64,000 bases of DNA from Kiritimatiellia bacterium (GTDB taxonomy: Bacteria; Verrucomicrobiota; Kiritimatiellia; RFP12; JBMNHG01): NCBI GenBank assembly GCA_050950285.1, contig JBMNHG010000002.1, forward strand, positions 248,296 to 312,295, in the 5' to 3' direction. Numbering within the stretch: the stretch's first letter is position 1; the number at the start of each line of letters is the position of its first letter. The position numbers and the translations under genes were made by a program. The notes below the pieces were generated by a model. The model was given only the letters and a program-made list of their open reading frames with translations. It was not told the origin of the DNA and made no database searches. Positions 1 through 64,000 of the stretch are shown here, piece by piece.

Positions 1-2
1 CC

Positions 3-1469
3 GACTACATCGCGTCCTACGAGGCGGTCTACGTCTCCCGCCTCGAAGGGAGCTGCTACGCGGTCGACGACCCCCGCCAGCCGCTCGCTGCGGAGGTGTC
101 CGACTTCATTCCCGGCCAATGGTGGGCCTGGAATCTCGACAACGAATTCCACACCATCGCCCGCATCACCTTCAACGAAGCCGTCGCCTCCCACCCCCGC
201 GTGCGCATCGCCATCCTTTCCGGACGCGGCGACAACCAGAAGCCTTCCCACATCGGGGTCGGCGGCGTCCACGCCGAGTGGAACGGCTACAACGCCTACG
301 GCACGCCCGACTGGGCCTTCTTCGACGTGATCGACGCCCGTCCCGGCGACACCGTAGAGATCGACCTCCGCTCCACCCGCAACACGGCTGCGGCGATCGA
401 GGGCATCCTCTTCGACTCCGTCTGCACCGTCCCGAACGCCGCGCCCTCCATCGCCTCCATCGCCGCGTCCCCCTCGCCTGCGGTCGCCACGAACTGGACG
501 ACGACCGTCGCTCTTTCCGCCACCGCGACCGACCCCGAAGACGACCCCATCCACTTCTCGTGGTCTTGCGAAGGCGTCCAGCCCGGCCCCGTCACGCTCG
601 TGGCGGACGCGACGGCGAATTGCACCGCGCACCTCCCGGCCGTCGCCGGTACCTACATCTTCCGCCTGGACATCACCGATCTCGCCCACGACACGACGTC
701 GACCAACCTCTCCGTGGCGCTCTCCGTCCCGGACACCTGCCCCCACGCCGCCTTCGTCGGCTTCGAATCGACCTACAACCCCCACGCCGCCTGGGGTGCC
801 CCCGCCGGCGGGAACAAGGGGACCTTCCGCTCCCTCGCCACCGGCAACGAAGAGCTGGATGGCCTCAAAAACTACCTCCTCCCCGGCCACGCCAACGCCT
901 ACGGCCTCGACGGCTACGTCTTCCTCGGAAACTGCCGCGCAAACAACCAGGATCTCGGCCCCCTCGCGACCGGCACGCTCTACGGGAACACCCTCGTCAG
1001 CAACGCCACCGGCTACATCGAGTCCTTCGCCGCGACCCATGTCTCCGCCCTCGAAGGCAGTTGCTACGCGGTCGACGATCCCCGCGCCGACCTTTCGGAC
1101 GACGTCTCCGACATCGTCCCCGGCGAATGGTGGGTGCGCAACACGGGCACGCGGTTCGCGACCGTTGCCCGAATCACCCTCGGACGCGAGGTCCGCCGCC
1201 ACCCGCAAATCCGGATCGGCCTCCTCTCCGGTCGTGGCGACGGCCAGAAACCCACCCAGATCCGTATCGGCGGCCTCGCTGCGGACTGGGTCGGGGCCAA
1301 CGCCTACGGCTACCCCGACATCGCCTTCTTCGATCTGATGAACGCCCGTCCGGGCGATGTCGTCGACATCGACCTCCGCAGTGCCCACGGAGGCCAGATG
1401 GGGATCCAAGGCATCCTCTTCGATTCCGTCGCCGTGGGTCCTCCCGGCACCATCCTCCTGTTGCGCTAG
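3..1469 (+). CDS. Tandem-repeat-domain protein, 5' partial (reading frame enters from window start)
   Basis: The frame is open from nt 3 with no start codon. A ~110-aa module (PGxWW...ARIT...RI.LSGRGD.QKP..IGG....W.G.NAYG.PD.AFFD...ARPGD.V.IDLRS) occurs at aa ~1-110 and again at aa ~345-450. A third partial copy of the preceding segment (SYEAVYVSRLEGSCYAVDDPR) lies at the window edge. No family assigned. Confidence 0.55.
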   Translation, partial: DYIASYEAVYVSRLEGSCYAVDDPRQPLAAEVSDFIPGQWWAWNLDNEFHTIARITFNEAVASHPRVRIAILSGRGDNQKPSHIGVGGVHAEWNGYNAYGTPDWAFFDVIDARPGDTVEIDLRSTRNTAAAIEGILFDSVCTVPNAAPSIASIAASPSPAVATNWTTTVALSATATDPEDDPIHFSWSCEGVQPGPVTLVADATANCTAHLPAVAGTYIFRLDITDLAHDTTSTNLSVALSVPDTCPHAAFVGFESTYNPHAAWGAPAGGNKGTFRSLATGNEELDGLKNYLLPGHANAYGLDGYVFLGNCRANNQDLGPLATGTLYGNTLVSNATGYIESFAATHVSALEGSCYAVDDPRADLSDDVSDIVPGEWWVRNTGTRFATVARITLGREVRRHPQIRIGLLSGRGDGQKPTQIRIGGLAADWVGANAYGYPDIAFFDLMNARPGDVVDIDLRSAHGGQMGIQGILFDSVAVGPPGTILLLR

Positions 1470-1526
1470 ACGCCCCCCCTCCCCCGGCAAAAACGGCGCG
1501 CCGCGAAATTCGCGGCGTGCCGCCGC

Positions 1527-2822
1527 TCAATGCGGGCCCAGGCCGTCCAGGAGGCGGCGGGCGAGGCGGGGGAGGTCGGGGTCGCGGGCGCCCATCGTGG
1601 CGAGGACGACGCCGGGCGAAGCGTGGCGGAGGAGGAGGGCTTCTGCCGTGGCGGCGCCGGGGGCCAGCACCGCATTCGCGCCGCGCGCTTGCAGGGCCTC
1701 CACGAGGGTGTCGGAGTTGATGGAGCGGTCGGCGGTGCCCCCGGCGTCGTAGACCGGCAGGAGGCAGAGGAAATCGCCCGGTCGCATCGCGGTGGCGAAA
1801 GCATCGGCCAGTGCGTCTTTCATCTTGCGGAGAGGGGCGTAGCCGTGCGGGCGCCAGACGGCGGCGACGCGGGGGAAGGCTGCGGCGAGGGTGTTCCACG
1901 CCGCCGCGAGTTTGGCGGGGTTGTGGGCGTAGTCGTCCACCACCGTCACGCCACCCGCTTCGCCGACGCGTTCCAGGCGGCGTTCGATGCCGCGGAAGGT
2001 CGCAAGGGCGGCGGCGATGGGCCCTGGCTTCGCGCCGCACGCGAGGGCCGCCCGCACGGCCATCCAGGCGTTCTGCACGTTGTGGTTTCCGGGGAGGGGC
2101 ACGACGTACTCCGTGCCTTCCCAGGAGAATCGGCCGCTCCAGCCCGAAAGGCGGACGTCCTGCGGCGCGCATCCGCCGCCGGTGTCGAGGATCTCGCGGG
2201 TGACGCGGGCGCGGAAGGCCGCGAAAAGGGCCTCGGTCTCGGCCAGGGGGAAGTGGTCGGCGGAGGCGTTGGTGACGACGGCGAGTTCGGGGGAGAAGGC
2301 CATCAGCGAGCGGTCGCTCTCGTCCGCCTCGAAGACGGCCCATTCGCCGGCGCCTTTGCGGGTGGACCCGACGCGGGCGGGGGATTCCCAGCCCACGACG
2401 CCGGCGCCGTTCACGACCATCGGGTCGAAGCCGCACCCGGCGAGGATCCAGCCCGTTATCGCCGTCACGCTGCTCTTCCCGCACGTGCCGGCGATGGCGA
2501 GGAGGCGGCGTCCCTCCATGGCCTGGGCGAGGGCTTCGGCGCGGTGGAGCACCGGGATGCCGGACGTTCGCGCCGCGACAAGGTCGGGGTTGTCCTCCTC
2601 GATGGCGGAACTGACGACGACGCGATCGGCCCCGGCGGACACGCCCGTCCCGTCCTGGGGGAACAGGCGGACGCCCTGGGCGCGGAGGCGGGCGAGGGCG
2701 GGCGTCGCGTCGCCGCCGTCCACGAGGCGATCCGACCCCGTCACGTCGCCGCCGCAATCCAGCAGCGCCTGGGCGAGGGCGCTCATGCCGACGCCGCCGA
2801 TTCCGACCAAATGGCTTTTCAT
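1527..2822 (-). CDS. murC: UDP-N-acetylmuramate--L-alanine ligase (MurC)
   Basis: MKSHLVGIGGVGMSALA N-terminus and Mur ligase middle and C-terminal signatures. The start is the internal ATG of the long ORF 1527..3716. The ATG overlaps the upstream gene's TGA (ATGA). Confidence 0.9.
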   Translation of the reverse strand: MKSHLVGIGGVGMSALAQALLDCGGDVTGSDRLVDGGDATPALARLRAQGVRLFPQDGTGVSAGADRVVVSSAIEEDNPDLVAARTSGIPVLHRAEALAQAMEGRRLLAIAGTCGKSSVTAITGWILAGCGFDPMVVNGAGVVGWESPARVGSTRKGAGEWAVFEADESDRSLMAFSPELAVVTNASADHFPLAETEALFAAFRARVTREILDTGGGCAPQDVRLSGWSGRFSWEGTEYVVPLPGNHNVQNAWMAVRAALACGAKPGPIAAALATFRGIERRLERVGEAGGVTVVDDYAHNPAKLAAAWNTLAAAFPRVAAVWRPHGYAPLRKMKDALADAFATAMRPGDFLCLLPVYDAGGTADRSINSDTLVEALQARGANAVLAPGAATAEALLLRHASPGVVLATMGARDPDLPRLARRLLDGLGPH

Positions 2823-3859
2823 GATGTTTCCCTCCGCAGTTTTCGTCTCACCGACAGTTCGAGGCGTCGTTCCCACACCAACACCCAGGCCAGCGCCCAG
2901 CGTGAAAGGAGGAGCCACCCGAAGGAGCCCCCCACGCTCACGAGCAGGAGGAGGTCTTCGATATTGCTGTGCGCCACGGCGATGTGGTGGTTGAAGAGGT
3001 CGCTTTCCTCCTTCGGTGCGCGGCCCTGCTCGCACTCCTCGATCATGATGGCGGCCCCATAGGCGAGGCCGAGGGTGTTGGCCACGATCCACAGGAAGGC
3101 GGTGTCGGGCCGCAGGCCGAACAGCCGCATCACGGAGCGCAAGCGGCGGCCCAGCCAAGCGATGAGGCCGAACTCCGCGAGCAGGGCCTGCAGCAGCGTG
3201 AGCCCGAAGATGAGGACCGACAGTTTCACGAGCAGGCGCAACGTGGAGACGAACCACGCTCGGAGGGCGGGGCCCCAGGCGGTGGCGGCGGCGAGGTCGG
3301 GGACGACGGCGGCCGCAGCCGGGGCGGCAGTGTCGGTTCCGCCGGATCCGGGCATCAGGCGGTTGAGGATCCAGGCCATGCCGATGGAGGCGGCGGTGCG
3401 GATGAAGACCATCCGCAGGGCGGAGGAGCCGGTACGGACCTGCACGGCGGTCTCGGCGATGATGTTGTGGGCGCACAGCGCCATCACGGACAGAATCGTG
3501 ACGGCCCGCGGATCCGAAAGCCCCACGGCGTCCATCACGGCGATGCAGGCGTAGATGTTCACGAAATAGGCGGAGACGTACGCCAGGGCCGCCTCGCCGG
3601 GCAGCCCGACGAACCGGCAGACCGGCGCGAAGGCGTCCGCGATCGCCGCGAGGGCGCCGGACTGGCGCAACAGCAGGATGACGAACGCGCCGCCGGCAGT
3701 AAGCGGGACGAGCCATCGCACCGTCTTCGCGGCGGACGGGATGGCGCGTTTCGCGGCGCGCCGCGCGCGTTCGGAAAAGCGAAGCCGGGGTTGGTCCATC
3801 CGTTGTTGCATGGTCGGTCGGCGGATCTCCGTCGGGCGCAGGGCCCGCAACGGTTCCAT
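2819..3859 (-). CDS. Polytopic membrane protein with nucleoside-recognition (Gate)-like domain
   Basis: Multiple hydrophobic helices and a Gate/FeoB-like pattern (FGL..LQALLAEFGLIAWLG...FLWIVANTLGLAYGAAIM). Stop overlaps the murC start. The start codon choice is uncertain. Confidence 0.5.
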   Translation of the reverse strand: MEPLRALRPTEIRRPTMQQRMDQPRLRFSERARRAAKRAIPSAAKTVRWLVPLTAGGAFVILLLRQSGALAAIADAFAPVCRFVGLPGEAALAYVSAYFVNIYACIAVMDAVGLSDPRAVTILSVMALCAHNIIAETAVQVRTGSSALRMVFIRTAASIGMAWILNRLMPGSGGTDTAAPAAAAVVPDLAAATAWGPALRAWFVSTLRLLVKLSVLIFGLTLLQALLAEFGLIAWLGRRLRSVMRLFGLRPDTAFLWIVANTLGLAYGAAIMIEECEQGRAPKEESDLFNHHIAVAHSNIEDLLLLVSVGGSFGWLLLSRWALAWVLVWERRLELSVRRKLRRETS

Positions 3860-4055
3860 GGAGAGAGAGGTCGTACAGGGCCTCGCTGCGGACGGGGCCG
3901 ATGCGGAAGACGCCTGGAACGGGAAGACAAAAACGTGGGCAGCACTATAACGCCCCCCTCCCTGGAAAACAAGCCAAGCCGATTCGTTCGCGGAACAAGG
4001 CGATTCGCGGCTTCCGCCGTGAAGGGAAAGGGCTTATCATGCGACGACTGCCGAT

Positions 4056-4982
4056 ATGATCCATGCCACCCGATTCCTTGTTCCCCCGTCTGCGGCGGAC
4101 ATGCGCTTGGACCGCTTCCTCCGGGAGCGGTATCCCGGCGTCCGAGCCCCGGAGATCCACGCCGCGCTCCGGGAGGGGCGGATTCGTCGAAACGGGCGTC
4201 CCGCCGCGAAGGGCGACACGTTGCGCGGAGGCGACACCCTCGAAGTGGACGGCCTTCGGGAGACCTCCGACTGGCGGATTGCGCCCGACTCGTCGATCCC
4301 GCTCGACGTGTTGCGGGAGAGCCCCCATTGGGCCGCCTGCGCGAAACCCGCGGGAATGCCCACCCATCCGCTTCGTCCCGACGAAAAGGGAACGCTGGCC
4401 AACGCGATGGTCGCCCGCTGGCCCGAAATCGCGACCTTCGGCGAGCCGCCCCTGATGGGCGGGGTGCTTCACCGGCTGGACACGGACACCTCCGGCATCG
4501 TCCTCGCCGCGCGCGACCCCGGGAGCTATGCCGCCCTCCGCGGCCAATTCGCGGAGCGGACGGTCGTCAAGACCTACCTCGCGCTGGTGGCGGGCGTCGT
4601 GGAGACATCCGGACGCCTCGAGAACGACCTCGTTCATGCCGCGGCGCGCCCCTGCCGCATGACGGATGCCGCCCGCATCCGCACGAAAGAGCGCCCCATG
4701 CGCGCCGTGACCGAATACCGCCCGCTCTCCCGCCACGGCGGATTCACGCTTCTGGAGGTCGTCATCCGAACGGGCGTGACCCACCAGATCCGCTGCCAGC
4801 TTTCCCTTGCGGGGCATCCGCTCGCGGGAGACGCCCTCTACGGCGGGCCCGTGCATCCGGGGCTTTCGCGCCACTTCCTCCATGCCGTGAAAGTCGCGTT
4901 TTCCGATCCCGCGACGGGCCGTCCCGTCACCATCGAAGCGCCCCTCCCGCCGGAGTTGCAGGCCGTTTGCGCGAAGCGATAG
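4056..4982 (+). CDS. RluA-family 23S rRNA pseudouridine synthase
   Basis: S4-like N-terminus and the catalytic motif HRLDTDTSGIVLAARD. Confidence 0.85.
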   Translation: MIHATRFLVPPSAADMRLDRFLRERYPGVRAPEIHAALREGRIRRNGRPAAKGDTLRGGDTLEVDGLRETSDWRIAPDSSIPLDVLRESPHWAACAKPAGMPTHPLRPDEKGTLANAMVARWPEIATFGEPPLMGGVLHRLDTDTSGIVLAARDPGSYAALRGQFAERTVVKTYLALVAGVVETSGRLENDLVHAAARPCRMTDAARIRTKERPMRAVTEYRPLSRHGGFTLLEVVIRTGVTHQIRCQLSLAGHPLAGDALYGGPVHPGLSRHFLHAVKVAFSDPATGRPVTIEAPLPPELQAVCAKR

Positions 4983-4988
4983 CCCTTC

Positions 4989-5046
4989 CCGTCGGCCGGA
5001 AACCGCAAGCCGGAAAACAAAATCACACCCGACGGCCTCTTTTTTG
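4989..5046 (+). terminator. Putative intrinsic terminator after the rluA-family gene
   Basis: GC stem ccgtcgg(4989-4995)/ccgacgg(5029-5035) with an inner ccgg..ccgg pairing, followed by a T6 run at 5040-5045. The loop is long, so confidence is moderate. Confidence 0.45.
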
Positions 5047-5104
5047 CTATGGTGTACATAACCCGGCGCGCCATTTCCCGCGCCCAACGATAAGGATCCC
5101 GCCC

Positions 5105-5974
5105 ATGCTGACGAATCGACTCCCCTTCCGCGCCGCCTTTGCCGCATTCGCCCTGTCCACCCTCGCCGCCTTCGCCCAGCCCATCCTGCAGGACGGCGAC
5201 ACGCTCGCGTTCCTTGGAGACTCCATCACCCAGTTCGGCAAAGACACCCCGAGCGGGTATGTCCGCCTGGTGCTGAGCGGCCTCGAAGCGAACGGCATCA
5301 AGGTCACCCCCATCTTCGCCGGCATCTCCGGCCACAAGTCGAACGACATGCTCGCGCGCGTCGACCGCGACGTGCTGGACAAAGACCCCAAGCCCGCCGT
5401 GATGACGCTGAGCTGCGGCGTGAACGACGTCTGGCATGGCGCGCGTGGCGTCGAGCTCGAGCCCTACAAGGAGAACATCACGCAGATCCTGGACAAAGCG
5501 ATCGCCGCCGGCGTGAAGCCCGTGATCCTCACCGCCACGATGATTCGCGAAGACGCCGGGAACAACGAGAACCGGAAGCTCGCCGCCTACAACGACTTCC
5601 TCCGCGAACTCGCCGCCGAGCGCGACCTCCCGCTCGCCGACCTGAACGCGGACATGCAGGCCGCCATCGCCGCCGCCAAAGAATCCGGCGCCGCCCGCGA
5701 CAACGGCGGCAACTACCTCACCTCCGACGGCGTGCACATGGCCGCTCCGGGCAACCGCCTGATGGCCGTCGGCGTCCTTCGCGCCCTCGGCCTGGACGAC
5801 GGGCAAATCGAAAAGGCCAAGGAGGCGTGGCTCGACATCCCGAACGCCGTCCGCATGAACCTCGGGCCGCTGCTGACCCTCCGCGAATACGATGCCGTGG
5901 CGGTCAAGGCCGCCGCCGAAGGCAAGACCGTCCAGCAATTCCTCACCGACCTCGTGCAGGACGCGGTGAAGTAG
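5105..5974 (+). CDS. Secreted SGNH/GDSL hydrolase
   Basis: Signal peptide (MLTNRLPFRAAFAAFALSTLAAFA) followed by the GDSIT block, then the SGNH GxND and DGVH motifs. It is the C-terminal 290 aa of the long ORF 2969..5974; the rest of that ORF is antisense to other genes. Confidence 0.8.
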   Translation: MLTNRLPFRAAFAAFALSTLAAFAQPILQDGDTLAFLGDSITQFGKDTPSGYVRLVLSGLEANGIKVTPIFAGISGHKSNDMLARVDRDVLDKDPKPAVMTLSCGVNDVWHGARGVELEPYKENITQILDKAIAAGVKPVILTATMIREDAGNNENRKLAAYNDFLRELAAERDLPLADLNADMQAAIAAAKESGAARDNGGNYLTSDGVHMAAPGNRLMAVGVLRALGLDDGQIEKAKEAWLDIPNAVRMNLGPLLTLREYDAVAVKAAAEGKTVQQFLTDLVQDAVK

Positions 5975-6058
5975 GTTTCCCTTCCGACTCGCCGCCGCTC
6001 CGTGTCCAACTTCGACCGCACCTCCCCCACCCCGCCGCACGGGACCCAAAGACCGCCC

Positions 6059-6406
6059 ATGAAAGCCCATGAACAGGCGATCGCGCTCGCCCGCGCCCTC
6101 GACGAGAAACTCGCCCAAGACATCCGCGTCTACGACGTGTCCAAACGCTCGAACCTCACCGACTACGAGATCGTCGCCACCGGCATCTCCACGCCCCACT
6201 TGAAGGCGCTCGTCGTCGATCTGCAGAAGCGCCTGAAAGCCCGGGGCATCGTCGGCGCCCCCAGTTGCGGCGCGCCCGAAAGCGGCTGGGTCGTGCTCGA
6301 CGTCTTCGACGTCATCGTCCACATCTTCACCCGGGAGATGCGCGACTACTATCAAATCGAGGAACTCTGGGACGGGGCGCCCCTCGTCCCGTTCGAGGAA
6401 TCCTGA
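6059..6406 (+). CDS. rsfS: Ribosomal silencing factor RsfS (Iojap-like)
   Basis: The 115-aa product has the DUF143/RsfS pattern (LTDYEIVATGIS..HLKAL..DLQKRLK..G......ESGWVVLD.FDVIVHIF). The start is taken at the internal ATG 6059. Confidence 0.8.
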   Translation: MKAHEQAIALARALDEKLAQDIRVYDVSKRSNLTDYEIVATGISTPHLKALVVDLQKRLKARGIVGAPSCGAPESGWVVLDVFDVIVHIFTREMRDYYQIEELWDGAPLVPFEES

Positions 6407-6415
6407 GGTTCCGCC

Positions 6416-7531
6416 ATGTCCGCACCCATCGACGTCGCCGCCTACATCTGGCCCTCCTACACGGGGGACGAGCCCCGCGCCCGCGCCTTCTGGCCCGAAG
6501 GCATGGGCGAATGGGAAACCGTGCGCGCCATGCGCCCGCGCTTCCCCGGCCACGCCTGGCCCCGCAAGCCGCTCTGGGGCTACTGCAACGAAGCCAACCC
6601 CGATGTCATGCGGATGCAGATCGATGCCGCCGCCGACCACGGGGTCGACGTCTTCCTCTACGACTGGTACTGGTTCGACGGCCGCCCCTTCCTCGAGCAA
6701 TGCCTCGGCGAAGGGTTCCTGAAGGCTCCGAACAACTCCCGCATGCGCTTCTACCTGATGTGGGCGAACCACGACGCGACCCTGTGCTGGGACCGCCGGC
6801 TCGCCCACACGGACGGCCAGACCGTGGTGTGGCAGGGCGCCGTGGATCGCCGCCAGTTCGAGGCGGTGGCGCGCCGGTTGATCGACCGGTTCTTCACCCA
6901 TCCGCTCTACTACACGATCGACGGATGTCCCGTCTTCATGATCTACGACCTCGCGAACCTCGTGAAGGGGCTCGGCGGCGTGGAGGCCGCCCGCGCCGCG
7001 CTCGACGACTTCCGCGCCGGATGCGTGGAGGCCGGCCTTCCCGGACTCCACCTCCAGCTCGCCTACTGGAACGAGTGGGCCACCCGGCAGGGCGGCGGCG
7101 ACGGCGTCAAAATCCCAACCGGCGCCGCCCTCGTGGACGCGCTCGGATTCGACAGCCTGTCGCACTACCAGTTCTGCCACGCCACGGACATCGACCGCCC
7201 CTACCTCGACGTCCTCGCCGACATGCGCAACGAATGGGACCGTCTCGACCGCGAGTACCGGGCGGTCTACTTCCCGCACATCTCCGTGGGCTGGGATCCC
7301 TCGCCTCGCTTCCAGGACGCCGTGACGGGCCACCTTCGCGACACGACGCCCGCGAACATCCGCAAGGGTTTCGAGATGGCCCGCGACTACCTCGACGCCC
7401 ATCCGGAACGCCACCGCCTGGTCACCGTGAACAGTTGGAACGAGTGGACTGAAACCAGCTATCTGCAACCCGACGACCTGAACGGCTACGGATACCTTGA
7501 AGCGCTCCGGGACGTCTTCGGAAAGGCCTGA
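6416..7531 (+). CDS. WbsX-like / GH99-like glycosyl enzyme
   Basis: Pattern (Y.WP.......FWPEGMGEWETV...P.FPGH..PR.PLWGY.....DVM..QID.AADHGVDVFLYDWYWF) typical of the Glyco_tran_WbsX family. Confidence 0.6.
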   Translation: MSAPIDVAAYIWPSYTGDEPRARAFWPEGMGEWETVRAMRPRFPGHAWPRKPLWGYCNEANPDVMRMQIDAAADHGVDVFLYDWYWFDGRPFLEQCLGEGFLKAPNNSRMRFYLMWANHDATLCWDRRLAHTDGQTVVWQGAVDRRQFEAVARRLIDRFFTHPLYYTIDGCPVFMIYDLANLVKGLGGVEAARAALDDFRAGCVEAGLPGLHLQLAYWNEWATRQGGGDGVKIPTGAALVDALGFDSLSHYQFCHATDIDRPYLDVLADMRNEWDRLDREYRAVYFPHISVGWDPSPRFQDAVTGHLRDTTPANIRKGFEMARDYLDAHPERHRLVTVNSWNEWTETSYLQPDDLNGYGYLEALRDVFGKA

Positions 7532-7588
7532 GCCGACCTCCTGCGGCTCCCGCGCCGGCAAATCGCGGCACGCCGCCGACCGCCCCCC

Positions 7589-9043
7589 ATGAGACTTCTC
7601 CGAACAATCCGCGTGATGGTCGACCGGAAGCTCCAGATCCGGATGCTTCCGCCGGGGCCGCGGCGTTTCCTCGCCTTCAACTTCATCAACGTCCTCTCCT
7701 GGACCTCGCTCCTCGGCACGGTGCTCGTGCTCCATGCGACGGCGCTGGGCATCTCCAGCGCGGCCATCGGCGCACTGAACTCCATCCTCAACTTCGCCTG
7801 CATCCTCGGCATCTTCACGAAAACCCTCGCCGAGCGGATCGGTTCGAAGCGCCTCCTGCTGGGCGGATGGACGCTCCGCAACCTGATGGCGGCCCCCATC
7901 GTCCTCGTCCCGCTGGTGCGCCGGTTCTTCGGGTTCATGCCTGCCGCGGTGCTGCTCTTCGCCTGCATCACCCTCTTCTGCATCGCACGCGCCCTCTCGA
8001 ACATCGCGTGGGCGAGCTGGCTCCACGAAATCGTCCCCCCGAAGCACCTCGGGCGCTACTACACCGTGGAGTCGGTGATGACGCGCGTGCTCATGCTCCT
8101 CTGCGGCGTCGTCTGCTTCCTCGTCTTCTCGGGCTCGTCGTCCACGCCGTCCCCCGACAATCCGGACTACGCCGAGCTCTGGCGCTTCGCCGCGATTTCA
8201 GGCTTCGGCGTGACCATGGGGCTCGTCTCCACCCGCGTGCTCCGCAACGTGCCGGGCGGCATGCCGCCCGAGCCCGACGCACGGGGCGAAGTCCCCCACG
8301 CCAGCTTCCGCGCGGTGCTCCACGACCGGATGTTCCTCTCCTTCCTCCTCTGCTCGGCCTTCTTCTCCAGCCTCTACACCGGCGCGGCCGTGATGATTCC
8401 GCTCCTCCTGCGCCTGCACTTCAAACTGGGCACCGGAACCGTGCTGCTGCTCACGAGCCTCGGCAACCTTCTCGCCGTGGCCACCACCCCCCGCTGGCGC
8501 CGCGTGGCCGACCGCCACGGCAGCCCGGTGACGATGCTTGCCAACGGAGTGCTCTTCGCCATGTGCATGGGCGTCTTCGGACTCCTCGCGTATCTCCGGC
8601 CCGCGCGCGCCCCCCTCTGGATCCTCTTCCCCATCTGTGCGCTCGTGCCGGTGGCGGACAGCGGAAACGCCATGGCCACCTCCCGAGGCTTCATGCTGCG
8701 CGTGACCGCCGAGAACCGCCACGCCTGCAACGCCATCTGGAATGCGGGAACCCAAACCCTCTGCGGCACGGCGTCCATCGCGACCGGCCTGCTGTTGCGC
8801 GGCGGCGATGCGGGCATGCACCTCCGCTACGCCTCCGTGGCGTGGTGCTTCGCGCTCCTGATGCTGGCGACGGGATGGTTCGCCCTGCGGGTGCGAGTCC
8901 CCGAAGGCGACGCGCAACCCGGTCCCAGCCCCATCTACAACCCGGCCCACCCGCTCCAGAGCATCTACCGGATCATCCCCTACGTGCTCGCCCCCCGGCG
9001 CGGCGATCCCCTTGCCAGCGAACGTGTCGACCACGTGCGCTGA
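7589..9043 (+). CDS. MFS-type transporter
   Basis: About 12 predicted TM helices in two 6-helix halves. Substrate unknown. Confidence 0.55.
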   Translation: MRLLRTIRVMVDRKLQIRMLPPGPRRFLAFNFINVLSWTSLLGTVLVLHATALGISSAAIGALNSILNFACILGIFTKTLAERIGSKRLLLGGWTLRNLMAAPIVLVPLVRRFFGFMPAAVLLFACITLFCIARALSNIAWASWLHEIVPPKHLGRYYTVESVMTRVLMLLCGVVCFLVFSGSSSTPSPDNPDYAELWRFAAISGFGVTMGLVSTRVLRNVPGGMPPEPDARGEVPHASFRAVLHDRMFLSFLLCSAFFSSLYTGAAVMIPLLLRLHFKLGTGTVLLLTSLGNLLAVATTPRWRRVADRHGSPVTMLANGVLFAMCMGVFGLLAYLRPARAPLWILFPICALVPVADSGNAMATSRGFMLRVTAENRHACNAIWNAGTQTLCGTASIATGLLLRGGDAGMHLRYASVAWCFALLMLATGWFALRVRVPEGDAQPGPSPIYNPAHPLQSIYRIIPYVLAPRRGDPLASERVDHVR

Positions 9044-9054
9044 ACCGCGCCGAA

Positions 9055-10379
9055 TCATCCTTGCGATTCGCTGCTTCGAGCCGCGGGTTTCCCCGCAAGG
9101 CCCGCCGCGGAACCCATGAGGAGCCCGTACGCAAGCACCAGCTCGCCGTCGGCGAAGTTGTATTCCACGAGGCCGTTCAGGACAAGTGCGGCGAGCATCC
9201 CGCCCAATGCCGGCGCCAGCCCCCGCGATTCCGGCGGACGTCCCCGGTCGATGCGCCGCACGTCGCGAAAGGCGAGCACCAGCCACGCCAGGTAGATCGC
9301 CAGCCCCGCCCAGCCGGTCGATGTGGCCATTTCGACGGGGTTGGAGTGAAGGTGGTAGCGCCGCGGCTCCACGTGCCGGACGTTGGCCTTCCCGGCGAAC
9401 TCGCGCATCCGCTCGGGCGTCATCGCGCGGAACCCGATGCCCCCGGGATGCTCGCGCATCACGGCGGGCGCGACCTTCGTCCACATCACGACGCGGCCGC
9501 CGTTCTGCGGATCGAACTCGTCGAAAAGCGACGCCATGCGGACCCTCGTCGCCGGGATTGCGGCCACGACGACCGCCAGCGCCACAAGCCCCAGAAGCCC
9601 CTTCTTCCAGGGAATCCGCCGGAAGCAAAGGAAAACCAGCACCGCCAGCGCCGCCAGCCAAGAGCTGCGCTTGAAGGTGAGCAAAAGCGCAAGGGAGGTC
9701 AGCCCGGCCAGAATCGGCCATACCCGCAACGCCACGGGCCCTCCGACGGGGAAGCGCAAGCGGAAGGCCCAGTGGCCGCCGGCGGTCTTGTCCCGGGAAA
9801 GCACGATGGCCACCGCTCCGACGAGGCCGGCCATCAACCGCTGCGAATCGCCCAGCTCCCCCCGGTCGAAGAGCACAAAAAGGAACGAGGGGCGGGCGAG
9901 CGAGTGGCTGAGACCGGCGAAGGTGCGCTCGGACATCGACCCGCGGGCGAACGCCTGCTCGAGCAAGGGGGCGAACGCCTCGCTGGCGGCGTTCACCTCT
10001 TCCGTTACCGCCAGGGCGACGGGAATGTTGCAACAGAGCACGCGCAGGGCGAGCACCCCCGTTCCAGCACGTAGGCGCGAACGAGGCTCCACGCCTTCTC
10101 GCGACTGTCCACGATGCTCGCCGCCAGCGGAATGCCGAGATACCAGACCAATTTCGAAAGACGCGACAACCCCCGGTCGGGATCCAGCCCATGCCAGGTG
10201 GCGCCGAATGCCACGGCAACGAACAGCACCCACATCCACGCAACAGGCGGGAAGCGCAACGTCCGCCGGCCCTTGGCGACGTCCACGCCCAGCGAGATGG
10301 CCGTCAGCACCAGCAATGCCCGCCCGAGCGGCAACGAGAAGCCTGCGGCAAACGCCGCCCCATCAGAATCGAAAACGTC
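9055..10379 (-). CDS. O-antigen ligase (Wzy_C) family membrane protein, frameshifted
   Basis: Wzy_C-like region (HSNPVEMA...NGLVEYNF) in ORF 9055..10239. The N-terminal TM helices lie in the overlapping ORF 10005..10661 in another frame. The two frames join at a G5 run near 10055-10062 (..RAYVLE | GVLALRVLCCNIPV..). The start near 10379 is approximate. Confidence 0.6.
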
Positions 10380-10496
10380 CTGTTCGCAAACGGAATCATC
10401 GCCGCCATCATATCCATCCGCCCATTCTCCGTCAAACACCGTCTCGCATGGACAGCGGGCCGTTGCCAACTGTCCGGAAGAGTGTTTCCTGTATTC

Positions 10497-10570
10497 GGCT
10501 GGCGACAGGAGCGAGCGCCTGCTCGTCCCTTGTCTCCCGACCCTTGACGCCCCCCCGTCGCCAGCCGATT
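10497..10570. repeat. Near-palindromic GC-rich element in the divergent promoter region; related copy at 37795-37850
   Basis: Termini ggctggcgacagg...ccgtcgccagcc are inverted. Internal blocks gagcgcctgctcg and gggggcgtcaagggtcggga (reverse-complemented here) recur at 37795-37850. Confidence 0.5.
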
Positions 10571-10676
10571 GCGTGTTTCCTTTGGATTCTCCTTGGCAAA
10601 AAGGGTATACTCTCCTTTTATTTTCATGACCGCGTACAAGATGCGGCATTTTGCGTTTCATTCGAGAGAACCCACC

Positions 10677-11369
10677 ATGCTGGAACAGTTGAAAGAAACG
10701 GTTTGCACCGGAAACAAGCGGTTGGTCGCCGCCGGGCTCGTCGTCCTCACCTGGGGGAATGTGTCAGGGTTCGACGAGGAAAGCGGGCTTGTCGTCATCA
10801 AGCCGAGCGGCGTGGACTACGATGCGATGGAACCCGGGCACATGGTGGTGGTGGATCTCGATGGGCAGGTGGTCGAAGGATCCCTCCGCCCCTCGTCGGA
10901 CACGCCCACGCATCTGGAGCTCTACCGCTCCTTCAAGGGCATCCGCGGCGTGGTCCACACGCACAGCGCCGAAGCGACGGCCTGGGCGCAGGCACGCCGG
11001 CAGATTCCGCGTTACGGCACCACCCACGCCGACGGGTGCGACGGCCCCGTCCCGCTTACGCGGGAGCTGACGGAGCAGGAGGTCGAGGATGCCTACGAAC
11101 TCAACACGGGCAAGGTGATTGTGGAACGTTTTGCGGACCTCGACCCGCTTGCCGTGCCGTATGTGCTGGTCACGGGCCACGCGATGTTCTCTTGGGGGAC
11201 CTCCGTGGCGAAGGCGGTGGACAACGCCATCGCGCTTGAATCCATCGCCAGGATGGCCCGCCTTACCGAGACCGTCGCCGCGAACGAACCCATCCACGAA
11301 CTCTCCGCCCATATCGCCCGCAAGCACTATGAGCGGAAGCATGGCCCCCGTGCCTACTACGGGCAATAG
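10677..11369 (+). CDS. araD: L-ribulose-5-phosphate 4-epimerase (class II aldolase family)
   Basis: 231-aa product with ..LTWGNVSG...VIKPSGVDYD.M.....VVDLDG..VEG...PSSDTPTH..LY..F..I.GVVHTHS..AT.WAQ. Confidence 0.85.
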   Translation: MLEQLKETVCTGNKRLVAAGLVVLTWGNVSGFDEESGLVVIKPSGVDYDAMEPGHMVVVDLDGQVVEGSLRPSSDTPTHLELYRSFKGIRGVVHTHSAEATAWAQARRQIPRYGTTHADGCDGPVPLTRELTEQEVEDAYELNTGKVIVERFADLDPLAVPYVLVTGHAMFSWGTSVAKAVDNAIALESIARMARLTETVAANEPIHELSAHIARKHYERKHGPRAYYGQ

Positions 11370-11422
11370 GAACCCCCATCTTCAAAAGGCGTAGCCGCAA
11401 GGCCATTCGACGAACCCCCGGA

Positions 11423-12355
11423 TTGAAAATCCCCCTCATGGACAAACCCACGCTCGTGATTCTTGCCGCCGGAATGGGCAGCCGCTTCGGAGGCATCAAG
11501 CAGATGACCCCCGTCGGGCCCTCCGGCGAAATCCTGATGGACTATTCGGTTTTCGACGCCCTCCGCGCCGGATTTGGAAAGGCCGTGTTCGTGATCCGAC
11601 GCGACTTCGAAGAGGACTTCCGCCAGCAAGTCGGCATCCGCTACGAAAAGCGCGTCGACGTGGCGTACGCCTTCCAGTCGCTCGACGACCTCCCGCCCGG
11701 ATGCACCATCCCCGAAGGCCGCGTCAAACCCTGGGGAACGGCCCACGCCACCCGCGCCGCCCGCGAGGCGGTGGGAGATGCGCCCTTCGCCGTCATCAAC
11801 GCGGACGACTTCTACGGACGCGACGCCTTTTCCCGGATCGGCTCCTTCCTCGCTTCCGACCCTTCCCCCGCGGAATACGCGATGGCGGGCTTCCGCCTTC
11901 GCGAAACCCTCTCCGACAGCGGCACCGTCTCCCGGGGTGTCTGCGAGGTTTCCCCCAACGGCTTCCTGGCCGGCTTGCGCGAAGTCGTCCGGCTCGCCCG
12001 CACCGCCGACGGTTCCGCCGTGGAGAACCTCGAAAATCCCGACGCCCCGGAACGCCTCTCCGGGGACGAATTCGTTTCGATGAACCTGTGGGGATTCCCC
12101 GCCGCCTTTCTCGACCGCATCGAAGAGCGTTTCCCCGGCTGGATGCACAAGCACTCGGGCGACCCCAAGGCCGAGTGGTACCTCCCCTCCGTGGTGGCCG
12201 AACTCGTCGCCGAAGGCCGCGCCACCGTGCGCGTGCTGCCCACCACCTCCTCCTGGTTCGGCGTGACCTATCCGGACGACCGCCCCCGCGTGGCCTCCGC
12301 CCTCGCCCGCCTCGTCGAACAGGGCGTCTACCCCCGCGATCTCTTCGGGCGATAG
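11423..12355 (+). CDS. Sugar-phosphate nucleotidyltransferase family protein
   Basis: N-terminal [11 protein letters not shown] nucleotide-binding loop, followed by KPWGTAHA. Confidence 0.65.
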
Positions 12356-12458
12356 GCCGCACGCCCTCCACGCGTGCGGCATCCGAACGCGAAGCGGCGT
12401 CAAAGGGGAGGATTTCATCTTTGACACCTCCCCCCGGATACTGCACACTGTTTTTTTC

Positions 12459-13338
12459 ATGAAATTAACCAGTCCGTCCCAGATTTCCGCCTGGTGTGCG
12501 GCGCATGGTTTCAAGCCGAACCGCATGCTGGGGCAGAATTTCCTCATCGACCAGAACACCCTCGATTTTCTGGTGGATGCGGCGGAACTGCGTCCGGGAA
12601 GCCGCGTGCTGGAGGTGGGGCCGGGATTGGGGGTGGTCACCGAAGCCCTGATCGAGCGTGGCGCCTGCGTCACGGCCGTGGAAAAAGATCCGGTGCTCGC
12701 CGAGCGCCTTCCCGAGGCCCTTGCCGAGGTTCCGGAGGGCCGCCTTCGCGTGATTCCGGGCGACATGCTCGAACAGGATCTCGACGCCCTGCTTGCCCCT
12801 CCCGGATTCGACGTCTGCGTGTCGAACCTCCCCTACTCTTGCGGAACGCGGATTCTGATGGACCTGGCGCGTCATCCGCTCGCACCCTCCCTTCTGGTGG
12901 TGACCGTGCAGCTCGAGGTGGCCGAGCGTTTCGCGGCGCCTCCGCGCCATCCGGCCCGCGGACTCGCCAGCGTCTGGCTGCAACGCCTGTACGACATCGA
13001 AATCGCCCGCGTCGTGAAACCCACCTGCTTCTGGCCGCGACCGGAAGTCTCCTCCGCCATCGTGCGCCTGCGACGGCATGGCCGCGAGCCGCTGACCCCC
13101 GTCGCAACGGAACGTTTCGAATCGCTCGTGCGCCTCGGCTTCACCCATCGCCGCAAGCAGCTGGCAACAACCTTGCGTCATGCGCCTGCGCCGTTTACCA
13201 TGTCTCCCGAACACACCGCCGCCTTCCTTTCTTCCCTCGGACTCTCGACCCTCGCGTCCGTCCCGAAGAGCTTACCGTGGCCGAGTGGCGGTCCCTGGCC
13301 GCCGAAAGCCTTATTCACTCCCTCCCGAACCCGTATGA
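12459..13338 (+). CDS. rsmA: 16S rRNA (adenine1518/1519-N6)-dimethyltransferase RsmA/KsgA (two apparent frameshifts near the 3' end)
   Basis: [11 protein letters not shown]-binding [12 protein letters not shown] and NLPY motifs. The C-terminal tail (..[17 protein letters not shown]..) continues in a second frame, and the stop lies in a third frame, overlapping the ahcY ATG (ATGA at 13335-13338). Confidence 0.8.
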
Positions 13339-14730
13339 ACGACTTCAAGATCAAAGACCCCTCCCTCGCCCCGCTCGGCCGCAAACTCATCGCAATGGAA
13401 GAGCACGAGATGCCGGGCCTGATGGCCTGCCGGGCCAAATACGGCCCCGTCAAGCCCCTCGCCGGCGCCCGCGTGACGGGCTCGCTCCACATGACGGTCG
13501 AAACCGCCATTCTCATCGAAACCCTGCGCGAACTGGGTGCCGATGTGCGCTGGGCCTCGTGCAACATCTTCTCCACGAACGACTCCGCCGCAGCCGCCAT
13601 CGCCGCTGCGGGCGTGCCGGTGTTCGCCTGGAAGGGCGAGTCCATTCCCGAGTACTGGTGGTGCACGAAACAGGCAATGACCTGGCCCGATGGCACCGGT
13701 CCCGACCTGATCGTGGACGACGGCGGAGACGCCACGCTCCTCCTCCACCTCGGCACCGCTGCGGAGACCGATCCTTCGCGTCTCGACCATCCCGCGTCCG
13801 AAGAGGAAGCCGCCCTCTTCGCCCTCGTCCGCGAGACCCTCGCCTCGGATCCCCGCTGGTTCTCGAAGACCGCCGCCCGCGTGCGCGGCGTCTCCGAAGA
13901 AACCACCACGGGCGTCCATCGCCTCTACCAGCTGGAAGCCGAAAAATCGCTCCTCTTCCCCGCCATCAACGTGAACGACTCCGTGACCAAGTCGAAGTTC
14001 GACAACATCTATGGATGCCGGGAATCCCTCGTTGACGGCCTGAAGCGGGCGATGGACATCATGCTCGCCGGCAAGAACGCGCTCGTCTGCGGCTACGGCG
14101 ACGTCGGCAAAGGCTGCGCCGAAGCCCTCCGCGGACAACCACTGCCGCGTTCGCGTGACCGAAATCGACCCCATCTGCGCACTCCAGGCGTGCATGGCCG
14201 GCTACGCCGTCACCACCGTGCAGGACGCCCTCCCCTGGGCCGATATCTTCGTGACCTGCACCGGCAACGTCGGAATCATCACCGCCGACGACATGGCGAA
14301 GATGCGCGATCAGGCGATCATCTGCAACATCGGCCACTTCGACAACGAAATCCGCGTGGCGGATCTCCTCGCCTGGCCCGGCATCGTCCGCACGACCATC
14401 AAGCCGCAGGTGGACATGTTCACCTTCCCCGACGGGCACTCGATCTACCTGCTCGCGGAAGGCCGCCTGGTGAACCTCGGGTGCGCCACGGGCCATTCCG
14501 CCTTCGTGATGAGCACCTCGTTCACGAACCAGATCCTCGCCCAGATCAAGCTCTGGCAGGAGGACATGCCCGTGGGCGTGACCCGCCTTCCCAAGGAACT
14601 CGACGAAGAGGTCGCCAGACTCCACCTCGCCAAGCTTGGCGCGAAGCTCACCACGCTCACGCCCGCCCAGGCCGACTACATCGGCGTGAAACCCGAAGGC
14701 CCCTACAAGTCCGATTTTTACCGTTACTGA
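13335..14730 (+). CDS. ahcY: Adenosylhomocysteinase (one apparent frameshift ~14130-14155)
   Basis: N-terminus [31 protein letters not shown]..., NAD-binding [15 protein letters not shown], and the C-terminal half in ORF 14155..14730 ending ..KSDFYRY. The frames join with a 1-nt offset at ggacaaccactgccgcgttcgcgtgacc. Confidence 0.85.
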
Positions 14731-14780
14731 TCCATCGTTCTCCTGTATCCTGTATCCCCATCACGAAAGGAACCTCCCCC

Positions 14781-15101
14781 ATGCCCGCCGAACTCACCGC
14801 CTCCACCTTCCAAGACGCCATCTCCCGGGGCGTCGTCCTCGTCGACTTCTGGGCCCCCTGGTGCGGCCCCTGCAGGATGCAGGGCCCCATCCTCGAACAG
14901 GTCGCCCCCGCCTTCGAAGGCCGCGCCACGATCGCCAAGCTCAACATCGACGATCCTTCGACCCAGAACATCGCGAAAGACCTCGGCATCCGCAGCATCC
15001 CGACCCTCGTCCTCTTCAAGGACGGCGCAGAGGTGGAGCGCTTCATCGGCCTCACCCGCGCCGACGCCCTCCAGGCGGCGATCACGTCCGCGCTGGCATG
15101 A
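14781..15101 (+). CDS. trxA: Thioredoxin
   Basis: WAPWCGPCR active site in a 106-aa product. Confidence 0.85.
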
Positions 15102-15143
15102 TCCGTCCGTAGGACAACAGCCCTCCGTTCTCCAGCCAGCCCC

Positions 15144-15935
15144 ATGCGCCATCGTCGTGCGATCGTCCGGGACCACCTCCCCCTGGAGGCGGGTTATCGC
15201 TGGCTGGAACTGGAGGCGCCGGAAATCGCCGCGGCGGCTCGTCCGGGCCAGTTCGTGCACCTCCGCGTGCCCGCGCTCGAAGCCTCCGCCCTGCGGCGCC
15301 CTTTCAGCATCTGCGACGTGCGCGGAACGCGGCTCTGCCTGCTCTACAAGGAGGTCGGACGCGGCACTGCCGCCATGGCTTCGTTGCGCGAGGGCGACGC
15401 GGTGGACCTGCTGGGTCCGCAAGGCAACGGATTCCCGCTGGAGTGCGGCGGCCGGACCCCCATCCTGCTTGGAGGCGGATACGGCGTCGCGCCGCTCTAT
15501 TTCCTCGCGCGCAGCTCCCGCGCCACGGCGTGCTGATGACGGGCGCGCGGACGGCAGGCGACATCCTCCTGAGCGGACGCTTCGCCGAACTCGGGCTGGG
15601 AAGAACGCTTCGCCACGATGGATGGCTCGCTCGGCGAAACCGGACTCGTCACCGTCCTCCTCGACGCCTGGCTGAAGCCCGCCCCCGCGAACCCGCCGTG
15701 TTCTACGCCTGCGGGCCCGACGGCATGCTCCGCGCCGTGGGGGATCGCGCCATCGCCCGCGAGGAGCCGACCGAAGCCTGGCTGTCGCTCGACAAGCACA
15801 TGGTCTGCGGCGTAGGCGCCTGTCTCGCCTGTGTCCAGGAACTGCGGTCCCGGGATGGCACGACCCGCCTCGGCGCGCGTCTGCAAAGACGGCCCCGTCT
15901 TCGAATCCCGCGAAATCGTCTGGAGCCATCCATGA
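15144..15935 (+). CDS. pyrK: Dihydroorotate dehydrogenase electron-transfer subunit PyrK (several apparent frameshifts)
   Basis: FAD/NAD-binding N-terminus (RPGQFVHLRVP...RRPFSI..), GGGYGVAPLYFLA, and the C-terminal 2Fe-2S CGVGACLACV block. The true end (...[19 protein letters not shown]) lies in another frame, with its stop overlapping the pyrD ATG. At least 3 frame changes occur between 15515 and 15880. Confidence 0.7.
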
Positions 15936-16844
15936 GCGACGACGCCCCCGACCTGCGCGTGAACCTTGGCGGACTCGCCATGGCGAACCCCGTGACCGTG
16001 GCTTCGGGGACCTTCGGCTACGGCCTGGAATATGCGGAACTCGTCGATGTCCGCCGCCTGGGCGCCATTACCGTGAAGGGCATCCGCCTGGCACCCTGGC
16101 CGGGCAATCCCCTCCCCCGCCACGTCGAAGTGCGCGGCGGCATGGTGAATGCCATCGGATTGCAGGGGCCGGGCGTGAAGGGCTTCATCGAGCACCATCT
16201 CCCGCCGCTCCGGGCGCTGGGTGTCCCCGTGATCGTGAACATCTGGGGCGACTCGGCGGACGAATACGCGGAAGTCGCAAGACGCCTCTCCGACGCGGAA
16301 GGCGTCTCCGCCCTCGAGATGAACCTCTCCTGCCCCAACGTCAAGGCCGGCGGCGCGGCCTTCGGGACCGATCCGGCCACGATGGCGGCGGTCGTCTCCG
16401 CCACGCGCCCCGCCACGCGCCTCCCCTCTTCGTGAAGCTCGCCCCGAACGTGCCGTCCCATTGCGCCATTCGCCCGTGCGGCCGCGGACGCCGGCGCGGA
16501 CGCGCTGTCGCTGATCAACACGGTTCCGGCGATGGTGATCGACATCGAGGCCCGCCGCCCCGTGCTGGCGAACCGCATCGGCGGCCTCTCCGGTCCCGCC
16601 ATCCACCCATCGCGGTGAAGCATGTCTACGACGCCGCCCAGGCCGTGAAGACGCCCATTCTCGCCATGGAGGCGTCTTCTGCGCCCGCGACGCCATCGAA
16701 TTCCTCCTCGCCGGCGCCACCGCTGTCGCGGTCGGCACCGCGACTTTCATCGATCCAACCACCACGCTCCAGGTCATCGACGGCATCCGGGACTACATGG
16801 TTCGCCACCGCATCCCTTCGATGCGCGACTTCCCGCGCATTTGA
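15932..16844 (+). CDS. pyrD: Dihydroorotate dehydrogenase catalytic subunit PyrD (class 1B), several apparent frameshifts in 3' half
   Basis: [31 protein letters not shown]....GAITVKG......GNP.PR......[12 protein letters not shown]. The C-terminal part (..[19 protein letters not shown].. and ..MRDFPRI*) is scattered over three frames between 16430 and 16844. Confidence 0.75.
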
Positions 16845-19800
16845 GCAGGCGGAATCCGGACGTCGCGACCAATCGGCAACGGAGACTGCGCCATGAACTG
16901 ACCCTCCATGCCCCGCTCGGCGTCGATTGGACGCCACAGCATCTGTTCCTCGCCCTTCCGGGCGTCGAACCCGGCCTGCCGCTGGACCTCGAAATCGACG
17001 GCATCCCCGCCCCCTTCCAGTACACGGGCGCACGGGCGCCGCGATGGCGCGGAAATCTGCGTCAAACTCGGCTTCGGGAAAGAGGAAACGCATGGGCTTT
17101 CCTTCGCGCCCGCCGCATCCTGCGGAACGGACCTCGCCCGGCGGCAGCTCTGGGAAGGCGATGGCCGCGATGCGCCTCCGGCCGAAATCGGAGCGGCCGG
17201 ACGCACCCTCCTCGTCTCCCCCGGCGCACCGTTCGGCGGATTCGCCGGCCACGCCATGCGCTGCGTCGTGGACGCTCCCCGTCCGCTCGCCCGCGCCTCG
17301 CTTGCGCAGACCTGCGACGGACCGCTCTTCACCGACTACACGCTCGCGCTCCGCTATGGCGAGGACGGCCGCTACACGGTCGACTACCGCTGCTTCAAGT
17401 CGGAGCCGTATGTCGAAATCCGCGAGACCTTTTCGCTCGGACCGGGCGCGGAGATGCGCTTGGACGCTCAATCCCGAAAGCGCTTCACGCACATCCTGAG
17501 CCGCGACAGTTTCGAGGGCGAACGCACGCCCCACGGTCGAAACCCCTCGGCGAAGAGCATCCTCGGGACGTGCTCTGCCGTCTCCAGATGCCCGTCCTCT
17601 CCGAGTACTTCATCCCGAACAACCGCGGCTGGTTCGCGTTCTTCGACCAGCGGAATCCCGCCGCCGGCATGGTGGGTATTCTGGGGCTCCACGGCGCACG
17701 GTGGGAGGAGCCCGTCGCCGCCATGCCCGAACTCTTCGACGCCGGCAAAACGGTCCTCTGGCGCGCCTCGCTCGCAAGCGGACGCCGGTGCTGGCTGCTG
17801 TATGCCGGCCCCCTCGAAACCTCCTACCGCATCCTGACGCCGACAAGCCGGCGGAGGTCCCGAACCCCGCTTCGTCTTCCACCGTCTCCATGCCGAATTC
17901 AACGCGTTGCGCCTCGACGGACACCTCGACCTCGACGGCTCCGCCTGCTACGACGCCTCCGCCGCGAACGCCCCCGCCATCTTCGGGCCTGGCGACTTCC
18001 ATGCCGACGCCCGTCGACGCGTCCAGGCGCTCGAGTGCCTGCGTCGCATGGGCGAGCCCCCCTCCCCCGCCTTCGCCTACCTCCTCCAGCCATCCGACGA
18101 CGCCGCGCGCCTCCTGCGCGACGACATCGCCTCCCGGTTCGCCCGATGGGTGCGCCAGTTCCAAGGCTACCGAACGGGCGAAAACGACTACGCGAAAAAC
18201 GTCATCGGCTTCTCGCGCCGCCTCCGCGGCCTGCTGCTGTCCTACGAACTCCTGCGCCGCGACGGCGCGCTGTCCGATTCGGACGTCCGGCGATTCAACG
18301 CTTGCTTCGTTTTCGCGGCGCGCCGCATTTTGGACGAAGGCCGTTGGCCCCACTCCCGTTCGTGGAAGCATCCGGACCATCCGGAATCACCCGCGACTTC
18401 TACGCCTACGGTGGCGAGCACAAGCCCGACCGGCTCGTCTGGACGAACAGCCTTCCAAACTTCCAAAGCGACCCCATGGCCGCCCTCGCCCACCTCGCCG
18501 CGCTTTTCCCGACCCACCCCGACGCCGCCATTGGCTGCGCTTCGCGCTCGAGGACATCGACCGCCAGCTCGACGCCTACTGCGGGAACAGCGGCGCATGG
18601 AGGAATCCATCAACTACACGCTGTATACCCTCTCGTACCTCGTGATCACCTTCCGCGCCCTCAAAGGCCGCACCGGACGCGACTTCTTCCACGACCCGCG
18701 GATGCGCCGCCTCATCGGCTGGTTGTGCCGCTTCTTCGGACCGTTTGACAAGCGATTCGGCGTCGCCACGTGGCCCGCGATCGGGAACGCCGTCCTTCCG
18801 CAGATCCAGGCCGAGCCCTCCTCGCCTTCGCCGGCGAACTCGCCGGAGACGACCCGCTCCGCCGCGACTGCATCGCGCTCTGGCAACGCGTCGCCGGACA
18901 TGTCCGCCCGGCGGAGCATGCGCCGCTCCTGCTCGCCGCCATGGCGCCGGACGTGCCGGCGAGCCGCTTCCCCTGGCCCCCCTCGCCAGCGAGGTGATGG
19001 ACGAAGTGGGCGTCTCGATGCGCGATGGCTTCGGAACCCCGCGGGAAAGCTTCTCTTCCAGAAAATCGGATTCGCCAAGGATCACTACGAGGACGACGAA
19101 AGCGCCTTCAACTGGTATGCCAAGGGGACGCCTTTCTGCATGGACTACGGCACCTACACCGGCGACGTCGCCGTGGGTGCCGCCCACAACCTCGTCGAAA
19201 TCGCCGAGGGCGACCCCCTCCGGCGCGGCTACCTCGCGGACCACTTCTTCTCCCCGCACGTGGACTACACCCGTTGCGAGATCCCCGTCACCCTCAAGCT
19301 CCTCTGGGGCCGCATCCGTCCTTTCGAGGAAATCGACGCCGCCCACGTCTCCACCCCCCGCGAACGCACGCCCTATTTCTACATCGGCGACCGCAACCCC
19401 GTGGGTCCCGAAGTGCTGGAAAGTGCGCATGCTCCTCTTCGTGAAGCCGGACTACGTCGTGCTCTTCGACCGCGTCTTCGGGCGCGTTCCCCATCGCTGG
19501 AACCTCCATTTCACCGGCGGCCCCATCGAACGGAAGGGGAATCTGCTCGCCTCCCGGGGCCGCTTCGACCTGGACCTGCTCGCCTGCGTGCGGCATCCGG
19601 CGGAGTTTTCACTGGAAACCGGCGAGCTCGTTCCAAGGGTCCATCCGGGTTGGCGGCGGGGAGGAGGCGAGGCGACGCCACGCCCAGCACTTCGTCCGCA
19701 TCGCGAACAAGGAAGACGGGCTCTATCGTGCGCTCCTCTTCGCAAAAGAACGCGACCGCGACGTCCGGATCGAGCCGGCGGGCGAAACAAGGATTCCGCG

Positions 19801-20078
19801 TGATACGACGCCCGACTACGCCGACCTCGTCTTCCTCAACGATGACTACGTCGAAGAACAGGTCGGCAACGTCCGTCTTCCGCGGGCGAGCCGGCTGGTT
19901 GCGCCGCCACCGCGATGGCCGGATCGAATCGCAAGCCCCTTCCGGCAGCTTCCCCGAACCGATGCGTTCCTCCAGCCGTCCGTGAACCGTCCGGCGCGAC
20001 AGCGGCGTGCCGCGGCAGGATTCGCGCGGGATTCGCGGGCGGCCAGGAATTCTTATGGCAGACTTCACGCGGTTTTGA
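16841..20078 (+). pseudogene. Heparinase II/III-like polysaccharide lyase family gene, reading frame broken at least 6 times
   Basis: Coherent protein segments of one ~1000-aa Hepar_II_III-like protein alternate between the ORFs 16841.., 16908.. and 17907... Examples are ..YTLALRYGEDGRYTVDYRCFKSEPYVEIRETF.., ..FHADARRRVQALECLRRMGE.. and ..FNWYAKGTPFCMDYGTYTGDVAVGAAHNLVEI... It may be a genuine pseudogene or dense assembly indels. Confidence 0.5.
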
Positions 20079-20167
20079 TAAAGTGAGCCTGCTTTTGTCT
20101 CAACCTCAAAGCGTTCCTGCTTCGAAATCTACGGCGGGAGCGACCAATCCCATCGGAGTTCTATTTC

Positions 20168-20931
20168 ATGAGCGGTCATAGCAAGTGGGCTAAAATCAAG
20201 CACGCAAAGGCGGGTGCCGACGCGAAGCGTGGCAAGGTTTTCAGCAAGTTCGCCAAGGAAATCATGATCCTCGCCCAAGGCTGGCGGCGGCGATCCCGCC
20301 ACCAACGCGGCGCTGCGCAACATGCTGGCCAAGGCCAAGTCGGTCAACATGCCGAACGACAACATCGAACGCGCCATCAAGAAAGGCACGGGCGAAGGCG
20401 CTTCGGTCAACTTCGAGGAAATCACCTATGAAGGCTATGCGGCCGGCGGGATCGGCCTCGTGGTGAAGGTTCTCACCGAAAACAAGAACCGTTCCGCGGC
20501 GGAAGTCGGCAACATCTTCAAGAAGAACAATTCCGAATTCGCCAAGATCGGCTCCGTCTCGCGCAACTTCGAGCGCAAGGGAAAGATCGAGATCGACGCC
20601 GAAAGCCACGGCGAAGACGAGGTGATGACCGTCGCCCTCGAGGCAGGCGCCGACGACATGGTGACGGAAGACGGGGAGTTCATCATCTACACCTCGCAGC
20701 AGGCGTTCGCCGACGTGTGCGACGCCCTCGCCCAGGCGAACATCGAAACCGACTCCGCCGAAATCGGCCTGATTCCCACCGTCACCAAGACCATCGACGA
20801 CATCGACGTGGCCAAGCAGGTGCAGCGCTTCATCGACGCGCTCGAGGGACTACGACGACGTCCAGGACGTCTACAGCGACATGGTTCTCGACCCCGCCGT
20901 GGCAGACGCCCTCGAGGCGGAAGAGGAATAG
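20168..20931 (+). CDS. yebC: YebC/PmpR-family transcriptional regulator (two apparent frameshifts)
   Basis: [36 protein letters not shown], then the frame shifts at ~20280 into ..[35 protein letters not shown]... The C-terminal ..[25 protein letters not shown] sits in a third frame after ~20850. Confidence 0.8.
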
Positions 20932-20999
20932 TGCAGGGTCTTCCCGGGAATCCTGCGGCCTCCACCGCCCCTTCGGGCGCGCCTCCGGGCGCGCCCGTC

Positions 21000-21501
21000 G
21001 TGTATCGGGTGCTCGGCATCGACACCTCGCTCCGGTCCAGCGGGCTGGCCGTGGTGGAGGCCGAAGGGCAGCGGTTCCGCGCCCTTTGCTACGGGCTGGT
21101 GAAGAATCCGCCGGCACGTCGGCTTTCGGCCTGTCTGGGGCATATCCGGGAGGACATCGCCGGTCTGGTCGAGGAATTCCATCCCGATGCGGCGGCGATC
21201 GAAGGCATCTTCTACGCGAAAAACGTCCGTACCGCCATGATTCTCTGCCATGCGGCGAGGTGTCGCGATCGACACCTGTTCGGCTGCGGGGCTCCCCATC
21301 TACGAATACGAGCCGCGGCGCGTCAAGCAGGCGGTGCTTGGCCATGGCAATGCGACGAAGGCGCAGATCCAGCGGATGGTCGCCACCACGCTCGGCCTGC
21401 CGAAGATTCCGCCCGAAGACGCCGCCGACGCCCTGGCCATCGCCCTCACCCATCTCCACAACCGGAACCGGATTGCCCTGGGCTTGGACAAGCCGCTCTA
21501 G
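21000..21501 (+). CDS. ruvC: Crossover junction endodeoxyribonuclease RuvC (one apparent frameshift ~21255)
   Basis: VLGIDTSLRSSGLAVVEAEGQR....YG, then after the shift ..GVAIDTCSAAGLPIYEYEPRRVKQAVLGHGNATKAQIQRMV...PEDAADALAIALTH. A GTG start near 21000-21009 is inferred. Confidence 0.75.
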
Positions 21502-21586
21502 GCAACTCCGGCGGAATCTCGGACACCATGAAGCCCTCCCCTCCCGAACTGCGCGCGAACGACAAGGTATTCCGGGTGGTCGACGC

Positions 21587-22318
21587 ATGAAACTCCTGTT
21601 CATCCGGCACGCCGATCCCGACTACGCCATCGACTCGCTTACCCCCAAGGGTTGGCGCGAGGCGGAGATGCTTGCCGGATTCCTGTCGGAAATCGACGTG
21701 CTCGCCTATTACGTCTCGCCGCTGGGGCGGGCGAAAGACACCGCCTCCCTCACGCTCGCCCGCACGGGGCGCACGGCGACGGAGTGCCCCTGGCTGCGCG
21801 AGTTCACCCCGGCCATCCGGCGTCCCGGCTCCCCCGGCATCGCGCCGGTTCCCTGGGACTGGCTGCCGCAGGATTGGACGGCGGACGAACGGTTCTACCG
21901 GCGCGACCTCTGGGCCGAGCCGGAAAGAATGCGCGAAGGCGGCGTGCGCGAGGCGGCCGACGAAGTCGCACGGGAATTCGATGCGCTGCTTGAAACCCAT
22001 GGCTACCGCCGCGACGGCAACCTCTACCGTGCGCTGGCGCCCAGCAATGCGACGCTCGTCTTCTTCTGCCATTTCGGCGTCGAATGCCTGTTGCTCGGCC
22101 ATTTGCTGGGCCTCTCCCCCATGGTGCTCTGGCATGCCACGTGCGCGGCGCCATCCTCGATCACGACGGTCGCAACCGAAGAGCGGCGCGAAGGCATCGC
22201 ATGCTTCCGCATGCTCTCCTTCGGCGCCACCCCCCACCTCGCGATCCACGGCGAGCCGCCCGCCTTCGCCGCGCGATTCCGCGAATGCCATGCGAACGAT
22301 GCGGAGCGCCGCGATTGA
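21587..22318 (+). CDS. Histidine phosphatase (phosphoglycerate-mutase-like) family protein
   Basis: N-terminal LLFIRHADPDYA with the RH catalytic dipeptide; 243 aa. Confidence 0.6.
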   Translation: MKLLFIRHADPDYAIDSLTPKGWREAEMLAGFLSEIDVLAYYVSPLGRAKDTASLTLARTGRTATECPWLREFTPAIRRPGSPGIAPVPWDWLPQDWTADERFYRRDLWAEPERMREGGVREAADEVAREFDALLETHGYRRDGNLYRALAPSNATLVFFCHFGVECLLLGHLLGLSPMVLWHATCAAPSSITTVATEERREGIACFRMLSFGATPHLAIHGEPPAFAARFRECHANDAERRD

Positions 22319-22362
22319 CCCGGCAGCGAACCCTCACCCCCTCCCCCTGGACTGCCATCCCC

Positions 22363-23280
22363 ATGCGAACGACATCGACCCCCACACTGGAAGACTTCCG
22401 GGCAAGCCGGGAAACCTTGGTCGGAATCGACTCCGACGGGTGCGTTTTCGATACGATGACCGTGAAGCAATGCGTCCATTTCCACCCGCTGATCGTTTCG
22501 TCCTGGCACTTGGAAGCCATTGGGAAGGAAGTCCGGGAGACGGCCGAATTCCTCAACCTTCGCTCCTGCTGGCGCGGCCGCAACCGCTTCACGAACCTTC
22601 TCCTCACCTTCGAAATGCTGGCGCGCCGCGCCGATGTCGCGGGGAAGGCGCCGCTCCCGCGCCTCGATTCCCTGAGAGCCTACTGCGAGTCGGGGGTGCC
22701 GCTGGGCAACCCGTCGCTGGAAGAGGCCGTCCGGGCGACGGACGACGCCGAACTGCGGCGGACGCTGGAATGGAGTCTTGCGGTGAACGAGGATATCGCG
22801 CATCGCATGCGCCCCATCCCGCCCTTCCGGTGGGCGGTCGAAGCCCTGCGCCGCATGCAGGGGCACAGCGACACGCTGGTCGTCTCCCAGACCCCCTTCG
22901 AAGCGCTCTCCCGCGAATGGAGGCAACACGGCATCGACCACCTTGTCGCCGCGATCGCGGGGCAGGAGGCGGGCTCGAAGACGACCCAGCTGCTCGAAGC
23001 GGCGGCGGGCCGCTACAAGCCGGGACGCATGCTCATGATCGGCGATGCGCCCGGCGATCGCGCCGCGGCCCGGGAGGCGGGCGCCCTGTTCTATCCCATC
23101 CTTCCCGGACGCGAGGAGGAATCCTGGCGCCTCTTCTGCGAGCGCGACTACCCCCGCTTCCTGGCGGGAGAACTCGATGCCGCGACGCTCGACGCGCTCC
23201 AGGCGGAGTTCGACGCCCTCCTCCCCGACACGCCGCCCTGGGAGGAAACACGGCCGACAACGCCGGATGACGCAGGCTGA
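22363..23280 (+). CDS. HAD-like hydrolase (tentative)
   Basis: DSDGCVFDT resembles HAD motif I (DxDxT/V). Weak overall, with no second motif confidently assigned. Confidence 0.4.
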   Translation: MRTTSTPTLEDFRASRETLVGIDSDGCVFDTMTVKQCVHFHPLIVSSWHLEAIGKEVRETAEFLNLRSCWRGRNRFTNLLLTFEMLARRADVAGKAPLPRLDSLRAYCESGVPLGNPSLEEAVRATDDAELRRTLEWSLAVNEDIAHRMRPIPPFRWAVEALRRMQGHSDTLVVSQTPFEALSREWRQHGIDHLVAAIAGQEAGSKTTQLLEAAAGRYKPGRMLMIGDAPGDRAAAREAGALFYPILPGREEESWRLFCERDYPRFLAGELDAATLDALQAEFDALLPDTPPWEETRPTTPDDAG

Positions 23281-23286
23281 GCGCGC

Positions 23287-23907
23287 CTAGGCGAGGAAGG
23301 GATTGAAGGCCCGCTCGCGGGCGATGGTGGTGCGGGGCCCATGGCCGGGGCAGACGACCACCTCGCCGGGAAGCGTCATCAGCCGTGCCAGCGAGTCCTG
23401 CTGCCGGCGCATGTCGCCGCCGGGAAGGTCCGTGCGCCCCACCGATCCCGCAAAGAGCGTGTCGCCGGCGAGCAAGACCTTCTCCCCGCCCAGGTAGTAG
23501 CACACCGAGCCGGGCGAGTGTCCCGGCGTATGGAGCACCGCAATCTCCAGGCCGCCGACGGAGAGCGCGTCCCCGTCGTTCGCGGCGCGAAGACCGGCCG
23601 GCACACCGGGGACGCGCAGGTAGGGCGGGATGCGGTTGACGGGCGTGAAGGCCCACTCGGCATCGGCGGGATGGAGGTAGACGGGGAGTTCGGGCGTCGC
23701 GGCGAGCAGGCCGTCCAAGGCGGCGATGTGGTCGATGTGGCCGTGCGTGAGCAGCGCGCCCGCGAGGCGGATGCCCAGCGATCGGGCGGTTTCAAGGATG
23801 TGGTCGGCCTCGTCGCCCGGATCCACCACCAGCGCCTGGGCGGGATCCTTCCAGAGCAGTGCGCAGTTCTCCTCGAACGCGCCGACCGTGAGCCACCGGA
23901 TGTTCAT
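23287..23907 (-). CDS. MBL-fold metallo-hydrolase (GloB-like)
   Basis: THGHIDHI zinc-binding motif and HTPGHSPGS. The ATG overlaps the stop of the upstream giant gene (ATGA). Confidence 0.8.
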   Translation of the reverse strand: MNIRWLTVGAFEENCALLWKDPAQALVVDPGDEADHILETARSLGIRLAGALLTHGHIDHIAALDGLLAATPELPVYLHPADAEWAFTPVNRIPPYLRVPGVPAGLRAANDGDALSVGGLEIAVLHTPGHSPGSVCYYLGGEKVLLAGDTLFAGSVGRTDLPGGDMRRQQDSLARLMTLPGEVVVCPGHGPRTTIARERAFNPFLA

Positions 23908-26900
23908 GGTTCCGTCCTTTCCTTCCGTGCGTCGAGATCCACGAAGGTCGTCCCGTCCTTGCGCCCGAGGAAAAGCCCGTAGCTGCCTTGGAAGCGGACG
24001 CCTCCGCGCGCGGTGTCGTCCCAGTCCAGTTCCGAACGGGAGAAGAAGAGGCGGTCGTCGATGCCGTCGCCCTTCACGTGCACGCCCACGATGCGTCCGC
24101 CGGCGTCCCGGAGCGCTTCGGCGGAGAGCGGCGCCGCGCCGGCGACGAGGGGGCGGAGCACGGCGGCAATGCCCTTCGGCGAATCGCCCGCGAGGCGAAG
24201 GTGGCGCATGGTGAAGGTCGGCGCGCCGTGGAACTGCAGGATGGCGTCCTGGCGGATTTCCTCCTCGTCGAAGAGCTGGTCCGGCAGCAACACCTGCAGA
24301 TCGGTGCCGTAGCGGCCCTTGAACCGGTAGTCGCCGGGGCCGGCGACGGCGTGTTCGTCGGAGACGGCCTGGACGTTCCAGTGGGTCTTGACGCCGGCAG
24401 GCAGGCGGAGCTCGTCGTGCAGCACCACGTAGCCGGCGTCCTTCACCCAGCACACCGAACGGGAGTCGGCGGGATTCGGCTCGTTGAAGCGGTCGAAGGC
24501 CACTTGGACGAGGAAGTCGTCGCAGGCGTCGCTGAGGAAGACGGGGTCCTTCGCGGTAAGGGCCTTGGGATGGACGCCCTGGCAGAAGTCGGCTTCGGGC
24601 AGGCTGGCGAAGCGTTCGACGTGGCCGGGGGCCAGGGGGGACTGCGAATCATGGAAGGCGAGCGTGGTGTGGCGCCAGGTTTCGCCCGCCTCGCCGCCGT
24701 CGTAGACCAGCGGCTTGCCGTCCGCGAAGAGGAGGAGGCTGCCTTCGGTGTTGTGGTAGCGATAGCCGCCGGGGCCTTGCTTGAACAGGAGGTAGAACTC
24801 CTGCGGGGTGTCGAAGCGTCCGCGGAAAACGGCGCCGAAGCCTTCGAGGCGGCGGCTGGCGAGCGGCTGCGGCGGGGAGACGGGTTCGAGATCGCTCGCG
24901 TCGAGCGATGCGAACAGGAGCGGCAGGTTGCCGAACCCCAACCCGACGGAACCGCCCGTGCGGTAGGCCCAGAGGAGCTGGTCGGCGAGGACGGGGTCGC
25001 TCTCCCGCAGGACCTGGCCCATCAAGGCGAAATGCTCGGGGACGGCGGTGCCGAGTCCGGCGTGGTCGCCGATGGGCGGCAGGCGGCGCGAGGCGGGCTC
25101 GGCGCGGTAGGCGGCATCGTCGAGCGGGCGCGTCATGGCTTCGTCGGAGGTGGGGAAGGCGGGCGTAAGGAGCAAGATGCCCCACCGCATGAGGTCGGGG
25201 AGGCGCTCGATCGACGCAGGGTCCAGGCGGCCGTCGCGCCACAGGTGGTAGAGCAGGTTGATGCGGCATTTGAGGGCCTGGAGGTAGTAGCAGGCGGGGT
25301 TCTCGTACCACTTGCCGCTGCCGGGCGTGCAGTAGGCGTCGAGGGCCACGCGCGTCCGTTCCGTGGCGTGGTCGGCCATGGCGTCTGCGTCGGGTTCGCC
25401 GGCGAAGACGAGGCCCACGGTGCCCACGACGTCCACGCGATCCGCCTCGAAATTGGCGTTGCGCGCGCCGAACCCCCAGTTCATGAAGTCCTTCTCGCAG
25501 TACATGTGGCCCATCAGCAGGAGGAAGCGGCGGACGAGGCGCTCCTCCTGTGCGGTGAAGCACCCGCTGGCGGCGATCAGGTCGTAATCCTCGGCCCAGG
25601 CGGTGATGGGGCGCGCGCCGACGGGCGAGTACATGTCGGAATGGTCGCGTCCCAGAAGGGTCATGCGCGCTCGGATCCGCGCGACGCCCACCAGTTCGAG
25701 CTTCTTGCGCCATGCGACCAGCGGATCGCCGTCCACCGCGAAGCGAAGGCCCGTGGCGGGGCCGTGCACCTTCCCGGAGCAGATGCGCTTCCAGGATTCG
25801 GCGAAGGCCGGGTCGAAGCGCTTTGCGCGCAACGCGCGAAGTTCGGCCCTGCGGGCGACCACGCGGGGACGCTCCGCGGCATCCTGGACGTCGAGGTTCC
25901 AGCGGGCGAAATCATCGAGGCGCGGGGAGCCGAACTTGTGGTGCGAACGCGCAAGCTCCTTGTCGGGGCCGTCGTTCGCCGCGAAGGAAGAGGCCAGCAA
26001 CCCCCACTGGCGCTCGCCGTCGAAGAAGGCGAAGTGGAAGGCGGCATCGCCTGCGGCGGACGTGCGGACGGTAATCATCGACACGGTCGAACCGATCATC
26101 TCGGGGTATGGCCAGTCGAGCTCGCGATTGCCGTCGATCGGGCCATGCGAGAGGCGTTCGAACTTGCGGTCGATCCACTCGCCGCGGCGGAGGGTGAAGA
26201 CGGCGATGTAGTCCTTCTCGTCGAGGCCGTCGGGGGTCATCGCATAGCCGAAGTCGCAGGTGGCGCGCCACCACATGACGGATTCCTGGAGGCGCGCGAG
26301 TTCGCGGTCGGCCGCATCGAGCGTGCGCCAGTGGGGCGACCCGTTTTCCGCGCCCCAGTAGGCATAGCCGCGCCCGCCGGAGAATTCGGGGAGCGAGAAG
26401 TCGAAGGCGCCCTCCAGATCCGGCGGCGGTGTTTCGCGGGCGAGGAGCGCCTCTTCGCCCTGGAGGAAGGCGAGGTCGAGGCGGAAGGGCGAGCCGTCCG
26501 AGAAGGCGAACTCGATGCGGAGGCGCGCGGCGAGCGGCCCTTGCCCGAGGATGGTGGTGCGCCGCGAGGCCACCGACACGCCTTGCGGAAGGACGAAGCG
26601 GCCGCGGCCGCGCCACACGCCATCCGCCGCCCGCACGGAAACGATCGGCGCGATGCCGTCGTCGCCCCGCGCTTCGCCCCAGGCGATGCGGAAGGCGGCG
26701 CGACCGGTGTCGACCACGGCGGTGCGGCCGTCGGCGTCGGGCGTGATCGCCAGCGACGGGAAGCCCCCCTGCGCGGCGGACGACAGTTCGCAGACCGAGG
26801 CGATGTCCGTGCCCAGGGTGGCGCAGTGCCCGACGGTTTCGTAGAGTCCGATCAAACGGTCCGAGCGGGCGGGCAGTTCGGGAAGACAGAGCACCTGGCC

Positions 26901-28034
26901 GTCCGCGAGCGTCTGGAAGGGCGCAAATCGCGGCGCGCCGTTTTCCGGGCCTCCCGGGCTTCCGTTTGCGCGGCGTGCCGCGCGCGGATCCAGGAGGACG
27001 AGACGCGCGTCCTTCGACGGCGTCCGGGCGACCCGGAAGCGGTAGGGCTGGCGCGGGAAATCGTAGTCGAAGGGATTGCGCAGCCGCTCGACGTGTACCT
27101 TGCGGTAGGGGACGCCGTCGTCGAGGAGGAGATCGGGAAGACGGTCCGGGAAGGGCTCCGGGCGTGCGCTGCGCCACTCGTCGAGCATCGCGTCCACCAC
27201 GGTGGCGGTGTCGGCCGCGACCTCCACGCCGATCCGGAAGAAGCGGGTCGCGATGTCGAAGGCGTCCTCGTCGAGGCGCGCCGCGAGGAAGGCGTGGCGG
27301 CCGACGGGGACGGCGTCGAAGACGTAGCGGCCCTCGGCGTCGGCAACCGTCTCCAGCCCGCGAACCTCGCCGATGACCGGCTCGTAGTGCATCTCGGGTT
27401 CGTCGTAGGTGGCGGGATCCTTCTCCTTCATTTCCACGGCAAGACCCAGCACGACGGTGCATGCGGAGGCGGGGGAGCCATCGGGCAGGAGGAGCGTCCC
27501 GCGGACGACGCCGGTCGCGGGGGAAGCGTCCTCCGTTGCGCCCGGAGCCGGCTCGAAGCGTTTGCGGAGCGCCTTCGCCTCGTCCCAAAGGCTGGCGGCA
27601 TCGAGGGCGTCGGCGAGGCGTGCCACCTGTTCCGGGGCGGGATGCCCGGGAAGCGTCCGGACGGCCTTCCGGATGTCCCCGGAGATGCGGTCGCGCAAGC
27701 CTTGGGCGTAGGACTCGTATCCCATGCCGGCGGCGGCTTCGGACGAGCGCTGGTATACGTCGTAGGTGAAGAGCATGCGCATCACCGAGACGCGCGCGAG
27801 GAGGAAGTCCAGGGAGGATTCGTCCGCGATCTCCGAAAAACGCCGCAACGCGGCCTTCGCGGCCTCGACATCGCCCAGATAACGGAAGATGTCGCATTCG
27901 AGCACGAGCGATTCGGGGGTGTCGGGAAGACCGTCCGCACGGGCCCGGAGCAGCATGCGGCGGGCGGTCTCGTAGCGTCGGGCGGCGTAGGCGGCGCGGA
28001 TGGCCGCGAGGGGGGAGGAGGTCGAAGCGTTCAT
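23904..28034 (-). CDS. 1376-aa multi-domain protein: N-terminal TPR-like, CarboxypepD_reg-like beta-sandwich, heparinase II/III-like lyase domain
   Basis: The start (MNASTSSPLAAIRAAYAARRYETARRMLL) overlaps the esterase stop (ATGA). The middle has ..TGVVRGTLLLPDGSPASACTVVLGL...DAEGRYVFDAVPVGRHAF. The C-terminal half is heparinase II/III-like. This is the real product inside the 2374-aa ORF 23904..31028. Confidence 0.7.
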   Translation of the reverse strand: MNASTSSPLAAIRAAYAARRYETARRMLLRARADGLPDTPESLVLECDIFRYLGDVEAAKAALRRFSEIADESSLDFLLARVSVMRMLFTYDVYQRSSEAAAGMGYESYAQGLRDRISGDIRKAVRTLPGHPAPEQVARLADALDAASLWDEAKALRKRFEPAPGATEDASPATGVVRGTLLLPDGSPASACTVVLGLAVEMKEKDPATYDEPEMHYEPVIGEVRGLETVADAEGRYVFDAVPVGRHAFLAARLDEDAFDIATRFFRIGVEVAADTATVVDAMLDEWRSARPEPFPDRLPDLLLDDGVPYRKVHVERLRNPFDYDFPRQPYRFRVARTPSKDARLVLLDPRAARRANGSPGGPENGAPRFAPFQTLADGQVLCLPELPARSDRLIGLYETVGHCATLGTDIASVCELSSAAQGGFPSLAITPDADGRTAVVDTGRAAFRIAWGEARGDDGIAPIVSVRAADGVWRGRGRFVLPQGVSVASRRTTILGQGPLAARLRIEFAFSDGSPFRLDLAFLQGEEALLARETPPPDLEGAFDFSLPEFSGGRGYAYWGAENGSPHWRTLDAADRELARLQESVMWWRATCDFGYAMTPDGLDEKDYIAVFTLRRGEWIDRKFERLSHGPIDGNRELDWPYPEMIGSTVSMITVRTSAAGDAAFHFAFFDGERQWGLLASSFAANDGPDKELARSHHKFGSPRLDDFARWNLDVQDAAERPRVVARRAELRALRAKRFDPAFAESWKRICSGKVHGPATGLRFAVDGDPLVAWRKKLELVGVARIRARMTLLGRDHSDMYSPVGARPITAWAEDYDLIAASGCFTAQEERLVRRFLLLMGHMYCEKDFMNWGFGARNANFEADRVDVVGTVGLVFAGEPDADAMADHATERTRVALDAYCTPGSGKWYENPACYYLQALKCRINLLYHLWRDGRLDPASIERLPDLMRWGILLLTPAFPTSDEAMTRPLDDAAYRAEPASRRLPPIGDHAGLGTAVPEHFALMGQVLRESDPVLADQLLWAYRTGGSVGLGFGNLPLLFASLDASDLEPVSPPQPLASRRLEGFGAVFRGRFDTPQEFYLLFKQGPGGYRYHNTEGSLLLFADGKPLVYDGGEAGETWRHTTLAFHDSQSPLAPGHVERFASLPEADFCQGVHPKALTAKDPVFLSDACDDFLVQVAFDRFNEPNPADSRSVCWVKDAGYVVLHDELRLPAGVKTHWNVQAVSDEHAVAGPGDYRFKGRYGTDLQVLLPDQLFDEEEIRQDAILQFHGAPTFTMRHLRLAGDSPKGIAAVLRPLVAGAAPLSAEALRDAGGRIVGVHVKGDGIDDRLFFSRSELDWDDTARGGVRFQGSYGLFLGRKDGTTFVDLDARKERTEP

Positions 28035-30145
28035 GGGGATGGCAGGGTCGGGGAGTCGGAAGATCGGCGGCGAGGGAGGGGCTGGGTGGCGACCGGCCAG
28101 TCGTCCGTGCGGAAGGGGCTGGCGGGGAGGCCTTCCGCATTGAAGAGATTGGCGCCGGCGGGGCCGATCTCCCACGCGTAGCGTACGGCGACGGGTTCGG
28201 GCACGTCGGGGGAGCGCACCACGACGGTGTCGCCGTCGATGGCGGCCTCGCCCCAGACGAAGCGGCGGTCTTCGCCTGCGATGGCGAAGCGGGAGAGCGG
28301 TCCGTCCTTGGCGACGAGGCCCCCGCCGACGTTCCGGAAGCGGAGCCGGACGGTATCGCCTTTCACCTTCATGCCGGCGAAGACGGGGCCGCTGTACACC
28401 AGATCCTTCTCCCCATACTCGATGGCGCGGGCGGCAAGGGCGAGGCGGCGTCCGACCTCCCGCTTGTTCCGGGGGTGGATGTCGTGCGGGTCGCCGATGT
28501 CGATGGAGACCACCTGCGCGGTCTTCGGGAGCGACAGGGCGAGCGACTGCGCCTCGCGCACCACGGCCCAGTCGTGGTCGCCGGGCTGTCCCAGCGGTCC
28601 GCCGAGGCTGGCGAGCTGCACCCAGAGGAAGGGGAAGTCGCGGCCCCAGCGGTCGCGCCAGCATTGGATCATGGCGGGGAAGAGTTCGCGGTATTCCCAG
28701 GCGTTGCCGGAGTTGGATTCGCCCTGGTACCAGATCGCGCCGCGGAAGGCGCACGGCGCGAGCGGATGGATGAAGGTGTTGTAGAAGGCGCAGGCGAGAT
28801 TGGGATTGTTCGGATTGCCGGGAGGGATGGGCAAGGGGTGGGTCGCGCGGAAACGCCAGGCGCCGGCGAGCGGAAGGCGCGACGAGGCGTCGTGCCCCTG
28901 GTCCGGCGCAATCCAGAGCGAATCGGCGGGGGAACGGAATCCGCCCTCCCCCATCCCGTCGTACACGCGCACGGCGAGCACGACGGGGCCCGCCTTCACG
29001 AGTCCGGCGGGGATGGCGTAGAGGCGCGGGGCGGTGTAGTGGTCCATGTCCTTCGCGAGCAACGAGCCGGTGCGCCCGATTTCGACGCCGTCGAAGAACG
29101 CGATGTCGATGTCGTCGATGGCGCCGAGCGAAAGCGTGAGTTCGCGGCCCGCCCATTCCGCAGGGATGTCGACGGCGCGGCGGTACCAGGCCTCTCCGTT
29201 GAAATGCTCCCGCCCGATGCCGGCCTTCTCCCAGGCGCCGGGCGCGTCGAGGGAATCCCAGGAGGCGTCGTCGAGTTCCGGCGCGGCCATCGAGGCGAGG
29301 TAGGCCGCATTCGTCTCGAGGGCGGCGATGGAGGCGGCGACGGCCTCGTAGGCGGCGGTCCGTTCGTTGAACTGGTCGCACCGCGCTCCGAAATCGCCGT
29401 CCGCGAGGGTGTCCAGCTCCGCGAGGTCGTAGGCCTTGAAGGGGAAGCGCGCGAGCGTCTCCTCGCCGGTCCAGGCCTCGATCCGCGTGCCGCCTTCGGA
29501 GGCGTTGAGAAAGCCGACGGGCACGTCGAAGCGCTCCATCAGTTCGCGGGCGAAGAAGAAGCCGACGGCCGTGAAATTCGAAGCGGCGGAGGGGCTGGAG
29601 ACCACCCAGCCGCCGTGGTTGAAGTCGGGCGTGGGGCGGCGGGCGACCTCCCCGCGCACCAGGCATTGGCGGAGCATCGGGAGATCGGCGGCGGCAATGG
29701 CCTCCGCGGCGTTGTCGGCGTCCCGGAGGTTGAACTGCATGTTCGACTGTCCGGAGCAGAGCCAGACATCGCCGAAGACCACGTCCGAGACGGTGTTCGT
29801 GGTGCGTCCGGCAACCGTGAGCGTGCGGGGGCGGCCGTGCTCGGCGGGATGGGGCGGGAAGGTCACCTGCCAGCGCCCGTCGGCGTCCGCGACGGCGCGC
29901 TGCGGAGGCTCGCCGTCGAACCAGGCTTCCACCAGGCCGCCGGGGTCCGCCCAGCCCCAGACGGGAAGCGGGCGGTCGCGCTGGAGCACGGCGTGGCTGG
30001 CAAAGAGCTTCGCGAGGCGCACGTTCCCGGCGTCGGGCGCGCGTCCGGGGAAGAGCGCGGAGGTGGCGCGAGGGCTTGCGCACCCCGCGATGATGGCCAG
30101 GCTGAAAGCGACGGGAAGCGCGGCGGGACGGAATCGGTGGTTCAT
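28031..30145 (-). CDS. Sialate O-acetylesterase (SASA/SGNH family), lipoprotein signal
   Basis: Lipobox-like N-terminus (MNHRFRPAALPVAFSLAIIAGCASP) and the GQSNM catalytic serine block. A duplicated SASA-type organisation runs to ~704 aa. Confidence 0.8.
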   Translation of the reverse strand: MNHRFRPAALPVAFSLAIIAGCASPRATSALFPGRAPDAGNVRLAKLFASHAVLQRDRPLPVWGWADPGGLVEAWFDGEPPQRAVADADGRWQVTFPPHPAEHGRPRTLTVAGRTTNTVSDVVFGDVWLCSGQSNMQFNLRDADNAAEAIAAADLPMLRQCLVRGEVARRPTPDFNHGGWVVSSPSAASNFTAVGFFFARELMERFDVPVGFLNASEGGTRIEAWTGEETLARFPFKAYDLAELDTLADGDFGARCDQFNERTAAYEAVAASIAALETNAAYLASMAAPELDDASWDSLDAPGAWEKAGIGREHFNGEAWYRRAVDIPAEWAGRELTLSLGAIDDIDIAFFDGVEIGRTGSLLAKDMDHYTAPRLYAIPAGLVKAGPVVLAVRVYDGMGEGGFRSPADSLWIAPDQGHDASSRLPLAGAWRFRATHPLPIPPGNPNNPNLACAFYNTFIHPLAPCAFRGAIWYQGESNSGNAWEYRELFPAMIQCWRDRWGRDFPFLWVQLASLGGPLGQPGDHDWAVVREAQSLALSLPKTAQVVSIDIGDPHDIHPRNKREVGRRLALAARAIEYGEKDLVYSGPVFAGMKVKGDTVRLRFRNVGGGLVAKDGPLSRFAIAGEDRRFVWGEAAIDGDTVVVRSPDVPEPVAVRYAWEIGPAGANLFNAEGLPASPFRTDDWPVATQPLPRRRSSDSPTLPSP

Positions 30146-30196
30146 GGGAAACCTTTCCAAAGAGCGCAAAAAACGAAGCGGCGGCGAAGAGGCGTC

Positions 30197-31744
30197 CTAG
30201 TGGCCACGACGCGTCCCGCCGCCGCGTCCGCCGCCATGCGGGGCGGGGAGGCGGCACTTCCCGCTGTTGTCCTCGAGCCAGAGGCTGCCTTGCTTGCGGA
30301 AGGCGGGGTTCTCCCATCGGCGGAGGATGTTGCAGTAGCGGCACCCGTCCTGGAGGGTGCCATGGGCGGTGTAGGGGGGGAGATGTTCGGCGAGATGACG
30401 GCGCCACGGGAGGTCGAACGCGCCGGTATCCGAGCCGGAGGCGGTGTCCACGGGGATGAGCCGCACGGCACGGAAGGCGGGGAAGAGCAGGCCGAAGGCG
30501 TTGGCGGGGAGGCGTCCCCCCTCCACGGAATCGGAGGCGAGATAGCCGAAGGGCTTGGCGGCGGCGGTCCAGAGCACGTCGTCGCGCTCCATCCCCGAGG
30601 AGGTCCCGATGCGGTCGGCGCTCGCGTAGACGCGCACCACGGCGTCCGCGCCGGCGACGTTGTATTCCCTCTTCACGGGGCCGACCACGGGGAAGGCGTC
30701 GGGCCCGTCCGCCTGGATGGCCTCCCAGTCGTGCCAGAGGGAATCCTCGTAGACGTACCACGTCTCGACACGCTCGAAGGCGTTGGAGAAGGCGTCGGCG
30801 GCGATGTCCCCGTCCAGCGACGCGGCGCCTTCGCGGAAGGAGGCCTCCCCGACGAGCATGCGGAGTCCGGTGGTGACGGGCGCGACGCCGAGGCCGAAGA
30901 TTTCGCAATTGAAGAACGAAGGCGGATCGGGCTCGGGAAGCGGCTCCCACCACGTGTAGTCGGTATAGACGTCGAGGAGCGTGCGCGGCGGATTGTCGGA
31001 GATTTTCTGGTGGAGGAAGAACCAGCACCAGTTTCTTCCGGCGACGGCTTCGTAGAAGTCGCGGGTCCGGAGGATGTGGCCGCCGGTGGCGTCGTTGTAG
31101 AAGCGGGCGTTGTCGGGTCCGGCGGCGATGCCGTGCTCGGCGGCGGAACGGAGCATGGCGGCATAGGCCTCCCAGGCGCCGGGGAAGGGAGGGTCCAAGG
31201 CCTGCGCGCCGCCCACGGTGTCGCCATAGGACAGCACGCCGGAGGCATGGTCGCGGAGGACGTCGGAGAAGCCGGGGTCGGCGTAGAGGCGGTTGTTCTT
31301 GGCGGCGACTTGCGCGGCCATCAGGGCCACCATGGGGCCGGTGAGGCAGAGGCGCGCCTGGATGTTGGTGATGGCGTCCACCGCGGCATCGGCCGCGGCG
31401 GCCTCCGGGGTGCCGGGTTCGCCGGCGCCGGCGAGGACGAGGGCGTGCATCACGTTCAACTCGCCGATGAGGTTCAGCGTATCGCCCTGCCAGCGGGCGG
31501 CGGCGAGGGCCGCCGCGTCCCCGCCGTTCTGGGCAAGGGACTTCGAGGCGACGAGGCGATGGAGGTCCACGTTCCAGAGGAAGACGAACGCGAGGATGGT
31601 GAGCGCGAGGACCAGGAAGACGATGGCCTGGCCGCGCTTCCGGGGGGACGCGGGGGCGCGACGCGCGTCCGCCCCGCGCCGGGAAGAAAGGGCGTCCGAT
31701 CGCGGCATGCCGCGAAACGCCGGATGTCGCCGCTCACCAGCCAT
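30197..31744 (-). CDS. TadG-like Flp-pilus-associated pseudopilin
   Basis: A basic region (..PRKRGQAIVFLVLALTILAFVFLWNVDLHRLV) and a single TM are followed by the TadE/G-like N-domain signature (..LAQNGGDAAALAAARWQ..). The soluble C-terminal domain is large. Confidence 0.6.
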   Translation of the reverse strand: MAGERRHPAFRGMPRSDALSSRRGADARRAPASPRKRGQAIVFLVLALTILAFVFLWNVDLHRLVASKSLAQNGGDAAALAAARWQGDTLNLIGELNVMHALVLAGAGEPGTPEAAAADAAVDAITNIQARLCLTGPMVALMAAQVAAKNNRLYADPGFSDVLRDHASGVLSYGDTVGGAQALDPPFPGAWEAYAAMLRSAAEHGIAAGPDNARFYNDATGGHILRTRDFYEAVAGRNWCWFFLHQKISDNPPRTLLDVYTDYTWWEPLPEPDPPSFFNCEIFGLGVAPVTTGLRMLVGEASFREGAASLDGDIAADAFSNAFERVETWYVYEDSLWHDWEAIQADGPDAFPVVGPVKREYNVAGADAVVRVYASADRIGTSSGMERDDVLWTAAAKPFGYLASDSVEGGRLPANAFGLLFPAFRAVRLIPVDTASGSDTGAFDLPWRRHLAEHLPPYTAHGTLQDGCRYCNILRRWENPAFRKQGSLWLEDNSGKCRLPAPHGGGRGGGTRRGH

Positions 31745-32441
31745 GGTCTTCCAAATAGAGGGGATAGTGGCTCTCGATCTCCTGCCGGCCCCGGAGACGC
31801 AGCCGGCCTTCGTCCAGGGGGGAGCGCCCGGCCGTTCCGAAGAGGTCCAGGAGGGCCTTCACGTGGAGGTGGAGCGGGTAGGATTGCTCGACCGCCACCT
31901 CGTCCATCCTCGAGAGAACGAGGGGGGCGAAGCCGCCTCCGCCGAGGCCGGAGCCGCGGATGTCGTCCCAGTTTTCGTAGTCGAGGATCTGGTCGGCGGT
32001 GGGCTCGTTCGGAGAGTCGAGGTAGTCGCCCAGGCGGGCGAGTTCGAAGTCGCCACGTTCGCTGTGGGGATGGCTTTGCAGGGCGAGGTCCCAGACCGCG
32101 CCGGGGTTCCCGGAGGCGACGGCATTCCGGAAGGCCGCGCCGGCGAAGCTTTCGCCCGCGGGGACGGTCATGGCGCCGGCATTGGGGATGGCGGCCACGC
32201 GCATCGACTTGCGCACCATCCATCCATTGAAGCCGACGGCGCGCGCACGGGCGGCGCGCGCCGCGGCATGCCGCAGGATTTCGCGGCTCGCCGAGGCATG
32301 CGCGAGCTGGAAGAGGCCGAAGAAGAGCAGGCAGATGAGAAGGATGGCGAGAAGCGACTCGATCATCGCCTGCCCGCAGCGGCGGGAATCCGGCCTAGTT
32401 GAGCGTGCCGTCTTCCTGGAGGCTGCGGAGGCCTTCGCCAT
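31734..32441 (-). CDS. TadE-like pseudopilin with Flp-type prepilin motif
   Basis: ..SRRCGQAMIESLLAILLICLLFFGLFQ: a G/QxM[IV]E prepilin-peptidase motif then a hydrophobic helix. Overlaps the 3' end of the flp gene by 47 nt, so the start is uncertain. Confidence 0.55.
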   Translation of the reverse strand: MAKASAASRKTARSTRPDSRRCGQAMIESLLAILLICLLFFGLFQLAHASASREILRHAAARAARARAVGFNGWMVRKSMRVAAIPNAGAMTVPAGESFAGAAFRNAVASGNPGAVWDLALQSHPHSERGDFELARLGDYLDSPNEPTADQILDYENWDDIRGSGLGGGGFAPLVLSRMDEVAVEQSYPLHLHVKALLDLFGTAGRSPLDEGRLRLRGRQEIESHYPLYLEDHGW

Positions 32442-32640
32442 CGCTCACGTCCTCGTATGCGCCCTGGGCCTCGGAACCGACATCGGCATCCAGCGCGGAG
32501 GTGGCGCCGGCGGTCTTCTTGAAGATCGCCTTGCCGAATTTGCCGAAGAGCACGATGCCGGTAATGGCGATGAGCACCACGATGATGATGTATTCGACCA
32601 TCGTCTGGCCGCTGCGGCGGTTGCGGGGTTTCTTGGACAT
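32395..32640 (-). CDS. flp: Flp-family type IVb pilin
   Basis: 81 aa with ..RNRRSGQTMVEYIIIVVLIAITGIVLFGKFG: the canonical Flp G/xxMVEY processing motif and hydrophobic core, plus an acidic tail. Confidence 0.7.
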   Translation of the reverse strand: MSKKPRNRRSGQTMVEYIIIVVLIAITGIVLFGKFGKAIFKKTAGATSALDADVGSEAQGAYEDVSDGEGLRSLQEDGTLN

Positions 32641-32679
32641 GGATGGGTCTCCTTGGGAAGTGCCGGGTGGCGCCGGAGT

Positions 32680-32925
32680 CTAGGGATAGTCCGAAGAAAC
32701 CAGCGTAAGCGTGCGGTCTGCCTGCAAGCGCAACGCGTACAGGAAGAGCGCCATCACCGCCACGACGGCCAGCAGGGACGCCGCGACGATCAGGTACTCG
32801 ATCATGGCCTGCCCGGAACGCCCGCGTTTCCTGCGGGGCGACCACGGCCAGGCCGCCACATGCCGAATCACTTTCAGCAACATGCCATCACTGTACCCCA
32901 AGCGGGGCGGAAATGCAATTGCCAA
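32680..32925 (-). CDS. flp: Flp-family pilin, second copy
   Basis: ..RKRGRSGQAMIEYLIVAASLLAVVAVMALFLYA. The true start may be the internal Met (MLLKV, ~32883). Confidence 0.65.
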   Translation of the reverse strand: MAIAFPPRLGYSDGMLLKVIRHVAAWPWSPRRKRGRSGQAMIEYLIVAASLLAVVAVMALFLYALRLQADRTLTLVSSDYP

Positions 32926-32975
32926 ACGTTTCGTCCGGGGACTCCGCGACCGACACCGCCGCGGGATTCCCCGGA

Positions 32976-34964
32976 TCAGGATGCATGGAAGGTGCGGGCG
33001 CGGATCTTGGCGCGGACTTCATCGTCGAGGCGATGGTAGTATTCGGCGTAGCCGCCCACGCGCACGATGAGGTTCCGGTGGCCGTCGAGGTTCTTCTCCG
33101 CCTCTTCCAGCATGTCGCGCGACAGGCAGGTGATTTGCACCTGCATGCCCCCAAGCGAGAAGAACCCTTCGATGAGCGCCCGCAACGCGGGTTTCCCGAA
33201 GCCCGGCTGGAGGGTGAGGTTCAGCACGGGAATCCCGAGGGCGGCGGGGAGGTCCATCGCCGCCACGCTCTTCAGCAGCGCCGTCGGCCCGAGAGTGTCT
33301 TTCCCGTAGATCGCGCAAAGGGAATCGGCGAGCGCCTCCCCCGCCGCACGACCGTCCGGCGTGGCGCCCACGTAGCGGCCGCCCTGGCCGTAGGAGACGA
33401 AGAGGATCGACGCAGGCAGGAATCCAAGGCCGAAATGGGGTTTGCGGTTCCGAAGAAAGCCGAATATCTCGCGGGTGAAATCCCCGGCCAGCGCGTCGGC
33501 TTGCGGATGATTGATGCCGTGGCGCACGGGACAGGCCTTCATGCGGCGCAGGAAATCGGGATCGGAGGCCGCGAGTTTCGCGAGGAAGTCCTCTTTGGTG
33601 TAGTCTTGCCTCCGGTAGACGTGCTCCCGAAGCGCCAGCAGCGAGTCGACGGCGTTCACGATGCCGGCGAAACTGACGAGGCTCCAGGCGTAGCGGGCGC
33701 CGCCGTCGTTGAAGTCGCGTTCGTTGGCGATGCAGTCGTCCACGAGCAGCGTACGCATCGGGAGCGGGTTCCAGCGGGCGCGCTCGGCCTGCGAATTCGC
33801 GATTTCGCGCGTTACCGTGTCCACGGCGCCGGCGATGTCCGCCAGGTACGCGCGGTAGAAGTCGTCGAAGGTGGCGCATTCGGCCAGGCGGGCCTGGAGG
33901 GCCTTTTCGAAGAGGAAGGGCAGGTTGATGCCGGCATCGAGCGAGCCCACGTTCGAAAGCCCGGCGAGCATCGTCTCGGTGCAGCCGCCGCCGCAGAACC
34001 GCGACACGTCTTCGCGGCGGATTTCGGGGAAGCGGGCGAGGAGGCCGTCCACGATTCGCCGGCGGTTGTAGAACGAGGGCTGGGCCCCGCCGGCGAGGAT
34101 GCAGTCGAGCGCCTCGTCCCAGATTTCGTCGGAGGTGTCGTCGCCCACGAGCAGCTCGATCATCGGACGGCGAAGGCCCCGGACGGCGCGCAGGCAGGGA
34201 AGGACGAGCGGGTTGGGGGTCATCCCCACGGCCATCGAATAGGCGTCCGTGGCATCGACGATCTTGAACCATTCGCGGAGAACCGGCGTGGGGTCGCCGT
34301 CGCGTTCCGCGTCGTAGTAAGGGGCCAGGCCGTCGGCGAGGCATCCTTCGTTGTCGCAGCCGTCGAGGAAGAAGACGAAGTTCCAGCAAACCATGGCCTC
34401 GTAGAAATCGCGTGCCGGGGCGAAGGGGACGCGTTCGAGGGCCGCGACAAGGCGGGGAGCGGCGTTTTCGGAGCGGAGCTTGGCCAGAAGGCGCCCATGC
34501 CAGGCGCGGATGCCGGCCAGCAGGTCGAGAAGGCCGTCCCGCAGGCCGTCGTCTTCCATGGCCTTGACGCGCGCTTCGTAGCCGTCGAGCCCTTCGGCGA
34601 GCACCCGCTCGTAGTTCGGCGTGGAGTGGGTGTACATGTTGCCCGCGACGGAATGCTGCCATGGCACGGTGGACTGGTAGCGGAAGAAATCCGATTTCGC
34701 GAAGGTGTCCTTGAGCGCCGGATCGGCGGCTTCGAGACGTTCCCAGTCGACCGCGATCTGCAGGTACGTCGAACGCACCGCCACGTCGCAGGGAAGCGGC
34801 GAGCAGGGATAGAAGAGGCCGCCGCCATACGGGGGAAGCGGCGTCTGCTCGTAGTATCGGCGGAGGGCCCGGGCCTTGCGCGTGAAGAGGGGGCGCGTTT
34901 CGTCCTCGTAGAGTCCCGCGGCGTAGTATTCGCCGATACGGCGGAATCGTTCGGAAAGAGTCAT
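32976..34964 (-). CDS. Glycyl radical enzyme (PFL-like superfamily, GCxE-type active site)
   Basis: C-terminal glycine-radical motif RVGGYAEYYHRLDDE. Active-site loop ..RFCGGGCTETMLAG (Cys plus Glu as in eliminase-type GREs). 663 aa from the MTLSERF start, which is short for the family. Confidence 0.8.
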   Translation of the reverse strand: MTLSERFRRIGEYYAAGLYEDETRPLFTRKARALRRYYEQTPLPPYGGGLFYPCSPLPCDVAVRSTYLQIAVDWERLEAADPALKDTFAKSDFFRYQSTVPWQHSVAGNMYTHSTPNYERVLAEGLDGYEARVKAMEDDGLRDGLLDLLAGIRAWHGRLLAKLRSENAAPRLVAALERVPFAPARDFYEAMVCWNFVFFLDGCDNEGCLADGLAPYYDAERDGDPTPVLREWFKIVDATDAYSMAVGMTPNPLVLPCLRAVRGLRRPMIELLVGDDTSDEIWDEALDCILAGGAQPSFYNRRRIVDGLLARFPEIRREDVSRFCGGGCTETMLAGLSNVGSLDAGINLPFLFEKALQARLAECATFDDFYRAYLADIAGAVDTVTREIANSQAERARWNPLPMRTLLVDDCIANERDFNDGGARYAWSLVSFAGIVNAVDSLLALREHVYRRQDYTKEDFLAKLAASDPDFLRRMKACPVRHGINHPQADALAGDFTREIFGFLRNRKPHFGLGFLPASILFVSYGQGGRYVGATPDGRAAGEALADSLCAIYGKDTLGPTALLKSVAAMDLPAALGIPVLNLTLQPGFGKPALRALIEGFFSLGGMQVQITCLSRDMLEEAEKNLDGHRNLIVRVGGYAEYYHRLDDEVRAKIRARTFHAS

Positions 34965-35058
34965 GGCGGAAGAATACCACATTCCCCCGATCGGGCGCAC
35001 CCTCCGATTGGGACACCCGGTTGAACCGGCCGCCCGGCAAACACCTTGCCATTCGTTG

Positions 35059-37698
35059 TCAGTATCGTGGCCTGCCACGGGGAGGTTGACGTGAAGAAGG
35101 CACATCCCAATTGCGGCACTTCCTGCCGTCGGCATCGAAAAAACGGATGCGATGCAGGTTCGTGTCCAGAAACTTCAGCCGGAGGGAAAACCGCCGGCCT
35201 GCGCCGCATTCGCCGCCAATCGCTGGCAATGGGATCCGGACTTTATAGGTTGGCTTCCTGCAAAACTGGTAATCGTTCAGATCCATTCGCGCTGCCAATG
35301 AGGTCATGTCCGACTCTGCAATGCGGGTCCCGTTCAAGTCAAGTACCTCGACACGCGGGAACATGCCTGAAAGTCGAGCTTGCGAAAGCGCATTGTTGAC
35401 GCTGAAGAGCAGTGAACGTGAATCCTCGTCATGTGCAATGTTCCAAACCACCAGTCCGTTCTTGAAATGGAGCGACGGCGTGGCGACCGGATGGAACGAG
35501 GACAAGGAGAAATCCGTTCCGGAAACGGAGCGGAAGCGCAGCCTGTTGGGGATGTGATGGAAGTTGCAGTTGGCAGGGATGGGGCACCGAATGCCATGCC
35601 GCGCGTCCTCGAAGGAAAAAAGGCCAAGCGGGAATCCATCCAAGTCAACCTCGACAAAATCATCCGCAGGTTCATCCCCCGGCGGGCAATCGATCGAGAA
35701 ATCAATGACATTGTACCGACGGAGGATGTCGGGCCTGATGAACCGGAAGATTTCGTTCCGGGACACTTGCGGCGTGATGATCTGGTTGACGATGTAGCGA
35801 TCGTCTTCGACAATCGTCGAAAGATTGTCTTGGGAGAATCTCGTGCCATTCCATGGGGAGTCTGGCGATAGAAACGCCTTGTCGACGACAACCAGTGGGG
35901 TTGGCCAGACCATTTGCAGCAAATCGATGCCTTCGAGCCGGGATTTCTCATCGTCCGCATTGACTTTCGCACATATTTTTCGCGAAAGGTCCGGGAACGT
36001 ACCCTCCCAGGCGAAAACAAAGAAGTTTTTGTTTCGGGCAAGCTGCAGCATTTCACGCGAGGTGATTTCTCGATCGTGCATCGGGAAAACCGCGAGAACA
36101 GGCGGTTCGGGAAGGTTGTCGATATATTGGACCGAGGGCAGTCTGTCGATCGGCTCGAACCGGTGCAGGCCCGCACGGGCGGGGGTATGGGTGTCCGGCA
36201 GGCAGACTGATTCCACCCACACCGAGGCGAAAGCCAAGACAGGAATCGCCAGGGAGGCGAATCCCCGCAACTGCCTGTTGCGGACGCGACGGACAGAATC
36301 GAGCCATGAATCGAGTCCTCGTGCCGCCGCTACGACCATGAACAGCAGGACAAAGAACGAGAATCTCGATACAACGCGGAAGCCCCATAGCGCATGGCAT
36401 TGCCGATAGAGAGTCCAGTATATCCGGTTTTGAGCGACCGTGCCGATCGATCCGACGCAGAAACTGGGGCCAAACGAAAAAACCATGGCAAATAGGGATG
36501 CGCATCCCAGCCCCTTGAAAAAACAATCGTTCATGTCGCATCCGCGAACATCGAAGACAAAGACAAAGGCGACCGCCGCCGCGCACGCAATGTAGACGGA
36601 ACATACGAATGCGTTGATGCCAAAGGGCGTTTCCCCCGCGACATTTGCAGATACGCCTTGAACCAGAAACGCACACAAGGCCACGAGCAGGGTCCACAGG
36701 ATTACGTTCTGGGCCACGAATCGCTTGCCCGATCCGCGAACGGATGCGACGTGTGAACGAATCAACTCCCACGATGCCAGCAGGAAGACCGCGAGGGTGG
36801 GATATGCGCATGCTTCGTTTTGGATCGTCTTGTCGAATGGCGGCCATTTTACCCGATAGGGCGGCACGATATAGCTGGCTGGTTCCAGCACATGCCGTTT
36901 GACTTCCCCGATTTTCCGGACGAGCATGTTGCTGTCAAGGACCCTCGCATAGGGCCAGAGGAAATACCCTGCCAGAAGGATTCCCAGTACGCCTGCAACC
37001 GCGAGCGGGAGCCAGAACTTCCCGAACGATGGAAGTAATTCCTTCCAGGATTTGCGGAACAAGGGAATAACGATGAATGGCAGGAGGAACAACAGGAATA
37101 CCGCATGGTACAGCTCGGACATTGCCTGCAGCCACAGCGACAGGCAGCACGACACCGCATGGCCAATGCTTGGCCGCTTGAAGTAGCGAACCAGAAACAG
37201 CAGGAAGAGCATCACGCCAAAATTCAACTGCATGTTGAATTCGACGATATAGCGCAACTTGTACGGCAGGATCGTAAAGATTGCCGCCAACGTGAAACTC
37301 GCAATGCGCCCGACTCCCAACTCCTTCAGCAGAAGCCACATGCATGTTCCAGACAAGGCCCAGAACACGAGGAAGCAAATATTGTACGAGAGAATTGGGC
37401 CCGCATGGAAGACTCCCGCCAGGAAGGCGGCAAGGAAGGCGGGCGGATAATGCAACCCTTCGAAATAGAATCCCGAAGGATAGGGATAGAACATGTTAGT
37501 ATTGCCGTCAACCGGCAGAAGACGCCCGTGAAGGAGTTCCCGGGCCGTAAAATCCAGGCGCCAGGCATGCAATGGAGGATCCCAGTGGGCAAAGAGGCTG
37601 TCCCTGAAAGTCATGCACCACGGCCACGTCGCAAGGACAATGATGGCCGTCAATTCCAGAGTGACCAGAAGAAAAGGCAATAGGCGTTTCTTCTCCAT
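35059..37698 (-). CDS. 879-aa polytopic membrane protein (possible GT-C-like glycosyltransferase) with large C-terminal soluble domain; low-GC gene
   Basis: More than 12 hydrophobic helices in the first ~500 aa, then a ~370-aa hydrophilic domain. The base composition is clearly AT-richer than the flanks. Confidence 0.5.
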   Translation of the reverse strand: MEKKRLLPFLLVTLELTAIIVLATWPWCMTFRDSLFAHWDPPLHAWRLDFTARELLHGRLLPVDGNTNMFYPYPSGFYFEGLHYPPAFLAAFLAGVFHAGPILSYNICFLVFWALSGTCMWLLLKELGVGRIASFTLAAIFTILPYKLRYIVEFNMQLNFGVMLFLLFLVRYFKRPSIGHAVSCCLSLWLQAMSELYHAVFLLFLLPFIVIPLFRKSWKELLPSFGKFWLPLAVAGVLGILLAGYFLWPYARVLDSNMLVRKIGEVKRHVLEPASYIVPPYRVKWPPFDKTIQNEACAYPTLAVFLLASWELIRSHVASVRGSGKRFVAQNVILWTLLVALCAFLVQGVSANVAGETPFGINAFVCSVYIACAAAVAFVFVFDVRGCDMNDCFFKGLGCASLFAMVFSFGPSFCVGSIGTVAQNRIYWTLYRQCHALWGFRVVSRFSFFVLLFMVVAAARGLDSWLDSVRRVRNRQLRGFASLAIPVLAFASVWVESVCLPDTHTPARAGLHRFEPIDRLPSVQYIDNLPEPPVLAVFPMHDREITSREMLQLARNKNFFVFAWEGTFPDLSRKICAKVNADDEKSRLEGIDLLQMVWPTPLVVVDKAFLSPDSPWNGTRFSQDNLSTIVEDDRYIVNQIITPQVSRNEIFRFIRPDILRRYNVIDFSIDCPPGDEPADDFVEVDLDGFPLGLFSFEDARHGIRCPIPANCNFHHIPNRLRFRSVSGTDFSLSSFHPVATPSLHFKNGLVVWNIAHDEDSRSLLFSVNNALSQARLSGMFPRVEVLDLNGTRIAESDMTSLAARMDLNDYQFCRKPTYKVRIPLPAIGGECGAGRRFSLRLKFLDTNLHRIRFFDADGRKCRNWDVPSSRQPPRGRPRY

Positions 37699-37794
37699 GG
37701 GATTCTCTCCGTCAATTATTCCATACCGGCCATAATTTAGATAATAGGATTACTCTCCGCAAGTCTTTTTGTCGATCGATCGGCCGGCGACACT

Positions 37795-37850
37795 CGGCTG
37801 GCGACAGGGGGCGTCAAGGGTCGGGACGAGCGCCTGCTCGCCCGCTTGCG
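37795..37850. repeat. Second copy of the GC-rich promoter-region element seen at 10497-10570
   Basis: cggctggcgacagggggcgtcaagggtcgggacgagcgcctgctcg shares the 15-mer, the 20-mer and the gagcgcctgctcg block with the 10.5 kb copy, in rearranged orientation. Confidence 0.5.
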
Positions 37851-37958
37851 GCTTGCAGCCCTGAAAGGGCGGGATCGTCCGGGCCTTGGGCCCTTGTGCT
37901 GCGACGGGACGGGAGCATGGGCGTCCCCGCCCCCGCATCCCTGCTCGCGCCAAAGGGT

Positions 37959-37967
37959 GTGGTGAGG
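37959..37967. repeat. Target-site duplication (left), GTGGTGAGG
   Basis: An identical 9-mer directly abuts both inverted-repeat termini. Confidence 0.7.
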
Positions 37968-37992
37968 GGGCGCATCTCCGTTTTGCTACCGG

Positions 37993-39249
37993 CTACGCTG
38001 GGACTGCTGCCTGGGCGCAGCAGTGGTGGAGCTCCCCGTTGACGTACCATATGTACGCCTTCAGGAATGACTCGAGCCCGACTGCGGACCAGAACTGGCC
38101 GCACCGCTTGAAGCGGTTCTGCAACTGCGAACAAAGCGATTCGACCGCGCCGCTTCCGATGGGGCGCCCCAGCCTGCGCTGCCTGAGGTAGTCCATGTGG
38201 TCCTTGTGCTTCATGAAATATTCCGTCTCGCGTTGCACGGCCTTCGCGTCCCAGCATCCATCGCCTTCGTGCGCCTTGAGGATATCGAGTAGCGTCTTCC
38301 CCCCGTACCGCTTGAGCTTCCTGCAACGCTCCGAAAGCCATGCCTTTCGCGCGGGCTCGTCGTCCGGGAAGAGCGCCGCGGCGAGCGCGCCGAGATGCTC
38401 GGTGGCGTGGTAGTAGTCCAGCGTCCCTTCGGCGATGGTGGCGAACCTGTCCTCGAAGATGTTCCAGAGGTAGGTGCCGCCGTCCATGACGATGTAGACG
38501 AACTTCGCCTGCATCATCCCCATCCGCCGCGCCTCGAATTCGACCTTCCGGCCGAAGTCGACCGGATCCGTGCCGGCCGGCATGCAGACTGCGTGCTTGG
38601 TGACAAGCACGCGCCTTCCCCCGCTTGTCTCCGCGGCGTGGGCGAGCTTGAAGATTGTCGCCGACTTCATCTCGCGCCATTCCACGCGCTCGGCGGCTCT
38701 TGGGTTGCGCTTCCCCCATCCCGCCCCGCGGTGCCGGGCGAACCAGCCGTCCATCATGATCACCAGCGTGTCCTCGCTCCCCGCCGCCTCCTCGCAGAGC
38801 CGGGGAAGCTTCCCTTCCTCGCAGCGCCCGGCGATGTCCCTGACGACGTCCATGACCTTGTCGTCGCTGACGGGGCACCCCCATTCCCTGCAGAGCTTCG
38901 AGGCTTTCTCGAACGATCCCGTCTCCATGGCCGTCGCCGCGATCCTCATCTCGAACGCGGGGGAGACGCAGCCGCGCCTGCCGCCGAAAAAGCGCAGGCG
39001 CATCGGCGTCTCGTACCGACCGGACGACCGGCAGAGCCCGTTCTTCACTTTCAGTTCAACCGGCCCGAACCCGGTCGCGACCCTCATGCCGATCGTCCTG
39101 GTCTTGACGAGCGGCTTCCCGTCGCTTCCCTCGGAGGGGGTGCTCTCCGCGAGCCTCTGCAGGTAGTCTTCGTACTCCCTGCGGGCCAGTTCCATGTGTT
39201 TGCGCTGGATTGCCTTTTCGGCTTCGATCAGGTTTTTGCAGGTTTCCAT
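37993..39249 (-). CDS. Transposase, ISKra4-family-like
   Basis: 418 aa with a characteristic ..LDYYHATEHLGA.. region and an RNaseH-like DDE core. Lies inside the IR-bounded element. Confidence 0.7.
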   Translation of the reverse strand: METCKNLIEAEKAIQRKHMELARREYEDYLQRLAESTPSEGSDGKPLVKTRTIGMRVATGFGPVELKVKNGLCRSSGRYETPMRLRFFGGRRGCVSPAFEMRIAATAMETGSFEKASKLCREWGCPVSDDKVMDVVRDIAGRCEEGKLPRLCEEAAGSEDTLVIMMDGWFARHRGAGWGKRNPRAAERVEWREMKSATIFKLAHAAETSGGRRVLVTKHAVCMPAGTDPVDFGRKVEFEARRMGMMQAKFVYIVMDGGTYLWNIFEDRFATIAEGTLDYYHATEHLGALAAALFPDDEPARKAWLSERCRKLKRYGGKTLLDILKAHEGDGCWDAKAVQRETEYFMKHKDHMDYLRQRRLGRPIGSGAVESLCSQLQNRFKRCGQFWSAVGLESFLKAYIWYVNGELHHCCAQAAVPA

Positions 39250-39259
39250 TGTCTTTCCT

Positions 39260-39315
39260 TCCTTTCGCGCTTGATACTATAGCATTCGAATGCTATAGCA
39301 TCAAGCGCGAAAGGA
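39260..39315. repeat. 56-bp near-perfect palindrome between transposase and accessory ORF
   Basis: tcctttcgcgcttgatactatagcattc|gaatgctatagcatcaagcgcgaaagga, with a single mismatch (a39276/c39299). The right arm contains the AAGGAG Shine-Dalgarno (39311-39316) of the accessory ORF. Confidence 0.7.
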
Positions 39316-39323
39316 GAAACCAG

Positions 39324-39620
39324 ATGGAAAAAGACACCTCAGGCGATGAAGAGAAGATTCGTGCCATCAAAGAGCAGATCGTGGCTCTCGGGCCCATGCG
39401 CCCCGGACGGCTCAGCGTGCAATACCAAAAGCCCAAGGAGAAGGCCGGGCCGTTCTACCAGATCAGCTACACGATCCAGAAGCGAAGCCGCTCGGACTAT
39501 GTACGCGAAGCCGATCTGGAACGTGTGAAGGCAGAACTCGAAAACTACCAGACGTTCAAGCGCCTTTGCGAAGAACTGGTTCTGGCCTCGCTGGCACTGG
39601 CAAAGTCGCGACAACGCTAG
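39324..39620 (+). CDS. IS-borne accessory ORF (99 aa), unknown function
   Basis: Good SD 8 nt upstream. Charged, coiled-coil-like protein (MEKDTSGDEEKIRAIKEQIVALGP...). Inside the IS boundaries. Confidence 0.45.
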   Translation: MEKDTSGDEEKIRAIKEQIVALGPMRPGRLSVQYQKPKEKAGPFYQISYTIQKRSRSDYVREADLERVKAELENYQTFKRLCEELVLASLALAKSRQR

Positions 39621-39683
39621 CCCCTCAAAACCTGCCCCAGTCTTCCCGATGGACGAGGTGGGGAGCAAAACGGAGATGCGCCC

Positions 39684-39692
39684 GTGGTGAGG
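39684..39692. repeat. Target-site duplication (right), GTGGTGAGG
   Basis: Identical to the 9-mer at 37959-37967. Confidence 0.7.
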
Positions 39693-39800
39693 TTTTGTGC
39701 TTGACGCCTTTCCACCTCCTTCGCATCATGGCGGCATGGATGGGGGTCGGCTCGTCCCGCCGCCCCCCGGCATGCGGCAACGGTCTTTGCGGGAGTCTCC

Positions 39801-41693
39801 ATGGCGGGTTGTTTCCGAAAGTTGCATACGCTCCGCTCCGCGCGGCTCGCCGCGGTGTCGGCCGGCGCCGGGCTCTCCCCCGGCGGCACGAACACCCTCC
39901 GCCTGCTCCGCGGTTGCTTTTCCGTCAGCCCGCCGCCGCTCGACGGGGCGGACGCCGCGCGGCTTGCCGAGGCGGTCCGGGCCAAGCCCGCCTGTTCCGC
40001 CGCCCTGTGCGGCCTGCTGTCCGGGCGCCGCGAAGGCTGGCTGGCCGAGGACGTCCGGGCGCGGCATCTGCTGGACTCCGGGAAGGCCTCCGAGGCCGCC
40101 GCCGCGTGGGAGGCCATGCTCCGCCGCCGCCGCGGCCCGCCCGACCGCATCGCCTTCGCGCGCTGCGAGGCGCTGGCCGCCTGGAAGCCGGGGAAGGGCA
40201 TCGAGGCGCTGGAGGAGTGGCTGGAGCGCTACAAGGACTCGCCGCTGCGCGAGCGCGCCGCCGCCTGCCACGCCCTGCTGCCGGCCCGCCATGGCGACCC
40301 GGCCGAGGCGGCATCCCGCCTCGGGGCCTTCCTCGGGGAATACCCCGGCAGCCGCTTCGCGCCCGAGGCCCGGCAGGCGCTGGCCAGGGCGCGCGGCGCA
40401 TCGGACCGGCTGGAACAGCTCCGGGCGGCGCAGGCCGCCAAGGAGGAGAGGCGCCGGCGCGACCCGGCGTCGGCCGACCTCGAACGCGCCGAGTCGCTCC
40501 TCTCCCAGGGACGCCACGCCGACGCCGAAAAGGCCTTCCTGTCCTTCCGCGACCGCCGCCGCCATCCGCTGTGGGGGCGCGCCTGGCATGGCCTCGGCAA
40601 AGCCCGCCACGCCCGGGGCGACACGCAGGGCGCTCTCGCCGCCTGGGACGACCTCTGGCGGCGCTCGCTGGCCGACACCAACGTCCTGTGCGCCGCCCGG
40701 GCCCGCCGCGCGGCGGGCGACGCCTGGCTCGAGGATCTCGGCGAGCCGGCCCGCGCCCTGAAGGCCTACGACGAAGCCGCGTCCCGCACCGACTTTTCCG
40801 ACCCCGCCTTCGACCTCAACCGCGGGCTCGCCCTGCTGATGCTCGGGCGCGCCCCGGAGGCCGCGGCCCTCTTCACCCGCCGCCGCGACGCGTCCGCCGG
40901 CGACAAGGCCGAGTTCCTGCGCTGGGACCGCCTCGCGAAGGAGTGCGCCGCCGGACGCCTGGCGCCGCCCCCGCGCGGCCTGCTCCCCGACCAGCGCCGC
41001 GCCCGTACCGACCTGGCGATGGCCGACGCCCTCCTCGCGGCCGGCGAGCCGGCCCGCGCCCTGAGGCTCTACCGCCGCGCGTCCGCCCCCCTGGCGGGCC
41101 ACGAGGGGGCCGACCGGTGCGACCTGGGCATGGCGCTCGCCCTGGCCGCCCTCGGCCGGCCGAAGGAGGCGCTCGCCCTCTACGGGCGTTTCACGGGCGA
41201 ACACGGGCGCAGCCCGCTGGCCGCCGGAGCCCTGCTCCGCGCCGGCACGCTCTGCGCATTGCCCCGCGTGAACGACTTCAAAGGCGCCTGCCAGTGGTTC
41301 GCCCGGGTCGTCGAAAACCACCCCGGCACGCGCGAGGCCGAGGCGGCGGAGTTCTATGCCGCCAAAAGGCTCCACGACCCCTTCGACGACGACCAGCGAA
41401 ACGACCGTCCCCGATTCCCGCATGGCAAGCCCGTCCATCCCGACATCACGCTCTCCCGACATCACGCTCCATTGGGAGGCGGGGAACCCGCTCGCCCTGC
41501 TCGGGGGAACCACGGTTTACACGAACAAAATCGAGATCGACGCCGGGGAGGTCGACTGGCCCCTGGATTACGCCGTCATCCCGCGTCATTCGGCCATTTC
41601 CTTCGCCATCGCCGCCGAGGGCCAGGCCGCCGAGGGCGGCAAGGCGGTGGACATCGTCCACGGGCGCGTCGTCGACGTGGACCTCGACGTTGA
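39801..41693 (+). CDS. TPR-repeat protein; probably the N-terminal part of a single TPR-trunk-toxin gene interrupted by a 16-bp duplication
   Basis: TPR-like helical repeats throughout. The last real residues (..KPVHPDITL) match the N-terminus of module 2 (KPVNPHITLHW), and the tail after nt 41455 is out-of-frame read-through. Removing one 16-bp repeat unit fuses this frame to 41422..43458. Confidence 0.6.
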   Translation: MAGCFRKLHTLRSARLAAVSAGAGLSPGGTNTLRLLRGCFSVSPPPLDGADAARLAEAVRAKPACSAALCGLLSGRREGWLAEDVRARHLLDSGKASEAAAAWEAMLRRRRGPPDRIAFARCEALAAWKPGKGIEALEEWLERYKDSPLRERAAACHALLPARHGDPAEAASRLGAFLGEYPGSRFAPEARQALARARGASDRLEQLRAAQAAKEERRRRDPASADLERAESLLSQGRHADAEKAFLSFRDRRRHPLWGRAWHGLGKARHARGDTQGALAAWDDLWRRSLADTNVLCAARARRAAGDAWLEDLGEPARALKAYDEAASRTDFSDPAFDLNRGLALLMLGRAPEAAALFTRRRDASAGDKAEFLRWDRLAKECAAGRLAPPPRGLLPDQRRARTDLAMADALLAAGEPARALRLYRRASAPLAGHEGADRCDLGMALALAALGRPKEALALYGRFTGEHGRSPLAAGALLRAGTLCALPRVNDFKGACQWFARVVENHPGTREAEAAEFYAAKRLHDPFDDDQRNDRPRFPHGKPVHPDITLSRHHAPLGGGEPARPARGNHGLHEQNRDRRRGGRLAPGLRRHPASFGHFLRHRRRGPGRRGRQGGGHRPRARRRRGPRR

Positions 41694-43458
41694 CGCCAAC
41701 CACGACGGCAAAATTGATGACGCCGACGAGCCCTTGGAGGTGGACCCCGGCGGCTATGTGTGCGTCGGAACCAACAACCTGACGCCGGTCACGCTCAAGT
41801 TGGAGCCCGTCGGCCTGCCCGGCAAACTGACCCTCTCGGCGACGATGGGTGGGGACCGAATCCGCATCTGGAAAGACGCCGGGCGCGCGACCGAGGTGAT
41901 ATTGACCAATGGCTGCGCCCAGGTGGCTCCCGGCACGCTCTACGTCGAGGGGGTCACCAACAGCGCCGCCCTCCGCGACGTGGAACTCCGCCTCGAATAC
42001 GACGAGAACCCGGAGGGCCAGAATAACCGCCTCTTCAAGTGCGAGGACAGGGTGAAGCTGACGGCCGTGAAGGTGGACTTGGATATCGACTCGGACAACA
42101 ACGGAGCCATCGAAGAAGCAGACGAGGCCCAAGAACTTACCGAACCGGGCAAGTTGATCTATCTGAACCATGATGACGACAACAAGAACGACATAGAGGA
42201 CAAGGCCGAGAACACTGCAATTGTCACTGATGAAGATGACCTCCAACCAATCAAGCTTGCATTTTCACCAAACATCGCTGGCGGAAAGATAATCCTTGCT
42301 GCTCCAAGTGGTGGGTCTCGGATTCAAGTTTGGGGAAACTCCACAAAAGGTGTTGCGAGTGAGAAAGTTGACCTGCCGAAGACGTGGACAATAGGCACTG
42401 ACGCTGTCCCTGCAACACTCTATGTCGAGGGCATCGACCCCGGTGCTGCTCAATTGAAATTGGCTTACGAGGTTAACTCGGTCGAAGTTTGCAAGGACGA
42501 GATCAAGTTGGGCATCGTCAAAATTGAGTTCAAGGAACGGGGCGATACAAAATACGGTTATGATAACGGGACCGTTGACAACAACCCTGTTCCCAAATCG
42601 GTTGACACTCCCCCACAGAAGTATGACTGGGTAAACGTTGACAGAGACAACAAGACGACAGATGTGGACGTAGAGATTACTCCGGCGTCGTATGCCAAGT
42701 ACGTTAATTTTATTAGCAGCGATGACGCAAAAACCACATGCAATCCTGTCGCAGCAACTGCAAATCCGCAGAAATTGACCATAACCGGCACAGCCTCGGG
42801 GACATCCCATGTCCAGACGCGACTTGGAACCACAACAGGTGCTAAAGGCACTCGGTTGAATGTGGCCTGTTACAAGCTGGCAGCCCTTAATGTCAATTTC
42901 TATAAGGTAAGTGCCACGGGGCTTGCGCCTGATGGTACCACGGCGGAACAATTCGAAAGTGGCGCGAATGCGTTCCTCAAGCGGGGTGTCAGTGAACTAT
43001 CACTGACCGACAACGGCACCACAATAACTAACTACGATGACAACGCAAATTCTAAACTAGATATCGATGCAACGGCGGGGGATGGCGGAAGTGAATGGGT
43101 CAAGGTGACAGCGGCACTAGGGGCTCCTGTTGGGATGAAACTGCTTCATGTAAAGGCCTTGCGCGTTAACATCGGGGGAACATGGGTCAACGCAACAGGC
43201 TTACGCTATGGTGATTGGACGCTGGTTTCTGACGAGTCAACGAGCAAAGTCAGAACTGTCGCCCATGAGATGCTTCACAAGCTAGGACTGAAAGATACAG
43301 GCCCCAGTGGGAGCAACACTGCAAACATCATGTACTATATGAGCAATGGCACAAAGTACTTTGTGGGGTATTTCAAAGTGGAAGGCGTTCAGACTGGGTC
43401 TGGCACGTCTTACACCCCAAAACAACACGAGCTACAGTGGGAAATGATTTATCGGTGA
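41422..43458 (+). CDS. Polymorphic-toxin-like module 1: conserved trunk + C-terminal HExxH (zincin-like) region
   Basis: Trunk ..GKAVDIVHGRVVDVDLDVDANHDGKIDDADEPLEVDPGG...LTLSATMGGDRIRIWKDAGR..EVILTNGCAQVAPGTLYVEGVTNSAALRDVELRLEYDENP. Reiterated ~100-aa modules. C-terminal ..VAHEMLHKLGL.. (43264-43278). Confidence 0.65.
   Translation: MASPSIPTSRSPDITLHWEAGNPLALLGGTTVYTNKIEIDAGEVDWPLDYAVIPRHSAISFAIAAEGQAAEGGKAVDIVHGRVVDVDLDVDANHDGKIDDADEPLEVDPGGYVCVGTNNLTPVTLKLEPVGLPGKLTLSATMGGDRIRIWKDAGRATEVILTNGCAQVAPGTLYVEGVTNSAALRDVELRLEYDENPEGQNNRLFKCEDRVKLTAVKVDLDIDSDNNGAIEEADEAQELTEPGKLIYLNHDDDNKNDIEDKAENTAIVTDEDDLQPIKLAFSPNIAGGKIILAAPSGGSRIQVWGNSTKGVASEKVDLPKTWTIGTDAVPATLYVEGIDPGAAQLKLAYEVNSVEVCKDEIKLGIVKIEFKERGDTKYGYDNGTVDNNPVPKSVDTPPQKYDWVNVDRDNKTTDVDVEITPASYAKYVNFISSDDAKTTCNPVAATANPQKLTITGTASGTSHVQTRLGTTTGAKGTRLNVACYKLAALNVNFYKVSATGLAPDGTTAEQFESGANAFLKRGVSELSLTDNGTTITNYDDNANSKLDIDATAGDGGSEWVKVTAALGAPVGMKLLHVKALRVNIGGTWVNATGLRYGDWTLVSDESTSKVRTVAHEMLHKLGLKDTGPSGSNTANIMYYMSNGTKYFVGYFKVEGVQTGSGTSYTPKQHELQWEMIYR
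41439..41470 (+). repeat. 16-bp tandem duplication (cccgacatcacgctcY x2) at the TPR/trunk junction
   Basis: Units at 41439-41454 and 41455-41470, with 15/16 identity. Deleting one unit gives an uninterrupted ORF 39801..43458. Confidence 0.7.
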
Positions 43459-43475
43459 GGAAAGGTGCTTTACAG

Positions 43476-44417
43476 ATGAGAACGTTCTTGGCATGTTTTA
43501 CTTTCTTCGCGTTCCAGGCCTTGGTGCGCGCAGAACCTGGCACTGTCGCAGAGGTCCTGAATAACCTCCGGAAGGGAGATGCCCGGGGGTTGCGGACTGA
43601 TCAGTACACAAATGCGGCGAGTGCCGTTGCCTTTCTGGAGAACATCGGTGTTCTGGAAGACGAGAAGATCCGACTGAAGGTGGTGCGGTTCTCGGCAACG
43701 CTGATGCGTCGGGCGGCAAGAGCGGGCTCGCAGCAGGACGAACAGAACGTAGAAGCCTTCACTGGCCAGATGGTGAAGATCCTTAAGGCTGATCCATCTA
43801 GGCGTATCCGGGAAGAGGCCGCGAAGAGTCTTCTGGAAATGGTCTCCCCGCGTGTTCTCGATCGCTATCACGCCGTTCTACGTCTTGCGGCCGAGGAAAG
43901 GAAGGACATCGCTACGCTTCTTGTCTGCGCATCACTGCATTCCTGCGATGCAACGTGGTTGGCGGAATTGGTGCGTACAATGAAACCGGAGTCCCGGATG
44001 GAGAAGCGCCAAATCGACAGCATTCTGGCGCGGTGCGGGGATCAGGCTGCAACAGATCGTCTCATTGATGAAGCAGGTCATGCGCAGGGAATGAGCGATG
44101 TTGAGATTGGTGAGTTGGTCGCCGCTTTGGCCTTTGTGCCTTCCGAACGGGTTCAGATGTTTCTTGGACTAGGTCTTCGCTCTGACACTGTTGTTTCACT
44201 ACCCGGGGGAGGCGCGATTCCCTGGCGCAACTGCTGTGCCCGTTCTTTGGTCCGAATGCACAGGCACGACGAGAGTTTTCCTGTAAAGAGGGACGACTAC
44301 ATGTATAGTGACGATGAGCTTGACAGAATCGAACAGTGGAGTGTGGTTACTCTCGGCATTGCCCCCCGTAGTGGAACACGGAGGAGCTTGAAAGTGACAC
44401 CAGGTATTCATCAGTAG
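43476..44417 (+). CDS. Signal-peptide partner protein 1 (candidate immunity; HEAT/armadillo-like repeats)
   Basis: Starts 18 nt after the module 1 stop. Signal peptide (MRTFLACFTFFAFQALVRA), alpha-helical repeat composition, and AT-richer DNA than the core genome. Confidence 0.55.
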   Translation: MRTFLACFTFFAFQALVRAEPGTVAEVLNNLRKGDARGLRTDQYTNAASAVAFLENIGVLEDEKIRLKVVRFSATLMRRAARAGSQQDEQNVEAFTGQMVKILKADPSRRIREEAAKSLLEMVSPRVLDRYHAVLRLAAEERKDIATLLVCASLHSCDATWLAELVRTMKPESRMEKRQIDSILARCGDQAATDRLIDEAGHAQGMSDVEIGELVAALAFVPSERVQMFLGLGLRSDTVVSLPGGGAIPWRNCCARSLVRMHRHDESFPVKRDDYMYSDDELDRIEQWSVVTLGIAPRSGTRRSLKVTPGIHQ

Positions 44418-44531
44418 TGGCACAGGCATAGGTTCGCGGCAAGAGCGAAGCACCCGGAACCCTCTCTACTGGGTGTCCCCTCCGCTCTAGTTGTCTTTGG
44501 CTCATGCAATGATTTCATTGTCGTCTTTCAA

Positions 44532-46253
44532 ATGAACATCTGGCACAAAGAATCTGTAAAACCCGTGAATCCGCACATCACGCTCCACTGGGCGGGGGTG
44601 CGCGAACTGTGCCTTCTGCACGGGGACGGGACGTTGTTCCCGAACGGCGGGCAGATCGACTCGCGCGCCGTTCCCTCCTGGCCCCTCCGCTTCCGCGTCG
44701 GGCCGCTCGCGCCGACGACGGAGTTCGTGGTGCGCCTTTTCGGCGAAGCCGACAACGTGACGGGCGAGAAGGCGGTGGACATCGTCCACGGGCGCGTCGT
44801 CGACGTGGACCTCGACGTTGACGCCAACCACGACGGCAAAATTGATGACGCCGACGAGCCTTTGGAGGTGGACCCCGGCGGACTGGCCTGCGTCTGCACG
44901 AACAAACTGACCCCGATCATGCTCACGCTTCAGCCCGCCGGACTGACCGGCAGGCTGACCCTCTCGGCAACGATGGGAGGGGACCGAATCCGCATCTGGA
45001 AAGACGCCGGGCGCATGATCGAGGTGGTATTGACCAATGGCTGCGCCCAGGTGGCTCCCGGCACGCTCTACGTCGAGGGGGTCACCAACAGCGCCGCCCT
45101 CCGCGATGTGGAGCTGCGCCTCGAATACGACGAGAACCCGCCGAACCAAAACAACCCCCTTTTCAAGTGCGAGGACAGGGTGAAGCTGACGGCCGTGAAA
45201 ATAGATTTTGTCACTCCCGCCGGTGATCCGGTAAATGCCGCCGTGCAGTCGGGCGACGGGCAAAACGAATTCACCTACTCGACAGCCACTCCCGGCGTTC
45301 TGACGATGAACCTGAAGGCGCACGTCACACCGAGCGGTATCGCCAACCAGATCAAGGGCCTATGCCTGTTTACGGTTGATATGATCGCCGGTTCCACCTT
45401 GGCTTGGGGCTCGTCGAATCCTAACGGCAAGCCGACAGCGAACGGTGATGACCTGTTGGCGACGGTCACGTTCACCGGTTTGCCCGCGAACAATTCCGAC
45501 TTCGGGGCCAAGAAGGCCGCTATCCACTTCAACGCCAGCAAGCAGGATGAAGCGAACTACGAAGTATTCTTTCCCCGAGATGTGGCGAACAATCCTGGTG
45601 GTTCTGATCCAAATTGGTTCTACTACTGGGGTCAGGTTTATGTGAATGCGAACGTTCAATATGTGGCCGCTGCGGCGGCCGGACGCGTACCTGCCATGAC
45701 AGGCTGGACGTACAACTCTGTACCAAGCAAAACTCGCATTGAAATCGGTAGCGGACATCCCGCAAAATACAAATCCTATGGCATCGGAGAGGAAGCGTCG
45801 GGCATTGATCGCTACATAATGACGGGAATACATGAGGAGAAGCATGTGGCACAGATTGCTGCCGCAGATGCTCTTCTGCCTACCAGCGGTGCCGATTCCT
45901 TTCGCTTCGGTTGGTCATGGAATCAATCCACTCATAATCATTGGACAAAGGGGCCTGATGGGCAATGGGGTGTTGCCGGAGTTGATGATGACGGGAATGG
46001 TGTAGTTGATGACGCAGCTGTGGCACCACCCTTTGAACCTGGGAACGGTGACGACATCAGCCTCGACCGCGCAACATGGCCGTGGTGGCCAAATACGTGG
46101 ACACTGCCCGGCGGAGTTTACGCCACCATCCATCCCATTGAAGGCGAGGCCGTCAAGGCTGCGGATGACGCAATGAATGAAAACGACTATGCGCCCCAAG
46201 ATTGGGGCAAGCCCGGCAAGAACCACAAGACGGTAAACAAGTGGGATGATTGA
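44532..46253 (+). CDS. Polymorphic-toxin-like module 2: same trunk, unrelated C-terminal region with HEEKH
   Basis: Nucleotides 44773-44883 differ from 41640-41750 by 1 nt. The trunk diverges after ..FKCEDRVKLTAVKIDF. C-terminal ..GIHEEKHVAQ.. (45831-45845). Begins only 10 aa before the trunk homology (MNIWHKESVKPVNPHITLHW). Confidence 0.65.
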   Translation: MNIWHKESVKPVNPHITLHWAGVRELCLLHGDGTLFPNGGQIDSRAVPSWPLRFRVGPLAPTTEFVVRLFGEADNVTGEKAVDIVHGRVVDVDLDVDANHDGKIDDADEPLEVDPGGLACVCTNKLTPIMLTLQPAGLTGRLTLSATMGGDRIRIWKDAGRMIEVVLTNGCAQVAPGTLYVEGVTNSAALRDVELRLEYDENPPNQNNPLFKCEDRVKLTAVKIDFVTPAGDPVNAAVQSGDGQNEFTYSTATPGVLTMNLKAHVTPSGIANQIKGLCLFTVDMIAGSTLAWGSSNPNGKPTANGDDLLATVTFTGLPANNSDFGAKKAAIHFNASKQDEANYEVFFPRDVANNPGGSDPNWFYYWGQVYVNANVQYVAAAAAGRVPAMTGWTYNSVPSKTRIEIGSGHPAKYKSYGIGEEASGIDRYIMTGIHEEKHVAQIAAADALLPTSGADSFRFGWSWNQSTHNHWTKGPDGQWGVAGVDDDGNGVVDDAAVAPPFEPGNGDDISLDRATWPWWPNTWTLPGGVYATIHPIEGEAVKAADDAMNENDYAPQDWGKPGKNHKTVNKWDD

Positions 46254-46274
46254 TTCTTTTCGGAGGAGAACATT

Positions 46275-46952
46275 ATGAATAATCGATTAGTGACAATGTT
46301 GCAGGCGATTGTGTTGATGGTTATATTGCTAACCACAGGTCGAGTGTTTGCTGGAAATGCCGAAGTGGAAAACATAGACATGGTTGATACGAAACAGTTG
46401 CTTTCAGCGCAGACGATGGAGCGGAGTCAGGCGCTGGACAGGTTGACTGCAAAATATCGCGAGGTCTCGGCGTCGCTCTTAAAGACACTGGAGGAGGCCA
46501 AGACCGAGTTTAGAACGGATCGCCGTTATCATTCGCCTCTTCACTCCGCCATACTGGCAGTCGATGCATGGCAGGTGATTGATGCCGATGCGCTTCTCCT
46601 TTCGATGGTTGACTACGAGTTAGATCCAAGTTCCTTGCCATTGGGAATGGATGTACCAGGCGACTATTTTTATCCCGCAGCCAAGACGTTGGTCCGCTTG
46701 CGCGTGGACATGGCGAAAGTGGAACGAGCGCTTGGAGCCACAGAGGACCCGAAAGCGCTGAGGATATTGACATGGGTGTTACTTGAACGAGGAGAAGACG
46801 TCGAGAAGGCGAAGATGGCTTTAGCCGATGCAAGCGGCAAAAGTCATGGGGCCACGGAAAAGCGGAATATCAGCGAAGCGCTAGAGCTGCTCAACAACCC
46901 TTCGGAGTTGTTGCCGATGCCGTCGAGGGGTGACCATCCTTCATCGAAGTGA
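46275..46952 (+). CDS. Signal-peptide partner protein 2 (candidate immunity)
   Basis: Starts 22 nt after the module 2 stop. N-terminal MNNRLVTMLQAIVLMVILLTTGRVFAG. Low GC, no similarity to partner 1. Confidence 0.55.
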   Translation: MNNRLVTMLQAIVLMVILLTTGRVFAGNAEVENIDMVDTKQLLSAQTMERSQALDRLTAKYREVSASLLKTLEEAKTEFRTDRRYHSPLHSAILAVDAWQVIDADALLLSMVDYELDPSSLPLGMDVPGDYFYPAAKTLVRLRVDMAKVERALGATEDPKALRILTWVLLERGEDVEKAKMALADASGKSHGATEKRNISEALELLNNPSELLPMPSRGDHPSSK

Positions 46953-47186
46953 CTGCTTTACGGCCTACGCACCTGACACGCCGCGTGCTGGAAGAAAGGC
47001 CACGCGGCGCGCCAGGTGCTCCGGCCTTGCTCCGGCGCTATCGCGCTTCCGGGGCACCTCCGCGCTGACGCGCTCCGGTGGTGGACTCGCTCACACGTTG
47101 CCCTTTCCGGCGCACCCCCGTGTTGCCTCCAGGCCGACACCTTGCATACATTGACAAATGGAATGACGGATTGATACGCTGTCCGC

Positions 47187-48941
47187 ATGGAATCAAGCCT
47201 CTGCATGAATGGCGCGAATGAACGGACGGCTTGGGAATATGCCGTGTGTAGCGGCCAAGACAACCACGACGACGAGCCGCCGGAGGAGGATCCCGGCGGC
47301 TACGCCTGCGTCTGCACGAACAAATTGACGCCGCTCAATCTGAAGGTGCAACCAACCGACCTGCCCGGCAAGGTCAGACTCTCGGCGACGGGCGGCCAGC
47401 GCATCAGAGTCTGGGAGAACGCCGGCCGCACCGGCGAGGTGGTATTGACCAATGGCTGCGCCCAAGTGGCGCCCGGCACGCTCTACGTCGAGGGGGTCAC
47501 CAACAGCGCCGCCCTCCGCGACGTGGAGCTGCGCCTCGAATACGACGAGAACCCGCCGGGCCAGAGCAACCCCCTCTTCAAGTGCGAGGACAGGGTGCGG
47601 CTGGTCGTCATAAAAGTGGACTTAGACATTTGGAACGGGGGAGCCGATTTGGACAACGGTGAGGCTGCCGGCCCCCAGGGGGCACAGGTCCCGGACGCCG
47701 ACGAGGAATCCGTCGGAGCATACATCCTCGTCAACTGGGATGATGACGACGGTGACGGCAAAATCAATGGCACCGGAAGTGGCTGGATATCCTTTCCAGT
47801 GCCAGATCTCGACGAATCAACGGCCATTACCGACGAGGATAATCTAGCGCAGTTGAAACTCAATCTTACGCCGTTACTTGATCTTGGAACGGTTGAACTG
47901 GAAGTGAGTGGTACCGATGCGGGCAAGATCAAGCTCTGGACCGAGTCAACCAAAGGAACGGTGGTCACACTCACATCCAACAAGAAGACATGGAACCTAT
48001 CAAACCCGACGCAGAAGAGCGAGTTTCAGAACTTAATGGCCAACAGCCTGTGGATCGAGGGAGTTGACGCGGGATCGGGTGAACGGGCTGCAACCTTTAC
48101 ATTGTGTTTCAAGGACAGTGGTGGAACTGAAATCTGCAATGACGTTAACAAGGCAACGTTGGTGATGCTGAATCTTGCGAACGTCGCTGGTAGAGAGGTT
48201 GACAATGATGCTCTTGCGGAGAGAGGGCATACGGCAGTAGTCGGTCGCTATGATGGCAGCTGCACCAAGGCCGATTTGCTCAATGCCGCGCACTATACAC
48301 TCTATGAGGCAGATGGGGGTGGAGATTGGGCCGGCACAGAACCAGGACCACGTGAAGCCCTTCTTACTCATGTTACGGCCAGACCAGGCCGCGAGTTTTT
48401 TGGTTCATTGTCACCCTTCTTGACGTCGTACTACAACAGCTCGTCAATGCCTAACACAGCGCAGGGTTACAGAACTCGTTTGAAGATATTGCTGGTGGCC
48501 AGGCGCTTGATTGATAACACCGCCAGCATAGGATATACAAAGTTCAACGCTGTCCTACCCGGAAACTGGAACGGCAATTTGGGCACGATTACAGATCTCC
48601 GATGCGACGGGTTCGTCGAAGTCTGCTATGAGTGGTCGGGCGTCAATTCGTGGGGAAGGATCGCAGGAGGTGGAGCCCGGTACAGCATCCTCGTTGCAGG
48701 GAATCAAGATGACCATAATGAATGGGTATGGGGAGACGTCCCGCAAGATGGAGCGAGTGACTTCTGGGCATGGCTGATGCCGATAACACAGATCGGATAT
48801 GCCGACACCTATATTGACAGCCATTATCCCCCATACACCAACGGTGACTTCGACTATACGGCGAACAATTTTGAAGGGACTTTCTGGGAGAGTGCCTTTT
48901 CCTCTCAACAACTCGTCATGCCAACGCTTTCAAATCCGTGA
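47187..48941 (+). CDS. Polymorphic-toxin-like module 3: 5'-truncated trunk + third unrelated C-terminal region
   Basis: Trunk homology starts abruptly at ..DNHDDEPPEEDPGGYACVCTNKLTP (the ~80 aa found in modules 1/2 are missing). ..VVLTNGCAQVAPGTLYVEGVTNSAALRDVELRLEYDENPP is identical to copy 2 at the protein level. The C-terminal half is unique with no HExxH. Confidence 0.6.
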   Translation: MESSLCMNGANERTAWEYAVCSGQDNHDDEPPEEDPGGYACVCTNKLTPLNLKVQPTDLPGKVRLSATGGQRIRVWENAGRTGEVVLTNGCAQVAPGTLYVEGVTNSAALRDVELRLEYDENPPGQSNPLFKCEDRVRLVVIKVDLDIWNGGADLDNGEAAGPQGAQVPDADEESVGAYILVNWDDDDGDGKINGTGSGWISFPVPDLDESTAITDEDNLAQLKLNLTPLLDLGTVELEVSGTDAGKIKLWTESTKGTVVTLTSNKKTWNLSNPTQKSEFQNLMANSLWIEGVDAGSGERAATFTLCFKDSGGTEICNDVNKATLVMLNLANVAGREVDNDALAERGHTAVVGRYDGSCTKADLLNAAHYTLYEADGGGDWAGTEPGPREALLTHVTARPGREFFGSLSPFLTSYYNSSSMPNTAQGYRTRLKILLVARRLIDNTASIGYTKFNAVLPGNWNGNLGTITDLRCDGFVEVCYEWSGVNSWGRIAGGGARYSILVAGNQDDHNEWVWGDVPQDGASDFWAWLMPITQIGYADTYIDSHYPPYTNGDFDYTANNFEGTFWESAFSSQQLVMPTLSNP

Positions 48942-48958
48942 AAGGTAGGAAACAAATC

Positions 48959-49735
48959 ATGAGGAAGACTCTCTTACTCTTGTGCGCCTCGCTCGCATTT
49001 TCCTTGGTGGGGCTTGCAAATGATGATGCTTTGTTGAAAGCTCTTGCAGCCGGAGATCGCACGGCCAGGAAGAATGCGGCAATGCAGATCGAGCAACGGT
49101 CAGTGAAAGACCTGCTCGCTCTTGCGGAAGAAAGCATTAAGAGCGAGAGCCTTGAACCTTCGGCAGCCATCTATGTCTTCCACCAGATACTGTGTGTTGC
49201 CTCTGAAAAGGGATTCACTGTTCATGATGCCGCTGCGTTGATCAGAATGCCTGGTGCTTCCGAGTTCAGGCAGGCACTTATAGACTGGATTAGAGAATTT
49301 GGAACCAAGAGAATTAATTCCGACGACGCTGCTGGAATGCTTCCTGAGATAGATGCGTATTTCCAGTCCAAGCAGGAGACTTTGCGATTCAGAACAACTG
49401 CACACAAACTGTCACGCGATCTGGCATGGAAGATCCGCGTCGACTTGAACGAGAAGGAGAACATGCAACCTGATCAGCGTGAGAAGATGAAGCAACTTCT
49501 CTGTGGGCATATCGATCACGTCTGCCAAGTTGTTGCCGACAGCACCGAAGCTGATGAAGCTGTTGAGGTATTTGCAGGTTGCGTCCCGTACTATCGCCTC
49601 TATGCTCGCGAGGGACTCTATCAAGATGGCGACCTTCAAGATGCGCTTCAACAAGCTGCCAATCAGAGGAACCGTAGCCCAAAGACGAAGAAGGCTATTC
49701 AGGCAATGATCGCCGAGCTGTGGAAGGCAGAATAG
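48959..49735 (+). CDS. Signal-peptide partner protein 3 (candidate immunity)
   Basis: MRKTLLLLCASLAFSLVGLA signal peptide; lies in a 3'-terminal overlap/abutment with module 3; low GC. Confidence 0.55.
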   Translation: MRKTLLLLCASLAFSLVGLANDDALLKALAAGDRTARKNAAMQIEQRSVKDLLALAEESIKSESLEPSAAIYVFHQILCVASEKGFTVHDAAALIRMPGASEFRQALIDWIREFGTKRINSDDAAGMLPEIDAYFQSKQETLRFRTTAHKLSRDLAWKIRVDLNEKENMQPDQREKMKQLLCGHIDHVCQVVADSTEADEAVEVFAGCVPYYRLYAREGLYQDGDLQDALQQAANQRNRSPKTKKAIQAMIAELWKAE

Positions 49736-49920
49736 GGCCGGACATATTCAAAACTATCAACCAAGGTTATCGTTTCAACCCCGGTTTTGGCCGTTTTCGA
49801 GCGTTTTGCTTCAAAAACGGTCGAAAACGTCGTTTTTCACACGCTCCGTTTTCGAAAAGCGCTTGGTGACAAACCTACCCCGTTTACAAGTTTTCGAGCC
49901 CTTCCTTATAACGCGCGGCG

Positions 49921-50997
49921 ATGTATCTCAAATGTCACTCGCGTCACAAAGACGGCAAAACCCACCACTACTGGAACGTCATGGAGCGTGTCGGCGGCGC
50001 CGACGGGCGTCGCTTCGAGCGCCAGGTGCTCTGTTTGGGAGAGTTGGGCGTCGAGGAGAAGCGCGACTGGGAGGCTCGCATCGAGAGGGTTTCAGGCGGC
50101 GGGCGAAGACCCGGGCGACTGCTTTTCGAGCTGCCCGAGGAGCCGCCCGACGAGCGCCTCGCCGAAGACCGCGCGCCATCCAGGCCCGAAGCCGTCCGAA
50201 TCCGCCTTTCAGGGTTCTCGCTGAAGAACCCGCGCCAGTACGGCGGCTGCTGGCTGTTCTGCACGCTCTGGGGGAAGCTCGGGCTCGACGCGTTCTGGCT
50301 TCCGCTCCTGCCGGCCTCGCGCAAGGGCACCCCGCGGGTTGACGTGCTCAAGATCCTCTGCGCCAACCGGCTCCTCGACCCATCGAGCGAATGGCGCGTC
50401 CACCGGGAGTGGTTCAAGCGCTCGGCCATGGGGGACTTGCTCGGCTGCGGGGAGGAGCTCTCGGCCAAGGACACGCTCTACCGCTACCTGGATCTTCTCC
50501 TCGAGCACAAGGACTCGTTCTTCCAGCACCTGCGCGGGCGCTGGACGGACATGTTCAACGCCTCGTGCGACGTGCTCCTCTGCGACCTAACGAGCACGTA
50601 CTTCGAGAGCGACCCGCCCTTCCCGCCGGGGGACAAGCGCATGCACGGCTACAGCCGGGACCATCGCGGCGACTGCGTGCAGATCGTCATCGCGCTGGTG
50701 ATCACGCCCGACGGGCTCCCCGTGGCCTACGAGGTCATTCACCACAGCCGGGAATCGCGCATCGAAAGCCACGTCTTCGTCGCCTTCATCGCCTACAGCC
50801 TCTCGGCGATCCAGATGATCGACGTGCACTTCCCCATCGGCGACGCCCGGGATTTGGTCTTCTCCCGCTACACCACGCCGGAGGCGGACCAGAAGCTGAT
50901 CCTGGACGCTCTCGGATGGGAGCTTCCCCCGCAGAACCCGCCGAAAATCACGACCGGAGGGAAAGTCGAAACTGGCCGTCTGGCGACAGACTTTTAA
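49921..50997 (+). pseudogene. IS1634/IS4-superfamily transposase, C-terminally truncated remnant
   Basis: Hallmark N-terminus MYLKCHSRHKDGKTHHYWNVMER and the first DDE block LLCDLTSTYFE. At 358 aa it lacks the distal catalytic region of ~550-aa IS1634 transposases. Confidence 0.55.
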
Positions 50998-51059
50998 AAA
51001 GGTTTTGTTGATTTCCAACGACTTACGTCGTCTTTTCCGCTCGAATAGCGAAAGTCCGG

Positions 51060-52562
51060 CTAGAAGTACAAATCGCGTTCGCCGGCGACGATGCGGTTGT
51101 AGCGATCGAGCACCTGCGGATAGATCTTCGGGTACATCTCCCGGATCGCGGCGAGTTCGGATTGGATGACGGGCTCGCATATGCCGAGGCTCTCGGGCGA
51201 GGCGAAGTCGTCGAGCCACTCGCGGAAGGTGAGCACCGCGTTGATCTTGCAGAAGGTGCCTTCCTTGCCGGTCTTCAGGGCGTCCATGATGCAGCCGCCC
51301 GTGCGGCCGCACCGATACCCCGCCGTGCAGAACGACGTGATGATGCCCTTCTTCGCGAGGTCCACGATCATCTGCTCCAGCGACCGGGTGTCGCCCAGAA
51401 GGAACTGCTGCTCGTCGATCTCCTGCCCCGTGCGACCCTCGGAGTAGCCGCCGATGTCGATGCGCGTCCCGGCGTCCATCTGGGTGATGCCGATGGCAAG
51501 GCAGCGGTCGCGAAGCTCCTTGGTCTCGCGCGCGGTGACGATGAGGCCCGTGTACGGCACGGAAAGGCGGAGCACGAGGACGGCCCGGAAGAAGTCGTCG
51601 TCGGTGAAGGAGCTTTTGGCGTTGGCCACGTCCGAACCGGAGGCGGCGTGCATGCGGGGGACCGAGAAGGTGTGCGGGCCGACGTTCGCGAAACGCTCCA
51701 GTTCGCGGGCGTGGGCGCACATGGCGGCGACTTCGAACTTCCAGTCCGGATTAAGCCCGAAGAGCACGCCGAGGCCGACGTCGTCGATGCCGGCGTCGAA
51801 GGCGCGGTGCATGCAGGTGGCGCGCCAGCCGTAGTCGCCCTTCACGGTGTCCGCCGGGTGCATCTCGGCGTAGAGCTTGTGGGAGTAGGTTTCCTGGAAA
51901 ACCTGGAAGGTGCCGATGCCCGCATCGTGGACGATCTTGAGGTCGTCGATCGAAAGCGGGGCGGCATTGACGTTGATGCGGCGGACGTTGCCGACGCCGC
52001 GCCGCGTTTGGACCCGGGCGGAGTAGATGGCGGCGAGCGAATCGGCGATGAAGCGGGCGCCGGTGCACGGGTGTTCCCCGTAGACCGCCATCACGCGCTT
52101 GTGGCCCAGCGCAATCATGGCCTCGGCTTCCCGCCGCGTCTCCTCCAGGGTGAGACAGCGGCGCTTCTCCCTCGGGTTGTCGGCACGGAAGCCGCAGTAC
52201 TTGCAACGGTTCACGCAGTAGTTGCTGATGTACATCGGGGCGAAGGTCACGATGCGATTGTCGTAGACCTTGTGCTTGATCCTGCCGGCGGCATCGGCCA
52301 TTTCGGCGAGCAGCCCGGGATCGTCCACGGCGAGCAGCGTCGCGGTCTCGTCGCCGGAGAGGGTTTCGATGGCCAGGGACTTCGCCAGGATGTCGCGGAC
52401 GCGCGCGGGATCGGGCTGGGCGGCGGCGAGCTGGGCGGAGATTGCGCTGTCGTCGATGAAGTCGCGACCGTCCCGGTAGTAGCGGGTGATTTCGTCGCGC
52501 CGGATTGTCTTGTCGAGGAACTCGCGGACGGCGGTGGAGCTCCCGGTGGAATCGGTGTTCAT
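51060..52562 (-). CDS. Radical SAM enzyme, ThiH/HydG-like (2-iminoacetate synthase family)
   Basis: CVNRCKYCGF CxxxCxxC motif, a BioB/ThiH-like barrel, and an extra C-terminal Cys cluster (SFCTAGYRCGRTGGC...C) as in HydG. ~500 aa. Confidence 0.65.
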   Translation of the reverse strand: MNTDSTGSSTAVREFLDKTIRRDEITRYYRDGRDFIDDSAISAQLAAAQPDPARVRDILAKSLAIETLSGDETATLLAVDDPGLLAEMADAAGRIKHKVYDNRIVTFAPMYISNYCVNRCKYCGFRADNPREKRRCLTLEETRREAEAMIALGHKRVMAVYGEHPCTGARFIADSLAAIYSARVQTRRGVGNVRRINVNAAPLSIDDLKIVHDAGIGTFQVFQETYSHKLYAEMHPADTVKGDYGWRATCMHRAFDAGIDDVGLGVLFGLNPDWKFEVAAMCAHARELERFANVGPHTFSVPRMHAASGSDVANAKSSFTDDDFFRAVLVLRLSVPYTGLIVTARETKELRDRCLAIGITQMDAGTRIDIGGYSEGRTGQEIDEQQFLLGDTRSLEQMIVDLAKKGIITSFCTAGYRCGRTGGCIMDALKTGKEGTFCKINAVLTFREWLDDFASPESLGICEPVIQSELAAIREMYPKIYPQVLDRYNRIVAGERDLYF

Positions 52563-52778
52563 GGAATCCCTTTCATGCGGGAAAACCGCAGAAAAAATAT
52601 CGAACAAAAAGATTACGCGCACGCCACCCGCAAAGCAAATCAAATCAAAAGAGGCTCTTGCAAAACCGCGACCCGGCCGGACGACACAGAGGTCGTCCCT
52701 CCATCCGGCCCGCCGGGGACGGCGGTCCCCAGGCAGGGCGTCCCTCCCGATCCGAGGAGCGGCGTGTCCGGACGGCCC

Positions 52779-55700
52779 TTACCGGATCGTGATCTGGAAG
52801 AAGCGGCAGTCGCCGGGATGGGTATCGACGGCCTCGATCGGGAAGGCGGTGTCCGTGAGCTCGAGTTCGCCGGGCACGCCGCCGGGTTCCGTGTAGCGGA
52901 GCAGCTTGACGACGCCTCGCGCGGTCGTGGGCTTGCCCACGCCATCGACTTCGATCGCGCCACCGATTGTGACGGCGCCCGTCGCCGGGTCGATCGCGAT
53001 GCGGGTGATCCGCAGTTCGATTTCACCGTTCTCGGGCGCAAGGCCCGTGAGATAGCACCGGCCGAGCTGCGTCGCGTCGCCGGTGAAGGCCGAGAGCGCG
53101 GCCTGCCCGTCGGCGTCGGCGCCGAGCGCTGCGAACCACTGGCGGAGGATGTCGTTCGTGGACGCCGCGGCGACCACGGCCTTGGCGGCCGCGTTCGCCG
53201 GCGGGAGGTACAGCGGATGCCACTGCGACGGCTCTGTCACCAGTGCGCCGAACTCGTCGGCCACGAACGAGGCGCCGGTTCCGTCGCACGCGCCATCCCA
53301 CCAGTCGGCATCGACATACAGCGCCTGGCACACTGCGCCGGCGGGATCGGTCACGGAAAGCGCGAGCTTGCCGTTCGTGAGTTTCTCCAGCGGCCAGTAC
53401 CCGGACTTGGCGAGCGTGAGCGCCTTGCCCTTCTTGATGGCGACGGAGTTCGTGATCGTGAGGTGGAGCGACGGGGCGTTCGTGGTCACGACGCCGTTCT
53501 TCTCGCTGACCTTGGCGGCGGTGATCGTGATGTCGGCGAGGTCGATTGCCGCGGCGGCATCGAGGTTCGTGACGACGAGGTATTCCGAGCCGTCGCCTTT
53601 GCCGTCCGCAGTACTGCTCATCACTTCCGCAATGCGGAGCGAGTTGGGCAGCGCCGTGAAGGAGGGCCGCCACTGCGCGCGCTCGAGGATGTTCGTGGCG
53701 GGTTCTTTCGCGATGAAGGACGCGCCCGTGCCATCGCATGCGCCGCCCCACCACGAGGTATCGATGTAGAGCGTCTGGATGGTGGCGCCGGAAGCGGCGT
53801 AGAGCCGTGCGTCGACCTTTCCGTTCGTGATTTTTTGCGTCGGGCCGCTCCAGTATTCCGCCTTCATGCAGGGGATCGATTCGCCAGCCCCGAGGATTTC
53901 GCCGGAAGCGAAGGTGAAGTCGCACTTCGGGGATTCGCCGTGCTTCGCGCAGGTCACGCGCACGCCTTCGAGGTTGACGCCCGCCACGGGGGAGGTGTTG
54001 GTGATGACGATGTATTCGGAACCGTCGCCGCCGCCGTCGGCGGTGCAGCTCATGATCTCGACGATGCGGAGCGCGTCCTCGGGTTCGGCGTACGGGATGG
54101 AGGGTTCCTGCGAGACGACGGCTTCGGTGAGGGCGCTCCATTCGCCCGTCGACGCGTCGTAGGCGCGGGCGAGCACGCGCGTGGGCCTGTCGGAGATGGC
54201 GACGATCGCGTTCACGGAGTCGGCCGCCGTTCCCAGGCTGCAGTCCCAGTAGAGGTCGGACGAGCCGCTGTTGCACTGGTGGACTTCGACCGCGAGGACG
54301 TTCGTGCCGTCACGCAGCAGGTTGACCGGGATCTCGATCGAGTGCTCGTAGTAGGTGTTCTGCTCCGGCGCGCCGACCGTCGTGTTGGCGAACGTGTCGT
54401 ATCCGACATCGCCCGGGTTCATGTGGTGCCGTTCGATCTCGACGCCGTTCAGGTAGAGCACGTAGCCGTCGTCGGCGAGGATGTCGCCGACGAGGCGCGT
54501 GACGGTCGCGGCGTTGGATCCGCCGGGGATGCCGATGGTCTTGCGGAAGTAGGTCGTGATGACCTGCGTGCCGGAATCGCCGTGGTTGATGTAGCGGTGG
54601 GTCGCAGTGCCGACGGCATTGCCGTTGCCACCGACGACGCCGAGGATGCCGTTGCCGTGATCCCAGGACGAATCGTCGAACGCGACGGAATTCCAGGCGT
54701 TGCCGGAGGCGTCGTCGGCGGGCTTGTTGCCCCAGTCGTAGAAGCGCCAATCGGCGTTCTTCGCCACGAGCGCGATCGGCTCGGCGGCATCGCGTGTCAC
54801 GAGCGTGGCGGTGGCGGAAGGCGCATTGCCGTCGCGCGGGTCGGAGCCGTCGGTCGTGTAGTAGAACGGCGTGCCGCACGTGAGCACGAACGGGGTTTCG
54901 GAATCGAGTTGTCCGGAGTAGGCCGAGGCGGAAGGCGCGTCGATGGACGGGAACCAGCCGTGGTTGCGGTAGTGCTGCACGAGATATGGCGTACGGCGGG
55001 AGATGAAGTTCAAGGACGTGGCGCACCCCCGGTTCAGCCACGTGTTGCGGCCCCAGTCGTTGTGGCCCCAGCGCGCGAGTTCGCAGACGACCATGCTGTC
55101 GATCTCGGCCATGCGCTTGCGGAAGCGCCCGGTGGCCTTGGCGGGAGTGAGCGCGCCATCGCCGAAGAGGTGCTTCTGGATCCGGTCGGCGAAAACGGCG
55201 CGGTACTCTGCGTTGTCGAGCAGCTTGTAGTGGAGCTCGGCGGGGTTGAAGGCGCGGAGTTCCCCGAAGGTCTCGGGACGGTAGCCGGTCGTGCCGCGGA
55301 GCAGGCTGTCGGTCTCGGGGCCGCCGCCGAAACCGAGCGAGTGCTCGGCATCGTGGCGGAGCCAGATGAAGCCGGTCGAAGCCCCGGTGCGGTTACGCAG
55401 GCCGTACATGTTGTTCGCCATGTTGTCGGCGGCCGGGGAGTCGTTGTCGACCGCGTAATGGACGTTGATCATGAAGTCCATGAGGTTGGTGGCGTCCACG
55501 AGGACCGGATACGCGGGATTGCGCGTGCCGTCGGGATTCTTGCCGAGTACGCGGTAGTAGTTGTTGGAATAGCTTCCCCCGTAGCCTTCGTTCTCGGTGA
55601 TGTCGCGCAACAGCGTGAAGGCCTCCATGTCGCCGTCGGAGGCGGTCGTCTGGTAGCCCGGCTGCGAGGTCTTGATGAGATCCCAATCGTCGTCGTCGCC

Positions 55701-58700
55701 GCCGAGGTAGGTTTCGGCGTAGTCGGCATCGCCGCGTTCCTCGGTCATGTAGACGCCCCAGTAGACGCCGTTGATGAAGAGGTTGTAGTAGCGCGTGCGC
55801 TTGTAGGGCTGGCCCATGTCGCGCTGGGTGTCGCGCGAGAAGAGCTCATGGATGAGGGTGTCGCTATCGCTTCCCTGGTAGAAGGAGTAGTTCTGCGAGC
55901 AGCGGAGATCGACCTTCTCGAAGCGGTCCGCGCCTTCGTCGCCGAAGAGCGGGAAGTCCAGTGCACCGGAGCCGTATTCGCTGCGGAAGAAGAGGCGGAG
56001 CGAGTGCTTCGCGTAGCCGGGCGAACGGCTGTACGCGCCGCGGATCCGGACGCCCGCGGGCGTGCTGAACTCGTTCGCGGCGCCGTTCACGGGGTCGATC
56101 TGCTCGACGTGGATCGCGCGCTCCCATGCGCGGCCGTCATTGTTCGCGTTCACGTAGATGCCGGTCTGGGCATTGAAGAAGTTGCCGGGATCGGTCACGA
56201 TCGAAAGCGTGCAGACGAAGTTCGTGAAGCCGTCGAGGATGCGGACGGAGTTCGTGAAGCCGTCGAGCAGGAAGGAGCGATCCGGGCCATTGACGATGTC
56301 CGGGTCCATGCCATAGCGCATGGCCTGGCCGTTCACGGCCCCGTTGTCGGGGAAGCCGGGCGGCGTGGAGGTGTCCTGGGCGAGGATGTCGTCGAGGAAG
56401 AGATAGGTCGCGGTGGAGTCGACCTGGAGGATCGAGCGGGGATCCGGCACCGCCGCACGGACGACCGTCGTGGACGAAATCGCGATGGGTGCGGTGTAGC
56501 GGAATCCGTTCGCCGCCGACGGCGCCGTCCCGTCGAAGGTGTAGTAGATCGGGGCGGTGGGGTCGCTTTCGCAGGAGAGGGAAAGCTGGAAGGGCTGCGT
56601 CTTGTAGCCGTGCGGCTCGCTGAAGGTCACGGGGGGCGTCATCTCGGTGTTGCCGTCGTCGCCGTTCGCCTCGCCGGGGGTCGGCAGCCTGAAGTAGTAG
56701 AGGCGGTCCTCGGAAAGGATGCGGACGAGGCGCACGTCGAGGAGGAAGTCGGAGGAGGTGGTCGAGCGGCGAAGCCCGGTCACCACGAGTTCATTGCCGT
56801 TGGTGCGGAGGAGCGAGACCGGCACGTCGTACGCCTCGGGCGTGAGGGCAAGCGTGACGGGGCGATCGGTCGTTGCCGTGGCGTCCGCTTCGGGGATGCC
56901 GTCGGGCGCATTCGAGCGCGCGATTTCGGTGCCGTTGAGCGTGGCGACGAAGCCGTCGGCGTAGCGGATGCGGAGCTCGAGGCGGTCGTCGGGACCGGCC
57001 GTGCCATCGAAATCGAAGAAGGTGCGCCAATCGAGGCGGGATTCTCCGGCCATCGCATCCGACACATCGTTGGCGAGCGCGCTCGAAAGCGCGCCGGCGT
57101 GCACGATCGGGCCGGAGGGATCGCCGACCAGCTTGAAGGCGCTGGTCCAGTTCTCCTGGAATCCCTGGGCGACGGAGAAGTCGCAGGCGGAACCGCCGCC
57201 GCCCTCGAACATCACGAAGCGGACGTTGTATGCGCCCGCTTCGGGGAAGTTGAAGGTGAAGAGCGACTGCGTATAGCCGCGCCCCGTGGCGTATTCGCCG
57301 ACAAAATCGACGCCATGGCCGGAAATCCTGGCGCGGAACCCATCGTCGGTGCCAGCGGCGAAGGTCCACAGTCCGGGGGACGGGACATAGATCACGCCAT
57401 CGGCGGCGAGCACGAAGTTGTCCATCGTGTCGCCCGTGGAGGTTGTGCCCGGGAATGGATTCGCGGTGTAGTTCATGCCGCTTCCGTTGGCGAAGGCGAT
57501 GGTCTGGAAGTCCGCGTGGACGGGGTCGGCGGCCCACCTCGAACGATCGGCCACGCATGCCTCGGCGGTATCGATGTCGCCGAGGCCGACGTTCATGCGA
57601 TAGAGGGTGCAGGCGAAGGCGCCGGGCGTAGTCGAGAAGCCGACACCGCCGGTGATGGAGTGCCAGTCGCCGGCATCGGCCACGCGGTATTCCGCCGCGG
57701 CATCGGCATCGGCCAGCTGCTCGTAGTCGCGGGCATAGCCGTAGGAGAAGTCCTTGATCTGCGGACCGAAGGAGAACTGCGAGACGATGTCGCCCTCGGC
57801 GCGCGCGAGCGCGACGGCTTCGCCATCGGCGGAGAACCCGATGTCGACATGGACTTCGCCATTCGTCCAGCCCGTGTAGCCGTAGTCGTCGCCCCAGACG
57901 ATGAGATATCCCTCGGCCGGGATGACCGTGTCCGTGGGGAGTTCCTTCCACTTCGACCACTTCTTTGAGGGATCGTCCGTCATGCGCCAGCCGGAGAGAT
58001 CGACCGCCACCGGATTCGGGTTGTAGAGTTCGACCCAGTCGGAATCGTCGCCGTCGGCGGTGAGGAGCGTGGTGCCATTGCTCGCCATGATTTCGTTGAT
58101 CCTGACTTCAAGGCCGGTGGCTGGAGTCGTGAAGGTTCCGGAGACGGCGTCGGAAGCCGCGCCCATGTTGTTCGACGCGATCATCGAATAGGCGTATGTC
58201 GAATCGCCTTCGAGCCCGAGAATGCGGAATGTCGCGGTGTCGCCGGAGTCGAGGCCTGTCGCGACTTGCCCGTAATCGCCGAGCGAGGCGGCGTCGGGAC
58301 CGTATGCGAAATGGAAGGACGCGTTCGTCGCGGCGGTACCCGCGTAATCGCATGCCACGGTGAACACGGCGCGGTCGATGTCGCCGCCCGTGTGCTCGAC
58401 CGTGAAGCGCGGCCCGGAGAGGACCGGCACGCCGATCGCCTCGATTTCCGCATAGAAGGCGCCCAGCGATTCCTGGGCGCCGAAGTTGACGCGGATGCCG
58501 ACGATGCGGTGGCCGAGGGGTTCGCCATCGGAATCGGAGAGCACGGCGAGGTTCTGGCCGACACTGTCGGGCGCCTCATAGCTGATGGCGGAGCCAGGGA
58601 GGATCGACCACGTCCCGTCCTCGGCCTGGACCTCGATCGAGTCGATGTCGATCCGGTCCTTCGACGTGTCGTTCCACTGCGAATAGAAGCGGAGCGACAG

Positions 58701-59045
58701 CAGGTCATAGCCATTGTCCGAAGCGGCGAAAGCGCGCGTGAGGACGGTTTTCCCGCCCGCCGCCGACGAGGTGATGATGTAGCGGTACTTGTTGTTGGCC
58801 GGAACGTTTTCGTACACCAGGCCGTCGGTAAGAACCTTGGGCGACTTGGAGGATCCGCTGGTGACCACGGCGGAGTCCCTGGCCTGGGTCACGAATGGCG
58901 GCAGGCCGCGAAGCAGGTTGTTCGCGGAAGGAGCGAACTCGGTCCAGGACCATGTGTTGGTCGTCCAGACGGGGGCCCCATGAAGCATGGCCGCGGCTGC
59001 GAAAACAACTGCGGAAAGGAAAACGCGTTTTGTGTCTGCTCTCAT
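52779..59045 (-). CDS. Giant (2088 aa) secreted CotH-kinase-like protein with lamin-tail (LTD) and multiple beta-sandwich domains
   Basis: Signal peptide (MRADTKRVFLSAVVFAAAAMLHG). LTD motif RINEIMASNG...DWVELYNPNPVAVDLSGWRMTDD. CotH core ..GIYVNANNDGRAWERAIHVEQID...HSLRLFF....LIHELFSRD.....YYNLFINGVYWGVY.TEE. Duplicated C-terminal modules (..RIVEIMSCTADGGGDGSEYIVITN.. and ..RIAEVMSSTADGKGDGSEYLVVTN..). Confidence 0.75.
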   Translation of the reverse strand: MRADTKRVFLSAVVFAAAAMLHGAPVWTTNTWSWTEFAPSANNLLRGLPPFVTQARDSAVVTSGSSKSPKVLTDGLVYENVPANNKYRYIITSSAAGGKTVLTRAFAASDNGYDLLSLRFYSQWNDTSKDRIDIDSIEVQAEDGTWSILPGSAISYEAPDSVGQNLAVLSDSDGEPLGHRIVGIRVNFGAQESLGAFYAEIEAIGVPVLSGPRFTVEHTGGDIDRAVFTVACDYAGTAATNASFHFAYGPDAASLGDYGQVATGLDSGDTATFRILGLEGDSTYAYSMIASNNMGAASDAVSGTFTTPATGLEVRINEIMASNGTTLLTADGDDSDWVELYNPNPVAVDLSGWRMTDDPSKKWSKWKELPTDTVIPAEGYLIVWGDDYGYTGWTNGEVHVDIGFSADGEAVALARAEGDIVSQFSFGPQIKDFSYGYARDYEQLADADAAAEYRVADAGDWHSITGGVGFSTTPGAFACTLYRMNVGLGDIDTAEACVADRSRWAADPVHADFQTIAFANGSGMNYTANPFPGTTSTGDTMDNFVLAADGVIYVPSPGLWTFAAGTDDGFRARISGHGVDFVGEYATGRGYTQSLFTFNFPEAGAYNVRFVMFEGGGGSACDFSVAQGFQENWTSAFKLVGDPSGPIVHAGALSSALANDVSDAMAGESRLDWRTFFDFDGTAGPDDRLELRIRYADGFVATLNGTEIARSNAPDGIPEADATATTDRPVTLALTPEAYDVPVSLLRTNGNELVVTGLRRSTTSSDFLLDVRLVRILSEDRLYYFRLPTPGEANGDDGNTEMTPPVTFSEPHGYKTQPFQLSLSCESDPTAPIYYTFDGTAPSAANGFRYTAPIAISSTTVVRAAVPDPRSILQVDSTATYLFLDDILAQDTSTPPGFPDNGAVNGQAMRYGMDPDIVNGPDRSFLLDGFTNSVRILDGFTNFVCTLSIVTDPGNFFNAQTGIYVNANNDGRAWERAIHVEQIDPVNGAANEFSTPAGVRIRGAYSRSPGYAKHSLRLFFRSEYGSGALDFPLFGDEGADRFEKVDLRCSQNYSFYQGSDSDTLIHELFSRDTQRDMGQPYKRTRYYNLFINGVYWGVYMTEERGDADYAETYLGGDDDDWDLIKTSQPGYQTTASDGDMEAFTLLRDITENEGYGGSYSNNYYRVLGKNPDGTRNPAYPVLVDATNLMDFMINVHYAVDNDSPAADNMANNMYGLRNRTGASTGFIWLRHDAEHSLGFGGGPETDSLLRGTTGYRPETFGELRAFNPAELHYKLLDNAEYRAVFADRIQKHLFGDGALTPAKATGRFRKRMAEIDSMVVCELARWGHNDWGRNTWLNRGCATSLNFISRRTPYLVQHYRNHGWFPSIDAPSASAYSGQLDSETPFVLTCGTPFYYTTDGSDPRDGNAPSATATLVTRDAAEPIALVAKNADWRFYDWGNKPADDASGNAWNSVAFDDSSWDHGNGILGVVGGNGNAVGTATHRYINHGDSGTQVITTYFRKTIGIPGGSNAATVTRLVGDILADDGYVLYLNGVEIERHHMNPGDVGYDTFANTTVGAPEQNTYYEHSIEIPVNLLRDGTNVLAVEVHQCNSGSSDLYWDCSLGTAADSVNAIVAISDRPTRVLARAYDASTGEWSALTEAVVSQEPSIPYAEPEDALRIVEIMSCTADGGGDGSEYIVITNTSPVAGVNLEGVRVTCAKHGESPKCDFTFASGEILGAGESIPCMKAEYWSGPTQKITNGKVDARLYAASGATIQTLYIDTSWWGGACDGTGASFIAKEPATNILERAQWRPSFTALPNSLRIAEVMSSTADGKGDGSEYLVVTNLDAAAAIDLADITITAAKVSEKNGVVTTNAPSLHLTITNSVAIKKGKALTLAKSGYWPLEKLTNGKLALSVTDPAGAVCQALYVDADWWDGACDGTGASFVADEFGALVTEPSQWHPLYLPPANAAAKAVVAAASTNDILRQWFAALGADADGQAALSAFTGDATQLGRCYLTGLAPENGEIELRITRIAIDPATGAVTIGGAIEVDGVGKPTTARGVVKLLRYTEPGGVPGELELTDTAFPIEAVDTHPGDCRFFQITIR

Positions 59046-59198
59046 GGTGGTATCGTACCCCATTCCCGCAATGCACCGCAATCCGATAATTGGCCTGTAC
59101 GGTTCACGGGATGGAACCCTGCTTGCAAGGCGGGAAATCCAGGGCCATCACACGACATTGGTTTGACACCCGGAAGAGCATGGGGTACCTTTCCGCCC

Positions 59199-60161
59199 AT
59201 GAGAATTCTGTCTGGCATCCAGCCCTCGGGGAAGCTTCACCTGGGCAATTATTTCGGCATGATGAAGCCGTCCATCGACCTCCAGATGCGCGGCGACGCC
59301 TACATTTTCATCGCGAACTACCACGCCCTCACCACCGTCTCGGACCCGCAGAAGCTTCGCGAGGACACGTGGGACGTCGCCCTCGACTTCCTCGCCTGCG
59401 GCCTGGATCCCGACCGCACCTGCTTCTTCCGGCAAAGCGATGTGCCGGAGGTGACCGAACTCACCTGGCTGCTTTCGATCGTCACGCCCATGGGACTGCT
59501 CGAGCGGTGCCACTCGTACAAGGACAAGCTGGCCAGAGGCATGGCCGCGAGCCACGGCCTCTTCTCCTATCCCGTGCTGATGGCGGCGGACATCCTCGCG
59601 TACCAGTCGGACATCGTCCCCGTGGGGCGCGACCAGAAGCAGCACGTCGAAGTCACCCGCGACATCGCGATCAAGTTCAACAACCAGTTCGGCAAAACCT
59701 TCCGGATTCCCGAACCCTCGATCGAAGACGTGGTGGCGGTGGTCCCCGGGCTCGATGGGCAGAAGATGTCCAAGAGCTACGGCAACACCATCGACCTGTT
59801 CTCCCCCATCGAGGAGGCCAAGGCGCGCATCATGCGGATTGTCACCGACAGCACGCCGCTGGAGGACCCGAAAGACCCCGACACCTGCAACGTCTTCGCC
59901 CTCTACAAGCTGTTCGCAACGCCGGACGAGCAGGCCGACATGGCCGCCCGGCTCCGCGCCGGAGGCATGGGATACGGAACCGCGAAGAAAGAGCTGGCCG
60001 CGAAATTCGAGGAAACCTTCGCCCCCCTGGTCGCACGGCGCGCCGAACTCGCCGCGCGTCCGGACGACGTGGAGGACGTGCTCCGCGCCGGCGCCGCCAA
60101 GGCGCGCGCCGAAGCCCGCAAGACGCTCGACGCCGCCCGGAAGGCCGTCGGCATCGCCTGA
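59199..60161 (+). CDS. trpS: Tryptophan--tRNA ligase
   Basis: SGIQPSGKLHLGNY (HIGH-type) and KMSKS motifs; 320 aa, intact. Confidence 0.9.
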   Translation: MRILSGIQPSGKLHLGNYFGMMKPSIDLQMRGDAYIFIANYHALTTVSDPQKLREDTWDVALDFLACGLDPDRTCFFRQSDVPEVTELTWLLSIVTPMGLLERCHSYKDKLARGMAASHGLFSYPVLMAADILAYQSDIVPVGRDQKQHVEVTRDIAIKFNNQFGKTFRIPEPSIEDVVAVVPGLDGQKMSKSYGNTIDLFSPIEEAKARIMRIVTDSTPLEDPKDPDTCNVFALYKLFATPDEQADMAARLRAGGMGYGTAKKELAAKFEETFAPLVARRAELAARPDDVEDVLRAGAAKARAEARKTLDAARKAVGIA

Positions 60162-60192
60162 TCCCCCGGACCACGCCCCGCGGGGCGCCGCG

Positions 60193-60786
60193 CTACAGGA
60201 CGCCCTTGCTGGACGGCACGCCCGCCTGGCGGGGATCGATTTCCACGGCGTCGCGAAGGGCGCGGGCGACGGCCTTGAAGACCGACTCGTAGACGTGGTG
60301 GACCTCGTCGCCGTAGAGGTGGTGGATGTGCAGGTTCATGCGCCCCTGTATGACGAACGCGCGGAAGAACTCTTCGACGAGTTTCACGTCGAAGTCGCGG
60401 ATGCGCTGCTTCTCGTTGGAAATCCGGTAGACGAGGAAGGGGCGTCCTCCCAGGTCGATGGCCACCTGGCAGAGCGACTCGTCCATGGGCAGCAGGAGCG
60501 ATCCGTACCGGCGGATGCCCCTGCGATCCCCAAGCGCCTGGTCGAGACAGGTGCCGAGCACGATGCCGATGTCCTCCACCGTGTGGTGGTAGTCCACGTC
60601 GAGGTCCCCGGTGGCCTGCACCGTCACGTCGCAAAGCGAATGGCGGGCGAACAGCTCCAGCATGTGGTTCAAGAAGGGAATGCCGGTCTCGACATCCGGG
60701 ACGCCGGATCCATCGAGGTCGAGGACCACCTTGATGTCGGTCTCGCGGGTCTTGCGGGCGAGTTCAGCGGTACGGTGCGGTTTCAT
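60193..60786 (-). CDS. hisB: Imidazoleglycerol-phosphate dehydratase
   Basis: 197 aa with ..RKTRETDIKV.LDLDG.G...V.TGI.FL.HML..FA.H......V.A.GDL.VD.HHT.ED.GI.LG. Confidence 0.85.
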   Translation of the reverse strand: MKPHRTAELARKTRETDIKVVLDLDGSGVPDVETGIPFLNHMLELFARHSLCDVTVQATGDLDVDYHHTVEDIGIVLGTCLDQALGDRRGIRRYGSLLLPMDESLCQVAIDLGGRPFLVYRISNEKQRIRDFDVKLVEEFFRAFVIQGRMNLHIHHLYGDEVHHVYESVFKAVARALRDAVEIDPRQAGVPSSKGVL

Positions 60787-60805
60787 GGAATCCACTATAG
60801 GGGAG

Positions 60806-60847
60806 CCGGCCCGGAAACACAACCCCTGTCGCTTGCGTCCGGGCCGG
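60806..60847. other. GC-rich hairpin between ABC permease and hisB
   Basis: A 10-bp stem ccggcccgga / tccgggccgg around a 22-nt loop. There is no U-tract on the transcribed (minus) strand. Confidence 0.35.
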
Positions 60848-60878
60848 GCAGGGGGAGGCGCGGGAAACGGACGCGGCG

Positions 60879-62582
60879 CTAGACGCGGAAAAGGGCGCCC
60901 AGCTTCTTGCCGAGGAGGAGGCTGCTCCCCACGATGGTCACGGCCAGGAAGCTCATGGCCCAGACGCCGAGGGCGGCGGCGAGATGGCGTCCCACGCCGA
61001 TCAGCTGGAAGAGCTCGTAGATGGTCTTCGTGATCGGGTAATACTCCATCTTCTGGGCGAGGATCAGGCTGTCGGACACCTCGAGCATGCTGAAGGCGAA
61101 GGTCAGCAGGACGCCGGCGATGAGATTGGCGCAAATCAGCGGGAGCGTGATGCGCCCCAGGGTACGGGCCGGCGAGGCGCCAAGGTTGGCGGAGGCCTCC
61201 TCGAGGGTGACCGACGTCTGCTGCAGGCCCGCGCTGGCGGCGCGCACCATGTAGGGAAGGCGCCTCACCGCGTAGGCGATCACGAGGAAGAGGGTCGGGT
61301 TGACGTGGACGTCGAGGAAAGGTTTGATGGCTTCGGGGAGGAAGTCGCGGTTCACGAACCACTGGCTGATGGAGAGGAAGCCGAAGGCCATGACCAGTCC
61401 GGGCACGGCCAGCGGGATCATGGCCAGGGCGTCGAGCGCCCCGCGCACGACGATGCGGGAACGGACGGTGACCCAGGCGATGCCCACGCCGAGGACGATG
61501 TTCACGGCCACGGCCAGGGCGGAGAAGACGAGGCTGTTCCGGATCCCGGCGATCGTCATCCCATGGCTCAGGGCGGCCGAATAGTGGGCGACGGTGAACT
61601 GTTCGGGAAGGACCGTGCGGTACCAGGAGCCGGAACTGCTGAAACTGGTGAGCACGACGCCGATGTGGGGGAGCAGGGCGAAGACCGTCACCAGCAGGAA
61701 GGGCAGCATCGCGACCAGCGACCGCCAGCCGTGGAGCGGCTTTTCGACATGGGCGGTGGTGGCCCGGGTCTGCATCGCGTGGGCCCGCCCGCCGAAGAAC
61801 ACGCGGGCAAGCACGTAGAGCAGGACGCTGGCGGCGAGCACCACGGTGACGAGCGCATACGGGAAGGGGCTGGAGCTGATCTCCTTGAGTTCGTCGTAGA
61901 TCTGCACGGCGGCGCACCGGTTGAAGTTGAGCATCATCGGCGTGCCGAGCTCGGTGAAACTGGCGATGAATACCAGCGTCCCGCCGGCGAAGAGGCCGGG
62001 CGCGATCAGCGGAAGGGTGATCCGGTAGAAGGTGCGCCAGCCGTGGCAGCCGAGGTTGGAGGCGGCCTCCTCCATCGCGGGATCGATGTTCGCGAGCGCG
62101 GCGGAGACGTTCAGATAGAGGATCGGGTAGAAGGCGAGGGACTGGAGCACCACGACACAGGCATAGCGGGAAAGGCCGAGCCAGTCCACGGGGCCGATGC
62201 CGAGCAAGGCGTTCAGGGCTCCGTAGGGCCCCAGCATCTGCATGAGCCCGATCGCGCCGACGAAGGGGGGAAGGATCATCGGCACGAGGATCAGGGAGGA
62301 GAAGACGCCGCGGCCGATGAAGGTGTAGCGATGGGAGATGGCGGCCAGCGGGATCGCGATGCAGGAGGACAGGAGGGTCGTGCCCAGCGCGATGAAGAAG
62401 CTGTTCCGCAACCCTTCCGCATAGATGGGATTCTTGAAGACGCCGACCATGTACCGCAGGGTGAAGCTCCCTTCGTGGCGGAAGCCGCCGGCAACCACGT
62501 GGAAGACCGGCCAGAGGCACATGGCGCCAAGCAGGAGGGTGAACAGGCAGAAAAGAATCCAGGCGGTGCGGTTGCGGAGCAT
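60879..62582 (-). CDS. ABC transporter permease, fused two-domain FbpB/ThiP (iron(III)/thiamine-type) family
   Basis: Two tandem 6-TM permease domains, each with an EAA-like loop (..EEAASNLG.. and ..EEASANLGAS..). 567 aa from MLRNRTAW. Confidence 0.75.
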   Translation of the reverse strand: MLRNRTAWILFCLFTLLLGAMCLWPVFHVVAGGFRHEGSFTLRYMVGVFKNPIYAEGLRNSFFIALGTTLLSSCIAIPLAAISHRYTFIGRGVFSSLILVPMILPPFVGAIGLMQMLGPYGALNALLGIGPVDWLGLSRYACVVVLQSLAFYPILYLNVSAALANIDPAMEEAASNLGCHGWRTFYRITLPLIAPGLFAGGTLVFIASFTELGTPMMLNFNRCAAVQIYDELKEISSSPFPYALVTVVLAASVLLYVLARVFFGGRAHAMQTRATTAHVEKPLHGWRSLVAMLPFLLVTVFALLPHIGVVLTSFSSSGSWYRTVLPEQFTVAHYSAALSHGMTIAGIRNSLVFSALAVAVNIVLGVGIAWVTVRSRIVVRGALDALAMIPLAVPGLVMAFGFLSISQWFVNRDFLPEAIKPFLDVHVNPTLFLVIAYAVRRLPYMVRAASAGLQQTSVTLEEASANLGASPARTLGRITLPLICANLIAGVLLTFAFSMLEVSDSLILAQKMEYYPITKTIYELFQLIGVGRHLAAALGVWAMSFLAVTIVGSSLLLGKKLGALFRV

Positions 62583-62808
62583 GACGTCGATCTCCCGAAG
62601 GAAGCGAGCGGGCCGCCCCGGATGGCCCGGGCGGCGGACGTGACACGGACAGGATAGCCCCAACGACGCTTTCGCGCAAGGGCCATGGCGGGGGGATGGA
62701 ATCCCATGGACGCCAGGCGTTCGGATTCGGAGGTGCCCGGGAAGAATGGCGACATGCCATGGCGGCCGACCTTGACACAGGCTCGATGGGGTCTGTATCG
62801 TTTCCGCA

Positions 62809-63954
62809 ATGAAACGTCGACGGTGGATGGAATGGCTTTTCTTCGCCGCCTTGTGGGCTGCCTATTGGGCCTTCGGGCTCTGGCTCCGCCAGCAGATCTC
62901 CTTCGAGCCGGACGGCGAATTGCACGGGTTCGACTACAACGGACACGGGGATCTCTTTGCCAGCACGGGCAGGTTGATCCGCTTCATGCGCTTCCGGCAT
63001 CCCCTCTTCGGATTTTTCCTCTATCCCATCGCACTGGTCGGCGAGCCGTTGGCACAGCAATCGACATGGCTGTACTGGGGGTATCTCTGCGCCGTCTTTT
63101 CGGCGGTGGTGACGGCTTGCGTCTGGATGGTCTGGCGCCTATGCACCGCAATCTGCGGGGATCGCTTCCGCGGCGCGCTCTGCGCCATCCTGTTCGCGGG
63201 GTTTGGCTACGTGGCCTATCTGGCGGCCTGTCCGGAGAGCTTTTCCATCTCCATGCTGTTGTCGCTGGGGGTCCTCGCCTGGGGCATGCGCGACCGGACG
63301 GAGGGGGCGGAGACGGCGGAAGAGAAGCGTGATCTCGTGATGCTGGACCGCATCGTCTGGGGCGCCTTGTTCTTCCTGTCCGCCGGCGTGACCATCACGC
63401 AGGGCGCGAAGGTCGCGCTGGCCTATCTGGCGACGCATCGCCTCACGCGGAAAGAGGGGTGGGTCCTGGGGATTTCCACGGCGGGGCTGGTCGCCGCGGG
63501 GGTTCTCTTCTACGTGGCGAAGCTCGTGTGGTTTGGGAATGGCGGGTACACCATCGGCGACGCGCTGGCCTACAACTTCGGCTTCATCGTGCGCGGGGTC
63601 GGCTGGCGGGAGCGCCTGCGGATGCTGGAGATGTTCTTCTTCGAGCCGGTCATCCCGCACGGGGCGCCCTACCACGAATTCCGGATCCCCTCCGGCTATC
63701 GGACGATCGTCCCGTACCTGGCCTGCGCGGCGCTCTACGTTCTTGCCGGGATCGGCGGGTGGCGGATGCGGCGCACGCGCCTCTTCCGCGTCATGGCGGC
63801 CGGGTTTTCCGTGGACGTCCTCATCCACCTCGTCTGCTTCTGGGGGATGGAAGAGGGGCAGATCTACTGCGGGCACTGGTTCCACCTTCTTCCGCTTCTG
63901 GTGGGAGGGGCGCTTGCGCCCCGCCGCCCCCTTCAAAACGGGCGCGGAAGTTGA
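62809..63954 (+). CDS. Polytopic membrane protein, unknown function
   Basis: 381 aa with ~9 hydrophobic helices and no recognised motif. Confidence 0.4.
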   Translation: MKRRRWMEWLFFAALWAAYWAFGLWLRQQISFEPDGELHGFDYNGHGDLFASTGRLIRFMRFRHPLFGFFLYPIALVGEPLAQQSTWLYWGYLCAVFSAVVTACVWMVWRLCTAICGDRFRGALCAILFAGFGYVAYLAACPESFSISMLLSLGVLAWGMRDRTEGAETAEEKRDLVMLDRIVWGALFFLSAGVTITQGAKVALAYLATHRLTRKEGWVLGISTAGLVAAGVLFYVAKLVWFGNGGYTIGDALAYNFGFIVRGVGWRERLRMLEMFFFEPVIPHGAPYHEFRIPSGYRTIVPYLACAALYVLAGIGGWRMRRTRLFRVMAAGFSVDVLIHLVCFWGMEEGQIYCGHWFHLLPLLVGGALAPRRPLQNGRGS

Positions 63955-64000
63955 CCGGAGCCGCGCGACGGCCTACCGGGATCCATCGCGAAGGTACTTC

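Follow-up and report, generated by a model that had tools for sequence, protein, structure and literature searches.

The locus raises the question of whether a group of adjoining genes at about 10–21.5 kb of the window (the whole stretch of 64,000 nucleotides that was analysed) is broken in the organism or in the assembly only. According to the original prediction, eight genes of this interval need frame changes for the reconstruction of their proteins. The frameshifts at about 10–21 kb are real in the delivered sequence; yet they are almost certainly not a biological feature.

Number, Kind and Position of the Differences

Direct DNA comparison of the window with contigs of the same population from at least eight other metagenome samples, which are mutually identical, revealed 41 differences: 21 one-base deletions, 19 insertions (17 of one base and two of two bases) and one substitution. 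They are located in a single tract:

10064..21254, no strand: error tract, containing all 40 small indels and the one substitution of the window relative to contigs L001, L003, L004 and others

Within the tract, the density of indels peaks at 15.5–19.9 kb. Segmentation by codon usage with the Viterbi algorithm showed about 25 reading-frame switches on the plus strand from 12.3 to 21.6 kb, while in the rest of the window the frame switched at gene boundaries only. Simple GC3 frame plots also made frame changes visible, with the strands not separable because of noise. The genes of the interval are as follows, lengths in amino acids being those of the intact proteins:

9055..10417, minus strand: Wzy_C (O-antigen-ligase-like) gene, 454 aa; two indels, missing C at 10064 and missing C at 10358
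10626..11369, plus strand: class II aldolase gene, intact in this assembly; the version in the JGI contig described below has errors
11438..12355, plus strand: NTP-transferase gene, intact in the window
12459..13338, plus strand: rsmA/ksgA, RrnaAD family, 292 aa; two indels at the 3' end, inserted CT at 13242 and missing C at 13320
13335..14730, plus strand: ahcY, S-adenosylhomocysteine hydrolase, 464 aa; one indel, inserted G at 14133, in the NAD-binding domain
14781..15101, plus strand: thioredoxin gene, intact
15144..15935, plus strand: pyrK-like gene, dihydroorotate dehydrogenase B electron-transfer subunit, 263 aa; four indels, missing C at 15515, inserted G at 15593, missing G at 15674 and inserted G at 15872
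15932..16844, plus strand: pyrD, DHO_dh family, 304 aa; four indels, missing C at 16423, inserted C at 16457, missing C at 16606 and missing G at 16668
16893..19985, plus strand: gene of a 1030-aa lyase-like protein; 23 indels and the sole substitution, T>A at 17979
20168..20931, plus strand: yebC, 253 aa; two indels, inserted C at 20274 and inserted G at 20846
20931..21501, plus strand: ruvC, 189 aa; one indel, inserted G at 21254

One further indel, a missing C at 16874, is intergenic and lies in the spacer downstream of pyrD. Three genes inside the interval, namely those of the aldolase, the NTP-transferase and thioredoxin, contain no indels. The need for frame changes in the other eight genes at about 10–21.5 kb was confirmed by the location of the 40 indels against independent assemblies. 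The shift predicted at ggacaaccactgccg at about 14135 corresponds, essentially exactly, to the inserted G at 14133; the one predicted in a G5 run at about 10058 was near the mark, the actual lesion being the missing C at 10064, with a second one at 10358. Due to the indels at the 3' end of rsmA (13242 and 13320), a single open frame continues from this gene into ahcY, and as a consequence of the frameshifts an open frame of 880 aa begins at the start of rsmA and ends at the stop codon of the thioredoxin gene.

The label 'heparinase-like', given earlier to the 1030-aa product, is weakly supported. A faint resemblance of this protein to polysaccharide lyases or DSE-like proteins is suggested by a weak DSE-like_N match in the precomputed annotation and by weak similarity to the structure of an alginate lyase (E=3e-5), while no Pfam match was found at E<=0.001. 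A scan of species-representative genomes detected homologues with 51–62% amino-acid identity at 11 loci of PVC-group MAGs; the alignment covers nearly the full query at nine of them, while at the remaining two the locus is truncated because the contigs are short. Relatives in these genomes are distant only and belong to MAGs of Verrucomicrobiota, Lentisphaeria and Planctomycetota; the organism is a PVC-group bacterium without a near-identical genome among the species representatives.

Independent Assemblies of the Same Population

Other assemblies of this DNA were retrieved using the thioredoxin gene (14781–15101) as an exact-match handle. Contigs of the samples 3300061563, 3300062814, 3300064082, 3300060679, 3300060803, 3300060804, SRR31066179 and SRR31066037, are identical to each other across the tract with the exception of one SNP. 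Every position of the tract is present in 3 to 11 independent contigs, all in agreement. In these assemblies, Wzy_C, RrnaAD, AdoHcyase, DHODB_Fe-S_bind, DHO_dh, the 1030-aa protein, YebC and RuvC are each encoded by one intact open reading frame, and seven of the eight proteins cover their Pfam profiles fully or nearly so. Assemblies of the short-read style from sibling samples span the tract without difficulty. The indels of the window were seen only in the window itself and in one related faulty contig, and are absent from the at least eight other samples. Since no gene is broken in this DNA as assembled from at least eight other samples, the frameshifts are judged to be assembly errors. With a very high degree of confidence, they go back to consensus errors in the assembly of long metagenome reads, and the real genes of the organism are intact.

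A decayed duplicate copy was also considered and ruled out: the genes on both sides are unique, and the tract is collinear with them in the order that every other sample shows.

Decoding of the shifted genes in vivo by programmed ribosomal frameshifting or transcriptional slippage is so improbable that it can practically be disregarded. Some of the shifts do lie in short runs of bases, and, as in genes with programmed frameshifting, a frame change is required for the full protein. Known programmed sites, such as +1 in prfB, -1 in dnaX and those of IS3-family transposases, are single, conserved across relatives and linked to a slippery motif with a stimulator. In contrast, the window has 40 non-conserved sites of both signs, up to 23 of them in one gene, and one sits in an intergenic spacer. 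Other samples of the population have each of these genes as a single open reading frame, and in related MAGs the 1030-aa protein is matched by homologues over nearly its full length.

Flanks and Clustering

No indels of 1–2 bases private to the window were found in 1–10063, 21255–37967 and 41525–64000, about 49 kb of comparable flank; in alignment with L001, L003, L004 and others, no indel was present at 4781–10063 or 21255–25101. Outside the interval, genes such as murC, trpS, hisB and that of the CotH protein are unbroken, as had been claimed, and the flanks are identical to contigs from other samples with intact genes. At the density of the tract, 3.6 indels per kb, the flanks of 49 kb should contain about 176 indels; the number found was 0. 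Natural differences between samples outside the tract comprise about 16 substitutions versus 2 indel-type events. The Fisher test of indel versus substitution counts inside and outside the tract gave p = 3e-10; clustering of the indels is far beyond chance.

Base-Run Context

All 21 deletions sit in runs of 2–5 identical bases, while the background, in which 52% of positions are outside any run, predicts 48%. In 16 of 19 insertions the neighbouring base is duplicated, and the gained or lost base is G or C in 34 of 40 indels. Many of the errors are in very short runs of 2–3 bases. Runs of this length are less typical for the consensus of well-covered modern long reads, yet compatible with one-read support.

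A Second Contig with a Nested Set of Errors

The related faulty contig, Ga0534105_00962 of the JGI metagenome 3300053716 (147.5 kb), contains 101 differences, of which 97 are indels and 4 are substitutions. A hundred of them are located at 9498–22379, a sharp-edged region of 12.9 kb with 7.8 differences per kb, and no such difference was found in the 15.6 kb that follow. Along the tract the errors of this contig are not perfectly uniform (KS p = 0.02).

Forty of the 41 differences of the window, including both two-base insertions and the lone substitution, recur in the JGI contig; the missing C at 10358 is the sole difference without a counterpart. This nesting suggests that the window stems from the same long-read stretch with poor support and was later polished in part. 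Compared with the JGI contig, 30 errors are fixed and 1 is kept in the left third of the tract, whereas 3 are fixed and 31 kept in the centre. In the right third, 24 deletions are fixed and 0 kept, versus 2 insertions fixed and 8 kept. The pattern is a technical one, such asymmetry being of the kind that consensus callers generate.

To the right of about 39.4–41.4 kb, the window and the JGI contig carry different sequence; therefore, the window is not simply a polished copy of this contig. The version of the window around 10358 had no match among JGI metagenome contigs, and exact-protein look-up returned no record for the 880-aa fused frame or for the start variant of the 2088-aa CotH protein; the sample accessions gave no hits in the literature. 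Judging by the shared errors, on which the link to sample 3300053716 rests, the window and the JGI contig were probably derived from the same reads.

Origin of the Errors

The most probable origin of the indels, consensus error in long-read assembly, may be described as follows. A stretch of about 13 kb (about 9.5–22.4 kb of the window) would have been covered by one or very few long reads. Because of such support, the consensus would have retained the homopolymer-length miscalls of that read, which amount to about 0.8% in the public version with the least polishing. Further rounds of consensus building or polishing would have cleared about 60% of the miscalls, leaving 40 indels in the window; clearing would have affected nearly all errors in the left third and deletions in the right third. 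Low read support is the probable cause, and the platform was presumably a single-molecule long-read one.

According to the literature on long-read bacterial assemblies, leftover errors consist for the most part of homopolymer-length indels, by which genes are fragmented (PMC8812927, Polypolish; PMC9262707, Sereika et al. 2022; PMC12007338, Kastor; PMC8574707, ARAMIS). The window resembles such residual ONT or PacBio errors, known from bacterial and metagenome assemblies, in its one-base changes located in short runs, as well as in the near absence of substitutions and the fragmentation of conserved genes into apparent pseudogenes. Stepwise removal by polishing and absence from short-read-type assemblies of the same organism are further shared features. 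Unlike residual errors distributed genome-wide, those of the window are limited to one sharp-edged tract of 11–13 kb in an otherwise clean contig, and, unlike in typical cases, many runs have just 2–3 bases. Such confinement speaks for read support having been lost locally rather than for a general bias of the platform.

A related explanation is that systematic, context-specific base-calling errors were present genome-wide in a long-read draft, and short-read polishing failed in the tract only, owing to coverage or mapping. The location of errors in short G/C runs and the partial, region-dependent correction agree with it, and identical errors in two assemblies could arise systematically. However, the tract is non-repetitive, with G+C of 0.63–0.70 as in the flanks, so that there is no evident cause for the failure of short reads, and short-read-style assemblies of sibling samples cover it easily. 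The shared set also includes the CT and AT insertions and the T>A substitution, which resemble idiosyncrasies of individual reads. This explanation is considered unlikely.

Genuine gene decay, in which a sub-lineage of one sample would carry 40 real indels and eight true pseudogenes, is very improbable. The indels do exist in the delivered sequence, most of them are present in a second public contig, and many adjoining genes are frameshifted, as in the reductive decay of Mycobacterium leprae or insect endosymbionts. However, real decay involves substitutions, larger deletions and stop codons alongside frameshifts, occurs all over the genome, leaves core genes untouched and is common to every member of the lineage. 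In the window, this spectrum of substitutions and large events is lacking, as are dispersal, sparing of core genes and sharing within the lineage: indels outnumber substitutions 40:1, while natural variation of the population consists almost entirely of substitutions; the affected ahcY, pyrD/pyrK, ruvC, rsmA and yebC are core housekeeping genes; and the lesions are not reproduced in at least eight other samples of the lineage. The exact match of the flanks to intact-gene contigs of other samples, the sharp edges of the tract and its length, typical for a single read, also argue against decay. Nesting of the faulty versions (41 differences within 101) and the asymmetry of deletions and insertions have no biological rationale.

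It is extremely improbable that the tract represents a real molecule, in which a patch of about 12 kb was resynthesised in an indel-prone manner, for example, by error-prone repair synthesis after a break, in a lineage of one sample. Such resynthesis would be predicted to give run-length indels at about 1% and hardly any substitutions, with the two assemblies as its variants.

Accordingly, the proposal that local consensus indel errors rather than biology account for the frameshifts is upheld by the intact independent assemblies, the indel spectrum, the run context and the nested errors.

Significance for Data Quality

The sole value of the finding is a quality warning. In an annotation of this assembly, eight genes, with core genes such as ahcY, pyrD and ruvC among them, would appear as pseudogenes or as open reading frames that are fused or split, and genome-based metabolic reconstructions, completeness estimates and pseudogene counts would be biased. 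Within the window the problem is strictly local, the approximately 49 kb checked elsewhere being clean. The public JGI contig contains about 100 such errors at the same place.

Frame structure of the window

The G+C content over the first 34 kb of the window is 0.63–0.71, which makes raw ORF lists uninformative; coding frames were therefore assigned by seven-state Viterbi segmentation (six frames plus non-coding) under a codon-usage model trained on the long ORFs of the window. About 25 frame changes on the + strand were found within 12348–21600, while beyond approximately 12–21.6 kb frame switches coincide only with gene boundaries. Translations of the segments gave recognisable fragments of rsmA, ahcY, a pyrK-like gene, pyrD, a large unknown protein, yebC and ruvC, and intact genes for thioredoxin, an aldolase and an NTP-transferase lie among the broken ones. 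By segmentation and translation, the frameshift cluster originally described at about 10–21.5 kb is present.

Comparison with independent assemblies

Queried as an exact protein, the intact thioredoxin (14781–15098) retrieved contigs from several metagenome samples. The locus is intact in the same-population contigs L001 (JGI 3300061563, used as reference), L003 (3300062814), L004 (Logan SRR31066179) and L005–L008, which are mutually identical except for one SNP in L005. Alignment of L001 with window positions 4781–25101 revealed 21 deletions, 19 insertions and one substitution in the window, all within 10064–21254 (hereafter, the tract).

Genes of the tract: product in the intact version (a single ORF in L001, L003, L004 and L005–L008) and differences in the window
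Wzy_C gene: 454 aa; 2 indels
rsmA (RrnaAD): 292 aa; 2 indels
ahcY (AdoHcyase): 464 aa; 1 indel
pyrK (DHODB_Fe-S_bind): 263 aa; 4 indels
pyrD (DHO_dh): 304 aa; 4 indels
spacer between pyrD and the 1030-aa gene: 1 indel
1030-aa gene: 1030 aa; 23 indels and the sole substitution of the tract
yebC (YebC): 253 aa; 2 indels
ruvC (RuvC): 189 aa; 1 indel

Seven proteins of the intact version cover their Pfam profiles completely or nearly so (for example AdoHcyase 1–299/299, DHO_dh 2–291/291, RuvC 1–148/148, RrnaAD 2–256/263, both YebC domains matched). At each position of the tract, 3–11 independent contigs agree with one another against the window. Programmed frameshifting is excluded by the number of shifts (up to 23 per gene), their occurrence in both signs, the intergenic indel and the intact orthologues.

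The indels sum to zero net length change. All 21 deletions removed a base from a run of 2–5 identical bases, whereas non-run positions make up 52% of the tract; 16 of the 19 insertions duplicate the adjacent base, and a single C or G is involved in 34 of the 40 indels. The shift originally placed at ~14135 corresponds to an inserted G at 14133; near the other proposed site, ~10058, there is indeed a lesion, but it is a missing C at 10064, 6 nt away.

Further exact-protein look-ups extended the coverage by independent contigs to 1–37967 and 41358–64000 (60.6 kb). No window-private indels of 1–2 bases were found in the approximately 49 kb of flanks compared, against about 176 expected at the tract rate of 3.6 per kb. 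A Fisher test of indels against substitutions, within the tract and beyond it, gives p = 3e-10. As originally noted, murC, trpS, hisB and the CotH gene outside the interval are unbroken. About 16 substitutions outside the tract, each relative to some one sample, are ordinary population variation. Only two other differences occur there, a 16-bp tandem duplication at 41438 and a single-base difference at 55515, private to a Logan contig. In that contig, L034 (SRR31061296), one G fewer than in the window and the covering contigs of other samples cuts the CotH/LTD gene into ORFs of 900 and 1172 aa, probably a further assembly error in a separate data set.

The source organism is an uncultured PVC-group bacterium. 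The 1030-aa protein has only 51–62% identity to its counterparts in the nearest species-representative genomes, which are MAGs carrying the labels Verrucomicrobiota, Terrimicrobiaceae, Opitutaceae, Lentisphaeria, Victivallales or Planctomycetota. The earlier ‘heparinase-like’ label for it is weak: no Pfam match was found at E<=0.001, the precomputed DSE-like_N match is weak, and 97 residues match alginate lyase structures at E=3e-5.

A second faulty assembly and the probable origin of the lesions

Genes at this locus are also fragmented in the public metagenome contig JGI 3300053716 Ga0534105_00962 (147.5 kb; loci L002, L021, L025 and L039), which differs from L001 by 63 deletions, 34 insertions and 4 substitutions. 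One of these 101 differences lies at window-equivalent 6544 and 100 lie at 9498–22379 (7.8 per kb); none was found in the next 15.6 kb. In this 12.9 kb, about 100 small indel errors break 12 or more genes, among them those for the aldolase, NTP-transferase, histidine-phosphatase and HAD proteins, which the window has intact. This contig has 40 of the 41 window differences, among them the T>A substitution and both dinucleotide insertions (CT at 13242, AT at 19803); the one exception is the C missing at 10358.

Differences of Ga0534105_00962 from L001, by their state in the window
left third (9.5–13.2 kb): 30 fixed, 1 kept
centre (13.2–19.1 kb): 3 fixed, 31 kept
right third (19.1–22.4 kb), deletions: 24 fixed, 0 kept
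right third, insertions: 2 fixed, 8 kept
right third, substitutions: 2 fixed, 0 kept

The lesions are thus run-length indels in one sharply bounded tract, without counterpart in any independent assembly and common to two related assemblies in nested fashion. Nested error sets and a deletion/insertion bias of correction are what consensus callers and polishing produce; mutation does not. The 97:4 excess of indels over substitutions matches the long-read consensus error profile as outlined in published accounts (PMC8574707, PMC8812927, PMC9262707, PMC12007338) and fits such error, with no pointer to a particular platform.

Genuine decay, with eight broken genes as true pseudogenes, would require a 40:1 indel:substitution spectrum and the joint loss of ahcY, pyrD/pyrK, ruvC, rsmA and yebC although the genome is elsewhere identical to the intact-gene contigs; it also leaves the nested error sets unexplained. 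The run-length indels, sharp tract, intact independent assemblies and nesting support the original reading of consensus indel errors, and the cluster is almost certainly not a real biological feature. Under this reading, a stretch of ~13 kb, a typical long-read length, would have had one single-molecule read, or very few, behind it, with both assemblies drawing on the same reads, and its consensus would have retained about 0.8% indel errors; additional reads or polishing over the two ends would then have cleaned the left part fully and the right part of deletions only. Systematic base-calling errors remaining where short-read polishing failed are a possible variant, given low weight, under which the feature is likewise non-biological. 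The cluster serves as a warning on annotation and database quality.

Right of about 39.4–41.4 kb, the window and Ga0534105_00962 diverge into different, partly paralogous sequence; the window is therefore more than a polished version of that contig. The divergence fits another assembler path through the repeat-rich area beside the IS element.

Insertion sequence and variable region

Features at 38–50 kb
37968–39683: complete insertion sequence, 1716 bp, with perfect 20-bp terminal inverted repeats GGGCGCATCTCCGTTTTGCT
37959–37967 and 39684–39692: flanks, 9-bp target-site duplication GTGGTGAGG
37993–39249, - strand: second gene of the element, 418 aa, faint UPF0236 match
39693–41357: ~1.7 kb of very high G+C (~74%), replaced by 156 bp in contig L043
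41422–41453: 16-bp unit TCCCGACATCACGCTC, twice in tandem versus once in L043
~41.6–42.1, 44.8–45.2 and 47.3–47.6 kb: repeated paralogous domain
~42000–50000: low-G+C island (0.51–0.58 versus 0.65–0.70 elsewhere)

The insertion sequence also carries a 98-aa DUF6788 gene. Identical or near-identical copies were found in differing contexts in at least 8 other contigs; the site is empty in L043, and short-read contigs stop at the element. Removal of one TCCCGACATCACGCTC copy merges ORFs 39801–41693 and 41356–43458 into an uninterrupted 1213-aa ORF; unlike the one-base errors, this may be a genuine duplication that shifts the frame, or may reflect strain variation. Ga0534105_00962 departs from the window right of ~41364. 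The regions 39693–41357 and 41.6–47.6 kb form a structurally variable, repeat-rich neighbourhood. No Pfam matches are on record for the genes of the island (326, 573, 225, 584, 258 and 358 aa), which is identical in several other samples and may have been horizontally acquired.

Follow-up and report, generated by a model that had tools for sequence, protein, structure and literature searches.

Pilin genes of a split Tad locus lie beside an esterase gene and a predicted lyase-fold gene in a Kiritimatiellia bacterium

Introduction

Why should pilin genes head a close-packed string of genes for glycan-processing enzymes? We analysed a 64,000-nucleotide stretch of DNA from a Kiritimatiellia bacterium (GCA_050950285.1, JBMNHG010000002.1:248296-312295), here called the window. 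A preliminary description had noted two flp genes, a tadE-like gene and a tadG-like gene, followed by genes for an esterase, a 1376-aa protein and a metallo-beta-lactamase-fold (MBL) hydrolase. It proposed that pilus subunits had been co-opted into a glycan operon for attachment. All seven genes lie on the minus strand where they had been placed. The tight spacing is also real, with ATGA overlaps at 28034-28031 (esterase and 1376-aa genes) and 23907-23904 (1376-aa and MBL genes). The glycyl-radical enzyme gene said to lie upstream is present, inside the described range of 23287-34964 and not outside it. Our results make it very probable that the four pilin-type genes form a working pilin/tip module whose Tad locus has been split, and that rearrangement set them beside unrelated genes. 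The features are as follows.

32976..34964, minus strand: glycyl-radical enzyme, 662 aa, upstream neighbour of flp1, outside the pilin module
32680..32883, minus strand: flp1, Flp-type prepilin, 67 aa from the ATG at 32883
32395..32640, minus strand: flp2, second Flp-type prepilin, 81 aa, RSG/QTMVEYIII...
31734..32441, minus strand: tadE-like minor pilin, 235 aa, leader ending RRCG/QAMIESLLA
30197..31744, minus strand: tadG-like large minor pilin, 515 aa (503 aa in NCBI, MGI6494726.1)
30168..30231, minus strand: putative intrinsic terminator, in which an interrupted, GC-rich hairpin of 59 nt over the tadG stop codon precedes U6
28031..30145, minus strand: SASA-family carbohydrate esterase, 704 aa, lipoprotein signal peptide (...LAIIAG/C)
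23904..28034, minus strand: 1376-aa protein, heparinase/PL15/PL12 fold in the predicted structure
23287..23907, minus strand: GloB-like MBL-fold hydrolase, 206 aa, no signal peptide

The MBL gene converges on a HAD hydrolase gene on the plus strand (22084-23280). A transposase-like UPF0236 gene is found 5 kb upstream of the module. Rfam and tRNA scans of the 64-kb window were empty.

Four adjacent genes encode proteins with pilin leaders

We searched all six frames of the 64 kb with a regular expression for the pilin leader, namely G-x-x-[MLIVA]-[IVL]-E and then a stretch of hydrophobic residues. The form without Glu that tadG has was also allowed. There were four occurrences, and they are exactly the four adjacent genes. 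The leader motif in flp1, flp2, tadE and tadG is not a chance match.

The flp1 product has the leader MLLKVIRHVAAWPWSPRRKRGRSG and a mature part that starts QAMIEYLIV, with the processing site RSG/QAMIEY. Its length in the JGI gene calls is also 67 aa. With the first Flp protein of a canonical related locus (L003) it shares 78% identity, and with that of another related locus (L001) 86%. The flp2 gene is preceded by an AAGGAG ribosome-binding site, and its product is 82% identical to the L001 copy. A Pfam search gave no match for Flp1, and Flp2 matched PF04964 (Flp_Fap) below the gathering score (E=2.6e-4; 21.2 bits against 32.2). Therefore, we assign both to the Flp family by the motif and by orthology to flp genes of complete loci.

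The tadE-like gene starts within flp2, overlapping its 3' end by 47 nt. Homology to L001 begins at residue 1, so that the overlapping leader is included. The protein scored 25.6 bits against PF07811, above the gathering score of 22.9.

The tadG-like protein has the N-terminal helix KRG/QAIVFLVLAL, which lacks the Glu at +5. Its PF13400 score of 20.5 bits is just under the gathering score of 22.3. A precomputed PF13400 match is recorded for most of the 120 homologues listed, and the N terminus is conserved. The family alignment shows a large C-terminal domain that ends in an invariant GGxRGGGTRRGH. More than 680 full-length homologues were found, and the best match among GTDB representatives is 60% identical. 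This candidate tip protein thus belongs to a large and well-conserved family with an invariant Gly/Arg-rich C-terminal motif. Some TadG proteins have a vWA domain; in contrast, the C-terminal domain here matched no Pfam family. The AlphaFold2 model, built on a 22-sequence alignment, was too poor for a fold search (pLDDT 51, pTM 0.33).

The module is the front half of a Tad operon found in relatives

We then compared the module with related loci. Homologues at 52 to 63% identity all have the order flp-flp-TadE-TadG, a protein of about 190 aa, a protein of about 240 aa, RcpC, an ATPase with FHA and T2SSE domains, and T2SSF. Among 65 informative related loci, 49 continue from flp-flp-tadE-tadG into a TadF-like gene, the gene for the ~240-aa protein (p~240), RcpC/CpaB, an FHA-CpaF ATPase and TadB/TadC. 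The RcpC and ATPase genes begin 1.2 to 1.7 kb past tadG in nearly all of the 49. The ~190-aa protein has a TadE/F-type leader, RRQG/QALIEL. Pfam scans of the canonical locus identified RcpC, FHA plus T2SSE, two T2SSF proteins, an FHA protein and a PEGA protein. Kiritimatiellia and related PVC bacteria commonly carry this Tad locus. A secretin was absent within 10 kb at every locus examined. Neither the window, the machinery locus described below nor canonical loci such as L036 showed a prepilin peptidase.

The remaining 16 of the 65 loci are split, and the break point falls behind tadG, the TadF-like gene or the p~240 gene. Therefore, about a quarter of the Kiritimatiellia Tad loci examined are split, and the window holds one of this kind. 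Pfam scans and tblastn found no CpaF/TadA, TadB/C or RcpC in the 64 kb, as had been described. There was also no Pfam secretin or prepilin-peptidase match among the scanned ORFs, a set that did not take in every small ORF.

The suggestion that processing and assembly functions are encoded elsewhere proved sound for the assembly half. Another contig of the same MAG (L093) carries an intact p233-RcpC-FHA-CpaF-TadB-TadC-FHA-PEGA cluster. It contains no flp, tadE or tadG, and the TadF-like gene of canonical loci was found neither there nor in the window. Since the CpaF, TadB/C and RcpC genes absent from the window are present on this contig, the organism has a Tad system and its locus is split. 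We assigned the two halves to one genome by MAG binning, accession numbering, sample co-occurrence and composition, and not from a closed chromosome. The L093 ATPase (P0125, MGI6495344.1) falls in the same NCBI accession series as the window proteins MGI6494724.1 and MGI6494726.1. P0125 and the window genes occur together in three metagenomes (JGI samples 3300053716, 3300062814 and 3300061563). L093 has a GC content of 0.69, and its tetranucleotide correlation with the window is 0.988, against 0.947 for the next best locus. Another candidate, L086, has an ATPase (P0122) with 74% identity to that of L003. We rejected it because it is another organism's canonical locus, whose TadG is only 54% identical to that of the window.

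The downstream genes encode one esterase and one predicted lyase-fold protein

The esterase scored 57.1 bits against PF03629, with a gathering score of 24.8, in two stretches, and it is also 704 aa long in the JGI gene calls. We checked the downstream proteins for signal peptides and pilin leaders. The esterase has a lipoprotein signal peptide, and the 1376-aa protein has neither a signal peptide nor a pilin leader.

The 1376-aa protein gave no match in Pfam (E<=0.01), NCBIfam or PDB sequences, searches with its family profile included; against PDB sequences, the sequence and the profile both returned noise only. We therefore turned to structure prediction. The AlphaFold2 model of residues 477 to 1376 has a pLDDT of 75.9 and a pTM of 0.73. 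A Foldseek search of the PDB with the model matched PL15 exoHep (6ljl) and Atu3025 (3a0o) at E=1e-13 and a probability of 1.0. HepC, heparinase III and PL33 were also matched. Over the six entries 6ljl, 3a0o, 4mmh, 5jmf, 8r72 and 6hzn, E values ran from 1e-13 to 1e-8, at a probability of 1.0. The domain order, predicted in its fold part, is a TPR-like N terminus, a CarboxypepD_reg-like domain, a beta-sandwich, an alpha/alpha toroid and a second beta-sandwich. Only 18 homologues were found, and the invariant His, Tyr, Asn and Arg of the family alignment are present. In the predicted model, this protein is heparinase II/III-like at the fold level only: the earlier label agrees with the predicted fold and has no counterpart among Pfam, NCBIfam or PDB sequences.

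The third protein matched PF00753 at E=8e-33 and TIGR03413 (GSH_gloB) at 100 bits, which is under the cut-off. It is a short GloB-like hydrolase with no evident glycan link. Because the lyase is supported by its fold only and the MBL hydrolase is not linked to glycans, what had been called a glycan-degrading string comes down to one esterase and one lyase-fold protein.

On the other side of the module, the glycyl-radical enzyme matched PF02901 (PFL-like, E=1.5e-33) and PF01228 (Gly_radical, E=1.1e-12), and has the C-terminal RVGGYAEYY. It has no adjacent activase gene and no equivalog-level NCBIfam match.

The sugar-degrading neighbours are not conserved beside the module

If the pilins had been recruited into a co-transcribed glycan-degrading operon, the pilus or its TadG-like tip might anchor the cell to polysaccharide. 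The genes are indeed on one strand with gaps of at most 51 nt, the SASA protein is a predicted exported lipoprotein, and 1376-aa family members lie among glycoside hydrolases in other genomes. However, no homologue of the esterase, the 1376-aa protein, the MBL hydrolase, the glycyl-radical enzyme or an 879-aa protein was found within 10 kb of tadG at any of 82 related loci. Thus, the flp-tadE-tadG-esterase neighbourhood sought in relatives did not recur. Homology between the window and L001 is limited to the four module genes, which are 74 to 86% identical, and both flanks differ.

The break after tadG is common to the closest relatives, and the next genes are all different. The gene 3' of tadG encodes the SASA esterase in the window, a GH31 protein in a 77%-identity relative and an LPG_synthase_TM membrane protein in a 79%-identity relative. 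The GH31 gene begins 41 nt after tadG, which favours recruitment; the membrane protein speaks against it. Other split loci are mostly followed by housekeeping genes (IspD, TatD, PFK, PALP, RdgC and similar), and the canonical downstream partners are Tad machinery genes. In GCA_964652365.1, the 1376-aa orthologue and an intact tad locus are on different contigs. Furthermore, since the 1376-aa and MBL proteins have no signal peptide or pilin leader, they are probably not extracellular. Together with the terminator-like hairpin described next, these results leave the proposal of co-option for attachment without support, and we consider recruitment into a glycan operon quite improbable. In CAZyme-rich PVC genomes, close packing on one strand does not amount to functional coupling, and a comparison of neighbourhoods across relatives quickly settles such questions.

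A candidate terminator follows tadG

The 3' end of tadG carries a hairpin followed by U6, which argues against a single transcript with the esterase gene. The 91-nt stretch with this hairpin folds at -46.5 kcal/mol (z=-1.75). T runs of six or more are rare, with seven on this strand in 64 kb. Only two are associated with the high-GC gene string from flp to MBL, one at the tadG 3' end and one at 35138-35143. Two others, a T6 at 5040 and a T7 at 12451, both come just after genes; the hairpin at 12451 is strong (z=-4.1). We found the tadG candidate by manual folding, and the pattern scanner passed over the site. The scan of intergenic gaps for sigma-70 and terminator patterns gave nothing above shuffle expectation. 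We regard this terminator as a weak predicted candidate.

The gap between tadG and the esterase gene is 51 nt, and the pattern scan found no recognisable promoter in it, a point in favour of recruitment. Therefore, expression of the esterase unit may require read-through or a promoter within tadG, and co-transcription by read-through may occur in this one species. A young, lineage-specific coupling of adhesion and degradation could have arisen in this way: an esterase/lyase-fold operon would have been acquired downstream, the terminator would be read through, and the TadG C-terminal domain would bind the same glycan. We think this very unlikely. The glycan in such a coupling might be acetylated or contain uronic acid, with the TadG-like C-terminal domain as the putative binder.

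Upstream of flp1, we considered TTGCAT-N17-TACAGT (32918-32890) as a promoter. It matches 7 of 12 consensus positions and is partly common to L001; we did not accept it, and it is a weak lead.

The module is probably maintained by selection

A broken tad locus might leave four genes as a decaying, non-functional remnant. The window without machinery, the TadF-like gene missing from both halves and the transposase-like gene upstream would fit such decay. However, none of the four ORFs is interrupted, and each still has its processing motif. The invariant family residues are also retained, including those of the C-terminal motif. The machinery half in the same MAG is also intact, and its genes have a GC3 of 0.84 to 0.94. 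Compared with a relative that shares the same break, dN/dS over the four genes is 0.12 to 0.22 (flp2 0.18, tadE-like 0.12 and tadG-like 0.12 singly), values that are rough because dS is near saturation. These ratios suggest that flp1-flp2-tadE-tadG is under purifying selection, and we judge a decaying remnant very unlikely.

It is likewise hardly probable that the module is an extra mobile tip/pilin cassette serving a Tad machine with its own adjacent pilin genes elsewhere: differing flanks around a 74 to 86% identical module, the 16 split loci with their varied break points, and the four separate tip clusters of Myxococcus (PMC12075869) favour it, but L093 has no pilin genes and begins exactly where the pilin half ends, bar the TadF-like gene, the GC and GC3 of the module agree with those of the host, and no second TadG-family cluster of this organism was found among the matches.

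Discussion

The reading we favour, a functional pilin/tip module of a split locus, takes the window as three unrelated units brought side by side by genome rearrangement. The first, flp1-flp2-tadE-tadG (32883-30197, minus strand), would be the half of a Tad (type IVc) locus that encodes the pilins and minor pilins. The ancestral operon probably read flp-flp-tadE-tadG-tadF-like-p~240-rcpC/cpaB-(FHA)cpaF-tadB-tadC-FHA protein-PEGA protein. It would have been cut just after tadG in the lineage of this MAG, with the machinery half surviving on the other contig. The second unit, a SASA lipoprotein esterase, the 1376-aa protein and the GloB-like hydrolase, appears to be separate and translationally coupled. 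The glycyl-radical enzyme would be a third, a further unrelated neighbour upstream.

From established Tad biology, we infer how the products are processed, assembled and placed at the tip, and the transcript boundaries are inferred as well. A TadV/CpaA-type prepilin peptidase, assumed to be encoded elsewhere, would cut Flp1, Flp2 and TadE after the Gly of G/Q-x-M-[IV]-E. The distant CpaF ATPase and the TadB/C platform would then polymerise one or both of the Flp pilins. TadE, along with the large TadG-like protein, would prime assembly and be located at the pilus tip. In this reading, the adjacency of the module to glycan genes is accidental and the arrangement an ordinary one.

The closest known systems are the flp-tad locus of Aggregatibacter, the cpa locus of Caulobacter and the flp-tad-rcp locus of Pseudomonas aeruginosa. 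As in these, the Flp prepilins have a G/XXXXEY-type site. Canonical Tad loci also share a TadE-like pseudopilin with the same leader and a large TadG-like protein, whose PF13400-type helix scores under the gathering score here. Their RcpC/CpaB, CpaF/TadA-family ATPase and two TadB/C proteins have counterparts in the relatives and on L093. However, the locus here is divided over two contigs, the Kiritimatiellia ATPase carries an N-terminal FHA domain, and an extra FHA protein and a PEGA-repeat protein follow tadC. The cluster also has no secretin, TadZ/CpaE, TadD or prepilin peptidase.

Some of these features recall Myxococcus, in which Tad systems occupy separate loci and TadE/F/G tip genes form separate clusters (PMC8460266, PMC12075869). 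In the Kil system of Myxococcus xanthus, KilF, the ATPase, carries an FHA domain fused at its N terminus, and the system includes other FHA proteins as well (PMC8460266, PMC12075869). The Tip clusters encode TadE/F/G-like minor pilins and sometimes Flp-like adaptors, and a tip with a TadG-like backbone has been proposed (PMC8460266, PMC12075869). The likeness to Kil, by description and not by sequence, lies in the separate sites, the FHA-fused ATPase and the minor pilins away from the machinery. Unlike Myxococcus, this genome shows one module and not four, with a TadE-like gene, a TadG-like gene and two Flp genes; a TadF-like gene was not found. Nothing here points to predation, and most Kiritimatiellia have the module and the machinery in one unbroken locus. 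A literature search turned up no relevant study of Flp pili in Kiritimatiellia. The group has a conserved, uncharacterised Tad system with Kil-like features, namely the FHA-fused CpaF, the extra FHA protein, the PEGA protein and a cluster that lacks secretin and peptidase genes.

The predicted fold of the 1376-aa protein shares its beta-sandwich/toroid/beta-sandwich arrangement with heparinase II/III, the PL15, PL12 and PL33 lyases and dermatan-sulfate epimerase. In contrast to those enzymes, it has no detectable sequence similarity to them, no signal peptide, and about 480 extra N-terminal residues, which are TPR-like and CarboxypepD_reg-like. This neighbour of the pilin module thus represents a small family with a predicted polysaccharide-lyase fold that sequence methods missed.

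Pilin genes without assembly machinery nearby

The GC content of the window is about 68%, and the genes listed below all lie on the minus strand.

Genes of the pilin module and its surroundings
37698-35059, minus, membrane protein, 879 aa, multi-pass, no Pfam match
34964-32976, minus, glycyl-radical enzyme, 662 aa, PFL-like and Gly_radical
32883-32680, minus, flp1, 67 aa, leader motif, no Pfam match
32640-32395, minus, flp2, 81 aa, Flp_Fap at 21.2 bits, below the gathering score
32441-31734, minus, tadE-like, 235 aa, PF07811 at 25.6 bits versus a gathering score of 22.9
31744-30197, minus, tadG-like, 515 aa, PF13400 at 20.5 bits versus a gathering score of 22.3
30145-28031, minus, SASA-family esterase, 704 aa, PF03629
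28034-23904, minus, 1376-aa protein, no Pfam match
23907-23287, minus, GloB-like MBL hydrolase, 206 aa, Lactamase_B

The MBL gene is convergent with a plus-strand HAD hydrolase gene. The four pilin genes, from flp1 to tadG, encode the leaders RSG↓QAMIEY, RSG↓QTMVEY, RCG↓QAMIES, and KRG↓QAIVFLV, respectively, and a six-frame pattern scan of the whole 64 kb found such a leader in these four adjacent genes only. Neither Pfam scans of the remaining substantial ORFs nor tblastn searches with the Tad machinery proteins of a relative revealed an ATPase, a platform protein, or RcpC anywhere in the window, and the Pfam scans gave no match to a secretin or prepilin peptidase family. Therefore, the ORFs, leaders, and scans bear out the observation, made in the preliminary description, of Flp pilins and tadE- and tadG-like genes with no assembly machinery nearby.

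The dN/dS ratios between the window and L001, a relative at 77% identity, were 0.22 for flp1, 0.18 for flp2, and 0.12 for both tadE and tadG, values that are approximate because dS was near saturation. The module also keeps its processing motifs and the residues that are invariant in the family. Judged by its sequence, the module appears to be functional.

The module is the front half of a conserved operon

Homologues of the TadG-like protein number more than 680, and conservation extends over the full length. The neighborhoods of homologues with 52 to 63% identity all had one order: flp, flp, TadE, TadG, a ~190-aa protein, a ~240-aa protein, RcpC/CpaB, an FHA-fused T2SSE (CpaF-type) ATPase, and T2SSF. 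The ~190-aa protein bears a TadE/F-type leader, RRQG↓QALIEL. In the long canonical tad locus L036 (8900-19800), the genes behind tadC encode another FHA protein and then a PEGA-repeat protein. The four window pilin genes thus correspond to the first half of this conserved operon. Among GTDB representative genomes, a scan yielded 80 loci, all of them from Kiritimatiellia, "Lentisphaerales," Victivallales, or Verrucomicrobiota MAGs. In our tblastn survey, 65 loci had sufficient downstream DNA for a judgement. RcpC/ATPase was present in 49 of them, beginning 1.2 to 1.7 kb past tadG in nearly all, and was absent downstream in the other 16, about a quarter, which are split at varying break points.

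In the family alignment, three cysteines of the TadG-like protein are invariant (C468, C471, and C497 in the window protein), and every member has the Gly/Arg-rich end GGxRGGGTRRGH-stop (window 30197-30235, minus). Pfam has no match for the large C-terminal domain, whose AlphaFold2 model was poor (pLDDT of 51).

The machinery half is in the same genome

In NCBI, the 1376-aa and TadG-like proteins have the accessions MGI6494724.1 and MGI6494726.1, respectively, and the former lies on a 1.08-Mb Kiritimatiellia MAG contig. With the closest canonical relative's ATPase as the query, the search led to MGI6495344.1 on an 849-kb contig, in an accession series shared with the window proteins. This ATPase also occurs in JGI metagenomes 3300053716, 3300062814, and 3300061563, the samples that contain the window's own genes. 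Its locus, L093, has the order p233 (a homologue of the ~240-aa protein), RcpC, FHA-CpaF, TadB, TadC, an FHA protein, and a PEGA protein, and contains no flp, tadE, or tadG. It has a GC of 0.69 and a GC3 of 0.84 to 0.94. Its tetranucleotide profile correlates with that of the window at 0.988, compared with 0.978 within the window and 0.947 for the next best unrelated locus. Because a machinery half lacking flp, tadE, and tadG was found in the same genome, we conclude that the operon was severed behind tadG and that both halves persist. A TadF-like gene was found in neither half.

Directly upstream of the L093 machinery (4594-8166) is a gene for a 1190-aa protein with the domain set of the window's 2100-aa LTD/CotH/CHB_HEX_C protein (52779-59081, minus).

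The module and the distant machinery make up a Tad (type IVc) pilus system, and the nearest described parallel is the Kil system of Myxococcus. Kil is encoded at separate loci and has an FHA-fused ATPase (PMC8460266). Separate "tip" clusters encode its TadE/F/G-like minor pilins, in some cases together with Flp adaptor pilins, and the proposal is that these minor pilins make up the pilus tip with the large TadG-like subunit as its backbone (PMC12075869). The Kiritimatiellia tad locus is Kil-like in its FHA-fused CpaF-type ATPase, its second FHA protein and PEGA-repeat protein, and its cluster with no secretin, TadZ, or prepilin peptidase (L036 8900-19800; L093 8398-16211). By analogy, a prepilin peptidase encoded elsewhere would first cleave the prepilins, and TadE and the TadG-like protein would then prime and cap a filament of Flp1 and/or Flp2.

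The glycan genes are incidental neighbors

A long GC-rich hairpin followed by U6 lies directly past the tadG stop codon (30231-30168), and the 91-nt stretch that holds it folds at -46.5 kcal/mol. T runs of at least 6 are rare, with 7 on the minus strand in 64 kb, and within the high-GC flp-to-MBL string the only ones are the tadG site and 35138-35143. Hairpins with T6 at 5040 (4990-5045, plus) and T7 at 12451 (12370-12457, plus; strong, z = -4.1) each follow a gene end, which shows that this high-GC genome employs classical intrinsic terminators. Together, these features suggest that transcription is terminated, or at least attenuated, between the tadG and esterase genes. Against this, the gap between the two spans just 51 nt and has no recognizable promoter, and some read-through is possible. 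Both ATGA stop/start overlaps were confirmed, and the SASA, 1376-aa, and MBL genes are a translationally coupled unit of their own.

Homologues of the SASA, 1376-aa, MBL, glycyl-radical, and 879-aa proteins were found within 10 kb (E ≤ 1e-5) at none of 82 related loci. Homology between the window and L001 is limited to the four module genes, with unlike flanks on both sides. The machinery is missing behind tadG in all three closest relatives, so the break is probably ancestral to this clade. The gene behind tadG is SASA in the window, GH31 in L001, and an LPG_synthase_TM membrane protein in L098, a relative at 79% identity. Behind other split loci are genes for IspD, TatD, PFK, FtsW, PLP enzymes, RdgC, and an M50 peptidase, and occasionally a CBM or beta-helix protein, a mix expected of CAZyme-rich genomes. 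In GCA_964652365.1, the tad locus is intact and lies on contig CAZZCT010000132.1, and the orthologue of the 1376-aa protein (59% identity) is on contig CAZZCT010000119.1, amid GH127 and GH172 genes; a further orthologue is amid GH38, GH39, and GH42 genes. The suggested functional tie between pilus subunits and glycan enzymes is not supported, given the absence of this adjacency from all 82 loci and the varying gene behind tadG. The glycan genes are incidental neighbors, and the module is the ordinary pilin half of a split Tad locus adjoining unrelated genes.

The SASA protein carries the signal peptide of a lipoprotein (LAIIAG↓C), the 1376-aa protein has neither a signal peptide nor a pilin leader, and the MBL protein is apparently cytoplasmic. 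The 1376-aa protein, described earlier as heparinase II/III-like, had no sequence match in Pfam, NCBIfam, or PDB, even with a family profile, and the description holds at the fold level only. The AlphaFold2 model of residues 477 to 1376 (pLDDT of 75.9) has an alpha/alpha toroid between two beta-sandwiches, and Foldseek matched it in PDB to PL15 exoHep, Atu3025, HepC, heparinase III, PL33, and dermatan-sulfate epimerase (E-values of 1e-13 to 1e-8). The family, with its PL15/PL12-type lyase fold, may be an unclassified group of lyases or epimerases. It is very small, with 18 homologues of 1276 to 1481 aa among 5.8 billion clusters, found amid GH38/39/42/127/172 genes.

Other features of the window

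The glycyl-radical enzyme is short, and the first ~250 of its 662 residues match no model. No activating enzyme gene adjoins it, and just one gene of the window (51060-52643) encodes a radical-SAM protein, of the BATS/ThiH/HydG type.

The counterpart of 16896-19988 (plus) in L089, L091, and L092, JGI contigs from the window organism, is a single 1030-aa gene with a weak match to DSE-like_N, a dermatan-sulfate-epimerase-like family. The window has in its place two ORFs that overlap in different frames (16841-18748 and 17907-19985), a pattern suggestive of a frameshift, whether from faulty assembly or in a pseudogene. Several genes of L090 are fragmented in a like manner.

A stretch of 57 to 61% GC (35059-39249) holds the 879-aa membrane protein gene with a UPF0236 transposase-like gene beside it (37993-39249), and a second low-GC block (52 to 58%, 41.3 to 49.7 kb) has six ORFs with no Pfam match. 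Either stretch may be an acquired island or a hot spot of rearrangement in the vicinity of the broken tad locus.

Follow-up and report, generated by a model that had tools for sequence, protein, structure and literature searches.

Glycerol dehydratase (GD; 1R8W) and 1,2-propanediol dehydratase (PD; 5I2G, 9RCO) are glycyl radical enzymes (GREs) that act as B12-independent C-O eliminases. E. coli PflD and YbiW are 1,5-anhydrohexitol-6-phosphate isomerases, and HypD is trans-4-hydroxy-L-proline dehydratase. The anaerobic reactions of GREs tie gut microbes to host chemistry, as in TMA, H2S and p-cresol formation and in hydroxyproline use. According to the 2026 review PMC13450708, all eliminases and isomerases keep a CXE motif whose Glu is hydrogen-bonded to the substrate hydroxyl, and a CC pair on the Cys loop is found only in pyruvate formate-lyase (PFL) and TdcE. 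The review gives Cys503/Glu505 of HPAD, a decarboxylase with Glu637 as its second catalytic Glu, as a further CXE, and the reaction class therefore cannot be read from this motif by itself. It also describes the helices before the barrel as the canonical GRE dimer interface and stresses that whole GRE clades are still unassigned, and in the sections consulted it mentions no GRE class shorter than PFL.

We analyzed a 64-kb stretch of DNA from a Kiritimatiellia bacterium, hereafter called the window, which contains a single GRE gene. The gene and the signature sites of its product are located as follows.

32976..34964, minus strand: compact GRE gene, 662 aa plus stop codon
34626..34628, minus strand: codon of H113 in predicted barrel strand beta1, invariant in the family, in the column of YbiW H165 and PFL Arg176
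34341..34364, minus strand: shortened loop D201-G-C-D-N-E-G-C208, in place of ESNGHSVSFGR of canonical PFL2-type enzymes
33975..33986, minus strand: Cys loop G327-C328-T329-E330, invariant in 82 family members
33981-33983, minus strand: codon of C328, the predicted thiyl radical residue, aligned to YbiW C441, GD C433 and PflB C419
33975-33977, minus strand: codon of E330, the CXE glutamate, aligned to YbiW E443 (hhalign) and GD E435 (hmmsearch)
33048..33062, minus strand: Gly loop R635-V-G-G638-Y, coordinates checked by translation
33051-33053, minus strand: codon of G638, predicted to carry the glycyl radical; like R635, G638 is invariant across 82 family members

The start Met at 34964 agrees with the JGI gene call and with the N-termini of homologues, and the longest open reading frame extends to 35135. 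A 703-aa plus-strand ORF lying over the gene was rejected as a high-GC shadow ORF. The GC3 of the minus-strand gene (0.85) is that of the real genes of the window. An identical protein (100%) is present in NCBI as MGI6494730.1 from a Kiritimatiellia MAG, under the name "pyruvate formate lyase family protein". Pfam matched Gly_radical (1.3e-12) and, over the C-terminal half of the model alone, the PFL-like domain (2e-33). The RVxG[FWY] motif of the C-terminal glycyl radical domain occurs as RVGGY at residues 635-639, at the start of RVGGYAEYYHRL (residues 635-646); the corresponding residues are RVAGY in YbiW/PflD and RVSGY in PflB. GCTE (residues 327-330; GGCTE, 326-330) lies within RFCGGGCTETM. 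With both domains and both loops present, the protein is a genuine GRE, as an earlier note on this DNA had proposed. The short size given there (about 663 aa) was also correct, the 662 aa being about 120-150 aa fewer than in every characterized PFL-like GRE.

The same note had assigned the protein to the eliminase/dehydratase type on the basis of GCxE. The CC dyad of PFL, which would have spoken against this assignment, is not seen in the alignment: PflB has ACCVSPM where the window protein has GGCTETM with a single Cys. C328-T-E330 thus fits the CXE of eliminases and isomerases and is invariant in the family. The narrower assignment to eliminases is less secure, because CXE is also found in isomerases and in HPAD. 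None of the NCBIfam equivalog models recognized the protein: scores were 134 bits for HypD (NF043068, cut-off 1100), 134 for the PflD type (NF007437, 1109), 125 for IAD (NF033718, 1100), 91 for CutC (1050), 85-104 for HpsG/HpfG (1000), 77 for HPAD (NF033715, 1150) and 34.7 for PFL (TIGR01255, 994). The generic PFL2-3 subfamily model TIGR01774 gave 142 bits (cut-off 678). When PDB sequences were scored by profile, HypD (213 bits), PflD (209), GD (202) and PD (194) ranked highest, followed by the decarboxylases (about 131), BSS (103) and PFL (88). By profile score, the window protein is therefore closest to eliminases and isomerases.

Several differences set it apart from these relatives. Identity to GD and PD is about 21-23%, and the window protein is 125-180 aa shorter, lacks the equivalent of their NGHS loop, and has Thr for Val in CXE and Gly for Ala before the radical Gly. 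Compared with PflD and YbiW it is 103-148 aa shorter and lacks their ESN[GA][HS]S loop, and whereas the E. coli enzymes are linked to PTS or aldolase genes, the window GRE is not. HypD, the top-scoring enzyme, resembles it in CXE and in its gut-anaerobe habitat, but can be aligned only from residue ~263 on. In place of the canonical NGHS-type loop of eliminases and isomerases the protein has DGCDNEGC, with an 8-residue deletion; D201, D204 and G207 of this loop are invariant among the 82 family members, and N205 is nearly so. Because the NGHS loop has been deleted and remade and all equivalog models failed, the substrate probably lies outside those already known. Class III ribonucleotide reductase (NrdD) and a YjjI-type short GRE-like protein were also considered as identities and were rejected, as the family-specific domains or folds were not found.

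An AlphaFold2 model built with 82 homologues (pLDDT 94.2, pTM 0.93) predicts ten barrel strands with a Cys hairpin and a Gly hairpin, in agreement with the beta/alpha barrel of GREs, at the center of which these two hairpins come together. The model superposes on PflD over 639 of the 662 residues, and Foldseek gave TM scores of 0.84-0.87 to GD, PD, PflD and CutC. By hhalign, the protein aligns with YbiW/PflD at a probability of 100 over residues 106-661, with C328/E330 paired to YbiW C441/E443. Of the 148 extra residues of YbiW, about 49 fall before residue 106, in the pre-barrel region, about 64 between beta1 and the Cys loop, and about 35 from there to the Gly loop. The N-terminal 245 residues could not be aligned to solved GREs by phmmer or hmmsearch; residues 106-245 were bridged only by hhalign and by MAFFT with many homologues, and residues 1-105 are unaligned by sequence. 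Within the bridged region, hhalign pairs H113 with YbiW H165 (...MY---THS vs ...GDAHLA). The register is supported by a 94-sequence MAFFT alignment, because the same column holds His nearly everywhere and Arg in PflB (R176; GRGRIIGDY), which is the pyruvate-binding Arg of PFL in the review (PMC13450708). All 61 family-invariant residues are retained in the window protein. Residues with named roles in GD include His164, His281 and Ser282; His164 is presumably at the same position as H113.

A search of 5.8 billion proteins returned 1174 matches at E<=1e-5. The best 120 of these were almost all 652-678 aa long (one has 645 aa), with 47-100% identity over the full length. When 1.84 billion cluster representatives were searched exhaustively with HMMER, the matches that spanned the entire query were 661-770 aa long, and canonical-length GREs (782-823 aa) aligned only from query residue ~250 on, the first at E ~1e-41. 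For a neighbor-joining (NJ) tree, 94 full-length representatives were aligned with MAFFT, and E. coli PflB served as the outgroup. The window protein and the representatives P0121-P0127 formed a subfamily of 661-672 aa with 100% bootstrap support. This subfamily is part of a broader compact clade (98% bootstrap) whose 46 representatives are 661-766 aa long (median 713); E. coli YbiW and PflD are placed outside it. GC[TS]E is present in all 46 representatives and xGG[YF] in 42; the members checked retain the Gly of the Gly loop, and the 8-residue deletion in the NGHS loop relative to YbiW/PflD/PflB is common to the clade (hhalign, MAFFT). The other compact GREs (673-766 aa, GGC[TS]E; e.g., P0131 of 717 aa) align with the window protein over their full length at 30-42% identity and share its Cys- and Gly-loop signatures and the loop deletion, but are 10-100 aa longer and form separate subfamilies of uncharacterized metagenomic clusters. 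Because the 661-672 aa subfamily sits inside this larger clade, the tree indicates that the small size is a conserved clade trait and not a truncation or a peculiarity of the window gene.

At 50% identity the compact clade falls into at least 46 clusters, most of which come from uncultured gut anaerobes. In one-genome-per-species data, to which the window genome itself does not belong, the family was found at 79 loci, 76 of which carry Clostridia/Bacillota-type labels, including Oscillospiraceae, Acutalibacteraceae and Christensenellales. These loci are from uncultured MAGs, many of which come from human, ruminant, rabbit, horse or other animal guts, judging by their isolate names. One of the 79 is from Kiritimatiellia (L009, 78% identity). 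The subfamily is thus nearly confined to uncultured gut Clostridia, in which the uncharacterized clade as a whole is widespread. We found no literature joining the terms glycyl radical and Kiritimatiellia and no GRE literature on the motifs RVGGY, RIGGY, GGCTE or GGYSEYF, and term searches of the AARE paper PMC11528403 gave nothing relevant to compact size or AraC linkage. A metagenome scan for further close relatives gave one irrelevant 58-residue match.

The earlier note had also stated that no activating enzyme is adjacent to the gene. Indeed, tblastn (E<=1) with four GRE activases as queries (two associated with the family, and YbiY and PflC of E. coli) detected none in the 64 kb. Besides the window, the search covered the flanking DNA of L001, L009 and L088; no activase turned up in that of the two closest relatives (L009 and L088) either. 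Pfam Radical_SAM matched only 1 of the 39 window ORFs, a gene previously described as ThiH/HydG-like, which can now be specified as HydG because it passes TIGR03955 and the ThiH model stayed below its cut-off.

51060-52643, minus strand: HydG ([FeFe]-hydrogenase maturase), TIGR03955 407 bits vs cut-off 312

At the family level, a GRE-activating enzyme starts 10-20 nt past the GRE stop codon in 33 of the 79 loci, or 33 of the 73 that could be assessed. It is located elsewhere in the flank in 4 loci and is not found within the flank in 36 of the 73; the remaining 6 were not assessable. The absence seen here is real, but it is shared with about half of the assessable loci. It is therefore normal for the family and probably incidental. 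The family-associated activases have two forms: one of 243-246 aa, PflA-like and without a ferredoxin insert, and one of 288-302 aa with two CX2CX2CX3C motifs. The activase of L006 passes both TIGR02494 and TIGR02493. A divergent AraC-family regulator (AraC_binding plus HTH) is encoded within 400 nt upstream of the GRE in 48 of the 79 loci, and 24 loci have both the regulator and the activase. No AraC homologue was found in the window or near the GRE of L009 or L088.

Beyond AraC and the activase, no conserved partner or transporter emerged from a context census in which 822 neighbor ORFs were clustered, per-locus maps were drawn and Pfam was run on the 118 nearest neighbors that are neither AraC nor activase; the most frequent Pfam family, AP_endonuc_2, occurred in 4 of these 118. 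Gene context across the 79 loci thus gave no pathway or substrate. In a minority of the loci, L088 among them, the GRE has an SDR, Zn-ADH, Gfo/Idh/MocA or xylose-isomerase-like gene next to it, which is weakly consistent with a carbonyl product.

In the window, the GRE gene lies between an 879-aa membrane protein upstream and, downstream, two Flp-like pilins, TadE, a TadG-like protein, a SASA-domain esterase, a 1376-aa ORF and an MBL-fold protein. The 879-aa protein was dropped as a functional partner: it matches nothing in Pfam, NCBIfam or PADLOC, and neither L009 nor L088 has a homologue of it next to the GRE. In L009, SecDF is upstream of the GRE; in L088 (72% identity), a divergent SDR and a second, canonical-like PFL2 GRE are beside it. 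The three loci share no synteny, and neither L009 nor L088 has flp, tad or SASA genes. In another NJ tree (NJ was the only tree method used), the three genes form a high-GC clade nested among Clostridial sequences. Their pairwise dN/dS values of 0.08-0.21, which are qualitative only since dS is near saturation, indicate that the high-GC copies are under purifying selection. No promoter-like site was found in a scan around the GRE gene, and terminator-like sites there were no more numerous than in shuffled sequence. The gene borders on a low-GC island that varies between strains and contains transposases. The nesting, the purifying selection and the lack of shared synteny suggest, as the simplest reading, that the gene was probably acquired laterally from gut Clostridia long ago and then kept, and that its present neighbors (the 879-aa protein and flp/tad) are probably unrelated to its function.

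We therefore consider it reasonably likely, from the sequence comparisons and the structural model, that the gene encodes a functional member of an uncharacterized compact GRE clade. By analogy with GD, CutC, HypD and YbiW, as they are described in PMC13450708, we infer eliminase- or isomerase-type radical chemistry on a hydroxylated substrate, with activation in trans. On the family-level evidence, an activase encoded elsewhere in the genome would place the radical on G638; the activation of E. coli TdcE by PFL-AE is a precedent for this. Homology suggests that the radical would then be relayed from G638 to C328. The C328 thiyl radical may abstract a hydrogen from the carbon that bears the hydroxyl or is adjacent to it, E330 would deprotonate the hydroxyl, and the resulting ketyl radical would expel a vicinal leaving group by C-O, C-N or C-S cleavage, with H113 possibly serving as the acid that protonates it. 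Return of the hydrogen from C328-H would give a carbonyl product. The predicted outcome is a 1,2-elimination or a ring-opening isomerization.

It is also conceivable, but unlikely, that the enzyme belongs to another reaction class, such as an arylacetate-type decarboxylase or one with undescribed chemistry in which the CXE Glu has a different role. HPAD likewise has a CXE, no equivalog model was satisfied (at most 142 bits against cut-offs of 678-1150), the NGHS loop of the canonical relatives is deleted, and no neighbor points to a substrate. However, in both profile and fold comparisons the protein consistently scores higher with eliminases and isomerases than with decarboxylases, BSS or PFL, and, like YbiW and PflD, the family keeps the beta1 His. 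Moreover, no small-subunit gene is conserved beside the GRE; with no adjoining conserved small ORF and with equivalog scores far below the cut-offs, membership in the known HPAD/IAD/AAD decarboxylases is not supported. The database name of the protein and the Pfam name PFL-like would suggest a pyruvate or 2-ketobutyrate formate-lyase, but GGCTE in place of the ACCVS of PflB, His in the R176 column and the very low TIGR01255 score reject PFL and TdcE, leaving this identity a negligible chance.

The gene might instead be a leftover of lateral transfer that has lost the AraC and activase genes and cannot be activated in this genome. Neither homologue is present in the 64 kb, the gene adjoins the transposase-bearing island, and a housekeeping PFL activase may not serve RVGGYAE because the Gly-loop sequence is thought to govern activase specificity. 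We regard such a silent gene as improbable, considering that all family-invariant residues are kept, that the low dN/dS extends over three lineages which all lack an adjacent activase, that GC3 has been ameliorated to the host level, and that half of the Clostridial loci have no adjacent activase either. The earlier note had further suggested a link to the downstream genes, in which the GRE, flp/tad, SASA-esterase and 1376-aa genes would form one pathway for a released deoxy- or amino-sugar. All of them lie on one strand and are closely spaced, the gene next to the GRE being 92 nt away; the esterase is 3 kb downstream, and no terminator was detected in between. This link was not borne out, because the high-GC copies nest in Clostridia, share no neighbors and are under purifying selection. 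The orthologues at 78% and 72% identity have wholly different neighbors, the family partners are AraC and the activase, flp/tad genes are not conserved partners in any of the 79 loci, and Flp, TadE and TadG are pilus proteins rather than glycan enzymes. A common sugar pathway is thus very unlikely. The preferred reading remains a functional compact GRE that is activated in trans.

A further-reaching proposal would be that the compact GGC[TS]E / xGG[YF] clade is a functionally new GRE class, with a substrate and perhaps a reaction outside the known ones, and that the Kiritimatiellia copy was laterally acquired and is trans-activated. We offer this only as a speculative idea with a modest chance of being correct. 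If it were true, the pre-barrel helices would have been trimmed by about a third, and the enzyme might assemble differently because these helices form the canonical dimer interface. Some cognate activases would also lack the ferredoxin-like domain, a form otherwise reported only for PFL and RNR activases. For this genome, the flp neighborhood carries no functional signal, and both the small size and the lack of an activase are what the family normally shows. The main value of the locus is as a pointer to a tractable uncharacterized clade rather than in any peculiarity of its own. The clade is easily recognized by its length (661-766 aa), GC[TS]E, xGG[YF] and the deleted loop, and its usual AraC-GRE-activase cassette is self-contained, which makes it tractable for heterologous expression and for regulator-based ligand screening. 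Tandem paralogues occur at some loci: L042 has four GREs, and L061 and L063 each have two GRE-activase pairs.

Two forms of activating enzyme (activase) partner this compact, non-PFL glycyl radical enzyme (GRE) family. One form, of 288-302 aa, has the usual ferredoxin-like insert and two CX2CX2CX3C motifs, and the other, of 243-246 aa, lacks the insert. They were found at the following loci, which carry compact GREs in other genomes:

L020:11985-12857 (and others), activase with the ferredoxin-like insert
L006:11983-12714, insert-free activase
L016:11975-12715, insert-free activase
L027:7363-8097, insert-free activase

A 2026 review on GREs (PMC13450708) mentions the insert-free state only for the activases of PFL and class III RNR.

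Tandem arrays of compact GRE paralogues were seen at three loci (L042, L061 and L063). Four adjacent copies of 663-668 aa occupy L042:1592-9711, and L061 and L063 each contain two GRE-activase pairs. L024 and L063 also carry compact paralogues that are more distantly related and measure 703-717 aa. At the locus L088, the GRE that is 72% identical to that of the window lies back to back with an SDR gene and a second GRE gene:

L088:2-1876 (-), second GRE, cut by the contig end
L088:1888-2718 (-), SDR

The second GRE looks canonical, as judged from its scores with TIGR01774 (207 bits) and the HpsG-like model (188 bits).

The GRE gene in the window adjoins a set of seven ORFs (879, 700, 326, 573, 225, 584 and 265 aa) with a GC content of 0.51-0.58, compared with about 0.68 elsewhere. 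These ORFs are interrupted or flanked by other genes:

35059-37698 (-), part of the low-GC ORF set
37993-39249, UPF0236-like transposase
39801-41693, TPR protein, GC 0.74
41356-49735 (+), part of the low-GC ORF set
49921-50997, IS1634-family fragment

None of the seven has a credible Pfam or PADLOC match, and an NCBIfam search with the 879-aa ORF also returned no match. Because the transposase and TPR insertion is missing in L002, which is from another sample, these ORFans constitute a strain-variable island.

Flp/Tad-like genes and two very large ORFs are also present in the window:

32395-32883 (-), a pair of short ORFs for Flp-like pilins (67 aa and 81 aa)
31734-32366 (-), TadE-like gene, after the pilin ORFs
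30197-31744 (-), TadG-like gene, 515 aa, after the pilin ORFs
23904-28034 (-), 1376-aa ORF
52779-59081 (-), 2100-aa ORF

The Pfam matches of the Flp/Tad-like genes are weak (Flp_Fap, 2.6e-4; Tad, 5.9e-4), both below the gathering cut-offs, and no tad secretion ATPase or secretin gene was noted among the window ORFs scanned. Searches of Pfam, NCBIfam and PADLOC with the 1376-aa ORF gave no match.

The only radical SAM gene of the window encodes HydG, the [FeFe]-hydrogenase H-cluster maturase:

51060-52643 (-), HydG (TIGR03955 score 407 bits, cut-off 312)

Its presence suggests that the host is an anaerobe making an [FeFe]-hydrogenase.

Follow-up and report, generated by a model that had tools for sequence, protein, structure and literature searches.

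How did a gene of markedly low GC content come to stand between GC-rich neighbours in a Kiritimatiellia genome, and what does its product do? The gene encodes a membrane protein of 879 amino acids and lies in a stretch of 64,000 nucleotides that we analysed as a whole (hereafter the window). The protein is identical to the NCBI protein ACOX5G_01345 from a metagenome-assembled genome (MAG) of Kiritimatiellia, and is labelled ‘hypothetical’ in every source. Taken jointly, the evidence is best explained, with a probability of roughly 0.7, by a GT-C-fold glycosyltransferase that faces the periplasm and whose gene was acquired laterally. The features on which the argument draws are collected in Table 1.

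Table 1 Features of the GT-C locus and its surroundings (window positions).
Feature	Position	Strand	Remarks
Second copy of the GC-rich element	10495..10568	+	110–180 nt upstream of a class II aldolase gene
Glycyl radical enzyme (GRE), 662 aa	32976..34964	-	Downstream neighbour, 94-nt spacer; GC3 0.83, native
Low-GC segment	35039..37781		Maximum-likelihood change points; gene plus 83-nt AT-rich leader
CDS of the 879-aa GT-C-fold membrane protein	35059..37698	-	Starts with ATG
Periplasmic C-terminal region, residues 498–879 (382 residues)	35062..36207	-	
Transmembrane GT-C core, residues 1–497	36208..37698	-	From AF2 secondary structure, hydropathy and loop charge counts
Asp40 codon	37579..37581	-	Motif HW-D-PP-L-H-A-W directly after TM1
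AT-rich 5′ leader/promoter region	37699..37781	-	47% GC in 37700–37799
GC-rich element	37780..37830	-	Edge of low-GC segment; two tandem 12-mers GTCGCC(G/A)GCCGA plus 18-mer CCGACCCTTGACGCCCCC
Insertion sequence (IS), 1,716 bp	37968..39683		270 nt upstream of the GT-C start codon
ISKra4/ISLre2-like transposase in the IS	37993..39249	-	The IS also holds a 98-aa ORF

Base composition and setting of the locus

A two-change-point likelihood fit over 33–39 kb (log-likelihood gain of 43) delimits a segment of 2.74 kb with 54.9% GC, compared with 66.7% in the flanks (0.667, 0.549 and 0.666 to the left, inside and to the right). Of the two change points, one falls 20 nt beyond the stop codon and the other 83 nt ahead of the ATG, which bears out an earlier, sequence-only reading of this DNA in which the change was described as abrupt at both gene ends. 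An AT-rich run quoted there as part of the gene lies at 37715–37751, in the upstream leader and outside the coding sequence; a Shine–Dalgarno-like GGAGAG precedes the ATG by a few nucleotides. By its composition the segment, with about 55% GC, is foreign to a genome that has about 66–67%. The gene itself has a GC content of 0.555, compared with 0.653 over the window as a whole, and 1-kb bins on either side lie at 0.65–0.67.

Because synonymous sites show the shift, it is not an effect of amino acid composition: GC at third codon positions (GC3) is 0.672 (z = −5.0 relative to the 0.862 ± 0.038 of 20 genes that look native), and five other genes for multi-pass membrane proteins in the window have values of 0.81–0.92. 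In codon usage the gene lies at a distance of 1.58 from the native pool, where long native genes lie at 0.44–1.0. Nor is low GC a trait of the family, as homologs elsewhere match their flanks, with a difference between gene and flank of +0.005 ± 0.035 at 31 loci (range −0.073 to +0.083) compared with −0.11 here. The proposal that the gene was likely acquired horizontally is thus supported, with codon usage clearly unlike that of other membrane-protein genes of the genome. Lateral transfer of the gene together with its AT-rich leader from a lower-GC bacterium, with its composition not ameliorated since, is the most likely origin, although not a proven one; the donor lineage is unsampled.

The downstream GRE gene served as a synteny anchor. 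Its orthologs at 78% and 72% identity both stand without the GT-C gene beside them, and around neither does any other synteny with the window survive, so that no clean empty site can be defined; the spacers that precede the GRE genes could not be aligned between the window and these relatives. No ortholog in the same context was found in the nearest relatives, as the sequence-only reading had expected of an acquired gene. The nearest GRE ortholog (78%) belongs to the MAG JAZQOE, but the GT-C homolog of that genome is only 33% identical and sits on another contig, behind a GT2–methyltransferase gene. A search for a native paralog that used the family member of this MAG as query gave a best match of 45% and none from this species; the family is in general very divergent, with no relative above 45% even for this protein, which weakens the argument from 33% against 78%. 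Around 35.0 and 37.8 kb, a search for flanking direct repeats or att-like sites returned only 12–20-mers at chance level, and there was no tRNA gene or Rfam family near the locus and no integrase.

The locus is a strain-variable region. The junction between the GRE and GT-C genes occurs in six of the six independent assemblies retrieved (12 contigs carry the protein), with a single synonymous SNP in the GT-C gene across the six and an identical protein in every copy found. Upstream, the IS is bounded by 23-bp terminal inverted repeats and a 9-bp target duplication, GTGGTGAGG, at 37959–37967 and 39684–39692. Its base composition is native, and its empty site is seen in one other assembly (L002), while three more (L003, L005 and L006) cease to match the window at 37967. 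We considered the IS as the vector of the GT-C gene and rejected it on account of its own target duplication, the empty site in other strains and its native composition; it is a later, separate and independent insertion. Just past the IS and a TPR gene of 78–82% GC lies a larger low-GC island (about 41.9–49.8 kb). The proteins of the island, the TPR protein and the transposase have no homolog in 57 related loci from other genomes, and we therefore treat the adjacency of the island and the GT-C gene as coincidental. Searches of PHROGs and PADLOC with the IS ORFs and island proteins gave no match.

The GC-rich element that borders the segment had been described as a copy of one at 10.5 kb. That copy is real, but short: BLAST aligns 34 nt at 94% identity (E = 8e-9), and the shared core measures about 36 nt. 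The 18-mer is identical at 10537–10554 (+) and 37807–37824 (−), where 0.03 matches would be expected by chance, and the copy at 10.5 kb carries the 12-mer as an inverted pair on both sides of it. The metagenome collection holds 18 exact matches to the 18-mer; their flanks are all unrelated, and we therefore attribute these matches to chance.

Fold, conservation and likely sugar donor

The protein has a core of 13 transmembrane helices with a cytoplasmic N terminus, followed by the periplasmic region of residues 498–879, in agreement with the earlier description of more than 12 helices and a soluble C-terminal domain of 370 residues. The AF2 model has a pLDDT of 71.7 and a pTM of 0.73, with pLDDT values mostly of 70–95 in the core helices. 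The first periplasmic loop (residues 31–100) follows TM1 and contains two short helices, 40–56 and 84–97. In the C-terminal region, residues ~515–740 consist of an alpha/beta part and a beta-sandwich, and residues 741–879 are a poorly modelled extension that is common only to relatives of about 900 amino acids.

A Foldseek search with this model matched the set of GT-C enzymes at E values from 1.6e-6 to 1e-3, with modest TM-scores to the solved structures (0.33–0.48). The multi-pass core can be superposed on solved GT-C enzymes, and its 13 helices lie within the range of 7–13 that defines the superfamily. As in other GT-C proteins, TM1 is followed by a long extracytoplasmic loop that contains short helices and an acidic residue conserved in the family. 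The suggestion of a GT-C-like transferase is supported by these matches; for a receptor, offered as the other possibility, nothing speaks. The acidic residue, Asp40, does not vary in alignments of 13 and of 46 family members, and its position agrees with that of the catalytic Asp of GT-C enzymes (PMC11127046), which makes it a candidate for the catalytic base or for a metal ligand. Every other conserved polar residue likewise lies in a periplasmic loop or at a helix end, at the periplasmic face of the membrane: E153-F-N-M-Q157, S194/E195/Y197, R261/E265/E295 and R441/R445.

Sequence models place the protein less readily. It has no match in Pfam, NCBIfam (E ≤ 1), PHROGs or PADLOC, a sequence search of the PDB with two profiles gave no real match, and the viral folds of BFVD gave nothing at E ≤ 1e-3 and hence no phage link. 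Ten relatives had no NCBIfam match, and in Pfam matched only members of the GT-C clan, all below threshold. A profile search, by contrast, finds about 18,000 cluster representatives of a family with the signatures HWDPP(L/F)HAW and EFNMQ, which occurs in PVC bacteria (commonly in Kiritimatiellia), Desulfobulbia, Auribacterota and beyond. The closest homolog shares 37% identity with the window protein across its full length, and 46 aligned family sequences share 17–35%. The family is thus large, unnamed and uncurated, and the gene is of an ordinary kind; the window copy forms a deep, lone branch beside a clade whose members follow a GT2–methyltransferase fusion gene.

The neighbourhoods of the relatives bear on the donor. 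In three of them (P0002, P0003 and P0008) a GT2 gene lies immediately upstream and overlaps or abuts the GT-C gene; P0011 has a GT2 gene and a second GT-C gene downstream, and P0009 has a UbiA gene upstream and a phosphatase gene downstream. A domain scan of 29 sequences from 31 genome loci (23 upstream ORFs and six in-frame N-terminal extensions) identified six with methyltransferase domains (the GT2–methyltransferase fusion type), five with GT2, four with UbiA and two with HAD. The GT2s are most similar in NCBIfam to AglJ, PpgS, Dol-P-hexose transferase and ArnC, and the UbiAs to decaprenyl-phosphate phosphoribosyltransferase, in each case below the curated cut-offs. The combination of UbiA, phosphatase and a GT-C enzyme with a carbohydrate-binding module is a published three-component pathway (PMC11127046). 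Judged by these neighbours of its relatives, the window enzyme would use a lipid-phosphate-linked sugar on the extracytoplasmic side as its donor. As tblastn found no UbiA or GT2 homolog within the 64-kb window, and no flippase partner was present either, its activity would rely on genes elsewhere, and the donor synthase that this orphan GT-C needs would be encoded elsewhere in the genome.

From GT-C enzymology and the genes adjoining relatives we infer the following mechanism. The 13 transmembrane helices would form the catalytic core, and the periplasmic C-terminal region comprises beta-sandwiches resembling carbohydrate-binding modules. Once a polyprenyl-phosphate-sugar has reached the periplasm by flipping, the enzyme would transfer a single sugar from it to a glycan of the cell envelope that the C-terminal domain holds, with Asp40 in its putative role as base or metal ligand and conserved Arg and Tyr residues gripping the lipid phosphate. 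A more far-reaching reading, which as a whole we consider doubtful, would make the HWDPP(L/F)HAW/EFNMQ proteins a new GT-C family at the level of CAZy, the core clade of which receives its donor, possibly a methylated polyprenyl-phosphate hexose, from a dedicated GT2–SAM-methyltransferase fusion; the window GT-C would then be a laterally acquired orphan specificity module that re-decorates the envelope glycan of this Kiritimatiellia strain. This module would stand beside a polymorphic toxin-like cassette array and might, for example, alter recognition by phages or by the toxins of competitors.

Alternative explanations

Were the gene instead a long-resident native one, its low GC could stem from, for example, low-expression selection, relaxed constraint or a local bias in mutation where recombination is frequent. 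Such a history would suit a gene that is intact and encodes the same protein sequence in every copy found, a segment free of any flanking mobility signature, a family common in Kiritimatiellia and other PVC bacteria, and the nearby island as an instance of low-GC DNA that persists at the locus. It is nevertheless improbable, given GC boundaries within 20–83 nt of the gene ends, a shift that reaches synonymous sites, homologs in 31 other genomes that match their flanks, an adjacent GRE gene and IS of native composition, and a family member in the nearest relative that is only 33% identical and located elsewhere. That the low-GC segment is foreign to the genome through an assembly or binning error is conceivable for a sequence that comes from a MAG, yet we find it hardly credible: each of the two junctions is found again, at 99.95–100% identity, in independent assemblies that stem from several samples and pipelines, the GRE/GT-C junction and the upstream GC-rich region each occur in all six contigs retrieved, one of these contigs spans 147.5 kb and the NCBI contig spans 1.08 Mb.

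For the protein, the two alternatives concern what a GT-C fold is used for. An oligosaccharyltransferase of the STT3/PglB/AglB type (GT66) would transfer a pre-assembled glycan from polyprenyl diphosphate to periplasmic proteins. We consider this quite improbable, as the protein has no sequence similarity to these enzymes, no match to the Pfam STT3 model up to E = 1 and, in the C-terminal domain, no WWDxG motif (what the family conserves is W564-x-G566, ‘WGG’, without the Asp); AftD, AftA and ALG12 are nearly equal in structural score; and the relatives adjoin genes resembling polyprenyl-monophosphate-sugar-synthase GT2s and UbiA phosphoribosyltransferases, which points to monosaccharide donors on polyprenyl monophosphate, and not clusters for the assembly of lipid-linked oligosaccharides. 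The invariance of the first-loop Asp and of Arg, Glu and Tyr residues at the periplasmic face across 46 sequences argues against a GT-C-shaped protein devoid of enzymatic activity (a scaffold, a receptor or a subunit that binds the substrate, comparable to PIGU/GAB1 in GPI transamidase), as do catalytic GT-C enzymes that score far above PIGU and relatives that are operonic with sugar-donor synthases; a role of this kind is very improbable.

Relation to known systems

The reading as a periplasm-facing GT-C glycosyltransferase gives a class of function to a protein annotated as hypothetical and to its large unnamed family, which merits a curated model. The operons that join a GT2–methyltransferase gene or a UbiA gene (with or without a phosphatase gene) to a GT-C gene provide testable hypotheses on the donor. 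Within this genome, the GT-C gene marks a short and probably foreign piece of DNA at a locus that varies between strains, and its product probably alters the cell surface. Laterally acquired periplasmic GT-C enzymes are well known in the modification of O antigens and cell walls, and the finding is therefore expected and would not surprise a specialist.

Among the families of the superfamily, the protein has no sequence-model match to ArnT/PMT (GT83/GT39; Pfam PMT and PMT_2). A link to YfhO (PF09586), which the sequence-only reading had proposed to pursue, is at most remote: the protein has no match at E ≤ 1, and two of ten relatives match below threshold (E of 0.005–0.04; 12.7–15.7 bits against a cut-off of 28.5). 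Some relatives of 650 amino acids match YfhO, PTPS_related (PF10131) and Mannosyl_trans4 (PF15971) weakly over TM2–TM7 (E of 0.004–0.04, below gathering scores), which is consistent with a distant shared ancestor in the GT-C clan. In the three-component pentofuranose system of Citrobacter youngae (GT136), the GT-C protein ORF12 has 11 transmembrane helices and a D31/E34/Y35 motif (PMC11127046); ORF12 as described is set apart from the window protein, with its 13 helices and HWD40PPLHAW. The arrangement of that system (UbiA synthase, phosphatase and flippase) is absent from the window and is seen in a different clade of the family. GT136 and the mycobacterial arabinofuranosyltransferases AftD/AftA/EmbC, GT-C enzymes with carbohydrate-binding modules, are among the closest known systems; the window gene, which has no UbiA or phosphatase neighbour, stands outside that clade.

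Serotype-converting Gtr systems consist of a flippase (GtrA), a GT2 synthase of Und-P-Glc (GtrB) and a serotype-specific GT-C enzyme (GtrC). The GT-C enzyme that determines specificity is laterally mobile, often AT-shifted, and can use the donor of a shared synthase. The window gene differs from these systems in that it has no sequence relationship to them, no phage context (PHROGs and BFVD) and no adjoining gtrA or gtrB. Together with ArnC/ArnT, they nevertheless supply our working model, in which a GT2 would make a polyprenyl-phosphate-sugar and a periplasmic GT-C enzyme would place the sugar on an envelope glycan.

Composition and origin of the GT-C gene

The sequence-only reading had described the gene for an 879-amino-acid membrane protein (here the GT-C gene, after the membrane glycosyltransferase fold of its product) as strongly AT-shifted, with an abrupt change at both ends, and its composition bears this out. 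The GC content of the whole window is 65.3%, and 1-kb bins stand at 0.56–0.57 across 35–38 kb versus 0.65–0.67 on either side. A two-change-point likelihood fit over 33–39 kb placed the edges of the low-GC segment at 35039 and 37781 (GC of 0.667, 0.549 and 0.666 across the fitted segments). These edges lie 20 nt past the stop codon and 83 nt before the start codon, so that the unit comprises the gene and its AT-rich leader. The AT-rich run quoted in that reading lies at 37715–37751, upstream of the start codon and not within the gene. The GC shift sits at synonymous sites: GC3 is 0.672, compared with 0.862 ± 0.038 for 20 native-looking genes of the window (z = −5.0), and the host-favoured codons CTC, TTC, ATC, CGC and GCC are all relaxed. 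Because GC3 is 0.81–0.92 in five other multi-pass membrane-protein genes of the window, this deviant codon usage is not a membrane-protein effect.

Nor is low GC a trait of the family, as the GC of homologous genes minus that of their flanks is +0.005 ± 0.035 across 31 loci (range −0.073 to +0.083), versus −0.11 here. The best homolog in any collection has 37% identity over the full length, and the 47 homolog genome loci belong to Kiritimatiellia, Lentisphaerae, Verrucomicrobiota, Auribacterota and Desulfobulbaceae. Orthologs of the downstream neighbour, a glycyl radical enzyme (GRE) gene that served as synteny anchor, are 78% and 72% identical to it, and neither has a GT-C gene next to it. 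JAZQOE, the metagenome-assembled genome (MAG) of the 78% ortholog, has a family member of only 33% identity, located on another contig behind a GT2–methyltransferase gene; this member, used as a query, returned no ortholog from the species of the window.

The deviant composition, the homologs that match their flanks and the lack of a GT-C gene beside the GRE orthologs support the earlier proposal of a likely horizontal acquisition; the earlier suggestion of a GT-C-like transferase is supported as well. The GT-C family is divergent everywhere, which limits the claim of lateral acquisition; the genomes with the GRE orthologs have no further synteny with the window, so no clean empty site is definable, and the flanks of the low-GC segment contain no repeats, tRNA or integrase. 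An assembly chimera was ruled out: each of the six independent assemblies that were retrieved contains both junctions (99.95–100% identity), and across these the GT-C gene differs by one SNP, which is synonymous. Periplasmic GT-C enzymes that move laterally are already well known.

Mobile and variable surroundings

A complete insertion sequence (IS) with an ISKra4/ISLre2-like transposase lies 270 nt upstream of the GT-C start codon. We rejected it as the vector of the GT-C gene, given its own target duplication, its empty site in metagenome contig L002 and its native composition; it is a later, independent event. Three further contigs (L003, L005 and L006) cease to match the window at the same point as the empty site, and the insertion is polymorphic among metagenome contigs. 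The IS also encodes a 98-amino-acid, lower-GC ORF (39324–39620) with no family match.

Features of the window
Feature	Position	Strand	Remarks
First gene, direct repeats	1–77/1009–1085; 392–422/1400–1430		spacing exactly 1008 nt; 82–87% identity
GC-rich element, copy 1	10495–10568	+	
Stop-free frame	12459–15101	+	880 aa; rRNA adenine dimethylase, S-adenosylhomocysteine hydrolase, thioredoxin domain
GRE gene	32976–34964	−	662 aa
GT-C gene	35059–37698	−	879 aa; 55.5% GC
GC-rich element, copy 2	37780–37830	−	
IS element	37968–39683		1,716 bp; 23-bp terminal inverted repeats; 9-bp target duplication GTGGTGAGG
TPR-repeat ORF	39801–41693	+	extreme GC, 78–82%
Second low-GC island	41356–49735	+	48–58% GC
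Island repeats	41634–42086; 44762–45214; 47266–47629		
IS1634-family transposase fragment	49921–50997	+	358 aa; profile positions 33–185 of 483

The GC-rich element that borders the low-GC segment is built from the 12-mer GTCGCC(A/G)GCCGA and the 18-mer CCGACCCTTGACGCCCCC. It had been called a copy of an element at 10.5 kb, which it is, but the common core is merely ~36 nt. Within the window, all four instances of the 12-mer GTCGCCAGCCGA fall in the two copies, as a tandem pair at 37.8 kb and an inverted pair at 10.5 kb, with the 18-mer at both. Each copy lies 80–180 nt upstream of a start codon, and the genes that follow have AT-rich leaders. The element could be an operator/promoter module or a small mobile repeat. 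Exact matches to its 18-mer in the metagenome collection were discounted as chance matches.

The IS aside, the GT-C gene is oriented divergently from the TPR-protein gene, which leads into a second, strain-variable low-GC island. In the window the TPR ORF overlaps, in a different frame, a 700-amino-acid ORF (from 41356); in contig L001 it is a single 1035-amino-acid gene fused to another cassette set (DUF7689, DDE_Tnp_1), and L002 lacks the TPR portion (39856–41357) and has a 710-amino-acid gene that retains the N terminus MAGCFRKLH. The locus has thus been rearranged between strains of one species. The island, bounded on the right by the IS1634-family fragment, holds three large genes, all paralogs (700, 573 and 584 amino acids), and behind each of them a small gene (326, 225 and 265 amino acids; at least two with signal-peptide-like N termini). 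The large genes have a ~450-nt segment in common (75–90% identity) and differ at their C termini, two of the three with HExxH motifs (HEMLH and HEEKH). The arrangement is reminiscent of a polymorphic toxin/immunity array with orphan cassettes; the island proteins had no match in Pfam, NCBIfam (large proteins only), PHROGs or PADLOC. In codon usage the island is similar to the GT-C gene (distance 0.80). In other genomes, however, GT-C homologs are not accompanied by any of the island proteins. We regard the two as joint residents of a variable region rather than parts of a functional unit.

Elsewhere in the window, the GRE is short and PFL-like, falls far under all NCBIfam equivalog cut-offs (best match, the PFL2/glycerol dehydratase subfamily) and has no adjoining activating radical-SAM gene. 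It has more than 100 relatives of 645–678 amino acids at ~50% identity, the few with named sources being from Clostridia or Ruminococcaceae MAGs, and may represent an uncharacterised GRE subfamily. The direct repeats in or around the first gene (96–1469; K319L-like PKD domain) suggest that a ~336-codon unit was duplicated internally or in tandem. The 880-amino-acid frame is probably several adjacent genes that share a frame, not a fusion.

A large uncurated family with a GT-C fold

In its exact form the protein is annotated in a Kiritimatiellia MAG as a ‘hypothetical protein’, which is also the only source name we encountered for any family member, and it matches nothing in Pfam or NCBIfam even at E = 1. 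A word-indexed search found only 12 relatives (27–37% identity), and a profile of these sequences matched 18,110 proteins at E ≤ 1e-3 (3,357 at E ≤ 1e-30) among 1.84 billion cluster representatives. Ten relatives gave only sub-threshold Pfam matches, to YfhO, PTPS_related and Mannosyl_trans4; there was no NCBIfam match among the relatives scanned and no genuine match in a PDB sequence search with two profiles. The protein therefore belongs to a large family that is unnamed in any curated resource.

The AlphaFold2 model (13-sequence alignment; pLDDT 71.7, pTM 0.73), in which the membrane core and residues 520–740 are modelled well and residues 741–879 poorly, agrees with the GT-C fold in Foldseek (E of 1.6e-6 to 1e-3). 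Helix positions, hydropathy and loop charges indicate 13 transmembrane helices, an N terminus inside and periplasmic residues 498–879, in keeping with the more than 12 helices and 370-residue soluble C-terminal domain noted previously. Across 46 sequences (17–35% identity to the window protein), P26, D40, P72, R261, G410, R441, R445 and P539 are invariant and W46, R171, S194, Y197, E265, E295 and G566 nearly so, with all conserved polar residues on the periplasmic face. Asp40 (HW-D-PPLHAW) directly follows TM1, the position of the catalytic Asp of GT-C enzymes (PMC11127046), and is by this inferred role a candidate catalytic residue.

Neighbours of relatives and a proposed function

In three relatives (P0002, P0003 and P0008) the start of the GT-C gene adjoins or overlaps a GT2 gene; P0011 is followed by a GT2 gene and a second GT-C gene, and P0009 has a UbiA-family gene before it and a metallophosphatase gene after. 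The scan of neighbours took in 23 upstream ORFs and 6 in-frame N-terminal extensions, 29 sequences in all, drawn from 31 genome loci. Methyltransferase domains, of the ~505-amino-acid GT2–SAM-methyltransferase fusion type, occurred in 6 of the 29, GT2 in 5, UbiA in 4 and HAD in 2. The GT2s are most like polyprenyl/dolichyl-phosphate sugar synthases (AglJ, PpgS, Dol-P-hexose transferase and ArnC) and the UbiAs most like decaprenyl-phosphate phosphoribosyltransferase, with every GT2 and UbiA score under the curated cut-offs. The fusion directly precedes the GT-C homolog in at least eight loci (L007, L010, L017, L023–L026 and L030) that span Kiritimatiellia, Verrucomicrobiota and Lentisphaerae; fusions from genome loci have 53–63% mutual identity. 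They may synthesise a modified lipid-linked sugar donor. The results are of more use at the level of the family, which lacks a curated model and whose recurrent GT2–methyltransferase and UbiA operons lead to testable donor hypotheses.

A neighbour-joining tree places the window protein by itself on a long branch, basal to the GT2–methyltransferase clade. No GT2 or UbiA partner occurs within the 64-kb window, which makes this copy an orphan; its donor would have to be supplied from elsewhere. The gene is intact and foreign in composition, and encodes an orphan glycosyltransferase with the GT-C fold. That it might be an oligosaccharyltransferase is a weakened alternative: the WWDxG motif is absent, with WGG in the family instead, and the kind of genes adjoining the relatives argues against it.

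Those genes match the scheme of Gtr/Arn-type and GT136/mycobacterial three-component pathways, by which a cytoplasmic enzyme puts a sugar onto polyprenyl phosphate, a flippase exports the loaded carrier and a periplasmic GT-C enzyme, often aided by a CBM, moves the sugar to an envelope glycan. Because the neighbours fit this scheme, we interpret the window protein as a transferase of this kind, most likely a periplasmic GT-C enzyme that uses a polyprenyl-phosphate-linked sugar, as in the Gtr/Arn and GT136/mycobacterial systems.
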